Assembly: GCA_965645245.1 (NCBI GenBank)
Contig: OZ287072.1
Coordinates: 1 to 64,000, forward strand
DNA length: 64,000 nt
Direction of reading: 5' to 3'
DNA from: Massalongia carnosa
Taxonomy: Eukaryota
The notes beneath the pieces are model-generated. The model made no database searches. It saw nothing but the letters and a program-made list of their open reading frames with translations, and had not been told where the DNA came from. Of this stretch, positions 1-64,000 are shown piece by piece; positions within the stretch are counted from its first letter, which is position 1, and each line of letters begins with the position of its first letter. Made by a program: the position numbers and the translations under genes.

Positions 1-166
1 CCCTAACCCTAACCCTAACCCTAACCCTAACCCTAACCCTAACCCTAACCCTAACCCTAACCCTAACCCTAACCCTAACCCTAACCCTAACCCTAACCCT
101 AACCCTAACCCTAACCCTAACCCTAACCCTAACCCTAACCCTAACCCTAACCCTAACCCTAACCCT
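1..166 (+). repeat. Telomeric repeat (CCCTAA)n, chromosome end
   Basis: 27 perfect CCCTAA units plus CCCT from base 1; TTAGGG is the usual filamentous-ascomycete telomere repeat. Confidence 0.99.
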
Positions 167-637
167 GAGCACTGCTGCTGCCTCGAGATAGGCTGCCGAC
201 TCCTCCAAGCGTGCCGTGACCTCCACATCATAGTCTGCGTCTTCAGTATTTGTCACCTCCTCTGTGCGTATTTTCTCTACTTGTTGAACGATTTCGGGTT
301 CCTCGTGTAGGGAATTTGGAGTTGCAGTTCGAGAGGGATTATCCCTAGTATGCTTCGGGCTCAAGCTCTTCCTCACAGTCTTCCGTTATATCGCGATCCG
401 GAGGGATTGGTATATGGAGGCTGGTTCGCAGACCAATGGCTGGCAGGCTGTCACTAGGGATATTGGATATAGGTAGAGGCTCGTAGGCACAGAGTCGACG
501 GGACCTGCAAGACCAACTGGGCGCGAAAGATTGTGGTAATAACCTTGACTCTGCCGTCTCTTGGCCGCTACAGCTTCATGAGTAGAGTACTTTCGAGGCC
601 TACCACATAATTTTTTCAATGACTCCGTAGAAGGCAT
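167..637 (-). pseudogene. Frameshifted ORF with AT-hook-like GRPRKY motif, cut by the telomere
   Basis: MPSTESLKKLCGRPRKYST... followed in other frames by YEPLPISNIP... and an acidic stretch that runs into the telomere repeats. Confidence 0.45.
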
Positions 638-908
638 GATCGAGGAAGAGTGACGCTGAGCAGTCGAAGTTCTAGAGATGAGGAATTTAGGAAAAAACCC
701 TAATTCGGTTAGCGCGGTAGGTGACACGAGAAAAGAAGGGTTGCTAAGAATGTAAAATCAATGACAGGTCTAAGTTACCGATCGCATGATCTCATCGCAT
801 GGTCACATTATTCACATCATCGCATGATCGATCACTTCTCGTAGTTAGGATTAGGATTCGCATGAGAAATACAGGAAAAAACCCGAATTCGGTTAGCGCG
901 GTATAGTG
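167..908 (-). mobile_element. Truncated CACTA-like DNA transposon end
   Basis: Minus strand starts CACTATACCGCG at 908; a ~31-bp motif (aggaaaaaaccc.aattcggttagcgcggta) occurs at ~689-719 and ~872-903; the other end is replaced by telomere. Confidence 0.5.
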
Positions 909-3021
909 CTCCGGCAGAATATTGTGACATGACTTCTCCTCTTTGAATCATCACCACTCAACCAACAACGCTTACAATGGTTAACGACTGAATGAGAATG
1001 ATGATTGAAGTCATTGCCGATCGATTGCGCCGAAAAAATCCACCACTTGTGTTCTAACCTTAACCCCGGATTCCGACATCATGACTATATTTTCGGGTTC
1101 CATGGACTCGGTAGGTAATGTATCCCATCTTTGAATGTAGCGTCTTCATAAATTCGTAAGTTCTTGACCCTAATGACCTTGTAGTCTTTTTCCATAAAGA
1201 CGCGATAGATGGTGCTTCTGTCATATCTACACAGGATTCCTTTCTGAGCCCTCGGAGAAAATTTAGCAGCCTTGCTGTTTATTCCTTTTCGCTCTTCTTC
1301 GTGAATTATTGCACAGACTGTAGATCCGAGAATTCTCAGGTGATCCAGCTTAGGTGACTTCTTCTCGAAGATCTCATACGGGGTTTTACCTGCTAAGGCG
1401 TTGGTTGGTCTGAAGTTCTTGGTGTGAACCATGGCTAGAACCACTTCTGCCTACAAGTAGTCTAGAATGTCTCTAGCAATGACACTGCATCTTGTCATGT
1501 CTATGATAGTTCTGCCTATTCGTTCCGCGACTCCGTTTTCATCTTGAGAGTATGGAGCAGCTGTTTCAAACGTTATACCTTGTTCCAAGGACCAAACGTC
1601 TGACTTGTGACTTCGAAGCTCCGCGCCGAAGTCAGTGCGAAAACTGCTTATAAGTTTAGCCTTTCCGGATTTGTTTTGAGCCATGCTGTAGTATATCAAC
1701 AAGTGATCAAACCATTCACTCTTCTTGTGTCCGGTATAGACATGAGTGTATCTGCTAGCATCACAGGTGAAAGGAAAGAGCTAAAGTTCTTCAAGAAGTC
1801 CTGGTGGCTTGATTAGTCCCACTAGGTCAGAGTTTATCTTTTGAAAGAGCTCTGTGGCCTTTTATTGCCGTGTTCGGTAATATATCTTTTTGGCTTTTCC
1901 CATTTCGCATGCATGGCAAAACCAACCGTGGTTGATATCGTCATCGTACGTTAAGTCTAGCGTTTTCAGATATTTTCGACACGTTGCTATGTTGAGATGA
2001 CCAAGCCTTCCATGCCATGTAGTGAGTTTTGATTTGACAGATAATGACGTCCAGTCCTTGATAGGTGTCCTCGTCTACTTTGCTCAAATGCATCCTCAAA
2101 TCCGGAGTGTAAATAGTCGTTGAAATGTTGGTTGATATATGAGATAAGTCCGCCTTCGTTTCTAACGAGGTAGTCTTTTGTTCCTTTGCTCTTCCGGATT
2201 CGAGCGAACTTTTATGTCTTTTTAACTGTGGAAACTTCTGCAAACAGGTATCTAGCCAATGACGAGTGTTCTTTCTCTTGACACATTAGGAGAAGGTACA
2301 GTTCCTTGATGGGGCTCGACCTCTTGAGTCAGGTGTGCTGATATGAAGTGCCTTGGTGATTTTCATGTTGACATAGTAAGCAATAATGGTCTTCATTGCT
2401 TCCGACAGATTTGTGGTTTCGTATGTTCAATCTCGTCGAAGTTGGGCTATCAATGGGGATTAGACGTCTGGTGTTACCCAGCATCATTCCCTTAAATATA
2501 AACTCCACGGTATGCACATCCAATTTGGCCTTGTCGTCCAGCATTCCTTTAATCTTGTTTAAAGCGCTCTCGTAATATGCACTGTATAGACTGGTCGTCT
2601 CGAAGTCGGTCATCTTCTTGGAACTAACCTTCAGAATGTTGTCGCTCATTCTCATTGGTGCTATATCTTGGAATCTATCCTTCAGGATTATCCTCATTTC
2701 TGCCACATTCTTGTTGTCGATGAGGCTGTAATGGCACTCCGCAACTAATCCGTGAATGATTCTTATAGCCTTAGTCATCTCGGCCTTCTGTCTATTCTTC
2801 TAGTCACGCAGTTCTTTTACCAAGATGCTGACTGAAAGACCTTTGGCGTCGAAGCCTGCTTGTATTAAACCTTCCTCGATGGTTTCAGCGGTGATTTCTG
2901 ATTGATTCTCCAGAATGGCTCCTTCGCAGTTGTTCTTGAGCAGAATGCCCTTCGTATAGCTTGCCCATGCCGAATATCTTTCGGCTTTCTCCAAAAGATG
3001 TGACGTATCTATGATAGACAT
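909..3021 (-). pseudogene. Copia gag-integrase polyprotein remnants
   Basis: ORF pieces 2800-3021, 2329-2778, 1451-1702 and 1085-1444 carry copia gag and rve motifs, broken by stops and frameshifts. Confidence 0.85.
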
Positions 3022-3505
3022 AATGGGAGAATGGGGAGCAATTGAACAAGGCGAGAAACTTAGTAGTGACTTGAAGAATGTGGATCTGTGACCTTTCTTA
3101 TAGACAAGGAAAAAACAGTCCCTCCTTAGCCAGTGTCTACTCTGATGTCTCAACAGAGAAACCTGTTAGCTTAACATGCTTGTTTGCCATGATGAGAATT
3201 TCAACTCCGGCTTTTTCAAGGGTCCAATTGACCAAAAGCAATTTGATTTTTCCAATTTGATTAAACCGGCCTTAGGCCCGTTAGATAATAAGAGGCAACT
3301 GCCGCACAATCTCATCTAGTGCCTTAAGGAGGCATAATTGCCAAAAAGAAAGGTCTTTGTGCCTTCGATCAATGAGTTTACTAAGCTCTTTGATGTCCGA
3401 GGGATTTTGTATTTTTTGCGTGTCCAGAACTCAACCACGGGTGAACTGACGCTTTGATGATTTTTGAACCAATGGGGCGCTCAGGGCCAGCGATTTACTT
3501 TTTTT

Positions 3506-3958
3506 GCCTTCGACAATCGAGCTTAGCGAGCTCTTTTGGTGTCCGAGGACTTCGGTGCCTTCGACAATCGAAATTAGCGAGCTCTTTGGTGCCCGAGGAC
3601 TTCGGTGCCTTCGACCATCGAGCTTAGCGGGCTCTTTGGTATCCGAGGACTTGAGCGCCTTCGACCATCGAGCTTAGCAAGCTCTTTGGTGTCCGAGGAC
3701 TTGGGTGCCTTCGACCGTCGAGCGTAGCAAGCTCTTCTGGTGTCCGAGGACTTGGGTGCCTTCGACCATCGAGCTTAGCAAGCTCTTTGGTGTCCGAGGG
3801 CTAGAGTGCCTTCGACCATCGGGCTTAGCAAGCTCTTTGGTGTCCGAGGACTTGAGTGCATTCGACCATCGAGCTTAACAAGCTCTTTGGTATCCGAGGA
3901 CTTGAGTGCCTTCGACCATCGAGCTTAGCAAGCTCTTTGGTATCCGAGGGCTTCGGTG
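3506..3958. repeat. 50-bp tandem repeat (~9 copies) in the copia A leader
   Basis: Unit gtgccttcgaccatcgagcttagcaagctctttggtgtccgaggacttga; agctctttgg recurs at 3781, 3831, 3881, 3931; degenerate copy at ~3359-3402. Confidence 0.92.
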
Positions 3959-4479
3959 TAGTACGATCAATGTGTTCATGCTCTTTCTAACACGCAGTTT
4001 TTATGCTTCTGACAAGAAATCGCTGTGTACAGAAGAGAGAACTGATTGATGTGATTTAAGGGATCGTTTCTAAAGACAAAGAAAGATTTTGGTCATGTGT
4101 CTACGATTCATTGATAGGAACGATGCTTAGCTGATTGCACTGCGAAGCTGCGGATTAAAAGTTTCGATTCGTTTAAATCGATAGCACCCTTCCGGGCTCA
4201 TAACCTGTTGAAATAGGTGTATGACTATGGCTATATGGCTACGTAATAATAAAGGTATGTATGACCGTGATGTTAAGGATGAAGAGTTGCTAGGCAGCAA
4301 TCTTTTCCTAATACTGGTCACCCCCTTCTAAGCGAGGTGATCTTATCTTATCTTGGGACTAAGCCTAATGCGGCATCTACGGTTTCCGTAGATGATCTGT
4401 CCATCTAGGGCAGCCGTAGGTGCTATATTTATCGTACTGATAGGTGTTCATTGTGCTAGTAGGAATTGGATATTCAACA

Positions 4480-5090
4480 CTATACGTTTTTGTTAGCAGG
4501 CGCCCAATTTCTCACTGTTCTAAGCTACAGCCTACCGTCGCCCTATCCACCTGTGAGGCCGAATATATGGCCCTGAAGGAAGCAGCTAAAGAGGCCATTT
4601 GGTCCGCGCGATTTCTGGCCGAGTTAGGATATCGGAAGAAGGACACCCCTGTCCTACTTCGAGGTGACAATCAAGGGTCAATTGCATTGGCTGAAAACCC
4701 CGAATTCCACCGTCGAACCAAGCACATCGAAATCAAATGGCATTGGATACGGGAGGTAGTTGAATTGGGGAAGGTAAAAATGAAATTTATCTCGACCAAA
4801 GAGATGGTGGCAGACGGGTTTACGAAGCCCCTGGCCGCTAAACCCTTTGAGGACTTTAAGACGATTCTTGGCATAGACTAAGCCTAAAGAGCAAATAAAT
4901 TCCCGAATAGCCTCAAAGATGGCTAAATGGGAGTGTTAAATGCTCGACAAGCCGGCCCGCTAGTCCCATGGCAAGCTGGTTTAGTTCGCTGTATGTTAGC
5001 TCACAATCCCACGCGCGCACACGGCTGGTGCGCTAGGCTGAGCCTGTGCCTGCTCTTCAATCATATTGTGGACGCATCGCTCGACTGACA
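4480..5090 (+). mobile_element. Ty1/copia retrotransposon B, 3' remnant (RNase H + 3' LTR)
   Basis: SKLQPTVALSTCEAEY...DNQGSIALAENPEFHRRTKHI...MVADGFTKPL; purine tract then TG...CA LTR at 4934-5090. Confidence 0.9.
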
Positions 5091-7042
5091 CTGGAATAAT
5101 GCTATTCCATTCCCATATCTCTTTTGAGGTCTTTCTGTGTGACCATCTTGATCTCCTTTAACGTCCGGTTAGAATTCGCATTGTCAAACTGGCCTATTAC
5201 AGATTCAAGTCGCTCTAGTAAATTCTGTACCACCCACAGCTCGATCACCCTTGAGTTAAAGCTGGCTGAAGCTGTAATGTTGTCTGCGTCAAGCCGTATC
5301 TCAAGCATAAGAGCATATGTGCTGAATCACTGTTGTTGGCTGCTATCCTGCCACTTTCCAAGCAGATCCTGGGTAGAGTCATTATCCTGCAGCTAAATGA
5401 CAAGCAGCGTTTAGAACATGCACGATTACTTACTATCAGGGCCCGTCTTGGCAATTTGATGCAAGCCAGTCTGCTCAAAAGGGATCATATCTATTGCTTG
5501 TCGTTGTTCTGCCTCCAAATATTCTGAAACTCTTTGGTTGCTGGCTACCTTTATGCGAACTGGAGCCGTGGCGATTGTTGGGCCTGCCATCTCATCAATG
5601 CCAACAACAGGCGCGTTCCTTCCAGACACTGTGACGCCAAACAAAACATTATCTGAGTCTGTCATATGGCTAGTGACCAAGGCCCATGTAGCGCGGATAA
5701 CCGTTAATGTTGTAATATCCAGAGCATTCCGGGCGAGCGGCTGACCTATCTCCATAGACTCTTTTCTGTCAGCTTGGAGATACTCATTTAGTCCTGTTGC
5801 CTCAATCCAATGGATGTCTTCGTCCAAGACCACCTGCAAAAGGCCAATATCATTGTGCTGAACAATTCTTGTACGCAAGATTTCTATTGTCCCGGCTACT
5901 TTCTTCCATGCATTGTAGAAAGCCCTGATTGTGCTGTCTGAAGATAATTCTAGGGTACTTTGCATAATGTAGTCTCCTGATCGCTTTGATGACAGAGACA
6001 AAAGACCTTCTGGAAGTGGAGTGTATTGATATGCGTCCTCAATAGTAGCTGGGTCTAATTGACACTGAATCGAAATATTCTGGATGAGCAAGGTGATATC
6101 AAAGCTGTTACCCAGAAGAGAAAATGGTATGATATACTCCAGAAGGTCATCCGCTAAACCAAGCCCCTGGTGTGCCACATGCTCCAACCGAGGATGGCGG
6201 AAGATGTTTGTCATTGCTAGTTTGACGCCAATCTTTTGAGCCTCACTCACAAGTTTCATTGCTGCAATTGAGTCACCTCCAAGCCGGAAGAAACTATCGT
6301 CAAGCTCAATGGTCGTCGGGTTAATGATGAGCACCTGGCCCTATATCCTCTGCGTCTGCCACTCTTCCTCTGACTTCGGCTGCCTCTTTTTGTCTTGTCC
6401 AGCTGTTGAACAGAGAATGACCCACCAATCTCACACAGTCGTCTCCAGTTTATCTTTCCTGTGACTGTCATAGGTAGCTCCCTCATGGAAAAAAATACTG
6501 TTGGCACCATATACCTCGGTAGATGCTTTGCCAGCTTGTCCTCTACATCAGCTGTAATGAGAAGAATATTAGCCATGGTAGACTCTGCCTCGATGGTTTC
6601 TGTCACATTGTAGTTTATCTTGGCGAACGCCGCTAACACTAGGCTTAGATTCTCCCCTAGCGGCATAATGACTTCAACCACAACCTGTCTCGCTTGCGGT
6701 AGGCACTCCTGCACGCGGTACTCAACCTCTCCAAGCTCAACTCGTTGTCCGCGGATCTTAACTTGTGCATCTTTTCGGCCAATGAACGTCAGGCTCCCAT
6801 CTTTGTTGTACCGCACCAGGTCACTTGTCTTATAGAGTCGTCCATATCGTTCTAGCCGACCCGGCGCCTCTTGCAGTAGCCATGCTGGGTCCTCAAAAAA
6901 CGCGGCTGCAGTCTTCCCTGGATCGTTTAGGTAGCTCTGGAAGATAAGTGGCCCTTCAAGCAGTAGCTCACCGATGCATCCGAGCGGGAGTAGATTACCG
7001 TAATTATCTGGATCCACAACCCAAGCTACCAGCAGGCCCGCG
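5091..7042 (-). pseudogene. NRPS fragment (A-domain C-terminal half, T, C), frameshifted
   Basis: GELLLEGP, RLYKTSDL, GRKDAQVKIRGQRVELGEVE (A); FFRLGGDSIAAMKL (T); FGVTVSGRNAPV...GPTIAT (C); frameshifts; TE junctions at both ends. Confidence 0.9.
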
Positions 7043-7783
7043 GCGGGATGTCCTTCCCAAGCCGTGTACGGCCAAGCCCTCACCCGCGTTTTCGAGGGCG
7101 CACAGGACTCTGGGAGGGTCGTAGCAGCCAATACCGCCTAGGAGGTGGGCTTGGGCTTGATGGGTGTAAGGTTTTGGTCCAGGCGCTCCCGTCTTCTCCC
7201 AGCGAGCATTTTATTTGAAACAGTAAATGAGAAGGCAAGGATCATAGAGATATTTAAAGGCAGTAAGCTGACCAGGGAGAGCTTCGAATTCGATCAAGCG
7301 CTCGTAAAACTTCACAGCAACGACCGGGCCCAAAAGACAAGGCCGATGAACGTGCGAATATACTGATGCGGACCGTCAACGGCGCAGCTACTTCATGATC
7401 CGTCGGACGAACCGCTGGCGCTGTGCGTGATTCAGGAACGAAGGGGCCGGTGTCAACATGACGGAATCGACGAAAGCGCTCGCCACGAAAGAAGGGCTCG
7501 GAGGAAATCATCCGAACGTTCGTGACAGCATCATCGCGATCAGATAGGTTTGAAGGATTTTCACGATGGGAGTTCATGCTTACTGTTGACTAGCAGGAAT
7601 GCAAAGGCGTCAGAATAGACAAGGTTTCTTACTTCTGAGCATGCCATTTTTGCTAACTTGCTTCGGGCACTCTGGGCTAGCTCCCGGCGCAGTTTTAGCA
7701 CCGAGCTAGAGACCCTGAGAGCTACTCGCAATCGCTTACGGTAGTACTGTACAAGGTACAAGGTTCTATAAATTTAGCTACGT

Positions 7784-10168
7784 TGTGAAGGGATAAACTG
7801 GGTGGTGGCGAACGATAGAAGGATGAAACAAACAAACAAATGACCGAATCAACAGAGCCTCACTGCATCGATGAATTAATCGTCATGCCCATCAATGGCC
7901 GACTAGCTGTATGAATGAAAGTGTCTATGATAGCTGTATGTGTTGATAGCAGTATGATCCGAAGATGGATATCCCGAAAGATGAGAAGGAAAGTTTGAGA
8001 AAAAGACTCATATAACCGGAACGCCAAGACGCCAGCACCCGACCACATGACCATTCACCTGACTCATCACCTCACTTGCCACCGACCCGGTGGAGTTCCA
8101 CTCCACCCCTCCACATAGGTCCCCGGTTGACATAGGTGTCGTCCCATGACACCGAGTCTAGACTTCGCTCCCCCGCATTTCTCCTTTCAGCTAGTCCATT
8201 AGACGTTCTTGTCTGTTCTAGCTCATGACCGCTGTGTCGAATCCCCAAGCATGATTGACCTCAACACCTGTCAATTTGCTAACGTTATTCATGACACTAG
8301 CAATTTGTTTCCAGCCCTCAGGAGTTGAAACATATCGTACAAACCTCTTCTGATTGGCCGAGCAGTCCTGCTCTGACTGCTTGTAGTTAGCTCGTAGGTG
8401 AGGTGGTACGTACGCACCCGTCTGTCGCGGTTGGTCAGGGCCCATAAGCAAAGGTCCGAATACGCTGCGTTGAGGTATCGGGGTCGGAGATGTTGTTGAC
8501 TGCTGATTTAACAGGCCGGGCCTGTTAAATGGAGTGGAGCTACTTTGTTCCGGCCATGATCTCTGCTGTTGCTGTTGCCGACGGTCCACTCTTGCCTGCC
8601 TGGCGCGTTCCGACTGCCATGGCCCCGATGGGAGCGGAGCAGCTGTCCGACGAAGAGGGGGCGTGGGCCCGGAAGTCTTGCTCGGTGGTGCTCTGCTTGC
8701 TAGTCGTCCGCTTGGTGAATGGGTCACACGGTTGGCTGAAACAGAGGCTTCAGAGCGGGGTGGAGGAGATGGGCTAGCTGAACCACGTGTATCATGAGCC
8801 TTGTCACGATCGGTCTGCATGCGACGTTGAAGCACCTGATTCTTAAGTTCTAGCAAAATCTTTGCTCCCTCGTCCGTTTCTAGCATAAATTTTGCCAAGA
8901 GCGGGTCTAAATGCATCAGGGCTTCATTGACCGACATCTCCGTCATTCGGCTTATCGGAGTAACTAGCGCCATGGCCTTGATTAGAAGATAATCAAGCAT
9001 CAGCGAGAATATTACGGTGTCGACAGCGGGCGAAGACGAAGCTGATTGATCAGAAGATGATGAATCAGGCATGATGATCGGTGCAGGCATGGCAGAATTG
9101 GTGGCTGGAACGGTGACAGGTGAATCAATAGGCTGAGCACCAGAAGTCTCACAGACGTCAGGGTTGATGTCGGTCATCCGGTCCTCTTCGGCCCGCGCTA
9201 GTGCAGCACCTAAATCAGAGTCTGAATACGAATATGCCATTTTTGGCCTTTCCAGCTCAGACGCAGAAGACTCGGTGATTGACACGGTGTCATGTGGCTC
9301 GGTCACAGGCTCGGTCGGCGGCGGACTAGTGGTGGGTGGTGTCATGGACGCTGCTTGGCAGTTGTTCAACCATTCCTCCATGTTCGCAACAGATATGATA
9401 GGTGCCACTAAGGCACACGAGTCGGATGATGACGTTGCTGCCCTGTTCGCGGTCGCAGCCGCACTTGCCCAGCAGCAGAAGGTGATGCACGAGGTGACGG
9501 CCGTCAGTGCAGCAAGGATGAGGATAAGCCAGTCCCAGGAATGTACATCTGGTTGGCAGGTCGTCGGTGATAGAATGGTGGTGGTGGTGGTGGTCGCGGT
9601 GATTAAAAGGGAAAGATGAATTGGGGCCATCGTGTGCTCGGCCCAGTGCTCAATTTTATACACTCTGTCGCGTACTCGATCTCGGTCGCAGTCTCAGTGC
9701 TCGTGCTCGTGTCTCGTGTCTCGTGCCTCGTGTTCAGTGCTCAATTTCTAGCCTCGTGCTCGTGCTTAAGAGGTTAATGATGTTCAAATGTTCTTGCTCA
9801 GGTCCTACTACTTCCGATCGCACCGTGGTCGCCAAATGTGAAGGGATAAACTGGGTGGTGGCGAACGATAGAAGGATGAAACAAACAAACAAATGACCGA
9901 ATCAACAGAGCCTCACTGCATCGATGAATTAATCGTCATGCCCATCAATGGCCGACTAGCTGTATGAATGAAAGTGTCTATGATAGCTGTATGTGTTGAT
10001 AGCAGTATGATCCGAAGATGGATATCCCGAAAGATGAGAAGGAAAGTTTGAGAAAAAGACTCATATAACCGGAACGCCAAGACGCCAGCACCCGACCACA
10101 TGACCATTCACCTGACTCATCACCTCACTTGCCACCGACCCGGTGGAGTTCCACTCCACCCCTCTACA
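7784..10168 (-). mobile_element. Non-autonomous LTR retroelement with a single cargo ORF
   Basis: 332-bp LTRs at 7784-8115 and 9837-10168 (one difference seen), TG...CA ends, 4-bp TSD ACGT, PBS-like TGGCGACCAC next to the 5' LTR; no pol motifs inside. Confidence 0.92.
8218..9630 (-). CDS. Hypothetical 470-aa protein: hydrophobic N-terminus/TM segment, low-complexity body, YVPPHLR motif
   Basis: Uninterrupted ORF filling most of the internal region; first ATG at 9630; WLILILAALTAVTSCITFCCW hydrophobic stretch. Confidence 0.7.
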   Translation of the reverse strand: MAPIHLSLLITATTTTTTILSPTTCQPDVHSWDWLILILAALTAVTSCITFCCWASAAATANRAATSSSDSCALVAPIISVANMEEWLNNCQAASMTPPTTSPPPTEPVTEPHDTVSITESSASELERPKMAYSYSDSDLGAALARAEEDRMTDINPDVCETSGAQPIDSPVTVPATNSAMPAPIIMPDSSSSDQSASSSPAVDTVIFSLMLDYLLIKAMALVTPISRMTEMSVNEALMHLDPLLAKFMLETDEGAKILLELKNQVLQRRMQTDRDKAHDTRGSASPSPPPRSEASVSANRVTHSPSGRLASRAPPSKTSGPTPPLRRTAAPLPSGPWQSERARQARVDRRQQQQQRSWPEQSSSTPFNRPGLLNQQSTTSPTPIPQRSVFGPLLMGPDQPRQTGAYVPPHLRANYKQSEQDCSANQKRFVRYVSTPEGWKQIASVMNNVSKLTGVEVNHAWGFDTAVMS

Positions 10169-10186
10169 ACGTATTCCCAATATATA

Positions 10187-12106
10187 ATCGTGCCAAAAAC
10201 ACTAAACCCCAACCGAGTCAGGGTCTAGTGCCCGACGGTCTACTGACGCATATAGTCTACTGACGCACTTTTCCCATTTTCACTACCATTTCTGCTACAA
10301 ATCAAGGACAACAACGGTTATGCAGAAACTGATTGATTATGACGCTGGTAAAATAGCTTCGCTTGTCTGGGCATCGATCTGGCGATTCTTTTATACCTTT
10401 TGTCCAGGGCAATCTGCTTCTTTTCAGCAGCCAGTGTAGTACGTTCATAGGCCAGTCTGGTCATTTCCACCTCGTTCTGACAACGTTTCGAGGTTTTGGC
10501 CCGTATATCTCCTACAGTTATGACCCCTCCCTTCTGGGCGACCTTTCTATCCAATTTTCTACGGGCCGCCTTCGCGATGGACTGTTGTTGACTGGCTCGA
10601 AGGTCCCGCTCAATAATCTGACGTGCATGCGCATTGGAAATAGAGCCCTTCACAAATCGATTCACATGACAATCCCATTCATTATCCAGCACGTTGTATT
10701 TCTTCAAACTCATTCGAAGGTGTAAGCCATATTCAACCACCTCTTTAGTCGTACGAGGCGTTCTGGCGAGCAGAGGGGCTGACAAAGGTGGGGGCGGGGT
10801 AGCAGGTCTCCGAGTTTGAATTGCCTCCAGCTTTCGAATTACCACTTTGGGGTTATAAGGCACCAGACACGTGTTTCTGAATGACGATAATATGGTAGAT
10901 GAGGTGAATGTTTGATTTCGCATGCGCTGAAAAATGGACAAAAAATCCAGTTTGTCGAAATCTGCCCCTCCGAGTCGCACTATTTCATCAATGCCTTCGG
11001 AATGATAATGATTGAACGGCTGAAAACATCCTACATCCAATGGCTGAGTGAGATGTGTTGAATGAGGAGGCAAACGAAACAATTCAATGTGATTTCGTTT
11101 GGCATATGTAAAAAACTCATATGTCATATGAGATCCATACCCGTCCATGATCAACATACGCCAGGCCCCTACCTGACCCTTTCGACTGTGTTTATCGAAA
11201 TGTTTCAACCAATCAATAGCCAAATCATCATTGGAATAGCCGGTAGGACTAGTAGTTAACAAAACATCGTCATTCAGATCGTTTTGTTGTGTCCACTTTT
11301 CGAGAATCAAAGCCCCCGCGATAATCACCATGGGGGGAATGTTTCGCCCCCCAGCACTAATACACTCACACGAGGTAACATATTCTCTATTATCTGGATC
11401 TGTCAATAGCAAGGGCTTTCTGGAGTGAGTTGATATAACCCAATGAGCCCTGCCACAGCCAATTCGAAAGCCCGTTTCATCAATGTTCCAAACGTCCTCG
11501 TCCGCTAATCCCCGCGTCTTTCGCGCAGTTCGATATGCTTCCAAAATACTCGAGCATCTCCTTTGCATTGTGCGCGTGTTTTCGCTCAGCGGCCAGAGGT
11601 TTTTGTTTTCGCTTGAAAAATTGAGGATGACGATTGAGGAAACGTTTGGTCCAGGCCTCGCTGACGTAAGGGGGGGGAATGGAGGCGTCTAAATGAGCTT
11701 CTCGAAGTAGATAATTAGCAGCCCCCTAAACCATTGAAAACCTGGCTGATTGTTCGGCTTGATCGAGCATCACAATATATTCACAAAGGGCCAATTCTTG
11801 TTCATCAGATAAGGCCTTGTTGGGGCCAGATCGACCGATGCGCGAACCCCCTCCAGCAAGTCGTCTTTGAAGCGTACGAATGTCGACATCGAAATCAATG
11901 GCTACTGCGCGTATACTTCGAAATTCACCTGTGTTCCACGCGTTTCTAGCATCGACAATTTGATCCTCCTTATTAGAATATGAGTTAGGCATGGTGGTGG
12001 TAGATGAAAGACGTGGTGAAAATGGTAGTGAAAATGGGAAAAGTGCGTCAGTAGACCGTCGGGCACTAGACCCTGACTCGGTTGGGGTTTAGTGTTTTGG
12101 CACGAT
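10187..12106 (-). mobile_element. pogo/Fot1-type DNA transposon, disrupted transposase
   Basis: Long TIRs (atcgtgccaaaa.cactaaaccccaaccgagtc...), TA TSD; HTH ORF 11726-11992 and DDE ORF 10318-11568 (NIDETGF, LIMDGYGSH, QPLDVG) separated by a stop/frameshift. Confidence 0.93.
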
Positions 12107-12372
12107 TAGAATAAAAGCAAGTGTCTTATCTTCTATTGACTTTACATTACTATCTTGCCTTTTGATACCACTACTGCTGGGAGGTTAGGAGAAGAACAAG
12201 ACAATAGAATAAGAACAATAGCTAGACTAGTCACTGTATGCCTCGTACCTCGTGCATCGTGTCTCTTCTGTATATGAACTGCATGTGTTGATGCTGTGTG
12301 TTGTTATAGCTATGTGTGCTATAGCTAAGCTACAAGCATGCTCTGCTCTGTATCTAAAGGAAAAGAACTATC

Positions 12373-12680
12373 TGTCACCTGACTTCCGAGCTACCCATAC
12401 AACGAATTAATTATCTTCACCATATTTGGCATGAAATTGACCACATTGTCACGATTCCACCTTTCGCCTTTAGGAGCTAAACCTAATCGAGCACCTACGG
12501 GTCGGATAACGAGATTCACGAGATAGCGCGGAAAACTCTTTCGCGACCGTACTGCATGAGGGCAAGGGAACGCGTTGGTATATAGGGACGGGTCAGACCT
12601 TTCGAGTCTTTCTTTTCTCTTCATCTTTATTGTTTTCGTTCATGGCGTCCCTATGACTAGCCTCTAGGTAGACCGTAACA
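12373..12680 (-). mobile_element. LTR without matching TSD; probable 5' LTR of a remnant extending left to ~7043
   Basis: TGTCAC...GTAACA ends; abuts an integrase fragment on the right; 7043-7783 and 12109-12372 read as contiguous once the nested insertions are removed. Confidence 0.5.
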
Positions 12681-15585
12681 ATAATAGCTTACATAGTGTC
12701 ATAAAAATGACCCCCTTCGAAGCTATATTTGGAGAAGCGCCCAAATGGGAAGACGAAATTCTGACTGAAAAGTGGTCCGAGGTTCCTGCTGCACGCGTCC
12801 TGGCCACTGACATAATAGACAAAAGAAAACACCTGGAGAAATTATTACAAACAGCTTCAAGTACCCAGGCTAGATATTATGATCAGAAACATATTCCCAA
12901 GACGTATAATATGGGTGATAAAGTCCTCCTGAACGCAAAAAATATTAAATCCAGTCGTCCGTCTAAAAAACTGGACTACAAATATTACGGGCCATACGAA
13001 ATTGTCACTCCTATAGGAAAACAGGCCTACAAACTCCAACTTTCCCCGTTATTGAAGGGAATTCATAATTTGTTCCATGTTTCCCTATTGGAACCTTATA
13101 GATATGACCCGAACAAAATATCTGAACCACCTCTACCCATAGAAGTAGAAGGGGAAGAACAATGGGAGGTAGAACAGGTGCTGGATAGTATAATTCACTA
13201 TGGAAAACTCCAATATGATGGATGGGATTTTCTGGCAGTCGAAGAGATTCTCGACGAATTCTTCTTCTTCGGTACCTTTCTGATACGGGTAATCAATGGT
13301 TATCCGTCGAAGACATGGAAGGATCACAGGAATTAATTAATTCCTATCATAATCAATATACGGAAAAACAGTCCTGAACTCCTACGAGGAAGAAAAGAAA
13401 ATCGAAGGCATGAACCATTTCGATTGGAGTCGAATGATCCAGAATCAGACTGCTATCTACCACACCACAACCACCTTCTCTCACCCCTTCTCCCCCTTTT
13501 CAATCACCAAAATATCCTCCCCTGGAGGGTGTAATAGGGTAGGCCTAGTATGCGTTCGTTGAACGTAAGACTGGCCTATGTGGCTATGTGGGATACGTAC
13601 AGCCAAAACAACCACCAAGACAATAAGGTCCCGCCTAACCCAGTTAGGCATAGTGTGGGGACTTAACTTATTCTGGAGGTGTTTTCGTAGTACACGAAGT
13701 ATCCCCTCGCCTCGCCTCACCTCCCATAGCTCACCTGCCTAGTCTTATCTACCCGTGTCTTTCGGTGTCCGAAGTATTTCGGAGTCCGAAAATACCAGGT
13801 AGTATGGGCAAGGTATGGAAGAAGAGCTTAGGTTATGGATTGTCCTATCCTATATAGATCAATGATCAAACACTTTAAAAGGGTAGCATTTAGTCTACCC
13901 TTTGACCCGACCCTACCTATTTTGTACCTCTATTGTGACCATCACGTTGTGTAGCCCCTGTGGATCCCCTCTTCCAGTAGAGAATGCCTGCTGGGAGACG
14001 GTCTCCCCGTTTCAGAGGGGGTCCAACCTCTAATACTGCCTAAAAGTGTCAAATGATTAAATTAATTCGACACTAGACCTCCCCCAAGAGATGAGCCACC
14101 GAGCAGCGGAACTTGACTGGAACCTACCCAAATTAGACCAAATTTTCCTAATAGAGCTCCACCTACGGATAACATTTATCCTTCTTCCGGCGACACTCCC
14201 CACACTTCCCCGACTCCTCGGACCACTCACAGGCGACAGGGTCGCCCCCAAGGGTCTGCTTGGCACACCGGTGGCAAACGCTTACCTCCGGGGTAGGCCC
14301 CAACCAAATGGGCGGGTGGAGGAGCGGAAAAGGGGGAGGCAGAGGGGAACCGCCACGAACCGGGGCGGAAACGGGTGGCACGGCGGGGGGAAACCAAAAC
14401 ACCCAGGAAAACATGGTCCTGCGGACCAGGAGTGGTAGGGCGGCGGGGGCGAGGAGGGGGGGAAACGGCCGGGTGGGACCGCTTGGCCCGCGATGAACGG
14501 GCAGAAACCGGAACAACACGCCGAGGTTGTTTAGACCTCGACATGATAGTTGATGATGGAGTGGTTGATGGTAAAGTGATGAAAGATTGATGAAAATATA
14601 GAGTACGGAGTTGGGTGAGGTGATGTTTAAAGAGAAAGAAACAACGAACCCTACCTGTTGATTGTCACGGTGCGAGGTCAGGTAAGAATTCAGGTGGTGC
14701 AAACGTGTGTTACTTGATTGTATAGCTAGGTGGACAAGCCGTTCGACAAGGAGAAAAGAAACAGAAAATCCAACGTTGGCGAGTATAAGACTCTGGCGAA
14801 CGGAACTAGTCCCAATCCAGCCGTTGATCCAATTTCCCCAATTCCCTAGCATGAAACTATCGCCATGACACTATTGATAGTCGGAACACTTACCTTTGAA
14901 CCGGATTAAGCTTAGTTCCTTTCGGATGGCTAACCGGCTAGTGCTTCGTTCAAGCAGCTAAGGTTGATTCAATGAACTAACTGGCAGATGCCCAGTCACT
15001 CCATGACATTGATATGAAAAGAAAGAAAAGACTAAGCCCAAAAAAGTTGGCACCGACAGCAAGGTACGCTCAACAACAACGAAGGGTTAAGACTGATGAG
15101 ACGTCAACAGAACAATAAGAAAGAGTTGAGACTTGGACTCATGACAGCAAGCATGACTTCTAGACTGAACACGGATAACGTGTGTCTGAAGATGCTATCC
15201 ATAGTACTCGGGCAGTACCCGGAACCACATGCGATATGAAGTTATACAGAACTTTCACATCGGGCTCCTGAGGACATGAGCCCTAGAAGGAGGGTAATGT
15301 CAGGTCCCGCACGTCCTGACATAAGCGAATCGGTAGTTATAACCGATCTCCGATCTCTGACTAGGACACGGCTCGTGTTCGTAATCTTCTTTTCATTGTA
15401 CCAATCATAATCACTGTAATTAAATCAACGGACTGGTGACCCTAAGAAGTGGGGCTATAGGATAAAGGCCTGATCGCCCACTTCTTTCTAGGGGTCACTG
15501 ATCAATTTATTGATTTACCACTCTCTATTCGTACATTCATCACGAATCCATATAGTAGTCACGCTGTTAGACTTGACCCCTTACA
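12681..15585 (+). mobile_element. Ty3/gypsy chromovirus C, 3' part
   Basis: NNSLHSVIKMTPFE, KLDYKYYGPY, FHVSLLEPY, WEVEQVLD chromodomain; ~1.9-kb 3' region; PPT AGAAGGAGGG then LTR 15298-15585. Confidence 0.85.
14073..14544 (-). pseudogene. Antisense six-cysteine zinc-cluster-like gene in the 3' region of element C
   Basis: CHRC-x11-C-x8-CGEC-x6-C followed by a GTAGGT...CTAAT...TAG intron (14124-14166); frameshifted. Confidence 0.55.
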
Positions 15586-15694
15586 GGTACCCGCAGGGTA
15601 CCGAGGACAACCGACATGAGGGAGCAGGTATACTGCCATCATGGAGGAAGGACACCATAAAGGAGATAGGAGAAGGCATCCGCAGGATGCCGAG

Positions 15695-15960
15695 GATACA
15701 ACTCGAATGGGGGAGTAGATGCCCTGCCATCATGAAGGGAATACAACCCGAGTGGGGGAGCAGATGTCCTGCCACCATGAAGGGAGTATAACCCGAATAG
15801 GGGAGCAGATGCCCTGCCACCATGAAGGGAGTACAACCCGAATGGGGGAGCAGATGCTCTGCCACCATGAAGGGAGTACAACCCGAATGGGGAGCAGATG
15901 CCCTGCCACCATGAAGGAAGTACAACCCGAATGGAGGAGCAGTTGTCCTGCCGCCATAAG
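15695..15960. repeat. 45-bp tandem repeat (~6 copies)
   Basis: Unit gggagcagatgccctgccaccatgaagggagtacaacccgaatgg. Confidence 0.9.
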
Positions 15961-16066
15961 GGATGGGATGAAAGGTGCAAAGAGAGGACAACTCGCATGA
16001 GGGAGCACATCGCTTGCGATTGCCATCATGGGGAGAAGTGCAGGAAGAAACAACCGACTACGCAAG

Positions 16067-16329
16067 TGATGAATAGTAAAATTCACGTGTAGGTATAATA
16101 GCATGATTGTCATTGAAGGTATGGATTATATGTGAGCTATCTACTTCATTATATAGCAGTCACATTGGAGACCTTTCGGCGACCCTTTTCATAAGGAGTC
16201 AGCCGGTCCACTGAATCTCGGTCCCCGGAGGTCATCTCGGTCCCCGGAGGTCATCTTGGTCCCCGTGGTAGAGTCGCCGAAGATAAGCACTAGATGAATG
16301 CCCATGATGGTAGCCCCTACCATCTGACA
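16067..16329 (-). mobile_element. Solo LTR
   Basis: TG...CA ends, TSD GCAAG; reverse-complement copy at 46507-46750. Confidence 0.9.
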
Positions 16330-16617
16330 GCAAGCACCTGTTCTGTTGGCACGAGGGGATTCATCCTTTTTTTTTTTCACATGCGAGAGTTATATTGTCT
16401 TTGATCTGTTGCTGTATTCTCCTACTGCCACCACCACGGCTACACTGATGAGAGAGTTGATCGGTAAGGGGAGTGTTAAATTATCCTCCAATACCTTTGC
16501 GGGTGTAGCGCAGCCCTGTGAGCGTTGGCGCGCTAGGCAGTATATAATAGCCATGTAGAAAGATCTCAATAGAACACACCTTCATGTAATCTTCTCTCCA
16601 CCCTACCTGATATAACA

Positions 16618-17273
16618 ATTTAACTGTAAATGTGATAGTAATTTAAATGAATGAGGTGGTGGTTTAGTGATGTTGTAGTGGTTTAACGTTGCGAGCCTAC
16701 GAAGCTTCGCTTTCCTACGAAGTTTGCTTTCCCCGACTAGAAGCGAATGCTTCTCGGAGTGAGAGGATTATGCGAGCGACTAGCCGACAATTATTTGCTT
16801 ACTCTCAAAGTTGGTAACAAGAAACGCTTCTGCAGCCTCTTGTATTGCGCCTAATGCACCTGACTGAAACCTAATTTCCCTTTTGAACTCTTGAGAGATT
16901 TCACGAATAACACGTTGAAAAAGGAGTTTGGGAGTGACAGGCTCAACAATTTATTGAGACCTTTAAATCTCTCGCAATGCCCCAGCTAAGTACAAAGTTT
17001 CTCAATCATATATTCAGATTTATACGATGCATTAACAGATTTATAGGTTGCGTCGCGCTCTTATTAACGTTCCCGTTATTGCTATATAACCCCAGGGCCT
17101 TTTCCGTGCCACTGTTTGTCGGAGCCTTTTCAAGCCAATTTTACTTTTTCTTGCTCCTGGAGGGGTATTGGAACCCGCATCTGCAGCGGTAGCCGCTTGC
17201 AGATGCGGCTTGAGTAGTTCTTCGAGTGAAGGTTCGCCTGCCGCCCCGTTCTTGGCGTACTCTGAGATGATAT
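16618..17273 (-). pseudogene. Divergent histone H3-like pseudogene
   Basis: Minus-strand translation of ~16803-16980: [57 protein letters not shown] then a GTAAGC donor; basic ARKS...ARK tail upstream. Confidence 0.8.
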
Positions 17274-17330
17274 TTCTAAAAGACGGTTAAAATTTGATCA
17301 ATTTCTGAAATTTTCCTTTGATATGTAAAC

Positions 17331-17500
17331 TGTGACGAAGGGAGCTAGTGAATAGATTTCTACCATTGCGCCACCTGTCCTTCCCGACAAAAGGCACAAT
17401 ACTTAGTCCGCAGACTAAGCTCTATTCTACTATAACTGGGACTCCTGCTATGTTCGCTGTAGGTCCTGCCGTCCGCACAACGCTTGGTCGAACCGTAATA
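17331..17500 (-). mobile_element. Solo LTR (TRIM family)
   Basis: TSD TAAAC; reverse complement of the LTRs at 45873-46043 and 46273-46360. Confidence 0.88.
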
Positions 17501-20500
17501 TAAACATAACTTCAATTGCTCACAAATAATGAATTTTACTTAATACAGCTCTAATTACCATCTTAATAACATGAATAAAGTCAATAATTCCCGTTCTTCC
17601 TCTTCATGTCATGAAACGGCTTCGAATCAAAAGGATCTCGGCCTTATCCCTAGTTGCCCCCTCTATCCTGTCCCTACCTACCGTACCGTAGGTTCATTGG
17701 AGCTACTGCAGGTTCATTGGACCTAACGCAGGTTCATTGGAACGACCGCGGGTTTATTGGACCTACCGCGGGTTCATTAGACCTACCGCAGGTTCATTAG
17801 ACCTACCACAGCTTAATTGGTCAGTGCGCGCTGTTTCAACCTTTCTCGATGCGGTTAGATCGAGTACGGCTCCGCCTCCGATCTTCGAAACCATAATTAC
17901 TCGGTCCCCATTAGGTGTCTTCGTATTAACTTAGGAAAAGGAGATGAATAGGAGATATCGAAGATCAAGGAAACAAAGGGGTAAGGAGTTGAGGAACAGA
18001 TATAAAATAAGGGGTCGAGTCTCGAAAGTTCTGGCTCCTTGTCCGACGTCTTGAATAGCAAATCTAGCCTAGCTGTAGCTATAGACTCAGTTAATTAGAA
18101 AGCTTGACCATCCAATCCAGTCCCTTGACATTACGTCGGACCTATCCCTTAAAAAGTGCCTTCTATAGCACTTTTCTCTATCCATTCCTTTTTCAACCCA
18201 GCCATGTCTTCTCAGGAAGAAAACCCCCCTCATCAGGACGAGCGTGTGAGATTTGTTCAGGAACGTCTTCAATCCAACCCTCAACAGTTCTTGAACGAAA
18301 GGGAAGCCATGTCGACCGAATTAGCTCAGCTTCGCGCCGCTGCCAAAACCCCATCCCCGTCCGCTTCCGATTCCCCCGTCTCGACTCTCATCCCAGCTCT
18401 CGCCCCATCCTTGGATCCCCAGATAGCTGCCCTGATGAAGCTACTCCTAGCAAGGAACTCCGAACCACGTTCAGAAAAGCTCCCAGATATTCCGGAATAC
18501 GACGGGGACGAAGCTCGACTCGACGCCTGGGAACAAAGCCTCATTCAGCGAATGCATATAAACAATGATCGCTATCCCTCCGACTAATCCAAAATCGCGT
18601 ATGCAGAAACTCGACTAATCATCGGAAAAAAGGCTCACAACCTCATGAACTCCTATCGAGTTGACGGCCTTTGCACACTGACCTCCTTCTCCGACTGGCG
18701 ATTCGCTCTTCGTCGTGCCTGTGGCAACCCCTACGAACAAGAAGATGCTCGAAAATATCTCCGAGAAACGTTGAAACAGGGCAGTATGAGCTTTGAGGAA
18801 TACTATAACCTGTTCTCCCAAAAGAAGGATCGCTCGAGAATGGAGGACGCCTCTTTGATTGACGCTATGAAGATAAACGTCAACTATTCAACTCAGTCAG
18901 CGGCCCTCATGTATCGGGTTCCGGGTACCAATCGACAACCGATTACCTTCGATGAACACGTCAACATGTGGTTGGAGACGACCGCGGTCTGCGTCAAATT
19001 CGTCACCTCGCCCCTAAATCCTCCAACACTACCGCGGGACTCAATGCTTCGGCTGCCACCACCTCAACGTCCCGAAAGTTACAATCAACCAATCAGCCCT
19101 CGGCAGTCAGAGCTGCTTCTGTCCCCTCCTCTTCCACCCCCCCAGCACCTCTGCCCGTCGGCGACCCGATGGATCTTAGCTCTGCTATGGCCGCAGTCAA
19201 GGGCCATTCACTTAAAACCGAGGGAGTTAGGAAGATTTGCGAAGACTGGAAGCTCTGTTTTTATTGCAAACGCCAGCATCCCGGGAAGTCAGCCATTGAC
19301 TGTCCCAATAAAAAATCAACTCACCTTCGAACCATGGATCTCATCCCCGAGGGTCCTGATAACAATCAGGAAAAAGCCTAGTCCCTGCGCTTAGTCGCGT
19401 GCAGGGACCTCCCGTTTTCATCTCTTCTTGTTTGATAGCCGACTCATTTTCCCCTTTTCTAAGGTCTAATACTCGTTTTTCCGTAGCGTCCGCTTTGGAG
19501 CTGTTCGAATCAGATAAAACGTTCAAAGACAGCCACATGGTAGTTGCCTGTACTTTACGTTTATCTAGATTCAGAATTAAAACATTTAACCTTGTCGACT
19601 GTGGTGCATCTGGCTACTCATTTATTGATGAAAACTTTGCGCAAACTCATCAAATCCCTCTTCATCCCCTCAAATATCCTCGACGCCTTGAAGGAATTGA
19701 CGGCTAGGCAGCCTTGTCCGGAAACATCACCAAGGTGGCCGAAATTATCATGACCTAGAAGGTCATGTAGAAAGATTATTTCTATTTGTCACCGGATTAA
19801 AACATTACCCAATTGTCCTGGGTCACCCATGGCTTCGACGGCACAATGCTGTAGCTGATTTTGGAAACAATACCCTCACCTTTGCCTCTCCTTTCTGCCT
19901 CACTCATTGTTGCCCCCATCCTGTCAAGATTCCTGCCATCGAAGAAAAATTCCTCACCCCAGTCGAAAGTCAGAAAGTCTGGGAGGCTGAGGATGTCAAC
20001 TCAGTCAAGAAAGTTTTCGAAGACATCACGTCCATGCAAATTATCAGTACGTCGAAAACTTTCCTAAAACAAGAGGAAAAAAATACCTCTTCAACTAAAC
20101 AAATCGAGCCCAAAGTCGAAACCCCTCTCGAGCCCCTATCAAATGATGAACCGAGCCGTATCGAGAAGACAATTCAGCAAGGACTCACTCCGAAAATTCG
20201 ATATAGAAGTCCTTCTTCACTTCGTACATCTACTCAAAGACGTGCCAAACAGAAAGCACGCAAAAACATCCCTAGCCTGCAGCTAAACGTCTGCGAAATC
20301 GAAGCCGCCTCCTTCAACCGACTAAGCCGGAAGAAAAATCACGATATCTTTGTTCTTTCGATGAAAGAAATCGATCGCTTCTTAAGAATAGAAGCCTCAC
20401 CTAGCCCAGTTCCCAGTCTAGCCCTCAATCAAAGTCCCAGCCTAGTTATCAATTCTAGTCCCTGCCCAAGTTATCAACCATTATCTCCCCAGTCGAGTCT

Positions 20501-21430
20501 CAGTGAAAAGGAAATCCATCTTGCCCTATTCAAAATGAATAAAGCCCTAACCTTGCACGCAACCGTTACCCAGGAGGAATTAGACGAATATCGGGAAAGA
20601 AAAAACGTCGATCCAGCTCCTTTTCTGCCCAAGCAATATAACGACTTCCTAGATGGTTTTTCAAAGAAAAACTCCGCCATCCTACCCGATCACCGCCCGT
20701 ACGATCATGCCATCAAGTTAAAATAAGGCACTCAGGCCCCTAGTCAGGCACTTTATGGAATGAGTCGCAATGAAATCGAGGAGCTTCGTCGCTATCTAGA
20801 TGAGAATGAAGCCAAAGGATTTATTAGAGCTTGTCGCTCTCACGCTGCCTCACCAGTAATGTTCGTCAAAAAGCCTGGAGGAGTACTTCGCATATGTGTT
20901 GACTATCGAGACCTAAATGCTATCACGATAAAAGAATCGCTATCCGCTACCTCTGATCGCCGAGACACTAAATCGATTGTCTAGAGCCAAGATTTTCACC
21001 AAGCTAGACATCATCGCCGCCTTCAACAGGCTTCGAATAAAAGAAGGAGATGAAGAACTCACCGCATTTCGCACTCGTTTTGGCCTGTTCGAGTCTCTGG
21101 TCCTGCCATTCGGTCTGTGCAACGGACCCGCCTCTTTTCAACATTTTATCAATAAAACCCTTCGCGAGTATCTTGACGACTTCTGCAGAGCCTATTTAGA
21201 TATCATTCTCATCTACAGCGATAATGAGCTAGAAAACGAGATACACGTCAAGAAAATACTCTCCAGACTTCGAGACGCTGGTCTGCAGGCCGATATCACC
21301 AAGTGCAAATTTCACGTGACCGAAATTGCATACCTAGGGCTGATTGTGACTACAAAGGGAATAAAGATGGACCAGGCCAAAGTGGAAACCGTCACTAACT
21401 GGCCAATTCCCGTCAATGTGAAAGACGTGC

Positions 21431-21762
21431 TGTAGAGGGGTGGAGTGGAACTCCACCGGGTCGGTGGCAAGTGAGGTGATGAGTCAGGTGATTGGTCATG
21501 TGGTCGGGTGCTGGCGTCTTGGCGTTCCGGTTATATGAGTCTTTTTCTCAAACTTTCCTTCTCATCTTTCAGGATATCCATCTTCGGATCATACTGCTAT
21601 CAACACATACAGCTATCATAGACACTTTCCTTCATACAGCTAGTCGGCTATTGATGGGCATGACGATTAATTCATCGATGCAGTGAGGCTCTGTTGATTC
21701 GGTAATTTTTTTGTTTGTTTCATCCTTCTATCGTTCGCCACCACCCAGTTTATCCCTTCACA
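21431..21762 (+). mobile_element. Solo LTR of the cargo-ORF element, inserted in the RT of D
   Basis: 332-bp reverse complement of 7784-8115 with a few differences; 4-bp TSD GTGC. Confidence 0.95.
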
Positions 21763-24164
21763 GTGCAAAGCTTTTTGGGATTTGCTAACTTTTATAGACG
21801 ATTCGTGTATGGATTTAGCAACATAGCCGGCCCCCTAACCAATCGACAAAAAAGGAAACGGAATTTCGATGGACTGAAAAATGTCAATCCCCTTTCGAAA
21901 TCTTGAAAAAAGCCTTCACCTCCGACGTTATATTGAGATATTTCGATCCGGATCGTCCAATACTCGTAGAAACCGACGCCTCCGACTATGTGTCGGGTGA
22001 CATTCTTTCTTAGTATGATGATAAGGGAGTGCTTCATCCTGTCGCCTACTTTTCCAGAAAACACAATCCGGCTGAATGTAACTATGAGATATATGACAAA
22101 GAATTAATGGCAATTGTTCGATGTTTCGAAGAATGGAGATCAGAATTGGAAGGATCTGCATTTCCTATTAACGTCATATCTGATCATAAAAACCTCGAAT
22201 TCTTTGCCTCGACCAAACAACTCAGTCGTCGTCAGGCCAGGTGGAGTGAATTTCTTTCTCGTTTTGACTTCAAGATAGACTACCAACCAGGAAAAGCGGG
22301 AGGAAAACCGGACGCTTTGACTCGACGATCAGGAGATCTTTCTAAAGAAGGGGATGATACGGACGATCGAAGGAAATATCAGCATCAAACTATTCTAAAA
22401 ACCGAAAACCTAGACGAGGAAATCGCAAAAAAGCTATCTTTCTTCCATTCTAGCCCCAGCCTTTCTAAATGACGAAGAACCTCACCCCGAAGAACCTCAG
22501 CTAGACGAGGGCCCAATTAATCCAGATGAGGATATTCCCACTCAGCTTCTTTGGGAACAAGCCCTCGCACGAGATCAACTCGCACCCAGAATTCTAGAAT
22601 CTCTTCGCAATAACGAAAGATATCATAATCAAATTCAGCTAGCAGAATGCGAAGACAGAGAAGGTGTCCTATATTTTCGGAATAAGAAATATATGCCTCG
22701 ATCAGACCGCCTAGGACTTCGTATCATTCAACTTGCCCACGATAGCGTCGCCGGAGGACATCCAGGCCGTTACAAATGTCACGAATTGGTAAATCGAACA
22801 CATTGGTGGCCTAGTATGCATCAGTCCATCAAAAGATTTATTCGGAATTGCCATACCTGCAAAAGATCAAAACTATCTCGTCAGCGTTATCAAGGCTGGC
22901 CGCGTCCGCTACCCCCTCCGGAACGTAGATGGCGTGATGTCGCCATGGATTATGTAGGACCACTGACTCCCAGCACCTTTATAGGAATCACCTATCGCTA
23001 TGTCTTAGTGTTTATAGACCGTCTTTCCAAAATGCGACACTTTGTCCCCACAGCAACAATGGAAGTTGAAGAAGCGGCCAATTCTTTCTATCAGAGTGTC
23101 TGGAAGTTGCATGGCCTTCCCGATGGCCTAGTCTCCGACCGCGGCTCTCAGTTTACCTCCGACTTCTGGGAACTGATGTGCAAAAGGTTGAAAATCGATG
23201 CCAAACTTTCCACTGGTTATCATCCTGAAACTGATGGCCAAACCGAAAGAGCTAATGCCACTATGGAGCATTATCTTAGGGCTTATGTCAACTACATGCA
23301 AGATGACTGGGCACAATGGCTTCCCGGCGCCGAATTCGCTAGCAATAACACCGACTCTTCTAGTATTCTAGCCTCCCCATTCCTAGCCAACTTCGGACAA
23401 CATCCTCGTGTGGGATTTGAACCGGAGGAACCGTTACCTCAAGACCTGACCGCTCAGGGAAGCGCAAACCTGATTGCAGCCAATCAGTTTGTGGACAAAA
23501 TGCAGGATATCGATACTCATCTCCGAGACGAAATGCAAATGGTAAAAGCATCTTATGAATCAACCGCAAATGCTAATCGACGTCCCTGCCCCCGCTATTT
23601 CGTAGGAGATATTGTATTGCTAAGCACCAGAAATATCCAGACCGCCCGCCCAACAGTTAAATTGGACGATCGAAACATCGGTCCCTATCAGGTCAGCAAG
23701 GTTTTTCCCAACCCACTGATTGTTCAAATCGAACTTCCCGATACCGTCAAAATTCATCCCGTTATTCACGTCAATCTATTGCAACACGACGCCAATAACC
23801 CGCTTCCCGGACAAATACCGGAGCCTCAAAACCCCGTTATTGCTGAAGACGGCCAGCGAGAATGGTATGTAAATAGCATTCTGAATTCCAAACTCGATCG
23901 ACGTTTCCAACCCCCACTTCTGAAGTATCTTGTCGGCTGGAAAGGACACGCCTCCACCTGGGAACTATTCAACTACATCACCAACTGTCAGCAAGCCCTA
24001 GACGAGTATCATCAAGCTTACCCCAACGCGGCTGGCCCTCATCTCACCCCGTGCCAAATTCCTCGTTGTCGGTATCGTGATTAAAATTGCATCGCAGGAG
24101 CTCTGCCTTTGAGAGGGGAGCTACTGTCATGAAACGGCTTCGAACTAAAAGGATCTCGGCCTTA

Positions 24165-25176
24165 TGTAATGGGCAACGAGACCAGGAAGCTAATCACGAG
24201 CGACACTGATCTCGAAAGGGGAAATGCTCAGCGTGAGAGGAGGAAGATAGCTACTACGTGCTAGTCTCCGAGAGTATACGTGATCCAAAGAACTAATTGA
24301 TGTGGAAGTGCTTAGACCAAGAGATCTCGTCCGAGACCCAAACGTAGGTTGTTCATAGAATAAAGACTAATTGCTAACGAATACTACAATATTCGTTCTG
24401 ATATTTATCCTACTCACCTCAAGCCTATAGCCTTGGGAGCCTTGGAACCTTAGGAGCCTTGCAAGCATTACAGCCTTGCAATCCACATCCGACTTTATCG
24501 CATTACATCCAACCATCACTCAGGATCCATCCACGAACTCGGCGTTCGCTGGATCATCTAGTCAGCCTCGAGCAGCCTTCTAGACCTTCCCTTGCAAGGT
24601 AGAACAATTCTACCCCCGGCTAGATTCCTCACTACATGCCTCAGGCTATGTAGCTTCATTTCGCCGTCACCACTACCTAGTGATGGAAGGTTACCTCCGA
24701 CTGAATACCTCGCTACACTGCGGACCTGCCTCTAGACACAAGGTCTAGACAACGAGGTCATGTAGGTTCATTCAGCCGACATCACTACCAACGTAGTAAT
24801 AAAGGTTGAAGCTGAAGTTTACACCGGGGAGCCTAGCTCAAGCTGCGTCCAGCGAGCCGTGCCTCCTGCTACCTCTCTTGAACCATCAAGAGATCCAGTA
24901 GCTCCGAGTAGGCCAGTAGATCCCATATAGAGTTCCTTGGCGTCTCCACAGGAGTCCGCCTTACACTCCATGGCAATCTACCACCACGGCCTCGACAGGT
25001 GTTTGATCTGTAAGTAGTCCAGAACGTGATAACAATAACTCCGAAGTTTCGGGGCAAGATGGTAGTGTGTCAGCCTCGACGGCTTATGCGACTTCGTACT
25101 ACGGCATGGTCCACGCTAGTTAATCCCACAACCGCCATAGGCGATCACGTATCCCTCTAGCGCTATCCGTATTACA
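24165..25176. mobile_element. ~1-kb solo LTR in the 3' LTR of D
   Basis: TGTAAT...ATTACA ends, TSD CCTTA; diverged inverted copy at 46361-47911. Confidence 0.9.
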
Positions 25177-28100
25177 CCTTATCCCTAGTTGCCCCCTCTA
25201 TCCTGTCCCTACCTACCGTACCGTAGGTTCATTAGAGCTACCGCAGGTTCATTGGACCTAACGTAGGTTCATTGGACCTAACGTAGGTTCATTAGACCTA
25301 ACGCAGGTTCATTAGACCTAACGCAGGTTCATTGGAACGACCGCGGGTTCATTGGACCTACCGCAGGTTTATTAGACCTACAACAGCTTCATTGGTCAGT
25401 GCGCGCTGTTCCAACCTTTCTCGATGCAGTTAGATCGAGTACGGCTCCGCCTCCGATCTTCGAAACCATAATTACCCGGTCCCTATTAGGTGTCTTCGTA
25501 TTAACTTAGGAAAAGGAGATAAATAGGAGTATAAGAGGGACAGTAGATACTAGTCCTTATGGGTTATAATGCTCAGTATGACTGCTAATAGATTGGTAGG
25601 TGCTAAAGCTAAAAGCTGATTCCCTGAAGATGGGAATCGAGCTTTCTATATACCCCTTGGGGTCCTATTTACTAACTACTTGTCTGGTTACCTGTCTGCC
25701 TTGTTGCCTTCAGCTGAGGTCTAGTAGATAGCCTTGCTGCCTTCAGCTGAGGTCTAGCAGATAACCTTGTTGCCTTCAGCTGAGGTCTAGCAGATAGCCT
25801 TGTTGCCTTCAGCTGAGGTCTCCTAGGCGTCCCAGGCCTCCCATGAGATCGAGGCTTATCTGAATAGCTTCAGTTGCTGCCTAACAAACTGGTAAGGCTG
25901 ATTGCTGATGGCTTAGTATTGCTATCCGCCTTATCATGACTAAGCATCCGGATTATCAGTCACCCGGTCTTCTTGAGTGAGTCATCCCAGGAGCTAGCGC
26001 AGTCCTGTATTGCCGCGCTATTACAATTACCTCCCTTCTAGTAATGAGCTCCTGCGAAATTCATCCCAGGTAGTTCGTGCGTTCAGCCCATCATCGCGTG
26101 GTAATTGCAAGCGGTTAATCGTGCCGATGGCTTTAACGTCGATGGCCGCTTGAATGCAGGCTAGCAAGAGTTGGGATTTGTAAGAGCTTGGAAGATATTA
26201 GGATAACATAACTTGATGCTCTGGCTCAGCCTGATTAAAAACCTCCCACCTCCCTTCTAGGGAAGGTGCTAGGAAAAGAGCTACTGGCCTGGATGGAATC
26301 GAGCATGACGTTACTGCAACACATTGCTGAGCTCCTAGCGCAGCCTCATTAAAAACCTCCAACTTTTTTTCGTGGGCAGGTGGTAGGAAAAGAGTGCTGG
26401 CCTTATTTAGTCCTCTTTGTGCGTCGTCCTGTTTCTTTCGCTAATGAGGGAGTCCTAGTGGCCTGAGGGGTGGACTTTGCTGTTGGCTTGGTAGGATTTT
26501 TCTCATGAAATTCCCTCAATAGCTTTCGTAGATGTTTGACGCCGGCGACGGGCTCCCATGTGTCTTCCGCGTTGGGATAACCTTTCCAATGCACTAGATA
26601 ATATAATCCAGCCGGTCGTCCGTCTTCTGCTTCTTTTGCATAGACTGCACTATCTCGTATGCACTCTACTTCATACTCTTGCATGTCATCGTCTTCGAAT
26701 TCAAGCTGTTCAGCCATTTGTTCGTCTACTACCTCCCTTCTGGTGGTGTCTCTTTCCAGCAGAGACACATGAAAGACTGGGTGTATTTTCCAACTTTTCG
26801 GAAGTTCTAGCTCGTAAGCTTGAGTGCCTACAGGCCTCAACACCTTAAAGGGACCCAAGAACTTATGCTCAAGCTTCTTGTTCCTTTTCGTCTTAATATG
26901 TTTGCTGTTTAGCCAAACCATATCATCGGGAGCGTAGCAACGTTCTTTCACCGTTCTATTGTGATATTTGGCTTGATTGTCTTGGGCTAATTGCAGGTTA
27001 TTTTTCAACTCTGCCAACAAATCGCGTAGATTTTTAGCCTGTTCCTCAGCTGTCTTCGACTTCGATCGAGGGTCTTGGTTATCTTCATAACTCATCCTTG
27101 GGTGGTAGCCTATATTAGCCTCGAACGGGGTGAGCTTGGTGCTTGAATGACGGGTGTTATTATATGCAAATTCAGCGGTAGGGAGCCATTGCACCCAGTC
27201 ATCTTGCTCGAAACGGCAGTAAGACCTAAGGTAAGCTTCCATGGTACTATTTTGACGTTCTGTCTGACCGTCTGTTTGTGGATGGAAGGCTGTGCTTAGC
27301 CTACGCTTTATTTTCATGTAATAGCATAGGGATGACCAGAAGTTTGATGTAAATAGCGAGCCCCGATCGGTGACTATGGAGTCAGGTAGGCCGTGATACT
27401 TGAACATGCAGTGCCTTAGCACTTCAGCTAACTGTTCAGCAGTCAGCGTTTTCTTCACTGCCTCATAGTGCACCATCTTGGTGAGCCTATCAACGACGAC
27501 TAGGATGGAGTCATAATCAACTCCCCTCCAGTCCTTACTCTTAGGTAAGCCAGTGACGAAGTCCATCGTAATGTCCTTCCACTTATGAGTTGGTATAGAC
27601 AACGACTGCAAGTTTCCATAAGGCTTATGCCTCGTAGCTTTGCTACTCATGCAGACGTCGCAACCCTCTACATAGCGTGCTATGTCTGACTTCATCGATG
27701 GCCAGTAGTACTTTCTACTCACTAGCTCAATCGTCTTGTCTTTCCCGAAGTGCCCTGCCAGCGGATCATCATGATTTAACTCAAGAATTTCTCCTCGTAA
27801 GGAGGCTAGGATGTAGGCCTTTCCTTCATGGAATAGACAGTGGTCCGAGTCCGACCATGGCTCGCTGGAGGGCGCCACCTCCTGTGTCCCCGACACGTCA
27901 CTGTCTTTCAAGGTAGCTAACCTTTTCCGAACAGTGATAGCGACCTCGTCAACCTGTTGCAACTCAGGAAGACGCTCTAATACTCCCCTAGAAGCGGGTT
28001 GAGTATAAGGTGACTCGCGCTGTGCGAGAGAGTTTCGCAATGAACTCCAGTATGCCTTCACCTTCGGAACAACCAATGTTCCGCATGTTATGATCTTCCA

Positions 28101-31100
28101 TATTTCACCGTGGTGAGACCCCGTCGGGCCAGAAGCATCATCTAACGACTCCCCTGACATTGCCCTCATTAGACAAACGCGTGCGTTCTTATCTGCTAGG
28201 GATGTCTGCAAAAGGTGGAGCGTTTTGCGGTTTTCAACCAGCACTTCGCCATCATCATCGCCAGCGGTAGGAGGTCTTGACAGCCCATCGGCTGGGTTCC
28301 TCTTACCCTGACGATAATCGATGCGGAAATTATACCTGGAAAGCTCTTGAGCCTACCTTACTTGCCTGCCGCTTAGGCGCTTGGTATCCATAAACCTCGT
28401 AAGGTTATTGTGATCAGTCAACACGAGAATTTCGTGAGACGAACCCTCAAGGTAATGTCTCCAAATTTTGAAGGCCTCGACTATCGCTAATAGTTCAGCA
28501 TCATGGGTCTCGTAATTACGCTCAGCCGGTAGCATCTTGCGTGAGTAATAGGCAACAGGGTGCCATTGTCCCTCGTCATCTTGCTGAGCCAATATGCCGC
28601 CAATAGCATAACCTGACGCATCGGTTTCCACGCGTACTGGTTTACTAGCATCGTAATGCCTTAGTACCGGGGCCTCTATGAACGACTTTTTCAGCTTCTC
28701 AAAAGCCTCTAGAGCTTCCTCCGTAAGGAACTCGCTTTCGACACCCTTAGGTGGTTTCTGTCTATGATTAGCGGGCTTTGTTTTCAGCATAGCGGTAAGT
28801 GGCCCTGCTATTTTACTGAACCCACGAATGAATCGTCTATAGAAATTCGCGAAGCCTATGAACACCTGTACATCGCGTACGCATGTGGGCCGTGGCCAAT
28901 TTTGCACTGCTTGGATGCGATCTTTTCGCATATAAACACCCTTAGGATTGATGACATAGCCTAGGAATTCGACTTCGTCGGTGCTGAATCGGCATTTTTG
29001 TAAGTTGCAAAATAAGCCATGCTTGCGGAGTTGTTCTAACACCCATCGCACAGCATCTTCATGGGCCTTACCCTTCTGTTCGGTATAGATCAGTATATCA
29101 TCCAAATAAACGATGCAGAAGACATCCAGTTTTAGTGCCAACGCTTTATTGATATAGGCTTGGAAGGAGGCCGGAGCATTGGATAATCCGAACGGCATGA
29201 CGAAGTATTCGAAATGGCCATATCGGGTGCGAAAGGCTGTCTTCCATTCGTCGCCTTTCTTAATTCTGATGCGATTATAGGCTGCAGTCAAATCCAATTG
29301 GGTGTACTGTTTGGCCCGTCCTAGTCGATCTAAAGACTCGCCTACTAAAGGTAGCGGGTAGCGATTTTTAACTGTCAGATTGTTCAGACCCCTATAATCC
29401 ACGCAGAGCCTCAGGGTACCATTTGCCTTAGGCACGAAGAGAATAGGAGCTCCAGCTGGTGAGGTAGATGGCCGGATAAACCCATTAGCCAGGTGAGCAT
29501 CGAGGTAGGCCCTTAGCACTGTGAGCTCTGTTTCTGATAGGCTATAAATAGGTCCATATGGAGCCTGCTTTCCATCCACGAGGTCGATCGCATGATCATG
29601 TAGCCCGTGCTCTGGTAGCTCGGCTGCACTATCTTCCGAAAAGACATCTGCGAAATCCTTATAAGCCTCAGGGACCTTGATTTCTTGTACCTTTACTGAG
29701 GCTATTCTAGCTCGACGGCTCGAATGGATGTTATCTACACCTAGCGCCTTAGCATGGACCACGTAGGTTGTAAGAACCACTATCCAGGGAAGACGAATAG
29801 TAGTCAGCTACCTAAGAGACTAAGCATGAAGAAGAGAAATCTATCTACAAAGAAGAATGTGAAATCTATATGCCCGTTTGCCCTTCTTCTCGAAGTTTCC
29901 ATCCGGCTCTAGAAGCTTATCTCCGAAGCTTCGGTCGGAAAGAGCCGTTGGATTTAGCGCTCCCACACCCGAGTCCTGACACTACCCCCTCTCTTGGTTA
30001 GCGAGCTCCTGATCGCTGTCATGTGATTAGCTTCGGTCGCGGCTTCTTTGGATATTTCCGATGATATTCTTCCACAGTTTCTTTTGAATTCGCAAAATCT
30101 TCGGCCGGATACCATGTGTTATCCGGTGGGTAATTGCTCCATTTTACCTTGTATTGTAGCTTCTTGTTGAAAGTTCTTGAATCCAAAATATAATCAATTT
30201 CAAATTCTTCCTCGTTGTCAATAATTACCGGTGGTGGAGGCGGGGGTATTTGTCCGGGCAATGGGTCTTTACTTGCTGGTCGGAGTAATGATGAATGGAA
30301 AACATCGTGTATTTTCATCGATGCTGGAAGATCTAACTTATAGCTATTCCCCAAAGCTTTTAATATCTTGTACGGTCCGATCATCTTATGATCTAGCTTT
30401 TTCGAAGGCCTTTCCGTTTTGATATTTTTGGTTGATAGCCAAACTTCATCTCCTTCTTTATAGGTTGGTGCCTCCTCCCGATGATTGTCCGCGAATCTCT
30501 TCTGACTTTCTTGGCTTCGTACTAGGTTTTCTTTTCCGAATTCCCAGATTTTCTCCATTGCTTGGCCGATATTTTTTGCTCGAGTTTTCAATATTCTTTC
30601 TCTGGCCGATCCGGTAGATGCGTCAATCGGATAGAAGCTCATCCTCGGTTCAAACCCATAGTTGACCTGAAATGGAGATAATCCACTTGAAGCTGAGACA
30701 CAGGCATTTGATGCGAACTCGGCCATCGATAGCCACTCTGTCCAGTCATCTTGCTGATAATTGACATAGGTTCTCAGATATCGCTCCATTTCTTGATTGG
30801 ATATTTCGCTTTGACCGTCGGTCTCGGGATGGAATGCGGTTGATAACTTGGCTTTTATTCCCAGCATTACGCATAGCGATTTCCATACTAGCGATACGAA
30901 TTGAGGTCCCCTATCTGAGATTATCGTGGTCGGTAGGCCATGCAATTTCCATACATGTTTTATTAGCATTCGGGCCGTCTCTTCGGCAGTTGTCCCTTCT
31001 TCGTCCGTGGTGCATGGAATGTAATGATGCATCTTGGAAAATCGGTCTACTACCATTAATATTGCATTATGACCTTTGCTTTCAGGTAGGCCAGTTACGA

Positions 31101-34100
31101 AATCCATTGATATATCTGTCCAGGGCCGGTCTGGTATAGGTAGCGGATTTAATAGTCCGGAATAACCGTCCCTTGGAGCTTTTGCTCTTTTGCATGTATG
31201 ACAATTTCGAATGTATTGTTCTATGGTCCCTTTCATCTTTGGCCAAAAAAAGAATTTCTTCATCATCTCGTAGGTCCGCTTTATTCCCGGATGGCCAACG
31301 GCTGGTTGATCGTGAACTTCCTGTATCAGCTTCATTCTCTTTTCTTCGGGGACAAATAGTTTGGCATTATTCTCGAGCGGATCTTTCGACTTTTCCGCGT
31401 TGATCTCGTTCATTTCAAACCCCATTTCCTTTTGGATTTGAGGGTCTAGGCTTTCGAGAGGTAAGATTATCTAATGTTGATGCCTTTGCCTGTCATCTTC
31501 CTCTGATTCGGGCCTGTCTCCTGGTCTTCTAGTTAGTGCATCTGCATTTGTATGGAATTTTCCAGCTTGGTATGTGATGACAAAATTGAAATCGGCCAGA
31601 AATTCAGCCCATCTGGCCTGTCGCCTATTTAGCTTTTTGGTTGTCATGAAATATTCCAAGCTTTTGTGGTCGGTCAACACTTTGATTGGGAGCTCGGTGG
31701 ATTGCAGCTCAGGCCTCCATTGTTCGAAACATTTGATTATTGCAAGCAATTCTTTATCGTATATTTCATAATTGCATTCGGCTGGCAACAGGCTCTTTGA
31801 AAAGAAGGCTACTGGTCTGATAAGTCCATCTTCACCTCTTTGCGATAATACTCCGGCTGACACATAATCAGATGAATCCGATTCCACGAACGTTTCTCGG
31901 CTTGGGCTGAAATGCGCGAGGACCGGGGCCTCGGTCACCCGTCTTTTCAATTCGGAAAAAGCTGCTTGGCAGGCTGGGGTCCAATTGAATGGTTCGTCTT
32001 TTCGAGTTAGATGTACGAGGGGTTTGGCTATTTTGGAGAAGTCTTTGATAAAACGTCTATAAAAGTTGATAAATCCTAGAAAGGCCTGCACCTGTTTAAG
32101 ATGCCTAGGGATGGCCCATTCGACGACTGCCTCAATTTTGGTAGGGTCCATCTTGATCCCATTCCGCCCGACTACCACTCCTAGGAACTTTGTTTCGGTC
32201 ACATGGAATTCGCATTTATCCACATCAGCCTGAATACCAGCTTCTCGAAGCTTTTGTAGAACTTTTCGAACATGTTTTCGGTGGTCAGTCATGGTTTCAC
32301 TATAAACCAAGAGATCGTCCAGATAGGCTATTAGGAATTCGTCTAGATATTCTAAGAAGGTATCGTTGATGAAGTTCTGAAACGTAGCAGGGCCGTTGGT
32401 CAGTCCGAAGGGTAATACTAGAGATTTATATGACCCAAATCGCGTGCGGAAGGTTGTGAGATCTTCGTCCTTTTCGGTTTTCATCCTAAGTCGGTTAAAG
32501 GCATGTCGAATATCTATTCTTGTCAAAAATCTAGCCCTGGCCAATCGAGACATTATCTCAGATATCAGAGGTAGGGGATATCGATTTTTTTTGGTGATTT
32601 CGTTTAGCTTTCGATAATCGACGCAGAACCGAAGTCCACCACTCGGTTTCTTGGCGAATAGTATCGGCGAGGCAAAAGGGGCCGAGCTGGCTGTAATAAA
32701 TCCTTTCTTCAGATTTTCTTCCAAATATCTCTTGACCAGTAGGAGTTCTCCCTCTGACATATTATATAGCGGGGCATGCCCGGGTCCTTTACCTTCTAGC
32801 AATTCGATGGTATGGTCATGCTTTCTATGAGGGGGCAGTTCATCAGCTTTTTCCTTAGAGAAAACATCAAGAAAATCGTGATACTCGGGGGGGACTATGG
32901 TCTTAGGATCGGTGATTGGCTTTTCTCCCTTGGCTAGTTCAAAGTTGATATCTCTCAGCGAGACTGCAAATATCTCGACATCCTTTTGTTTCGTTAATAC
33001 ATTAAATGGGTCTGCACCTATCATCGCTATATCCAGGGCTTCTTCGCTCTCGGCGTCTTTTCTCCAAGACTTTTGCTTCAAGATATCTTCCTTTCTTGAT
33101 CTTCGAACTGAAATCGGGTTCGAGTTGCTATGATTCTTTTCATCGGGTTCGTCTCTTTTCAATATCTTCTTTGGTTGGAATATAGGCGTGGTGTCCTTTG
33201 TTGAGCCCGGTTCTTCTCTCCTGATTGGCGACGATGGGAAAGGCCTTTCAGGGGCACCTAGATGATTGCAATGATCGGGACGAAAAGAAATCGAATTCGT
33301 ATGCCCATGATAGCTAACACCATGTTTTCGCATCCAAGGCTTGCCAAGAATAATCGTTTGTTGGCCCAGCTCGGTGATCAACATTGGTGTTGAGCTCTCG
33401 GTATGATTTCCAATTTTCAGAGATGGATAAATGGCCTGGGTAATAGGCTTGCCTTTTCTTCCATCATATGCCTTTATCTCTTTCCGTCTATTTAACGTCA
33501 CCGGTGAGATATTAGCCTTTTCACATATTTCCTGCGCAGTTAGTCTATCAACAAAACAATAACCAGTAGATCCAGTATCAATCATCGCTCTCGTATTAAA
33601 TTTATTTCCTACGATACAATCTTCCATTACTGGATGGTTATCGAATAAATCATCCTCCATAAAGAAAGATGTGATAACCAACTCATCTACCCCCGCCGCG
33701 TCTATGACGGAGGTGCGTCTTTTCCCGAATCTTCTGCTTCTGCGCTCATCTCGCTAACCCGTCCCTTTCTAGGCTGAGGGCAGTCTTTGGCCATATGCCC
33801 GGTCAGATCGCAGTTAAAACATCTTCCTTCCTTCATTCTTTTCTCCATGATTGGATCTGTCATGAAATGCCTCCGACCTCACCACGTGCCTCTATCACGT
33901 GCCTTGATCTGATGACTACTCACGGACGTCGTGCCATGCCTTCGGGACCCTCATATCATTCTTCGAATTCGCCGATTACTGATCATTAATCAGCCTCGCA
34001 TTGATGATTTATTCCCGTCTTTCGACTATTATCATGTCTAATAGCTTCGCATTGATGTTTGACATCTCCCGTCTCCTCGCTGACCCCATCGTGCTTATTG

Positions 34101-34420
34101 CCGCTATAATGCCCCTCATTCATCATCGCACTGACTAGACATCATTCGCCGCCACCCTAGAAAGATGAATATGGGAGGACAAAGATATAAGAAAGAAGCC
34201 GAATCATGGAAGTTCTGATTCTTTGTCGAACGTCTTGGATAGCCAACCTAGCCTAGCCTAGATTCATAGCTATAGACTCAATCAATAAGCTTGACCATCA
34301 ACCCACCTTGCCTTTGCCCTTGCCCTCGACCTGATTTCGTGACATTACGTTCGACCAACATTCAAAAGTGCCTTCCATAGCATTTTCCCTCATCTCCCTT
34401 TATCTCATTCCCCCTCAATC

Positions 34421-35563
34421 ATGTCTTCAGCAGAAGAGAACCTCTCCGAGCTGGATAAGCGTATTCGATTCATTCAGGAACGTCTTCAGGCAGACCCTCA
34501 GCAATTCCTGAGTCAAATGGACAACCTAGAAGCCGAAGTAAACCAACTTCGCAACAATGCCAATACCCCTTCTATTTCCGAGCCCATACCTATCTCAAAT
34601 CCACCCCCCCCTACCTTGGATCCGCAAATCATGGCCATGATGCAGCTGCTCCTGGCGTCAAAAAACTCCCTCATCCGCTCCGAAAAGCTCCCGGACATCA
34701 CGGAGTATGAGGGCGAAGAAGTCAAGCTGGATGCGTGGGAGCAGTCCCTGATTCAAAGAATGCATGTCAACAATGATCGATACCCGTTCGATCAAGCCAA
34801 AATTGCCTATGCCGAAAGCCGACTCACCATAGGCAAAAAGGCTCATAACCTAATGAATGCGTACAGGGTCGATGGCCTTTGCGTACTCACCTCATTTGCT
34901 GAATGGCGATCAGCCCTCCGCCGCGCATGCGGAAATCCCTACGAGCAGGAGGATGCTCGCAAATACCTTCGCGATATCCTCAAACAGGGAAGTAGTAGCT
35001 TCGAGGAGTACTACAACCTTTTTGCGCAGAAAAAAGACCGGTCCAAGATGGAAGATGCCAGCCTGATCGATGCCATGAAGGCAAATGTGAATTATTCAAC
35101 CCAGACCGCAGCCCTAATGTATAGGGTCCCCGGAACCCAAAGGCAACCAACCACCTTCGACGAGCACGTCACCATGTGGTTGGAGACAGATCGTGGCCTT
35201 CGGCAGATCCGCCACATTGCCCCAAAGGCGAACACCACCACTATCACCCCGACACCGAAAAAGCCAAACCCGTTATCAGCACTTCCCCCGACAGTCGCTC
35301 CCGCTGCCAAAGCACCTGTCGCTTCTCCCGCCTCCCCTGCGCTGCTCATTGGCGACCCCATGGACCTAAGCTCTGCCATGGCAGCGGTGAAAGGCCAATC
35401 GCTCAAAACCGAGGGGGTCCGCAAAATCTGCGAAGACTGGAAGTTGTGTTTCTACTGCAAATTGCAGCATCCAGGGAAGTCAGCAACTGACTGTCCCAAC
35501 AAGCGAACCAACCTTCGGAGCATGGAGCTCGAAGCCCCTGATATTGAGCAGGGAAAAGCCTAG
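34421..35563 (+). CDS. gag: Gag of element G
   Basis: 380-aa ORF with CFYCKLQHPGKSATDC knuckle; collinear with gag of D. Confidence 0.9.
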   Translation: MSSAEENLSELDKRIRFIQERLQADPQQFLSQMDNLEAEVNQLRNNANTPSISEPIPISNPPPPTLDPQIMAMMQLLLASKNSLIRSEKLPDITEYEGEEVKLDAWEQSLIQRMHVNNDRYPFDQAKIAYAESRLTIGKKAHNLMNAYRVDGLCVLTSFAEWRSALRRACGNPYEQEDARKYLRDILKQGSSSFEEYYNLFAQKKDRSKMEDASLIDAMKANVNYSTQTAALMYRVPGTQRQPTTFDEHVTMWLETDRGLRQIRHIAPKANTTTITPTPKKPNPLSALPPTVAPAAKAPVASPASPALLIGDPMDLSSAMAAVKGQSLKTEGVRKICEDWKLCFYCKLQHPGKSATDCPNKRTNLRSMELEAPDIEQGKA

Positions 35564-38500
35564 TCTCTGCACATCGTCGCGTGCAGGGACTCCCCCCCCT
35601 TCTCATTTCCTCATGTTTGATGGCCAGTTTTTCCCCCTCTTTGAGATCCAATACGCGATTTTCCGCAGCCTCCGCTTTGGAGCTGTTTGAATCAGATAAG
35701 ACGTTCAGAGACAGTCACATGGTGATGACAGGTATCTTGCGATTATCTAGATCTAGGATTAGAACGTATAATCTAATTGATTGTGGTGCATCTGGCTTTT
35801 CATTCATCGATGAGAAATTTGCGCATACTAACCAAATTCCCCTTCATCTTCTCAAATATCCCCGCCGGCTCGAAGGATTCGACGGCCAAAGGGCTCTATC
35901 CGGCAATATCACTCATGTGGCCGAAATCACCATGGATCTAGAAGGTCATGTAGAAAAACTCTTTCTATATGTCACCGGGTTAAAAAATTATCCCATTATC
36001 TTGGGCCATCCATGGCTCCGCCGGCATAACGCCATAGCCGATTTTGGGCATAATACGCTCACCTTTGCCTCCCCCTACTGCCTCACTCACTGTTGCCCCC
36101 ACCCCGTCAAGCTTCAAGCCGTTGAGGAAGAATTCCTCACCCCAGCCGAGAGTCGAAAAATCTGGGATGAAGAGATCCTCGAAGACGCCCTAGGAAAAGT
36201 TATCAATCAAGACACGTCTATCAGAACGTCGATAACTTCTCTAGAAGAGGGGGAAGAAATTCCCACAATCAAAAATTCTATTCCTGACAATCCCGTCAAA
36301 ATCGAGGAATCCATCCCTTTGTTCAAAACCGCGCAGCGCGATTTCACCTTAATCAAACCCGAAATTAATGAACCCGAACCCCAGCCTCAAAACCCCACCG
36401 ATGAACCCAGTCGCATTGAAAATGCAATCCAGCAAGGGCTTCCCCCCCCGAAAATCCGATACCGAAGCCCGTCCAAATTGCGGACATCCACCCAAAGACG
36501 TGCTCATCAAGCAGCACGCAAAACCACCCCGCAGATGAATGTCTGCGAAATCGGAGCTATCTCCTTCAATCGACTGACTCGGAAGAAAAACCACGATAGT
36601 TTCGCCCTGTCCATGAAAGAAATTGACCTCTTTCTAGGAAAAACCAACCCCGAACCTCTAGTAATGAAAGCCTCACCTAGTTCAGCCCCCGATTTGATCG
36701 AAAAAGCCAAAAAACCCAGCCCAGCCTACCAACCATTGCCATCTGGAGCAAGCCCGCACGAGAAAGAAATCCACCTAGCCTTATTTAAGATGAATAAGGC
36801 CCTAACCCTAGCCACCGCCGTGACTCGTGAAGAGTTAGACGCTTACCGAGAAAGTAAGAACGTCGACCCAGCCCCCCTTCTGCCAAAGCAATACCACGAA
36901 TTCCTAGATGTCTTCTCGAAGAAGAAATCCGAAGACTTGCCCCCCCGCCGTCCCTACGATCATGCCATAAACCTGAAAGAAGGTACGCAGGCCCCTAGTC
37001 AGGCCCTGTATGGTATGAGTCGTACCGAAATCGAGGAGCTCCGCCGCTACCTCGACGAAAATCTAGCCAAGGGATTTATTCGGGCTAGTCGCTCCCACGC
37101 CGCCTCCCCGGTGATGTTCGTGAAAAAGCCAGGTGGGGGACTTCGATTTTGCGTGGATTATCGTGCTCTGAATGCCATCACGATTAAGGATCGCTATCCG
37201 CTGCCCTTGATCGCCGAGACCCTGCACCAATTAATCAAAGCCAAGATATTCACCAAGATAGACATCATCGCCGCCTTCAATATGCTCCGCATACGAGAAG
37301 GAGACGAAGAACTCACCGCTTTTCGCACTCGTTTCGGCCTTTTCGAGTCCTTGGTCCTACCCTTCGGCCTATGCAACGGGCCCGCCTCATTTCAGCACTT
37401 CATCAACGATACGCTTCACGAGTATCTTGCTGACTTTTGCACTGCGTACCTAGATGATATCCTCATCTACAGTGACAATGAGCTGGAGCACGAGGTCCAC
37501 GTCAAAAAAATCCTGTCTCGACTCCGAGATGCAGGCCTGCAAGCCGACATCACCAAGTGCAAGTTCCATGTCACCGAAATTGCATACCTAGGGATGATCG
37601 TGACCACCGAAGGGATAAAAATGGACCCGGCCAAGGTGGAAACCGTCGTCAATTGGCCAAACCTCGTCAATGTGAAAGATGTGCAAAGCTTTCTGGGTTT
37701 TGCTAACTTTTATAGACGATTCGTGTATGGGTTTAGCGACATAGCTGGCCCCCTAACCAACCTGACCAAGAAGGAGACGGAATTCCTGTGGACTGACAAA
37801 TGCCAATTGGCATTCGAAATGCTGAAAAAAGCTTTCACCTCCGATGTCATTCTCAGGCATTTCGACCCCGATCGTCCCATCATCGTCGAAACCGATGCCT
37901 CCGACTATGTTTCGGGGGGCATTCTTTCTCAATACGACGATGATGGGATACTTCACCCCGTCGCCTACTTCTCAAAGAAGCACAATCCCGCCGAGTGCAA
38001 CTACGAGATCTATGACAAAGAACTGATGGCAATCGTTCGATGTTTTGAAGAATGGCGACCCGAACTAGAAGGATCTGCCTTCCCCATCAGCGTCATATCC
38101 GACCACAAAAACCTGGAGTATTTTGCCTCCACCAAGCAGCTCAGCCGTCGCCAAGCTAGATGGAACGAATTTCTCTCTCGATTTGACTTCAAGATAGTCT
38201 ATCGACCAGGAAAAGCCGGAGGAAAACCGGACGCTCTAACTCGTCGATCGGGAGATCTTCCTAAAGAAGGGGATGATACGGACGAGCGAAGGAAATTTCA
38301 ACACCAAACCATTTTGAAAACCGAAAACCTGGATGAGGAAGTCGCAAAAAGTTATTTGCGATCCATTCTTCTGGCACCAGCTTTCCTAGATGATGCAGAT
38401 ATCGAAGAAGCAGAACCTCAGCTAGATGAGGACCTCATCGATCCCGATGAGGATATCTCCACGGAGCTCCTCTGGGAACAAGCCCTGACACGAGACCAAT

Positions 38501-40008
38501 TCGCCCCCGAAGTCCTGGAAGCCCTTCGTAATAACGAGAGGCATCACAATCGAATCCAATTAGCCGAATGCGAAGATAGGGACGGTATCTTGTATTTTCG
38601 AAACAAGAAATACGTACCTCGATCCGATCGTCTGAGGCTTCGTATCATTCAACTCGCTCACGATAGCGTCGCCGGCGGACATCCGGGCCGTTCCAAATGC
38701 CATGAGTTGGTAAATCGATCCTACTGGTGGCCCAGCATGCATCAGTCCATCAAGCGATTTATCCGAAACTGCCACACTTGCAGAAGATCAAAACCATCCC
38801 GCCAGCGCTATCAGGGCTGGCTACGCCCACTCCCCCCCCCCGAGCGCAGATGGCGGGATATTTCCATGGATTATGTAGGCCCCCTGACCCCCAGCACCTT
38901 CATGGGAATCACTTATCGCTACATCTTGGTGGTTATAGATCGCCTGTCCAAGATGCGACATTTCATTCCTATCACGTCCATGGAAGTTGAAGACGCCGCC
39001 GATGCGTTCTATCAGAATGTCTGGAAACTACATGGGCTTCCCGAAGCCATGGTTTCTGATCGTGGCCCCCAATTCGTCTCCGATTTCTGGCAGCTCATGT
39101 GCAAGAGGCTGAAAATCGACGCCAAGCTATCCACCGGATACCACCCGGAGACCGACGGGCAGACCGAGCGAGCCAACGCCACCATGGAGCACTACCTAAG
39201 GGCTTATGTCAACTACATGCAGGATGACTGGGCACAATGGCTTCCTGGCGCCGAATTCGCCAGCAATAACACCGATTCATCTAGTATCCTGGCCTCCCCC
39301 TTCCTAGCCAACTTCGGGCAACATCCCCGCATGGGATTTGAACCGGAGGAACCCCTGCCGCAAGACCTAACCGCTCAGGGCAGAGCAAACCTAGTTGCAG
39401 CCAATCAGTTCGTGAATAAGATGCAGGATATCGACACTCATCTTCGAGACGAAATGCTGATGGCCCAAGCTTCGTACGAAGCAACTGCAAATGCTAACCG
39501 ACGTCCCTGACCCCGCTATTTCGTTGGCGATATGGTGTGGCTAAGCACCAGAAATATCCAAACCGCTCGCCCCACAGTCAAGCTGGATGACCGAAATATC
39601 GGCCCCTACCGCGTCAGCAAGGTGTTTTCCAACCCCTTGATCGTACAGCTGGAGCTTCCCGATACCGTCAAAATCCATCCCGTCTTTCACGTCAATCTGT
39701 TGCAGCATGATGCCAATGACCCCATCCCCGGGCAGAGACCGGAGCCTAGAGACCCCGTCATCGCCGAAGATGGCCAACGAGAATGGTATGTCAATAGGGT
39801 ATTGAATTCCAAGCTCGACCGACGTTTTCAACCCCCGCTTCTGAAATACCTAGTGGATTGGGAAGGGCATCCTTCCACCTGGGAGCCTTTCAACTATCTC
39901 ATCAATTGTCAGCAAGTCATAGACGAATACCACCAAGCCTATCCCAATGCGGCCGGCCCTCATCTAAACCCCTGTCAAATTCCCCGTTGCCAATGCCACG
40001 AGGCATAG
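35564..40008 (+). CDS. pol: Pol of element G (PR-RT-RH-IN-chromo), -1 frame to gag, one premature TGA at 39508
   Basis: LIDCGA, YLDD, ETDASD, HPETDGQTER, GPY motif, WYVNRVL chromodomain. Confidence 0.92.
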
Positions 40009-43000
40009 ATAAGATGGCATCGCAGGAGCTCTGCCTTGAAGGGGGAGCTACTGTCATGAAATGCCTCCGACCTCACCACGTGCCTCTATCACGTGCCTTG
40101 ATCTGATGACTACTCACGGACGTCGTGCCATGCCTTCGGGACCCTCATATCATTCTTCGAATTCGCCGATTACTGATCATTAATCAGCCTCGCATTGATG
40201 ATTTATTCCCGTCTTTCGACTATTATCATGTCTAATAGCTTCGCATTGATGTTTGACATCTCCCGTCTCCTCGCTGACCCCATCGTGCTTATTGCCGCTA
40301 TAATGCCCCTCATTCATCATCGCACTGACTAGACATCATTCGCCGCCACCCTAGAAAGATGAATATGGGAGGACAAAGATATAAGAAAGAAGCCGAATCA
40401 TGGAAGTTCTGATTCTTTGTCGAACGTCTTGAATAGCCAACCTAGCCTAGCCTAGATTCATAGCTATAGACTCAATCAATAAGCTTGACCATCAACCCAC
40501 CTTGCCTTTGCCCTTGCCCTCGACCTGATTTCGTGACAGGATCGGGATGGGGGGCTCGGGCCATAAAGGGCGTTGAAGATCGGCTGCTGGTGGCGGAAGG
40601 CATTGCGGGAGTACGGGTTAATGCGGGGGTGGAGGCCTTTACGATGGAGGTGGTCCCACCGGCCGTGCTTGCGATAGGTACTGAGGGGCCAACAAAGTTC
40701 TTTCGATAGCCTTTCGTCTTGGTCTCAACCTCGCGGATGGTCTGATCAGTATGCATGCATAGGCGTGCGAATTCATACAAATCGGTGGCCTTGTAGGCCT
40801 CGACGGCTAGCATCTTCTGGAGCTCAAAGTTCATCTTGTTGCGGAGCTCATTCAGTAGGGTCTTTTCGGAATATTCAAGTTCGTTGGCTAAGCGTTGGAA
40901 TTCTGACCAGAAGGCATGGAATTCTCGATATTTACCCACTTGTTTAAGGTCGCGGAATTCTCGCAGTGCTGTTTGTTCCTTGTGAGGGTCACCATATACT
41001 CGGTTTAAATCATCGAAAATCTCTTCAGCAGTGGTAAATGGTTTGGTAGACTCCTTTCTAAATCTAGAGGCTATATGCTTGACTGCCTCACCACCAACCC
41101 GAGTCCGTACGTATGCCTTTTTCATGGCCTCGGTAGGGTACCAATCCGCATTGCCTTCTAGCTTATTTCGCATGCTAGATAGCCAGTCCTCGAAGTTGTC
41201 GTCTTTATTATTTTCGAGAATGGGTGGGTCAGGAAGCTTGGAAGATTTGCCAACTCCTTCGGGGGCAGGTGTTGACGCGGTAGTGGTCGTGTGTGTATGC
41301 ACATTCTCGGCCGATACGGTGCTTGCGGACGATATGTTGGTGTTTTGAAGAAATTGGATTATCACCTTAGCTTTATCCAATTCCTCTTGGGCCGAGTCCC
41401 GCTCATCGCGAAGGGTCCGGGCTATCTCTAACGTTTCATTGAATCTTTCGGCCACCTTGTTCAATAGGTGGGTCTTCGTTCGGGACTCCGTCTTCAACTC
41501 AGTTATCATTTCCACCACCCGCTGGGGGTCCTGGCGGACAAATTCATTCAGTCTATCCACGGAGTCGATGCTATATGGGGAGTCATCATCGATAATATTA
41601 GGGACAATGGACTCACGTCGGCCCTCCATGGGTTCGTCCATAGTGAGCCTACTCCTTCGAGGCTCGCTGATTACTCGGGGCATTTCTTCTTTCTTTCTTG
41701 GGGGTGTTCTTATCTTGTGATCTTCTATTCGATGGCCGAGAAATCCTGGTTTCTACGATCCTGGGTTCTGGTTCTTCTGGGTCTGAATTCTTCTTTTGAT
41801 TCTGGTAATTCTGGTGGCCTAGAAATCCTTGCTTCTAAGGTCCTATGATCTGGTTCTAGTCTAAGTTCCGGGTTCTTCTTCTAATTTTCCTGGTTGAACG
41901 GTTTAATATCGTGTTCAGGATAGCAAGGGTTAAAGAAGATGCTTAGTCTAATGTAAGAACCACTATCCAGGGAAGACGAATAGTAGTCAGCTACCTAAGA
42001 GACTAAGCATGAAGAAGAGAAATCTATCTACAAAGAAGAATGTGAAATCTATATGCCCGTTTGCCCTTCTTCTCGAAGTTTCCATCCGGCTCTAGAAGCT
42101 TATCTCCGAAGCTTCGGTCGGAAAGAGCCGTTGGATTTAGCGCTCCCACACCCGAGTCCTGACATAGGTCGGTGTATCTTCTGATAACGCCTCTTCTATG
42201 AAGACTTCTGGTTCTATAATCTCTATCCGATGAGTAGTCATCAGGGCCGATTGAACGCTTAGTTCTCGCCAATTCAGGGTCCTTGCTGACCAATCGATAT
42301 CGGGATTGGCTAGCTGCAGGAATGGCATGCCCAACACGATATTATGAGGTATATCGGCTATTAGGAATGTTTCCTCAAAGAAACGTTGCTGACCTAATTG
42401 ATCAGTTACCCCGAACACCAACAGACCCATGCCATGTGTCATGACTTGCTGGTGATTAATAGCTTCCAAACTGACGCTGGAGTGTAACACTGTCAGAGCG
42501 CATATATTTGCGTAAGCTCTAGAAATAAGGTTAACTTCACTTCCGCTGTCAATTAGTGCTTTTGCTGTTTCTTTAGCGTGTGTTATTTCGTACTCTATGC
42601 AGGGTGCGACTTCCAATGTCTTAGGACTTGCCGATGCCTCTTTGATAGTAGTCGCCGGTAGGGAGGCAGCAGCGGCGACTATGCTTTTTTTGGATGGGGA
42701 CAGTCTTTTACCCAATGTTCGAGGGATCTACAATTATAGCAGCTATTTTTGTTATTGTCTTGTATCTCGGTCACAGTGCCTAGCGGAATGGCATTGCTAT
42801 TGGTCGACGGCGCGCTAGTACCAGCCGGAGCCGCATTCCTGCCGCCTCGGCCTCTTCCGCCTCTATTGCCTCTTCCGTGGTGACTACCTCGATGACCTCT
42901 TCCGCCTCGACCTCCGCGATGATTAGTTGGATATGGTTCTCGGCGGCCCTGATCGTTAGAAGCCGGGGCACCTTGCTCCCGCTTGGAGTAGCCTCTACCT

Positions 43001-44607
43001 GTTGATGATGCAAAACAGCCGCTCCCTCAGCTAGTTGTGCATCACTGATAAATTCCGCTATGGTAGCGGGATGTCGATGACCTAGTGCTAAGGAATTCCG
43101 AATTATTGGTATGACTCCCGTACGAAGCTTCTGGACCATCTGTTCTTCGGTAATAGGATGTTCCGGATCTGCATCGGCTAATATTGTTCGTAGGCGTTGT
43201 AAGTAGGCCGCAAAGGATTGAACAGTATCATTGGGACGTTGTTGTGCATGATGGTACTGCATCCAGGTTCGATCTTTGAAAACTTCTGTAGAGCCTAGTT
43301 GATTCATGAGGTTCTTTTTGAACTCCTTCCAGGTAAGATTCAGATGACCCCCTCGTGATAGTATCTCATGCCAATTGTCGCTAGGGGTGTCTCGAAGGTA
43401 GCTGCCTGCATAGGCTATACGACGATCTTGTTCCGTTTCAGGCATGCCACTAGTGTTAAAGACAGCCTCGCATTGTCTGGTGAATTCGAACAAGGTCTTA
43501 TGGTCCTTGCCATAATACGGGTCGGGCGACTTAGCTTTGAGGTTATACCTGACAGATCGTTCCATGGAGCGAGGACGACGAGACTCTCTTTCCTCGTGCA
43601 GTCGTTCTAATTCCCTTTCATTGGCAGCGAGACGGGTACTTTGCTGAGTCAACAAGGTGGCCTGGGCCTGCATGGCTGCTGTCTGTTCGGTCAAATGGGC
43701 CTGCATGGCTCTAATCTCGTCGATTAGCTGGTTTGGTGGTGTTTGTCCCAGCGTATCGTAGTCCAGTAGGTCATCACCCTGATTGGACGTGGGATTGGCC
43801 GAATTCTGGCCGCTTCGTCCTCGTGTGTTCATGTTGACGATAAATAGTTTGAATTGTTTGGACGGTAGGTGTGATAGGATTGAACTATCAACAGTCGGAC
43901 CAAGCTATCCTAAGATATGGAGCTTTTAGAATTATAAGAGGGACAGTAGATACTAGTCCTTATGGGTTATAATGCTCAGTGTGACTGCTAATAGATTGGT
44001 AGGTGCTAAAGCTAAAAGCTGATTCCCTGAAGATGGGAATCGAGCTTTCTATATACCCCTTGGGGTCCTATTTACTAACTACTTGTCTGGTTACCTGTCT
44101 GCCTTGTTGCCTTCAGCTGAGGTCTAGTAGATAGCCTTGCTGCCTTCAGCTGAGGTCTAGCAGATAACCTTGTTGCCTTCAGCTGAGGTCTAGCAGATAG
44201 CCTTGTTGCCTTCAGCTGAGGTCTCCTAGGCGTCCCAGGCCTCCCATGAGATCGAGGCTTATCTGAATAGCTTCAGTTGCTGCCTAACAAACTGGTAAGG
44301 CTGATTGCTGATGGCTTAGTATTGCTATCCGCCTTATCATGACTAAGCATCCGGATTATCAGTCACCCGGTCTTCTTGGGTGAGTCATCCCAGGAGCTAG
44401 CGCAGTCCTGTATTGCCGCGCTATTACAAGGAGACATCGAAGATTAAGGAAACAAAGGGGTAAGGAGTTGAGGAACAGATAAAATAAGGGGTCGAGTCTC
44501 GAAAGTTCTGGCTCCTTGTCCGACGTCTTGAATAGCTAATCTAGCCTAGCTGTAGCTATAGAGTCAGTCAATTAGAAAGCTTGACCATCCAATCCTGTCC
44601 CTTGACA

Positions 44608-45200
44608 CTTCAAATAAGCGCAAAGCGCCTGGATAATTCTCTACTAATTCAAGCACTATTAAAAATCGCAAGTGCATAGAACGAATAAACGATATTGAAA
44701 AGTAACTTTAAAATGCTCAAAGAGCCGATTATGAAAACTTGCTGTATTATCTAAAGGTATTAAAGAAGTCCGCTAAATCGATAGCCGCAACTTCTGATAA
44801 ACAGGCTAAGATAAAGGTCAAGTTGAAGACTTCTCTTATTTATAAGAGGTAAGATTCCGCTAATTAAGTTAAGATAATATAATAATATATCGTTTTAGAT
44901 TACAAAAATGAATTCATCACAGCATACTTATTGCGAAACTCGGTCTTGATTCTTATAAGGCCGAATTTGACTATAGAGACTCGGATTTTGAAGATGTAGA
45001 GCATGACCCGCAGGATCCAATAAGGATTGCTCGACTTCGATATGACGATTTAGAGAATAATGCGCATGTTTCTATATATAGGCTTACTCAGAAGTTAGCT
45101 ATATCAAAAAAGACGGCTATATTGAGAAAAGGAAAAGGCAACATGGAATTCATTAGCTTCAAAACTCACACAAAAGCTTGGCAGGATATCATCTGTACTT
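44608..45200 (+). pseudogene. Decayed spliced gene; 5' piece at 17571-17606, split by the D nest
   Basis: Joining across the CTTCA TSD reads MNKVNNSRSSSSNKRKAPG*FSTNSSTIKNRK...IYKR then a GTAAGA donor; AT-rich with stops. Confidence 0.4.
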
Positions 45201-45239
45201 ACAAGAAAATAATAAGTCATTTGAACAGATAATTATTAT

Positions 45240-45500
45240 TGTCACGGTAGGAGTCTAATGATCATATCCATGTGGTGGAACAGTGTTACGCTATCGACTA
45301 TACTAAATGATAATCTGACAAGGAGGAAAACAGTAACAGCTAGCAGAGATTTCCTTTAACTCCTGAAAAGGGACACTAAACCCAACTCGGTAAGCTCGTA
45401 GTCTAACCACAACGATTATCCGCCGGCGCTAAACCTTAAAGTCTATCTAGGGCAGCCGTCTGTTCAATGAATCTCTACGTCTCATGATCACACCATGATA
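45240..45500. mobile_element. Solo LTR, decayed
   Basis: TGTCACGG...CCATGATA imperfect inverted ends, TSD ATTAT. Confidence 0.7.
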
Positions 45501-45872
45501 ATTATCCTGTAAGATGATATGCGGACAAGGATCCGCTAGCTTTGCGCGATTTTCTGTAAGAATCAAGCTACCAAAATCAGTATAAGATCTTTTCTAACCA
45601 AGATCAAAGAATCGGGTTAAGCAAACTATCACGCCTCTATCTCATGTTTACTTTACGAGGATAAAACGCGCTCTATGGCGAAATCTCGCTGCTTGGGTCA
45701 ACAAAGAGAATGCTTGGTTAGAGCTGCCAGGACCTGCGTGGTAGTGGCCAGAGGAGTACGATTTCGAGGGTTTTGGTCAGGAACGGAGCCGGAACCAGAG
45801 TTAGCAGAAGAGGCCTTTGCATTGGTAAGCATGAGTCATAAGAAACTACCGAAGAATCATGCAAGATTATCG

Positions 45873-46360
45873 TGTAGCGGCTCGACCAAACGTGGTGCGG
45901 ACGGCAGGACCTACAGCGAACATAGTAGGAGTCCCAGTTATAGTAGAATAGAGCTTGGTCTGCGGACTAAGTATTGTGCCTTTTGGTCGGGAAGGACAGG
46001 TGGCGCAATTGTAGAAATCTATTTACTATCTCGCTTCGTCACAGAATACTTAGTCAACAATCGGTGTACTAGTCGTGAGTTCGATTCCTGACCTGAGTTC
46101 CTCGCTTTTTCGCCTTGCTTCGACGGACTGAAGCTAGGACGAAACGGGAAAGCGTTGGATGAAAACTCTCTAAGTCGGATCGGCGAGGGCCGTACGCTAA
46201 GAAGAGCCCGTTCTTCGGGGCTAACTTTAACTGGAAGCGGCTAGGGGCTAGCCGCAGCTAGACGGGCGGTAGTGTAACGGTTCGACCAAGCGTGTTGCGG
46301 ACGGCAGGACCTACAGCGAAGTCCCAGTTATAGTAGAATAGAGCTTGGTCTGCGGACTAA
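45873..46360 (+). mobile_element. TRIM-like miniature LTR element
   Basis: LTR 45873-46043, 229-bp internal region with no retroelement ORF, second LTR from 46273 truncated by an insertion at 46361. Confidence 0.8.
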
Positions 46361-46506
46361 TGTAATGCGGATGGCGCTAGAGGGATACGTGATCGCCTAT
46401 GGAGGTTGTGGATCGACTAGCATGAGCCAGGCCGTAGTACTTAGTCGCATAGCCGTCGAGGCTGACACGACGCCACCTTGCCACACAACTCCGAAATAGT
46501 TGTTAC

Positions 46507-46750
46507 TGTCAGATGGTAGGGACTACCATCATGGGCATTCATCTAGTGCTTATCTTCGGCGACTCTACTACGGGGACCGAGATGACCTCCGGGGACCGAG
46601 ATTCAGTGGACCGGCTGACTCCTTATGAAAAGGGTCGCCGAAAGGTCTCCAATGTGACTGCTATATAATGAAGTAGATAGCTCACATATAATCCATACCT
46701 TCAATGACAATCATGCTATTATACCTACACGTGAATTTTACTATTCATCA
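46507..46750 (+). mobile_element. Solo LTR
   Basis: TG...CA ends, TSD GTTAC; copy at 16067-16329. Confidence 0.9.
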
Positions 46751-47535
46751 GTTACTACGTTCTAGACTGCTTACAGATCAAACACCTGTCGAGGCCGTGG
46801 TGGTAGATTGCCATAGAGTAAGGCGAACTCCTGTGGAGACTAGCCGTGAACTCTATATGGAATCTACTGGCCTACTCGGAGCTACTCGATCTCTTGATAG
46901 ATCAAGAGTTGTAGCAGGAGGCACGGCTAGCTGAACGCAGCTTGAGCTCGGCCTCCCCGGTGTAAACTTCAGCTTCAACCTTTATTGCTACGTTGGTAGT
47001 GATGTCGGCTGAATGAACCTACATGACCTTGTGGTCTAGACCTTTTGTCTAGAGGCAGATCCGCAGTGTAGATAGAGATTCAGTCGGAGGTAACCTTCCA
47101 TCGCTACGTTGGTAGTGGTGACGGCGAAATGAAGCTACATAGCATCGGCGTCTAGACTTTATGTTTAGAGGCAGGCTAGCAATGTAGTGAGGGATCTAGC
47201 TGGAGGTAGAAGTGTTCTACCTTGCAAGGGAAGATCTAAAAGGCTGCTCGAGGCTGACTTGATGATCCAGCGAACGCCGAGTTCGTAGATGGATCCTGAG
47301 GGATGGTTGGATGTAAGGCGATAAGGTCAGAAGTGGGTTGCAAGACTCCTAAGGTTTCAAGGCTCTCAAGGCTATAGGCTTGGGGTGAGTAGGATAAATA
47401 CCAGAACGAATCCTGTAGTATTCGTTAGCAATTAGTCTTTATTCAATGAACAACCTACGTTTGGGTCTCGGACGAGATCTCTTGGTCTAAGCACTTCCAC
47501 ATCCATTAGTTCTTTGGATCACGTATAATCTCGGA

Positions 47536-47804
47536 TGTTGGATGTTAGATGATTAGGCCACCATCATCATGAGCATCTATCATGAGCCTCGGGAGGTGCT
47601 TTGCAAAGTGCCTAAACAAGCAGAGATGGGAGACAGGTCTGACCGTCAGGGGGACAAGGTCTGACCGTCAGGGGGACAAGGTCTGACCTCCTAGATGTGA
47701 CTGTGTTGTGACTGCTATATAAAGCAGACAAATAGCCCACATAGATAATCACCTTCAATGACAATCATGCTACTATACCTGCAAAGTAAATTTATATTTT
47801 CATA
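47536..47804 (+). mobile_element. Diverged solo LTR related to 46507-46750
   Basis: Absent from the 24165 copy; shares ctgctatataa...ccttcaatgacaatcatgct; internal 22-bp repeats; imperfect TSD. Confidence 0.7.
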
Positions 47805-47911
47805 TGGGAGACCAGCACGTAGTAGCTATCTTCCACCTCTCACGCTGAGCATTTCCCCTTTCGAGATCAGTATCGCTCGTGATTAGCTTACTGGTCTCGT
47901 AGCCCATTACA

Positions 47912-48720
47912 TGAAATTGGGAGTTTGTGAGACGTTGAAAGTTGATGTTCCTCAGAATTCAGCTCACTAAACCCTTATTTTCCGTGATTCGATCATTTAA
48001 TTTTCAGGGTCCAACCCCAGCAAAACTTTGTCTCAAAACCTAGGGCTAATAATCGTCCGAATTTCAAAACATCGACAGCTTTGGAATGCGCTTGATCAGC
48101 TTATTAAACGACCTAAATTTCATGCTTTGGTACAAAATGGGAGGTGCGGAGCCATATGCCGTAGCGAGGGGTGTTAGTGTATCCGCCCTAAGGTGTTGAT
48201 GTATCCGGATAGGGATGTATAAGAAGCCGGAGGGGTGTGCAAATATCTGTACCGCTAAGATAATAGGATGGGAGTTTTAATAAAATCCGGATGACCCCTA
48301 GCCATGGAAAAAATGGACGACCCCTAGCCATGGGAAAAAATGGACGAAAAAGAACACCTGTTCTCAAAATACCTAAGTGACCTTTTACTAGGCAGCTCAA
48401 GGAACTGTGTGAGGGTGTCGATAAATCATTTGTTGCCACCCGAAGTGCCCCCTTACAATATAAACTTGAGGAAGAGATTGTACGCGCTGCCAATCTTTAG
48501 CAATCAAACGTTTATCTGATCTTCCTCAACAAGGTCCTTGATTGTTTCAAACAAGAAGTAGGATTTGTTGCAAAAATTGAGCTTTGAAAATCGTATAGCA
48601 CGATTAATTAGTGTTTTTTTGTAAGAGATATAATAACCTAACATTGCCATCTCATTGAGATATGGGCAAAGTCCATGAAGAAGAATACTAGAGTGGAATA
48701 TATTCATCGCAAAATTAAAT
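47912..48720. mobile_element. Probable DNA-transposon remnants
   Basis: Short direct repeats (gacccctagccatgg.aaaaatggacga), terminus-like motifs, abrupt junction with the TPR array at ~48720. Confidence 0.3.
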
Positions 48721-50740
48721 ACCTTCTCCCTTCCTTCCAATGCTCACCGGTGTATCGCTTCCGCCTCATCGTACTTGCCCTGGCTCTCCAACACCGACCC
48801 AAGCTGGCTGACACTGGTGAGCGTGTCTGGGTACTCTGGCCCAAGTACCTTCTCCCTTCCTTCCAATGCTCGCCGGTGCATCGCTTCCGCCTCTTCGTAC
48901 TTGCCCTGCCTCGACAACACCGACCCAAGCAGGCTGACACTGGTGAGCGTGTCTGGGTGCTCTGGCCCAAGTACCTTCTCCCTTCCTTCCAATGCTCGCC
49001 GGTGCATCGCTTCCGCCTCTTCGTACTTGCCCTGCCTCGACAGCACCGACCCAAGCTGGCTGACACTGGTGAGCGTGTCTGGGTGCTCTGGCCCAAGTAC
49101 CTTCTCGTATCCTTCCAATGCTCGCCAGTGCATCGCTTCCGCCTCTTCGTACTTGCCCTGGCTCTCCAACACCGACCCAAGCTGGCTGACACTGGTGAGC
49201 GTGTCTGGGTGCTCTGGCCCAAGTACCTTCTCGCATCCTTCCAATGCTCGCCGGTGCATCGCTTCCGCCTCTTCGTACTTGCCCTGCCTCGACCACACCG
49301 ACCCAAGCTGGCTGACACTGGTGAGCGTGTCTGGGTGCTCTGGCCCAAGTACCTTCTCCCTTCCTTCCAATGCTCGCCGGTGCATCGCTTCCACCTCTTC
49401 GTACTTGCCCTGCCTCGACAACATCGACCCAAGCAGGCTGACACTGGTGAGCGTGTCTGGGTGCTCTGGCCCAAGTACCTTCTCCCTTCCTTCCAATGCT
49501 CGCCGGTGCATCGCTTCCGCCTCTTCGTACTTGCCCTGGCTCTCCAACACCGACCCAAGCTGGCTGACACTGGTGAGCGTGTGTGGGTGCTCTGGCCCAA
49601 GTACCTTCTCGCATCCTTCCAATGCTCGCCGGTGCATCGCTTCCGCCTCTTCGTACTTGACCTGCCTCGACAACACCGACCCAAGGTGGCTGACACTGGT
49701 GAGCGTGTCTGGGTGCTCTAGCCAAAGTACCTTCTCCCTTCCTTCCAATGCTCGCCGGTGCATCGCTTCCGCCTCTTCGTACTTGCCCTGCCTCGACAAC
49801 ACCGACCCAAGCTGGCTGACACTGGTGAGCGTGTCTGGGTGCTCTGGCCCAAGTACCTTCTCGCATCCTTCCAATGCTCGCCGGTGCATCGCTTCCGCCT
49901 CTTCGTACTTGCCCTGCCTCGACAACACCGACCCTAGGTGGCTGACACTGGTGAGCGTGTCTGGGTGCTCTGGCCCAAATACCTTCTCCCTTCCTTCCAA
50001 TGCTCGTCGGTGCATCGCTTCCGCCTCTTCGTACTTGCCCTGGCTCGACAACACCGACCCAAGCTGGCTGACACTGGTGAGCGTGTCTGGGTGCTCTGGC
50101 CCAAGTACCTTCTCGTATCCTTCCAATGCTCGCCGGTGCATCGCTTCCGCCTCTTCGTACTTGCCCTGCCTCGACAGCACCGACCCAAGCTGGCTGACAC
50201 TGGTGAGCGTGTCTGGGTGCTCTGGCCCAAGTACCTTCTCGCATCCTTCCAATGCTCGCCGGTGCATCGCTTCCGCCTCTTCGTACTTGCCCTGCCTCGA
50301 CAACACCGACCCTAGGTGGCTGACACTGGTGAGCGTGTCTGGGTGCTCTGGCCCAAATACCTTCTCCCTTCCTTCCAATGCTCGCCGGTGCATCGCTTCC
50401 GCCTCTTCGTACTTGCCCTGGCTCTCCAACACCGACCCAAGCTGGCTGACACTGGTGAGCGTGTGTGGGTGCTCTTGCCCATGTACCTTCTCGTATCCTT
50501 CCAATGCTCGCCGGTGCATCGCTTCCGCCTCTTCGTACTTGCCCTGCCTCGACAACACCGACCCAAGCTGGCTAACACTGGTGAGCGTGTGTGGGTGCTC
50601 TGGCCCTAGTACCTTCTCAGATCCTTTCAAATCTCGTCGGTGCATCGCTTCCGCCTCTTCGTACTTGCCCTGCCTCGACAACACCGACCCAAGCTGGCTG
50701 ACACTGGTGAGCGTGTGTAAGTGCTCTGGCCCAAGTACCC
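48721..50740 (-). repeat. 126-bp coding tandem repeat (~16 TPR units)
   Basis: Near-identical units encoding LGPEHPDTLTSVSQLGSVLSRQGKYEEAEAMHRRALEGREKV. Confidence 0.97.
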
Positions 50741-53683
50741 TCTCTCTTGCTTCGACTGACATTCGAACAACTTTCTCCGCCGTTCTGTACTCACCTCTAA
50801 GGAGTAAGTACCATCCTAAGTTTGAAGCAACCTGTGCCTGATTTGTCACGTCCACCTCATCTTCTGTTTCATGGCTAATAGCTTCTCTTGCGTGGGGAAG
50901 GAGTACTTGACAATCCACCCACGTCTTATAGTCTCCGCTAGGGAATGCTGCGGCTAGAACTCTTATCGACTCCTTTGTCCACTTGCTTAGCTGCTTGGCT
51001 GCCTCGAGCCACTTTCTCATGGATAGCTGCACTAGACGGTGCATCTCAAACGACTGCTTTCCGATCTCGGCCCGCACAAGTGAGAAGCTGAGCAACGGCG
51101 CCAGAGCGTCGTCAAAGTCGAGTCGACTGGTGCTGTTCCGCAGCAGGGCTATCGGAATTCCCTGCATATCGAACATGCTCATCAATGCAAGCAAATTTGC
51201 AGCTGGCTGCTCCGTCTTCTGGATCTGAGTGAACGAGATCTGCCACGTCGCGATAACCGCACGCCGTATGCTGTAGTCTCGCCGAAGGTCCTTTAGAACA
51301 TTCTTGCCTAGGAGACGCACCTGATTGGCCTCGCTCTCACGGAACAGTTCAAGGTAATCGGACATGGTAGTCGTGGATGCTCTTGTCTTGATGTACGCCG
51401 CAGCGTGGGTAATTGCAAGAGGTATGCGTTCTAGAGCCCGGACAAGCGCCTTCGCATCCGCTCTACAAGACTCGCTAAATGGTAGCCGTGTGTTGAGCAG
51501 CGCTAGAGCGTCCTCTTCATCCATTGGGTCCACCTGGATGACGCTACCATGCGGCTCAACGAGATTACTTGCCGCAATTCCGTTCCTTGAGGTGATGAGA
51601 ATCGTTCCGTTCGGCGTTTGGGGGATGAAGCTTTCAAGCGGCCTGGTGCGGCTGGGGATGGCACTCTTCTGCGCAATACCGACGCTATCTTCGTCGGCGG
51701 CAAAGAAAACCTCATCGTCGTCGGCATTGTCGATTACCATAAGCCATCGGCCGTTTCTCTCATCGCCGAGCCAGTCATATACGAGTTGGAGGATATCAGC
51801 ATTTGCGTCATCGCGGCTGGGGAGTTCGACCTTGGTAGCGATGTCTCTATAAGCTTGCTCAAATCTGTTGGTGTTGCTCGCATGCACCCAAAACACCCAG
51901 GTTTGCGGAGCCGACTCTCTGACCCTGTACGCATACTCGATAGCAATCTGGGACTTCCTAGTACGAACATGAGCATTACATCGCACCGCACAATGTATGG
52001 AAATGCATACCCTACGCCTCCTAGACCGATCAGGGCCACTCGACCGTGATCACGCAAGGCTGCTTGTTCAAGCTTCTTGCTTATTGTTGCAAGAATGCTC
52101 TCTCGGCCCACGAACGCGCTATCTCTCTGGAAGGGGACCGTGGAACAAGGCTTGGGTCTGTTTTGCGCTCGCACTAGAACTCGGCCGTTATTACCCAGAA
52201 GCAAGCATAAGGACGGTTAAACAAGGACTAATCTTGATGTGATCTAGCATAGAATAGAAGGCTACGTACAAAAACGAGCCGCAACCACACTCGGTGCGTC
52301 CTGCTCAAACTGTTTAAGCTTGTCCCGCGCACTGGTATACCCTCGATTATTCCTGTTATCAAACTTGACAATCATCGAGTGATCGGAGTCTAGAGGGATC
52401 TTTTCCTCCATAGAATCTGGCAGCTGAAGAAGGGCCGAGTCGATATCTACTGTCGTGATGAAGTCGCCAGTCCTTCTCCAGCATTTGCTTTCGCAGTCCT
52501 GTTGCCAAAATATCAGCGGTCTCCTATAATATTATCCTAGAGGATCATACAAACTCAAGCTGCCTAGTCTGCCCCGTCTCGTAGAAGCTTACCACCTTCC
52601 GGTCTCGGATGAGATTCTCGAAATCTGCTAGCTGAAACGCTAGCGAGTCAGACTTAGATCGGATCTGCTGAAGTAGTGCACTTCGCGGGTGATTGTCCTG
52701 CCCAGCCAGCATCTTCTGGATATCATCTACCACGAGCCCCTTGTGTGGAATCCCAAACAGAAGCATGCCGTACGTAGCTCTGTAGAGGGTTGCTATCGTT
52801 GGATGATCATCTTCGTTGGCCTGAACCGCCTTGACAAGGCACTATGCTGCTGCTTAGCCTTAGGCATATAGCTGTCACAGCGGACGACCTACGTGAGCAA
52901 GTATAATACCACCAAAGCTGTGCGCGATAAAGAAGAGCGGCCGCTGTCTCAGCTAGCGCATCGCAGTCATCAGCTTCATGCTTCCGCTCGCGAGGGCACA
53001 TTGTAACAGCCGCTTACCTCTTCAGTGTTCCGGACCTTCTTGAGCTCTTCTTCCAGCTCCCGGCCGTAGTCCATAATTGTGTCGATCCCATGGCTTGACA
53101 GCTTGGAGTTGTAGCCATAGATCATCGTGCGGCAGCATGGCAGGTCCTTGGACAGGAAGTGGTGCAGCCACATTCGCCCGAGGTTTCCCTTTCCCCTCCA
53201 TGACCCATATGCGTGTCCGTCAAGGCCGGTGATTGCAATTATACTGAGACGTGGTAGATTAGCAGTGAGCAGTAAGAAAGCAGTCAGGAATAACGGACAA
53301 AGGCTACACATTCAGAGAAGTGCTACGTACTCAGCGGCAACCGGCGCATCTGACTTTGGCGCGTACAGTTGAGTGAATCCGAAGAAGTGGCAGTCAAAGC
53401 TAATGTCCGTGTCCGCCATCTCAACCTGCCAGTCTCCCAGCGGGTTGGCTGTCAGCTCGGACAGAAATCTAGGAACCCCGCCGTGGAACTCCACCAGCGC
53501 GACCCTTTCCTGCCCATTTTCGTAGCAAGAGGGTACAATAGCTGCACTTATACATAACTTCGAGTGTTCTTCTTCCGACAGGTTGTTGTCGATGGCAGCC
53601 TTCAGCGTTATGTTCAGTTCGTCGTCAGACTGCGAGGCTGCGAGACCGGTGACGCGGAAAACGGTGCCCTTCTTCGTGGCCAT
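48744..53683 (-). CDS. Fungal NLR: SesB-like alpha/beta hydrolase - NB-ARC - TPR, 7 exons
   Basis: Exons approx. 53683-53331, 53243-53018, 52952-52893, 52841-52551, 52498-52270, 52173-52010, 51957-48744 with GT-AG introns; TGLDGHAYGSW and FIAHSFGG (hydrolase), GLGGVGKS (Walker A, intron-split), WLMVIDNADD (Walker B), MHRLVQ, 42-aa TPRs. Confidence 0.92.
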
Positions 53684-54089
53684 CCGGTTTAAGGCTTCAT
53701 CATCGAGCGCGGCTGTCACCAAGCGTCTTTGAGCGGCGGATCGATAGAGGGCCGGCTAGGGTCGGTTCAGCAGTGAAGCGCTGAACCGAGAGCGGCAACT
53801 CACCTCGCGATGGTCCCCTGCAGGGCTGAGCTGACAGCCCCTCCATAATTGCCACACCCAAATTAGTATGGCTTGGCCCCTCTCCCGGCACTATCACTTA
53901 AGCAACGTATGAATTTCAATTATTGCCCAGTCTTTGTATAATACAAGGAAGAATACAACCCAATTGACTAATTGCGCCATATTTTCCGTTTTACCTTTAT
54001 CCCCTTTGCCATCTTCTTAACTGTCCCTTGCTTCTAACCTATATGCTTAAATGCACCGTAGGTACGGCGGAATATAATTCTAACCCATA

Positions 54090-55960
54090 CAGAGGCGAAT
54101 CTCAAAAGTAATGATAATACGCTAAAGACTAGCGCCGTAATTTAGATTTTCCATACCGAGCCTGAAATTCTACCAACTATCTACAAATGCCATTACCAAC
54201 CATCTAATCAACGTCTTTTTGGTCTGAAACTGGCTGCAGTACGAATAACCTCCTGAATGCGTGGGGGAAGGTGATTTTTCGTAGATAAAACGGCTCTTTT
54301 TCTCAATAAGGGAGGTGTCAATGGCTTCTGTGTAGGGGGCTCAGGGGTAACTGCCCTGACATTCAACGGGCTGGGTGTATCATCATTTGATTGTCTGGAT
54401 GATGGTCTCGTTGACGCCACAGAAGAAGAAGAAAAAGAAGAAGAAGAAGCTGGTTTTGCTGTATTACTGAGCAATTCTTCCCTCAGCTGTTGAAGTCGCA
54501 TTTTTCCTTCTTTGGTCCGTCCATCAACGTCTAAACGTCCTTCGCAATACTCATTTCCACCTTCCAATTCAATGACTTTTGCAATGTGACGTGGAATTCT
54601 TTCAATCCATGCCTGAATATTCTCCTGAGGTAGATCGTCCCAAGTGCGATGCCACATAGATTTCAGCAATTAACCGAGAACTAGGAGGACCTTTGGCAGT
54701 TGTACGTCGCTTCATCCAAGGCCAGCAGGGTTCAATCATGTTGAGATCAGGAGAATTTCCGGGCCATAAAAGACGCTCGATACCATGACGGGAGAAGATG
54801 GGAATCTGATTCTTGGAAGCATGAGACGGAGCCTTATCTTCCTGTACGATCATTTCAGACAATCCGGCTTGTCTTTTTTTTGCATTGCATTGCTGAGCAA
54901 AAGGAATCAGATTTGGCAGAAGTATGACGTTTTGATACCGCCACCAATCAATGCCTTCTTCACCTTCTTTTCTGATCATCTTTCCATGTTCCTCATCCCA
55001 TTTCCATTGCGGCTTTTTTCCTGGTAAATTGCGAGTTGAAAGACGTCTCATTCCATTGGTCAGCTCCCAATTTAATCTCTCACTGGCTTCCAATGCAGCA
55101 TTCATCTCGTCAAGCTTGGTTTTGGCTTCCGCTTTTTCCGCTTTTGTCTCCGGTTTCCAGCAATGACATGGCCCCTTCCAATCGTAGAAAAAGCATCCCC
55201 AAAACATGAATTCATGAGCCCCATGCCACCTGGCACGTACGGTGGATTTGACTGGTCTTCTTCCTTCCTTGGTTGTACGCCAAATTTTGACAGCTCCGCG
55301 ACGGTGACCAAGCACTATTGCTGTTTCATCTGACCAAATAACCCGCTTCCAATCCTCCACGGTCCAGTCTTTATACAGGAGACAAAAAGCCAGTCTAGCC
55401 GCTTTCATTTCAGGAGTAAGCCCTGGTCTATACGACGGTTTGACTTTTTTATAGCCTCTTTGTTTCAGGATTCTCCACACGGTGCATCTGGACAGTCCAA
55501 CTTCTCTTGCCAACTGGGCACTGGTTTTTTCACGGGCGTATCTGTCTTTTATGACTAGATCAATGACTTCATCTTCTTTCTCAGTAGTAGCCTTTCTCGG
55601 TCGACCAGATTTTCTTCATGACGGGCGTATTTATCAAGCACCTGCAAAGAAATGGCGGGATCAAATCCTCGATCCCTGGCAATGCGACGAATACGATAAA
55701 TGTTGGGGACAGAATAACCTGTAGTAGCTGCAATAAATTCAATTGAGGCCGGGGTGCAATAAGACAACGTCAAGACCTGAGCCCGCAAAGAAATATCAGC
55801 TGATTTATTGACCATGATGATGATTTGATCGAATGTTGGTTCGTAAATGATTTGGGATGAGAAAAGGGGAAAGAAAATGGGAAAATTTGCTCGTTACGCA
55901 AAATTTAAATTACGGCACTAGCTTTTAGCGTATTATCATTACTTTTGAGATTCACCTCTG
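54090..55960 (-). mobile_element. Tc1/mariner DNA transposon, frameshifted transposase
   Basis: TIRs CAGAGG.GAATCTCAAAAGTAATGATAATACGCTAAA, TA TSD; WSDET, QEDKAPSH, SPDLNMIE; ORF pieces 55555-55815, 54602-55513, 54208-54669. Confidence 0.94.
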
Positions 55961-56062
55961 TATGCTTAATTGAAATGGGGATATTCAATAAAACTCTTAG
56001 TGATCAGATTTACTTAAGCGGCGTACTTGTCATCTGAGGGGGTCCCATTCAATTAATTTCTA

Positions 56063-56582
56063 CACTACTAGATCCGTGTCATATTACCTAACATTACAGC
56101 ACGGGTTTACCCAACTTTAATTTTAACGTCCAATATTACCCAACGTTACAGCACCGTCGCCTTGGGTAATGATGTGGGTAATGGTTACCCAACTTTAGGT
56201 TTAACATCCGATATTACCAAACGTTACAGCACCGTCACCTTGGGTAATTACCCAGCTTTGAGTTTAACGTACCCGAGCCAGCTTATCTCCCCGTTCAGTG
56301 CCTCGTCCGATCATCATTCTCTGTCTACGCGTTGCTTTTTGTTAATCAAGTCATTGCTTCTTATCAAGCTTATATCTTCTAATATTCTAATACAGAGGAA
56401 GGAACAAAGAGGCAAATTAATATACATGATGATTTATCCAGTCTGGATCTGTTTTAAGATGTATGGATTTAGCATCTAAGATCTACCTGTATCATGATCC
56501 CATACTTCTCCTGCAATATCTTCTCTTTCCAATCGATAGGCAGATAGCGTTAACTTGGCTTTTCATCGGATACTACACATGT
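56063..56582 (+). mobile_element. CACTA-like element terminus with subterminal repeats
   Basis: Starts CACTACTAG; attaccc/gggtaat motifs in both orientations and three aac.ttacagcac copies at 56080-56270. Confidence 0.5.
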
Positions 56583-56967
56583 TGTTGAGGTACACACGGA
56601 GATAAAGCGATTAGGAGATATCGCAGTTAGCATTAACTTAGTAGCTTATCAAGCAAATGAAGCATTGCGCTTTCGTCACCGGTCGTCATGACTCGTTTAG
56701 GACTAGCGTAGCAGTATATAGACGAGCTCAGCTCAGTTCAAATCAAACATCCTTTTTACACCCCAACAAATGGTAGCACTTGATCTGCTTCTTTCGCTTC
56801 TGCCTGACACCATAGACTGTTAGACATAGCACCAGAAGAGAGCTCATCAGCCTCTCACCAAGCCCTCCGAAGAAACCAAGTTCCATCTAGGTTTATAAAC
56901 CAAAACCAAGTTCTATCTCGGTTTAGACTCAAAGCTGAGTCCAGCTCACTCTCCCACAACTCTCACC

Positions 56968-59270
56968 GTGGCTTCTCAACCCCCAGCTCTTGCTTCCTCT
57001 CATCCTACACCAATCTTGCATCGTAGCACAATCCTGGTGGCCTTCCAGCTTCTAGAATTCATCAAAACCGGTCACAGATACGCCGATCTCATCAGTAAAG
57101 AAATCAGGCAGGTAGCCTCCGCTGTAGTTGCAACCAACACTAGACCAACTGAAGGTCAACTTATCACTATCCAAACGTCATTAAGGCCAGGTCCATCCAC
57201 AAGATCCTCTGCAGAACCCGTAGCGTTTGACTATAGATGGGCCACAGACAAAGGCGATCTTAGAGTAGCTCTACAGGTTTTCTATAAGGACACGGCAGAA
57301 TTTCGAGGTTCATCTTACTACTATAGCTTCTTAATATTCAGGGAACCATCAAATTCCTCCGGAACTCCCACTCCCGAAAGACCAAGTGTTGACCTTTTGC
57401 AGAACACCTCGATACCTGATCAGCCTGATCAAAATCCGGCTTCTACTACTAGAGCTACAACAAGGGAGACATCGGCCGACGAAGTAATATTCAACAGTCC
57501 AATTGGGCCGCAGGACCAACCACACGCGGTCCCTCCCAAATTTGCCCCAGGTACTCTTAGGCTTAAGCCATCCTCTTTACATCCAAGCATGGCCTCATCG
57601 TCAGCCCAACCTACTATTGATCCGACAATTCAAGCCATGATCGACGCCGCGATAACATCCGCATTCAGACGTCTTGAACAAAATCAGTCCGCAGTATCGG
57701 GACCCCCAGGACCACCCGGGCCGCCAGGACCCCCAGGTGATCGAGGGGAACCAGGCCTAGGATCTAATAGCACATCAGGCGGTCGTTGGAATGCAGGTGA
57801 GATAGGTTTCTTTGACCCCCACTTCGAGGGCAAGAGCTTGTCCACCGGTCCCTCAATCGAACATTCGGGCAAAGACACATATTACAGGGACGTACACGTC
57901 TTTTGTGAGAGGATAAAAGATATGGCAATCATACTAGGAGGCGAGCAGGTACGAAACAACCTTGCCACTTGCCTTAGAGGGACAGCCCTTAGCTGGTACA
58001 CATCGGAGCTTGTGGATGGAGAGAAACGACTATTGAAATATGGCAAGGACGTTGACGAGTGGATCACAGCATTGACATCCCGGTTTAAAGAAAGCCCTGG
58101 GATCGCTATGAAGACCATCATGAGAGAAAAGTACACAATGGAAGATGCTCGAAGGCATAAGGAACCCAGAGAATATGCCCAAGTCATCCTGCGTGCGGCC
58201 AAATCAGCCAGTATGACAGAAGTTTATAATCAGCTCTTTTTGATTTACAATGGCCTCGATGTGGAATTTCAGAGAGATATGACGACTCCAACACCCACCA
58301 CCAACCTTAGTGGATTCCTACAGGAATTAGACTCTCATAAGGAGATCTGGTGGGCCTTGGGTGCCAGGTCTGGATATGGCAACAGCTCTAAGCAGCCGTC
58401 ACGAAACTATCGCTCCACAGGTCAGTATAGATCCAACTACAATTCCAATTCCAATTCTGGACCCTCCAACAGACAGGAATATTTCCAACCGGGGCTTCAA
58501 CCTGTCATCGGCAAACCTCAGTTCAATGCTTATTCTGAACAGTATTCCAACAACATGGCCACTGGCTACAATCAAGTCTCAAACGACGCGCGTGCCCTGA
58601 ATGCTCCACCCTCTCAGAAGATGATCACGCAAGGCCAATCCAATTCAGGAAACGGGTCCGCTTCTCGCGCAAATCAGCAATTCAGACAACCTCTCCGCAA
58701 CATCTTTCCTAATAACAAAGGCAGCTTCAAACCACAAAAAGCCTATCACACAACCACGGACGACAACTCGAAAGACGTGAATTTCAGTACTGACGAAGGA
58801 TACTGGGAAGACGATCGATACTACGATGAACAGCAGGAGAATACATCAGACCACCCAGATGAGCCGGATTCGGCCGACGTAAATTTCGTAGAACCCGAAA
58901 TAACTTACACATGTAAAAGATGCAATTCGTCGTTCTATTCTAACAACAAGCTTCATAGACACCTTCGAGGATGCCAAGCGGTTCAGAAGACATCGGTTAT
59001 TGTCCACTTTGTTGACTGCAGTAAACACGATGATGTATCAGCGAAAGTAATTCGCTCCAAAGCAAAATCAGGTACAAACGACGGATTTAGCTTCAGGTCC
59101 TGGCACTATGCTAAGATTCTCGCCTCACTCTCATTTAAAGGAAAACCAGATGAGATATGTCTAGATACAGGAACTAGCATGTCTGCAATTGATCGTGGAT
59201 TCTTGCTGGAAAGAGTTGCAGAGGCGAAGATAATGAAAACAGCCGTTCCAGTCACCCTTCGAGGCATTGG
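56968..59270 (+). CDS. Gag-protease of element H with collagen-like repeat and C2H2 finger (interrupted)
   Basis: GPPGPPGPPGPPGDRGEPG, CKRCNSSFYSNNKLHRH, ICLDTGTS; first ATG at ~57589. Confidence 0.8.
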
Positions 59271-59694
59271 CTAGTTCGGCTATGCTGAGAGCTAGTGCGT
59301 CGTTAATCGAGACAGCTCCCGCTTTGATTTCGGCACCGCATGGATCTCTCGGACGGCATAGATGTCTCAGCACCATAAGGATGTCTCAGCACGGCATAGA
59401 GATCTTAGCACCGCATCGATCCTTCGGACGACAGTTAGGTTTCGGATTTGTGTATGCCTTGCTATGGGCCGCGTTGATGGGGCATACTGGGATGGTAGAG
59501 TAGGACAAGGAGAATAGGAAGAAGATATATAAAGAGGAGGTCCCAGACGGTATCCCTCATCATCTCACATCTCAAGACAATCAAAAAGCATAGCATTTTG
59601 ATAGCACTGTTTGCAACGTTTTCCTTTCACCCAATTCAAATTTATACAACCACTACACTTAAATTTACTCTATTCAAATCCCTCTCCTCCAAAA

Positions 59695-60849
59695 ATGGCC
59701 ACCCGCATCTCCAACAGAATCACCAAGCCTACCTCCCGCACACAAGGCAGCACTCTAGCCCGTACTAGAACTAGAGCTAGGGCAAATCTAGCCAACTCCA
59801 ACCCAGACGTCGAAGTACCCGACTCACAAGACAGCACGGCAACCCTTCAAAGCCATCCTCAACCTTCTCCTCTTCCATCTTCAGCGTTTAATTCCTCCTC
59901 ACAAGGGCCTGTTATACCGGAAACCCGTTCTCGCACCCCTGATGACATTATTGAACTTAGAGCACAACGCGAAATGTCCCGCAGGGAAGCCGAGGAAAGA
60001 GAAAGAGTAAGTCTTAGGCGGGATATCGAAACCCAACAAGCACGTGCCCGAGACGTGGTCCCTGGGCCAGTAGCCTCAGCTCAACAGCCTTCCCTATTAT
60101 TTCCGACATCATTTCCACCGCATCGACCAAACTCATTGTATACAGAAGGTATGGATCCTCGTTTTGTTTCTCTTATGAACGAATATCCCACTATCAAGCC
60201 CATATGGATAAAGCAAATCTCCGAGAATACGTTTGACCCAATCAACATTACCAAGCTATGTACCGACATCGACGGAGTTCAAACCAACTCTAGATACGTC
60301 AAACTCGGAGAAGGTCTGGAAATCGCCACGAGAGAAGAAGATGGCTCCTTAAAAGATATCAAAGGGATAGTTCATTTGATACGATGTCTCGGGGTATATT
60401 GGATGATACTACTACACTTTGCACACCCCGGTCTCCAGATAAACCTGATGAGAGCCTTCATGGCTTATCAGGACCATCTTCTATCATTATACGCCTTCTA
60501 CACCTGGGACTCGGTTCGCATCTTTCATTTGAATTTCCACAAATCTCGAGCCTTTCGCGGGATTGACAACCCGGATGGATGGAAAGAAATGGACCATTCC
60601 TTGGAAAGGCATCTTGTGCGGAAACCGTCCGCTTACTTTGCAAAACCGGACGATAATTCTACGGCTTTCAAAACCTCAGGCGAAAAGATTATCTGTAAGA
60701 AATACAACTATGGCAAAGACTGTCCCGTATATTGTAGATTCTAACATGTGTGTGAGAAATGTGGAAAGCAACATCGGGCGATGGACTGTACAAATGGAAA
60801 AAATCAACCCTCTAACCCAAATTCGATGCCTCTCCCATCAAGGCAATGA
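59695..60849 (+). CDS. Gag-like ORF1 of the YR element (internal TAA at 60742)
   Basis: MATRISNR... to CKKYNYGKDC..CRF*HVCEKCGKQH...C zinc fingers, ending in TGA at 60847-60849. Confidence 0.75.
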
Positions 60850-62466
60850 CTAACCGCCCCATTCTTATCCATCGCGGAGTCCTTTCCATACACCTTGACG
60901 GACAATCTAACAAAGATCCCACCGGGCCCATTGAAGAAAGAAGGCTGGGAGAAACATTTGGCCAATCACCCGGATCGCACTTACACACAAACAATTATCG
61001 ATATCATCACCTACGGTGCCAAAGTTGGTTATACAGGACCACATCAACTCATTATTAGCGATAATCTTGCCTCTGCAAATGAGGCACCGGAAGTTCTTAC
61101 CAATGACCTCGAAGAACAAATAGCTAGTAATCGGTTGGAGAAAGTCAACAACATTCCTTCTTGCTTTATATGTTCCCCATTAGGCCTTGTACCAAAGGCT
61201 AACGGTGGTTGGCGGCGAATCCATCATCTATCGTATCCGGAGAGTAGCTCAGTCAACGACCACATACCGGAAGACTGGGGCTCCCTGGAATATACCAGCT
61301 TCGACGAAGCCATTAGGTTGATTGAGCAACGCGGGCCAGGGTGTATTCTTATTAAAAGAGACTTTGCGGACGCTTTTCGCCACATACCAGTAGCAAAAAG
61401 CGATTGGTGGTTACTAGGTTTCAAGTGGCAGGATTCCTTTTGGATGGATAAATACTTACCCTTTGGGCTGAGAACGTCGCCGTTCCTTTTTGATCTGTTC
61501 GCGAAGGGTATCAACTGGATATTGTACAACTGTGGTTGGAAAGACGCTATTCATTACTTGGATGATTTTTTAATAATAGTCAGCACCGGACCAGATGCTG
61601 AAAAGTTTGATCAAGTTTTCCACAACATTTGTAAAGATCTTGGCATGAAAATCAAGCTCGAAAAGAACAGAACTGGAACGACTTGCGATTTCCTCGGCAT
61701 TGAAATCGATACCGCGCTCATGGAAGCAAGCTTGCCTTCCGAAAAGTTACTAAAAGCAAAGACCCTAGTATCGGCAGCTTTGAATAAAAAAGCCATACCC
61801 AGGAAGGAACTCGACTCTCTTCTAGGATTCTTATGCTTTGCAGCCAGAGTGGTAAAACCAGGAAGAGCCTTTCTACGCCGTCTTTTCAATGCTACGGCAA
61901 GCGTAACCTCTAAACTAATCCATCTTAACAAGGACATGAGGGCTGATCTTCTATGGTGGCATCATTTCCTACCTAAATGGAATGGCATACATCTGCTCAA
62001 CCGTACTAGACATACTATGAGAATATGGACAGATGCGTCCGGCTCATATGGTATGGGCGGCTTTATCCTCAGCGAGGATCAAAATTTGCATAATATACAA
62101 GCAGCCCGGCAGGCTTTTAGCACACGCTTTACTACGCGCCTTAGGGCAAAGCATATCAACGTCAAAGAAATGACAGCAATTCTTCAAGCTATGAAAAAGT
62201 GGCTACCTATATGCAAGGGTAGTCATTTAATCCTCTATTGTGATAGCTACGCTGTCACGAAAGGAGTGAATAAAACCTCTATACGAGGCCAAGCAATGCA
62301 TGCCCTGCGGGCAATTACAATGCTAGCTGCATTACATGATATCCAGATAGAAGCGCGATGGATATCATCCAAAGAAACTTATATTGCTGATCTCTTGTCT
62401 AGAGGACTTTTGAAGAAACTGGCTGACAAAATCCCTCAGTTTCAGGCTCTACCCTCAGCAATATAG
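60850..62466 (+). CDS. RT/RNase H of the YR element
   Basis: SPLGLVPK, WRRIHHLS, DFADAFRHIP, LPFGLRTSP, HYLDDF, WTDASG, INVKEM, IADLLSR. Confidence 0.92.
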   Translation, partial: LTAPFLSIAESFPYTLTDNLTKIPPGPLKKEGWEKHLANHPDRTYTQTIIDIITYGAKVGYTGPHQLIISDNLASANEAPEVLTNDLEEQIASNRLEKVNNIPSCFICSPLGLVPKANGGWRRIHHLSYPESSSVNDHIPEDWGSLEYTSFDEAIRLIEQRGPGCILIKRDFADAFRHIPVAKSDWWLLGFKWQDSFWMDKYLPFGLRTSPFLFDLFAKGINWILYNCGWKDAIHYLDDFLIIVSTGPDAEKFDQVFHNICKDLGMKIKLEKNRTGTTCDFLGIEIDTALMEASLPSEKLLKAKTLVSAALNKKAIPRKELDSLLGFLCFAARVVKPGRAFLRRLFNATASVTSKLIHLNKDMRADLLWWHHFLPKWNGIHLLNRTRHTMRIWTDASGSYGMGGFILSEDQNLHNIQAARQAFSTRFTTRLRAKHINVKEMTAILQAMKKWLPICKGSHLILYCDSYAVTKGVNKTSIRGQAMHALRAITMLAALHDIQIEARWISSKETYIADLLSRGLLKKLADKIPQFQALPSAI

Positions 62467-63130
62467 GACGCGATCCACCCCCATCTTGGTACAGTGAGGT
62501 ACCTCTAGACGAAATCGCAGCACGATACCTCTGGTGGGGCCTGGCCACTAAGACAAGATCTTTATACACAACGGCAAGAAAGGGATACGTTCTTTACTGT
62601 AGGGTAAACCTCAACGCGCCACCATTTCCAGCCAACATCCGGACGCTGTCTTCGTGGATCGCAGCGTTGGGTGAACGACGCCTGCAACCAAAAACTATTA
62701 AGAGCTACTTGACGGGCATAAGATCATGCCAGATAGATATGGGCCTCGGTAATCTCGACGTATTTCATCACCCGGTGTTAGATCGCATCCTTACTGGCAT
62801 AAAGCGAAAGAACGGTGAAGCCGAGAAACGTGAAAGGTTACCAATTACTAGAGAGATCTTAATCAAATTGCTAAGTCGTCTTGATCAAACGAAAGAGAAA
62901 GGCGCAAATTTACATGCGGCGTACTGCTTAGCGTTTGCAGGCTTCTTACGAGCCGGAGAATTTACTTACACAACGCAAGATGTACTAGACCCAAGCTTTG
63001 ATCAATGGCACCTCACCAGAAAATCTATTAGGTTCGAAGCAGATCACCTACAGCTCTCTCTACCAGTCTCCAAAACCGATCCCTTTCGCCGAGGCATAAC
63101 ACTGACAATTGCGGCTACCAACGATGTTGC
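62427..63130 (+). pseudogene. Tyrosine recombinase, C-terminally truncated
   Basis: TIKSYLTGIRS, RLPIT, AFAGFLRAGEFT, SKTDPFRRG; stops at repeat A2 before the HxxR and catalytic Tyr region. Confidence 0.85.
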
Positions 63131-64000
63131 CTAGTTCGGCTATGCTGAGAGCTAGTGCGTCGTTAATCGAGACAGCTCCCGCTTTGATTTCGGCACCGCA
63201 TGGATCTCTCGGACGGCATAGATGTCTCAGCACCATAAGGATGTCTCAGCACGGCATAGAGATCTTAGCACCGCATCGATCCTTCGGACGACAGTTAGGT
63301 TTCGGATTTGTGTATGCCTTGCTATGGGCCGCGTTGATGGGGCATACTGGGATGGTAGAGTAGGACAAGGAGAATAGGAAGAAGATATATAAAGAGGAGG
63401 TCCCAGACGGTATCCCTCATCATCTCACATCTCAAGACAATCAAAAAGCATAGCATTTTGATAGCACTGTTTGCAACGTTTTCTTTCCCACCCACCCACT
63501 CCAGTTCTTCTGTCGCTTAGATAGAGGGAGTCTGTTCACAGCCCAAGGCCTGCGAGAGGGTCTTACATTAGTAGACAGCAAGGCCCTTATCGAGTCCCCC
63601 TCTCGAGGCCGGGGGCTGTGAGCAATAGCCCAAACATACTTAGTAGCAATATAACGAGATTGACACGAACTAGTAAAGAGTTACATGATAGCTCGGAGTA
63701 TGTATTACAAGACATATATCTACCAGGTCGGACCAAGGATGAGCTAGCCATCGCACACATTACTCGAGAAATCCATATAATATAGTTGACAGTCTAAAAG
63801 CCAAAGCACTTATAGGAATGGACATCATCTCCCCAGAAGAAATGGTGATCAACACTCGAAAGAACGTCGTAGAGATCGGAAGTTGTGAGGTAGAGATCCA
63901 ATTGTTCACTACATCAAAGGGTCAAAGGATCAATCGCTCGGTTCTGGCACAGACATCGACCACCATTCCTCCGAACACGACCATGGCGCTGCCCATAAAA

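Follow-up and report, generated by a model that had tools for sequence, protein, structure and literature searches.

Structure and surroundings of the element

The window analyzed here, the whole stretch of 64,000 nt, forms the start of contig C6 in a genome of 52 Mb and 25 contigs and is filled with transposons of fungal type; the host is probably a filamentous ascomycete. A CCCTAA telomere array occupies positions 1–166, and the LTR retroelement described below, named element A, is therefore subtelomeric. Element A is 2,385 bp long (7784–10168) with its sense strand on the minus strand, and it has the order LTR, primer-binding site (PBS), open reading frame (ORF), purine tract, and LTR (Table 1). 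Its two LTRs have TG...CA termini and are identical at 331 of 332 positions (one mismatch), and the flanking target site duplication (TSD) is 4 bp long, not 5. Over 18 nt the PBS matches the 3' end encoded by a host tRNA-Arg(TCG) gene (C14:1695230) with CCA added, the leader contains seven CTCGTG hexamers, and the ORF begins at the first ATG after the PBS. The LTR pair, 4-bp TSD, PBS-like site, and CTCGTG-rich leader reported in the initial annotation were all recovered. The LTRs with their TSD, the PBS, the purine tract (PPT), which aligns to that of the helper described below, and the independent insertions of the family are among the features by which a non-autonomous LTR retrotransposon is recognized.

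Table 1. Features of element A and related sites, in window coordinates.
Feature	Position	Strand	Remarks
5' LTR	9837..10168	-	332 bp, TG...CA; final 24 nt match the U5 end of helper C
PBS	9817..9834	-	Pairs over 18 nt with the 3' end of the host tRNA-Arg(TCG); common to families A, B, C, and D
Leader	9631..9836	-	About 205 nt; without upstream ATG; CACGAG repeats at 9700-9764, similar ones in helper C LTR
Orphan ORF (P0001)	8218..9630	-	470 aa; homologue of the family B ORF
Single predicted transmembrane helix	9466..9534	-	Residues 33-55; Cys pair at its end; conserved in B
Central helical block	8761..9048	-	Residues 195-290; about 25% identity to B
SGPWQSxRAR arginine-rich motif	8593..8628	-	A/B differences: 6/6 at third codon positions
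Palindrome within ORF	8506..8530	-	11-bp arms, 3-nt loop; also in helper C pol 5' end and other repeat families
Pre-PPT inverted block and short purine tract	8116..8153	-	77% like helper C over 56 nt
3' LTR	7784..8115	-	332 bp
TSD ACGT	7780..7783; second copy 10169-10172	+	Present once in the empty allele of other samples
Solo LTR of family A	21431..21762	+	TSD GTGC; inside a chromovirus pol

The ORF is the only one of the element, as the initial annotation had stated, and is far longer than the longest stop-free frame (287 codons) found in 1,000 base shuffles of the interior. Protease (PR), reverse transcriptase (RT), RNase H (RH), and integrase (IN) were not found by Pfam in element A (0 families), whereas the helper frames give all four. 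The ORF is indeed open beside broken neighboring genes, but this copy is very young, so its intactness is weak evidence by itself. No signature of RIP was found in 7784–10168 (TpA/ApT 0.54).

Several other features were observed in the window. A DDE_1 (pogo/Fot1-type) transposon with perfect inverted repeats of 55 bp directly adjoins element A (10196–12098), and a fragment of a nonribosomal peptide synthetase condensation domain lies at 5426–6259 on the minus strand. An NLR-like frame of 998 aa (48744–51740, minus strand) combines a TPR array of 126-bp units with DUF7779. The element at 59267–63494 has 368-bp direct repeats and a divergent RT-RH, and its layout is DIRS/Ngaro-like. Tandem arrays of 45-bp and 20-bp units are found inside repeats at 15652–15965, 17664–17838, and 25199–25413.

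Copies and mobility of family A

The family A LTR has at least 41 matches in the genome, a lower bound as 40 of 55 candidates were scored. The interior has 38 matches, four of which are whole copies with different TSDs, three of them with open frames. The whole copies on C8 and C1 each differ from that on C6 by two substitutions; in these three the frame is open and the LTRs of a pair are 0–1 mismatch apart. The fourth, on C10, belongs to an older subfamily that is 86–87% identical and has one stop. The solo LTR in the window is 98% identical to the LTR of element A and has its own 4-bp TSD, in agreement with the earlier view that the family moved more than once. A matching 4-bp TSD was read at 17 of 24 solo LTR loci and a 5-bp TSD at none of the 24; a chromovirus of the window (33858–40537) has the 5-bp TSD GGATC, as previously described for these elements. 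Two inverted family A solo LTRs, each with its own TSD, lie 29 bp apart at G000:C14:299919-300611.

An empty site was also found. In a comparison of four runs (at most three samples, from two studies), contigs of runs X1, X3, and X4 join the flanks of element A with a single ACGT, while the same runs still contain 84–93% of the words of its interior; this insertion is therefore a polymorphism, and those runs carry the family at other sites. With four whole copies, empty sites, and no pol, the description of a multi-copy, recently mobile satellite stands.

A second satellite family with a homologous ORF

A genome-wide protein search with the ORF gave 49 matches, 45 of them outside family A. Twenty regions of these non-A matches were examined: 14 have LTR pairs of a second type, named family B, and six are partial matches only. 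The family B unit is 2.7–3.0 kb long (some are interrupted), with a 336-bp LTR unlike that of A, the same PBS, no pol, and a single ORF of 603–654 aa when open, in addition to a short upstream ORF. The A and B ORFs share, in order, an N-terminal transmembrane (TM) segment, an acidic patch, the central helical block, SGPWQSxRAR, FxRPGL, and VSTPEGW. Since a homologous ORF exists in a second satellite family, element A is not the one-off deletion derivative that would have spoken against the initial annotation.

Probable helpers and the cross-match of short signals

The PBS pattern occurs 64 times in the genome (control, 1) and once within the window, where the initial annotation had expected no helper; a matching helper is present elsewhere in the genome. 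Among 20 PBS sites examined outside A and B, six of which were picked because the palindrome lay downstream, 10 belong to a family C, nine to a family D, and one to neither. Helper C is a non-chromoviral Ty3/gypsy element of 8.76 kb with a 350-bp LTR; helper D is 8.3–9.3 kb long with a 324-bp LTR. In both, gag-PR ends at a stop with a TTTAAAC slippery site, RT-RH-IN follows in a −1 frameshift layout, and an orphan ORF3 comes last. PR, RT, RH, and IN were identified by Pfam in C, and the order PR-RT-RH-IN without a chromodomain match was found in C and D. Their pol products are 62% identical to each other and 23–25% identical to those of the window chromoviruses. Both long frames are open at six of 10 C loci and one of nine D loci. 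ORF3 is homologous between C and D and follows pol (L145:8494-9009, L149:1148-1957), with no Pfam family and six unnamed database matches.

Element A matches C at 42 of 45 nt (93%) across U5-PBS and at 77% over 56 nt around the PPT, in addition to the CACGAG repeats, while B matches D at 39 of 41 nt (95%) and at 80% over 50 nt, respectively; the A–D match is weaker (82%). The LTR bodies of satellites and helpers, including those of A and C, do not align, so the helper assignment rests on these short signals. The TSDs were read at 30 loci each for A, C, and D and at 10 solo LTRs and four whole copies for B, counting only insertions with both flanks present and matching; one duplicated A site was left out, and two D sites that share flanks may be one event. 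The central dinucleotide is CG in 16/19 A and 10/13 C insertions and TA in 10/14 B and 10/13 D insertions (Fisher test: A vs D, 1.3e-6; B vs C, 3.4e-5; A vs C and B vs D, 1.0 each). Because the integrase sets TSD preference, the simplest reading of the matching centers is that C mobilizes A and D mobilizes B. One A solo LTR (L019) and one C element (L188/L189) were found at the same base of one multi-copy repeat, which also occurs at 17453–17496 of the window.

The genome-wide LTR survey of family A is in this way joined by a candidate autonomous partner, C, recognizable by its short signals and PBS. C is the probable helper of A, and D is matched likewise to B. Judged from these sequences, the RNA of A would very likely be packaged in C particles, primed by tRNA-Arg(TCG), and reverse-transcribed and integrated by the enzymes of C, which would yield its CG-centered 4-bp TSDs.

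Selection on the reading frame

The family B ORFs were aligned over 14 copies, three of 17 having been dropped for length. All 14 indels shared by at least two B copies are multiples of three, compared with 15 of 23 private B indels (p = 0.015) and four of 10 shared indels in the A and B LTRs (p = 0.0016). Similarly, the three indels between the two A subfamilies are all in frame, and in-frame losses as large as 162 nt are tolerated. Stops were found in 10 of the 14 aligned B copies, and one of four A copies is broken. The stops at codons 29, 199, and 604 are each common to two B copies in a pattern that does not fit one tree, and they would be explained equally well by broken copies having been inherited or by C-to-T changes having recurred.

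Maximum-likelihood omega is 0.73 in A, superseding an NG86 value of 0.53, and 1.12 over the 14 B copies, where decaying terminal branches dominate. A test of fixed versus private synonymous and nonsynonymous changes was not significant (p = 0.23). Between A and B, protein-guided blocks of 233 codons are identical at 0.63, 0.70, and 0.47 of first, second, and third positions, respectively, values biased by the alignment, with pS 0.60 and pN 0.34; around the palindrome, third positions are conserved too. The blocks of the WQS motif and the C-terminus have pS 0.60–0.81 and pN 0.16–0.31. The WQS block, which was also found at the DNA level (36 nt, ungapped), has 0/0/6 differences by codon position, and the three DNA-found blocks pooled have 31/27/36, a third-position excess that is not significant (p = 0.18).

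The earlier expectation that copies of the ORF would be neither disrupted nor neutral therefore holds for the reading frame, which is kept, but not for the omega of B or the number of broken copies. By these comparisons, constraint acts on the frame and on a small number of motifs but not on most residues, and recent amino-acid constraint is weak. The frame is retained in the lineages that leave progeny, which argues for action in cis; the genomic RNA probably serves as the mRNA of the ORF, and a copy would probably need an open frame in cis to leave progeny.

The ORF product

The ORF product (P0001) has one hydrophobic segment at about residues 33–55 (Kyte–Doolittle 19-residue peak 2.41), its only strong hydrophobic peak, and consists of S, P, T, and Q at 37%. 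The structure model has a TM helix, isolated helices, and disorder at low confidence (mean pLDDT 49, pTM 0.27), so that it cannot exclude a fold; the TM segment and the topology are predictions from hydropathy and this model. Within these limits, the hydrophobic N-terminus, TM-like segment, S/P/Q-rich disorder, and helical block of the initial annotation reappear.

Searches for relatives gave little. A search of a protein collection with P0001 retrieved only itself among the best 8,000 candidates scored, a profile search (A2) retrieved three proteins, and a library of 1.84 billion proteins gave four. Of these four, P0002–P0004 are letter-for-letter identical to loci of this genome and P0005 was rejected as a repeat-rich chance match, so no independent homologue of P0001 was obtained. 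In metagenome contigs, none of 579 pattern matches was confirmed. The ESM Atlas gave no usable match for the whole protein or residues 195–290, which shows neither absence nor novelty. Nothing significant was found for element A or its ORF in Pfam, PHROGs, PDB sequences, or Rfam. Foldseek gave no match at E ≤ 0.001 in the pdb and viral sets for the low-confidence model, with which a fold is not excludable. The best VIA Z score of 4.7 reflects generic long helices, and the MLLE rows of the fold search (E about 5) were too weak to be adopted.

The palindrome

The palindrome within the ORF has 78 exact matches in the genome. Element A has it, B has a degenerate form, and C has it where pol begins at the 5' side; it also precedes a copia-type gag and is present in two other repeat families. 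Among 20 extra sites sampled, nine and seven fall in the two further families, three are copia-linked, and one is in C. With 19 of 20 such sites in non-C flanks, a C-specific packaging hairpin was rejected; the palindrome is a nucleotide-level element, and it may also be the sole sign that A descends from a C-like ancestor. A compensatory change in B was rejected (the B copy is degenerate), as was a second copy in C ORF3, since the second copy on L157 precedes a gag of copia type. One of the palindrome repeat families was also considered as a Harbinger element, which was dropped because the frame lies outside the repeat. In family D (L148-L150, L154) the corresponding position of pol is occupied by another palindrome, which recurs in ORF3 when this is of the long form. 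The 23-bp palindrome itself, found in both satellites, one gypsy family, a copia-linked repeat, and the two other repeat families, is a candidate binding site common to several TE families and forms a separate second lead.

Proposed mode of action and alternatives

Element A is best explained as a satellite LTR retroelement that codes for a protein and whose ORF has its effect in cis (probability about 0.55). The satellite would be transcribed from its 5' LTR and translated from the first AUG; at the endoplasmic reticulum (ER), the helper Gag would capture the satellite RNA tethered there by the N-terminal signal anchor of its own product. The arginine-rich and helical motifs could hold RNA or Gag, the disordered remainder would be a spacer under little constraint, and priming by tRNA-Arg and integration by the helper IN would follow. 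The role of the N-terminal helix as a signal anchor that tethers the translating RNA for Gag capture is a tentative part of this scheme. A precedent is Ty1, in which SRP-dependent targeting to the ER during translation lets the RNA nucleate the assembly of particles (PMC3945221), but Ty1 belongs to a different superfamily. By extension, and more doubtfully, fungal coding satellites might each carry an orphan, membrane-anchored cis hijacking factor that routes their RNA to helper particles, and might switch or co-diverge with helpers by retuned U5, PPT, and targets, in the manner of satellite viruses.

The main rival, which we consider rather unlikely, keeps the same satellite and helper but reduces the ORF to a translated shield against nonsense-mediated decay, the protein having little or no function. 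It would explain why the ORF fills 1413 of 1721 interior bases, why the frame is strictly kept at such omega values and with such large in-frame losses, and why the pooled codon test is not significant. It accounts poorly for the TM helix, WQS motif, central helix, and VSTPEGW, which A and B have retained in the same order though synonymous sites have mostly changed.

The initial annotation had further proposed an env-like, surface, or effector protein. A retroviral-type env has a C-terminal TM anchor behind a large ectodomain, whereas the sole strong hydrophobic peak of P0001 is N-terminal; no secreted-effector signal was found in P0001 either, and neither suggestion is supported. More generally, action in trans on the host or helper, as a surface, cell-to-cell spread, anti-silencing, or incompatibility factor, is improbable, even though the N-terminal TM has adjacent cysteines and the B protein has 11 K/R in residues 16–45 after it, a basic patch missing in A. 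Accessory TM proteins help MDG1 elements spread (10.1101/2025.03.14.642691); those of the sORF2/FAST type have a single TM after an N-terminus of 10–50 aa, an arrangement that P0001 may have, judged from its hydropathy. However, the ORFs are 470 aa in A and 603–654 aa in B instead of 60–210 aa, neither has an MGxxxS/T myristoylation motif, and each has one K/R within 15 aa after the TM where at least three are expected. A purely trans-acting product, moreover, would not hold inherited indels so strictly in frame.

Descent of the ORF from a far-diverged Gag, or from a gag-pol deletion of a C-like ancestor equivalent to TR-GAG, is less probable again. The ORF sits in the gag position, and the 20–27 residues encoded at and beside the palindrome agree with those at the 5' end of pol in C, read in the same frame; Pfam also misses the Gag of the helpers themselves, so its blank for P0001 is weak. 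Nevertheless, hhalign of the ORF profile gave a probability of 0.15% against the helper Gag-PR and 0.6% against the helper ORF3 (shallow profiles limit its power), P0001 has no Cys-His knuckle, its low-confidence model has separate helices in disorder, and the sole shared stretch is the palindrome, which is present in unrelated repeats. The ORF product is accordingly not detectably Gag, in line with the initial annotation, nor detectably env or FAST. Passive carriage of a captured host gene is very improbable: an intron-less orphan ORF between LTRs is the expected product of retro-transduction, but the 20 non-A regions are B-type elements or partial matches, and no single-copy host parent was found in the genome search or the protein collections.

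Comparison with known systems

Replication-defective retroviruses that carry cargo and the mammalian MaLR are helper-dependent LTR elements with one gene, which may be an oncogene taken from the host, a modified env, or an ORF related to Gag. A satellite whose ORF acts in cis would resemble them as a one-gene, helper-dependent element, but the origin of its cargo is untraceable here. Among autonomous elements, Ylt1 has a TSD of 4 bp. Helpers C and D share the PR-RT-RH-IN order and the lack of a chromodomain match with Ylt1-like non-chromoviral fungal Ty3/gypsy elements, and differ from them in the gag-PR/pol −1 frameshift layout and the orphan ORF3; their placement in the Ylt1 lineage is a lead (PMC2864245).

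TR-GAG elements are shorter than 4 kb, have the order LTR-PBS-single ORF-PPT-LTR, are multi-copy, and depend on a helper, and element A agrees with them in size, single ORF, and presence in at least two copies. Their ORF is Gag by definition and their TSD is 5 bp, in contrast to the absence of Gag similarity, the TM helix, the 4-bp TSD, and the fungal host of element A (PMC4350172). TRIM, LARD, and other non-autonomous LTR families likewise lack pol and are joined to a partner by short shared signals, but they are described as non-coding or as retaining remnants of gag/pol, whereas here a long non-Gag frame of 470 codons is kept and two satellite–helper pairs can be matched (PMC13570524). Orphan ORFs in LTR elements were reported as ORF0 of Retrosat2 (PMC3485330) and as the antisense ORFs of Retand (PMC11963269), both elements with pol. 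MDG1 sORF2 is a single-pass TM accessory ORF, but on a pol-bearing element; P0001 is much larger, has no myristoylation motif, and is the only gene of its element (10.1101/2025.03.14.642691). A literature search of limited coverage listed no element from fungi that lacks pol yet carries an ORF other than Gag.

Non-autonomous LTR elements are usually regarded as having no coding capacity or only Gag, and it is rare that a helper can be named for them; in sugar beet, 61 of 115 such families have no traced helper (PMC13570524). Two satellite–helper pairs in one genome provide a natural cross-matched test of the short signals that determine which helper is used. Selective retention of a frame that is not Gag suggests, in turn, that a factor for hijacking or spreading can be encoded by the satellite itself. 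Element A works like TR-GAG and TRIM elements but falls outside both in content: its single ORF lacks the Gag similarity that defines the former, and its interior is coding where that of the latter is not.
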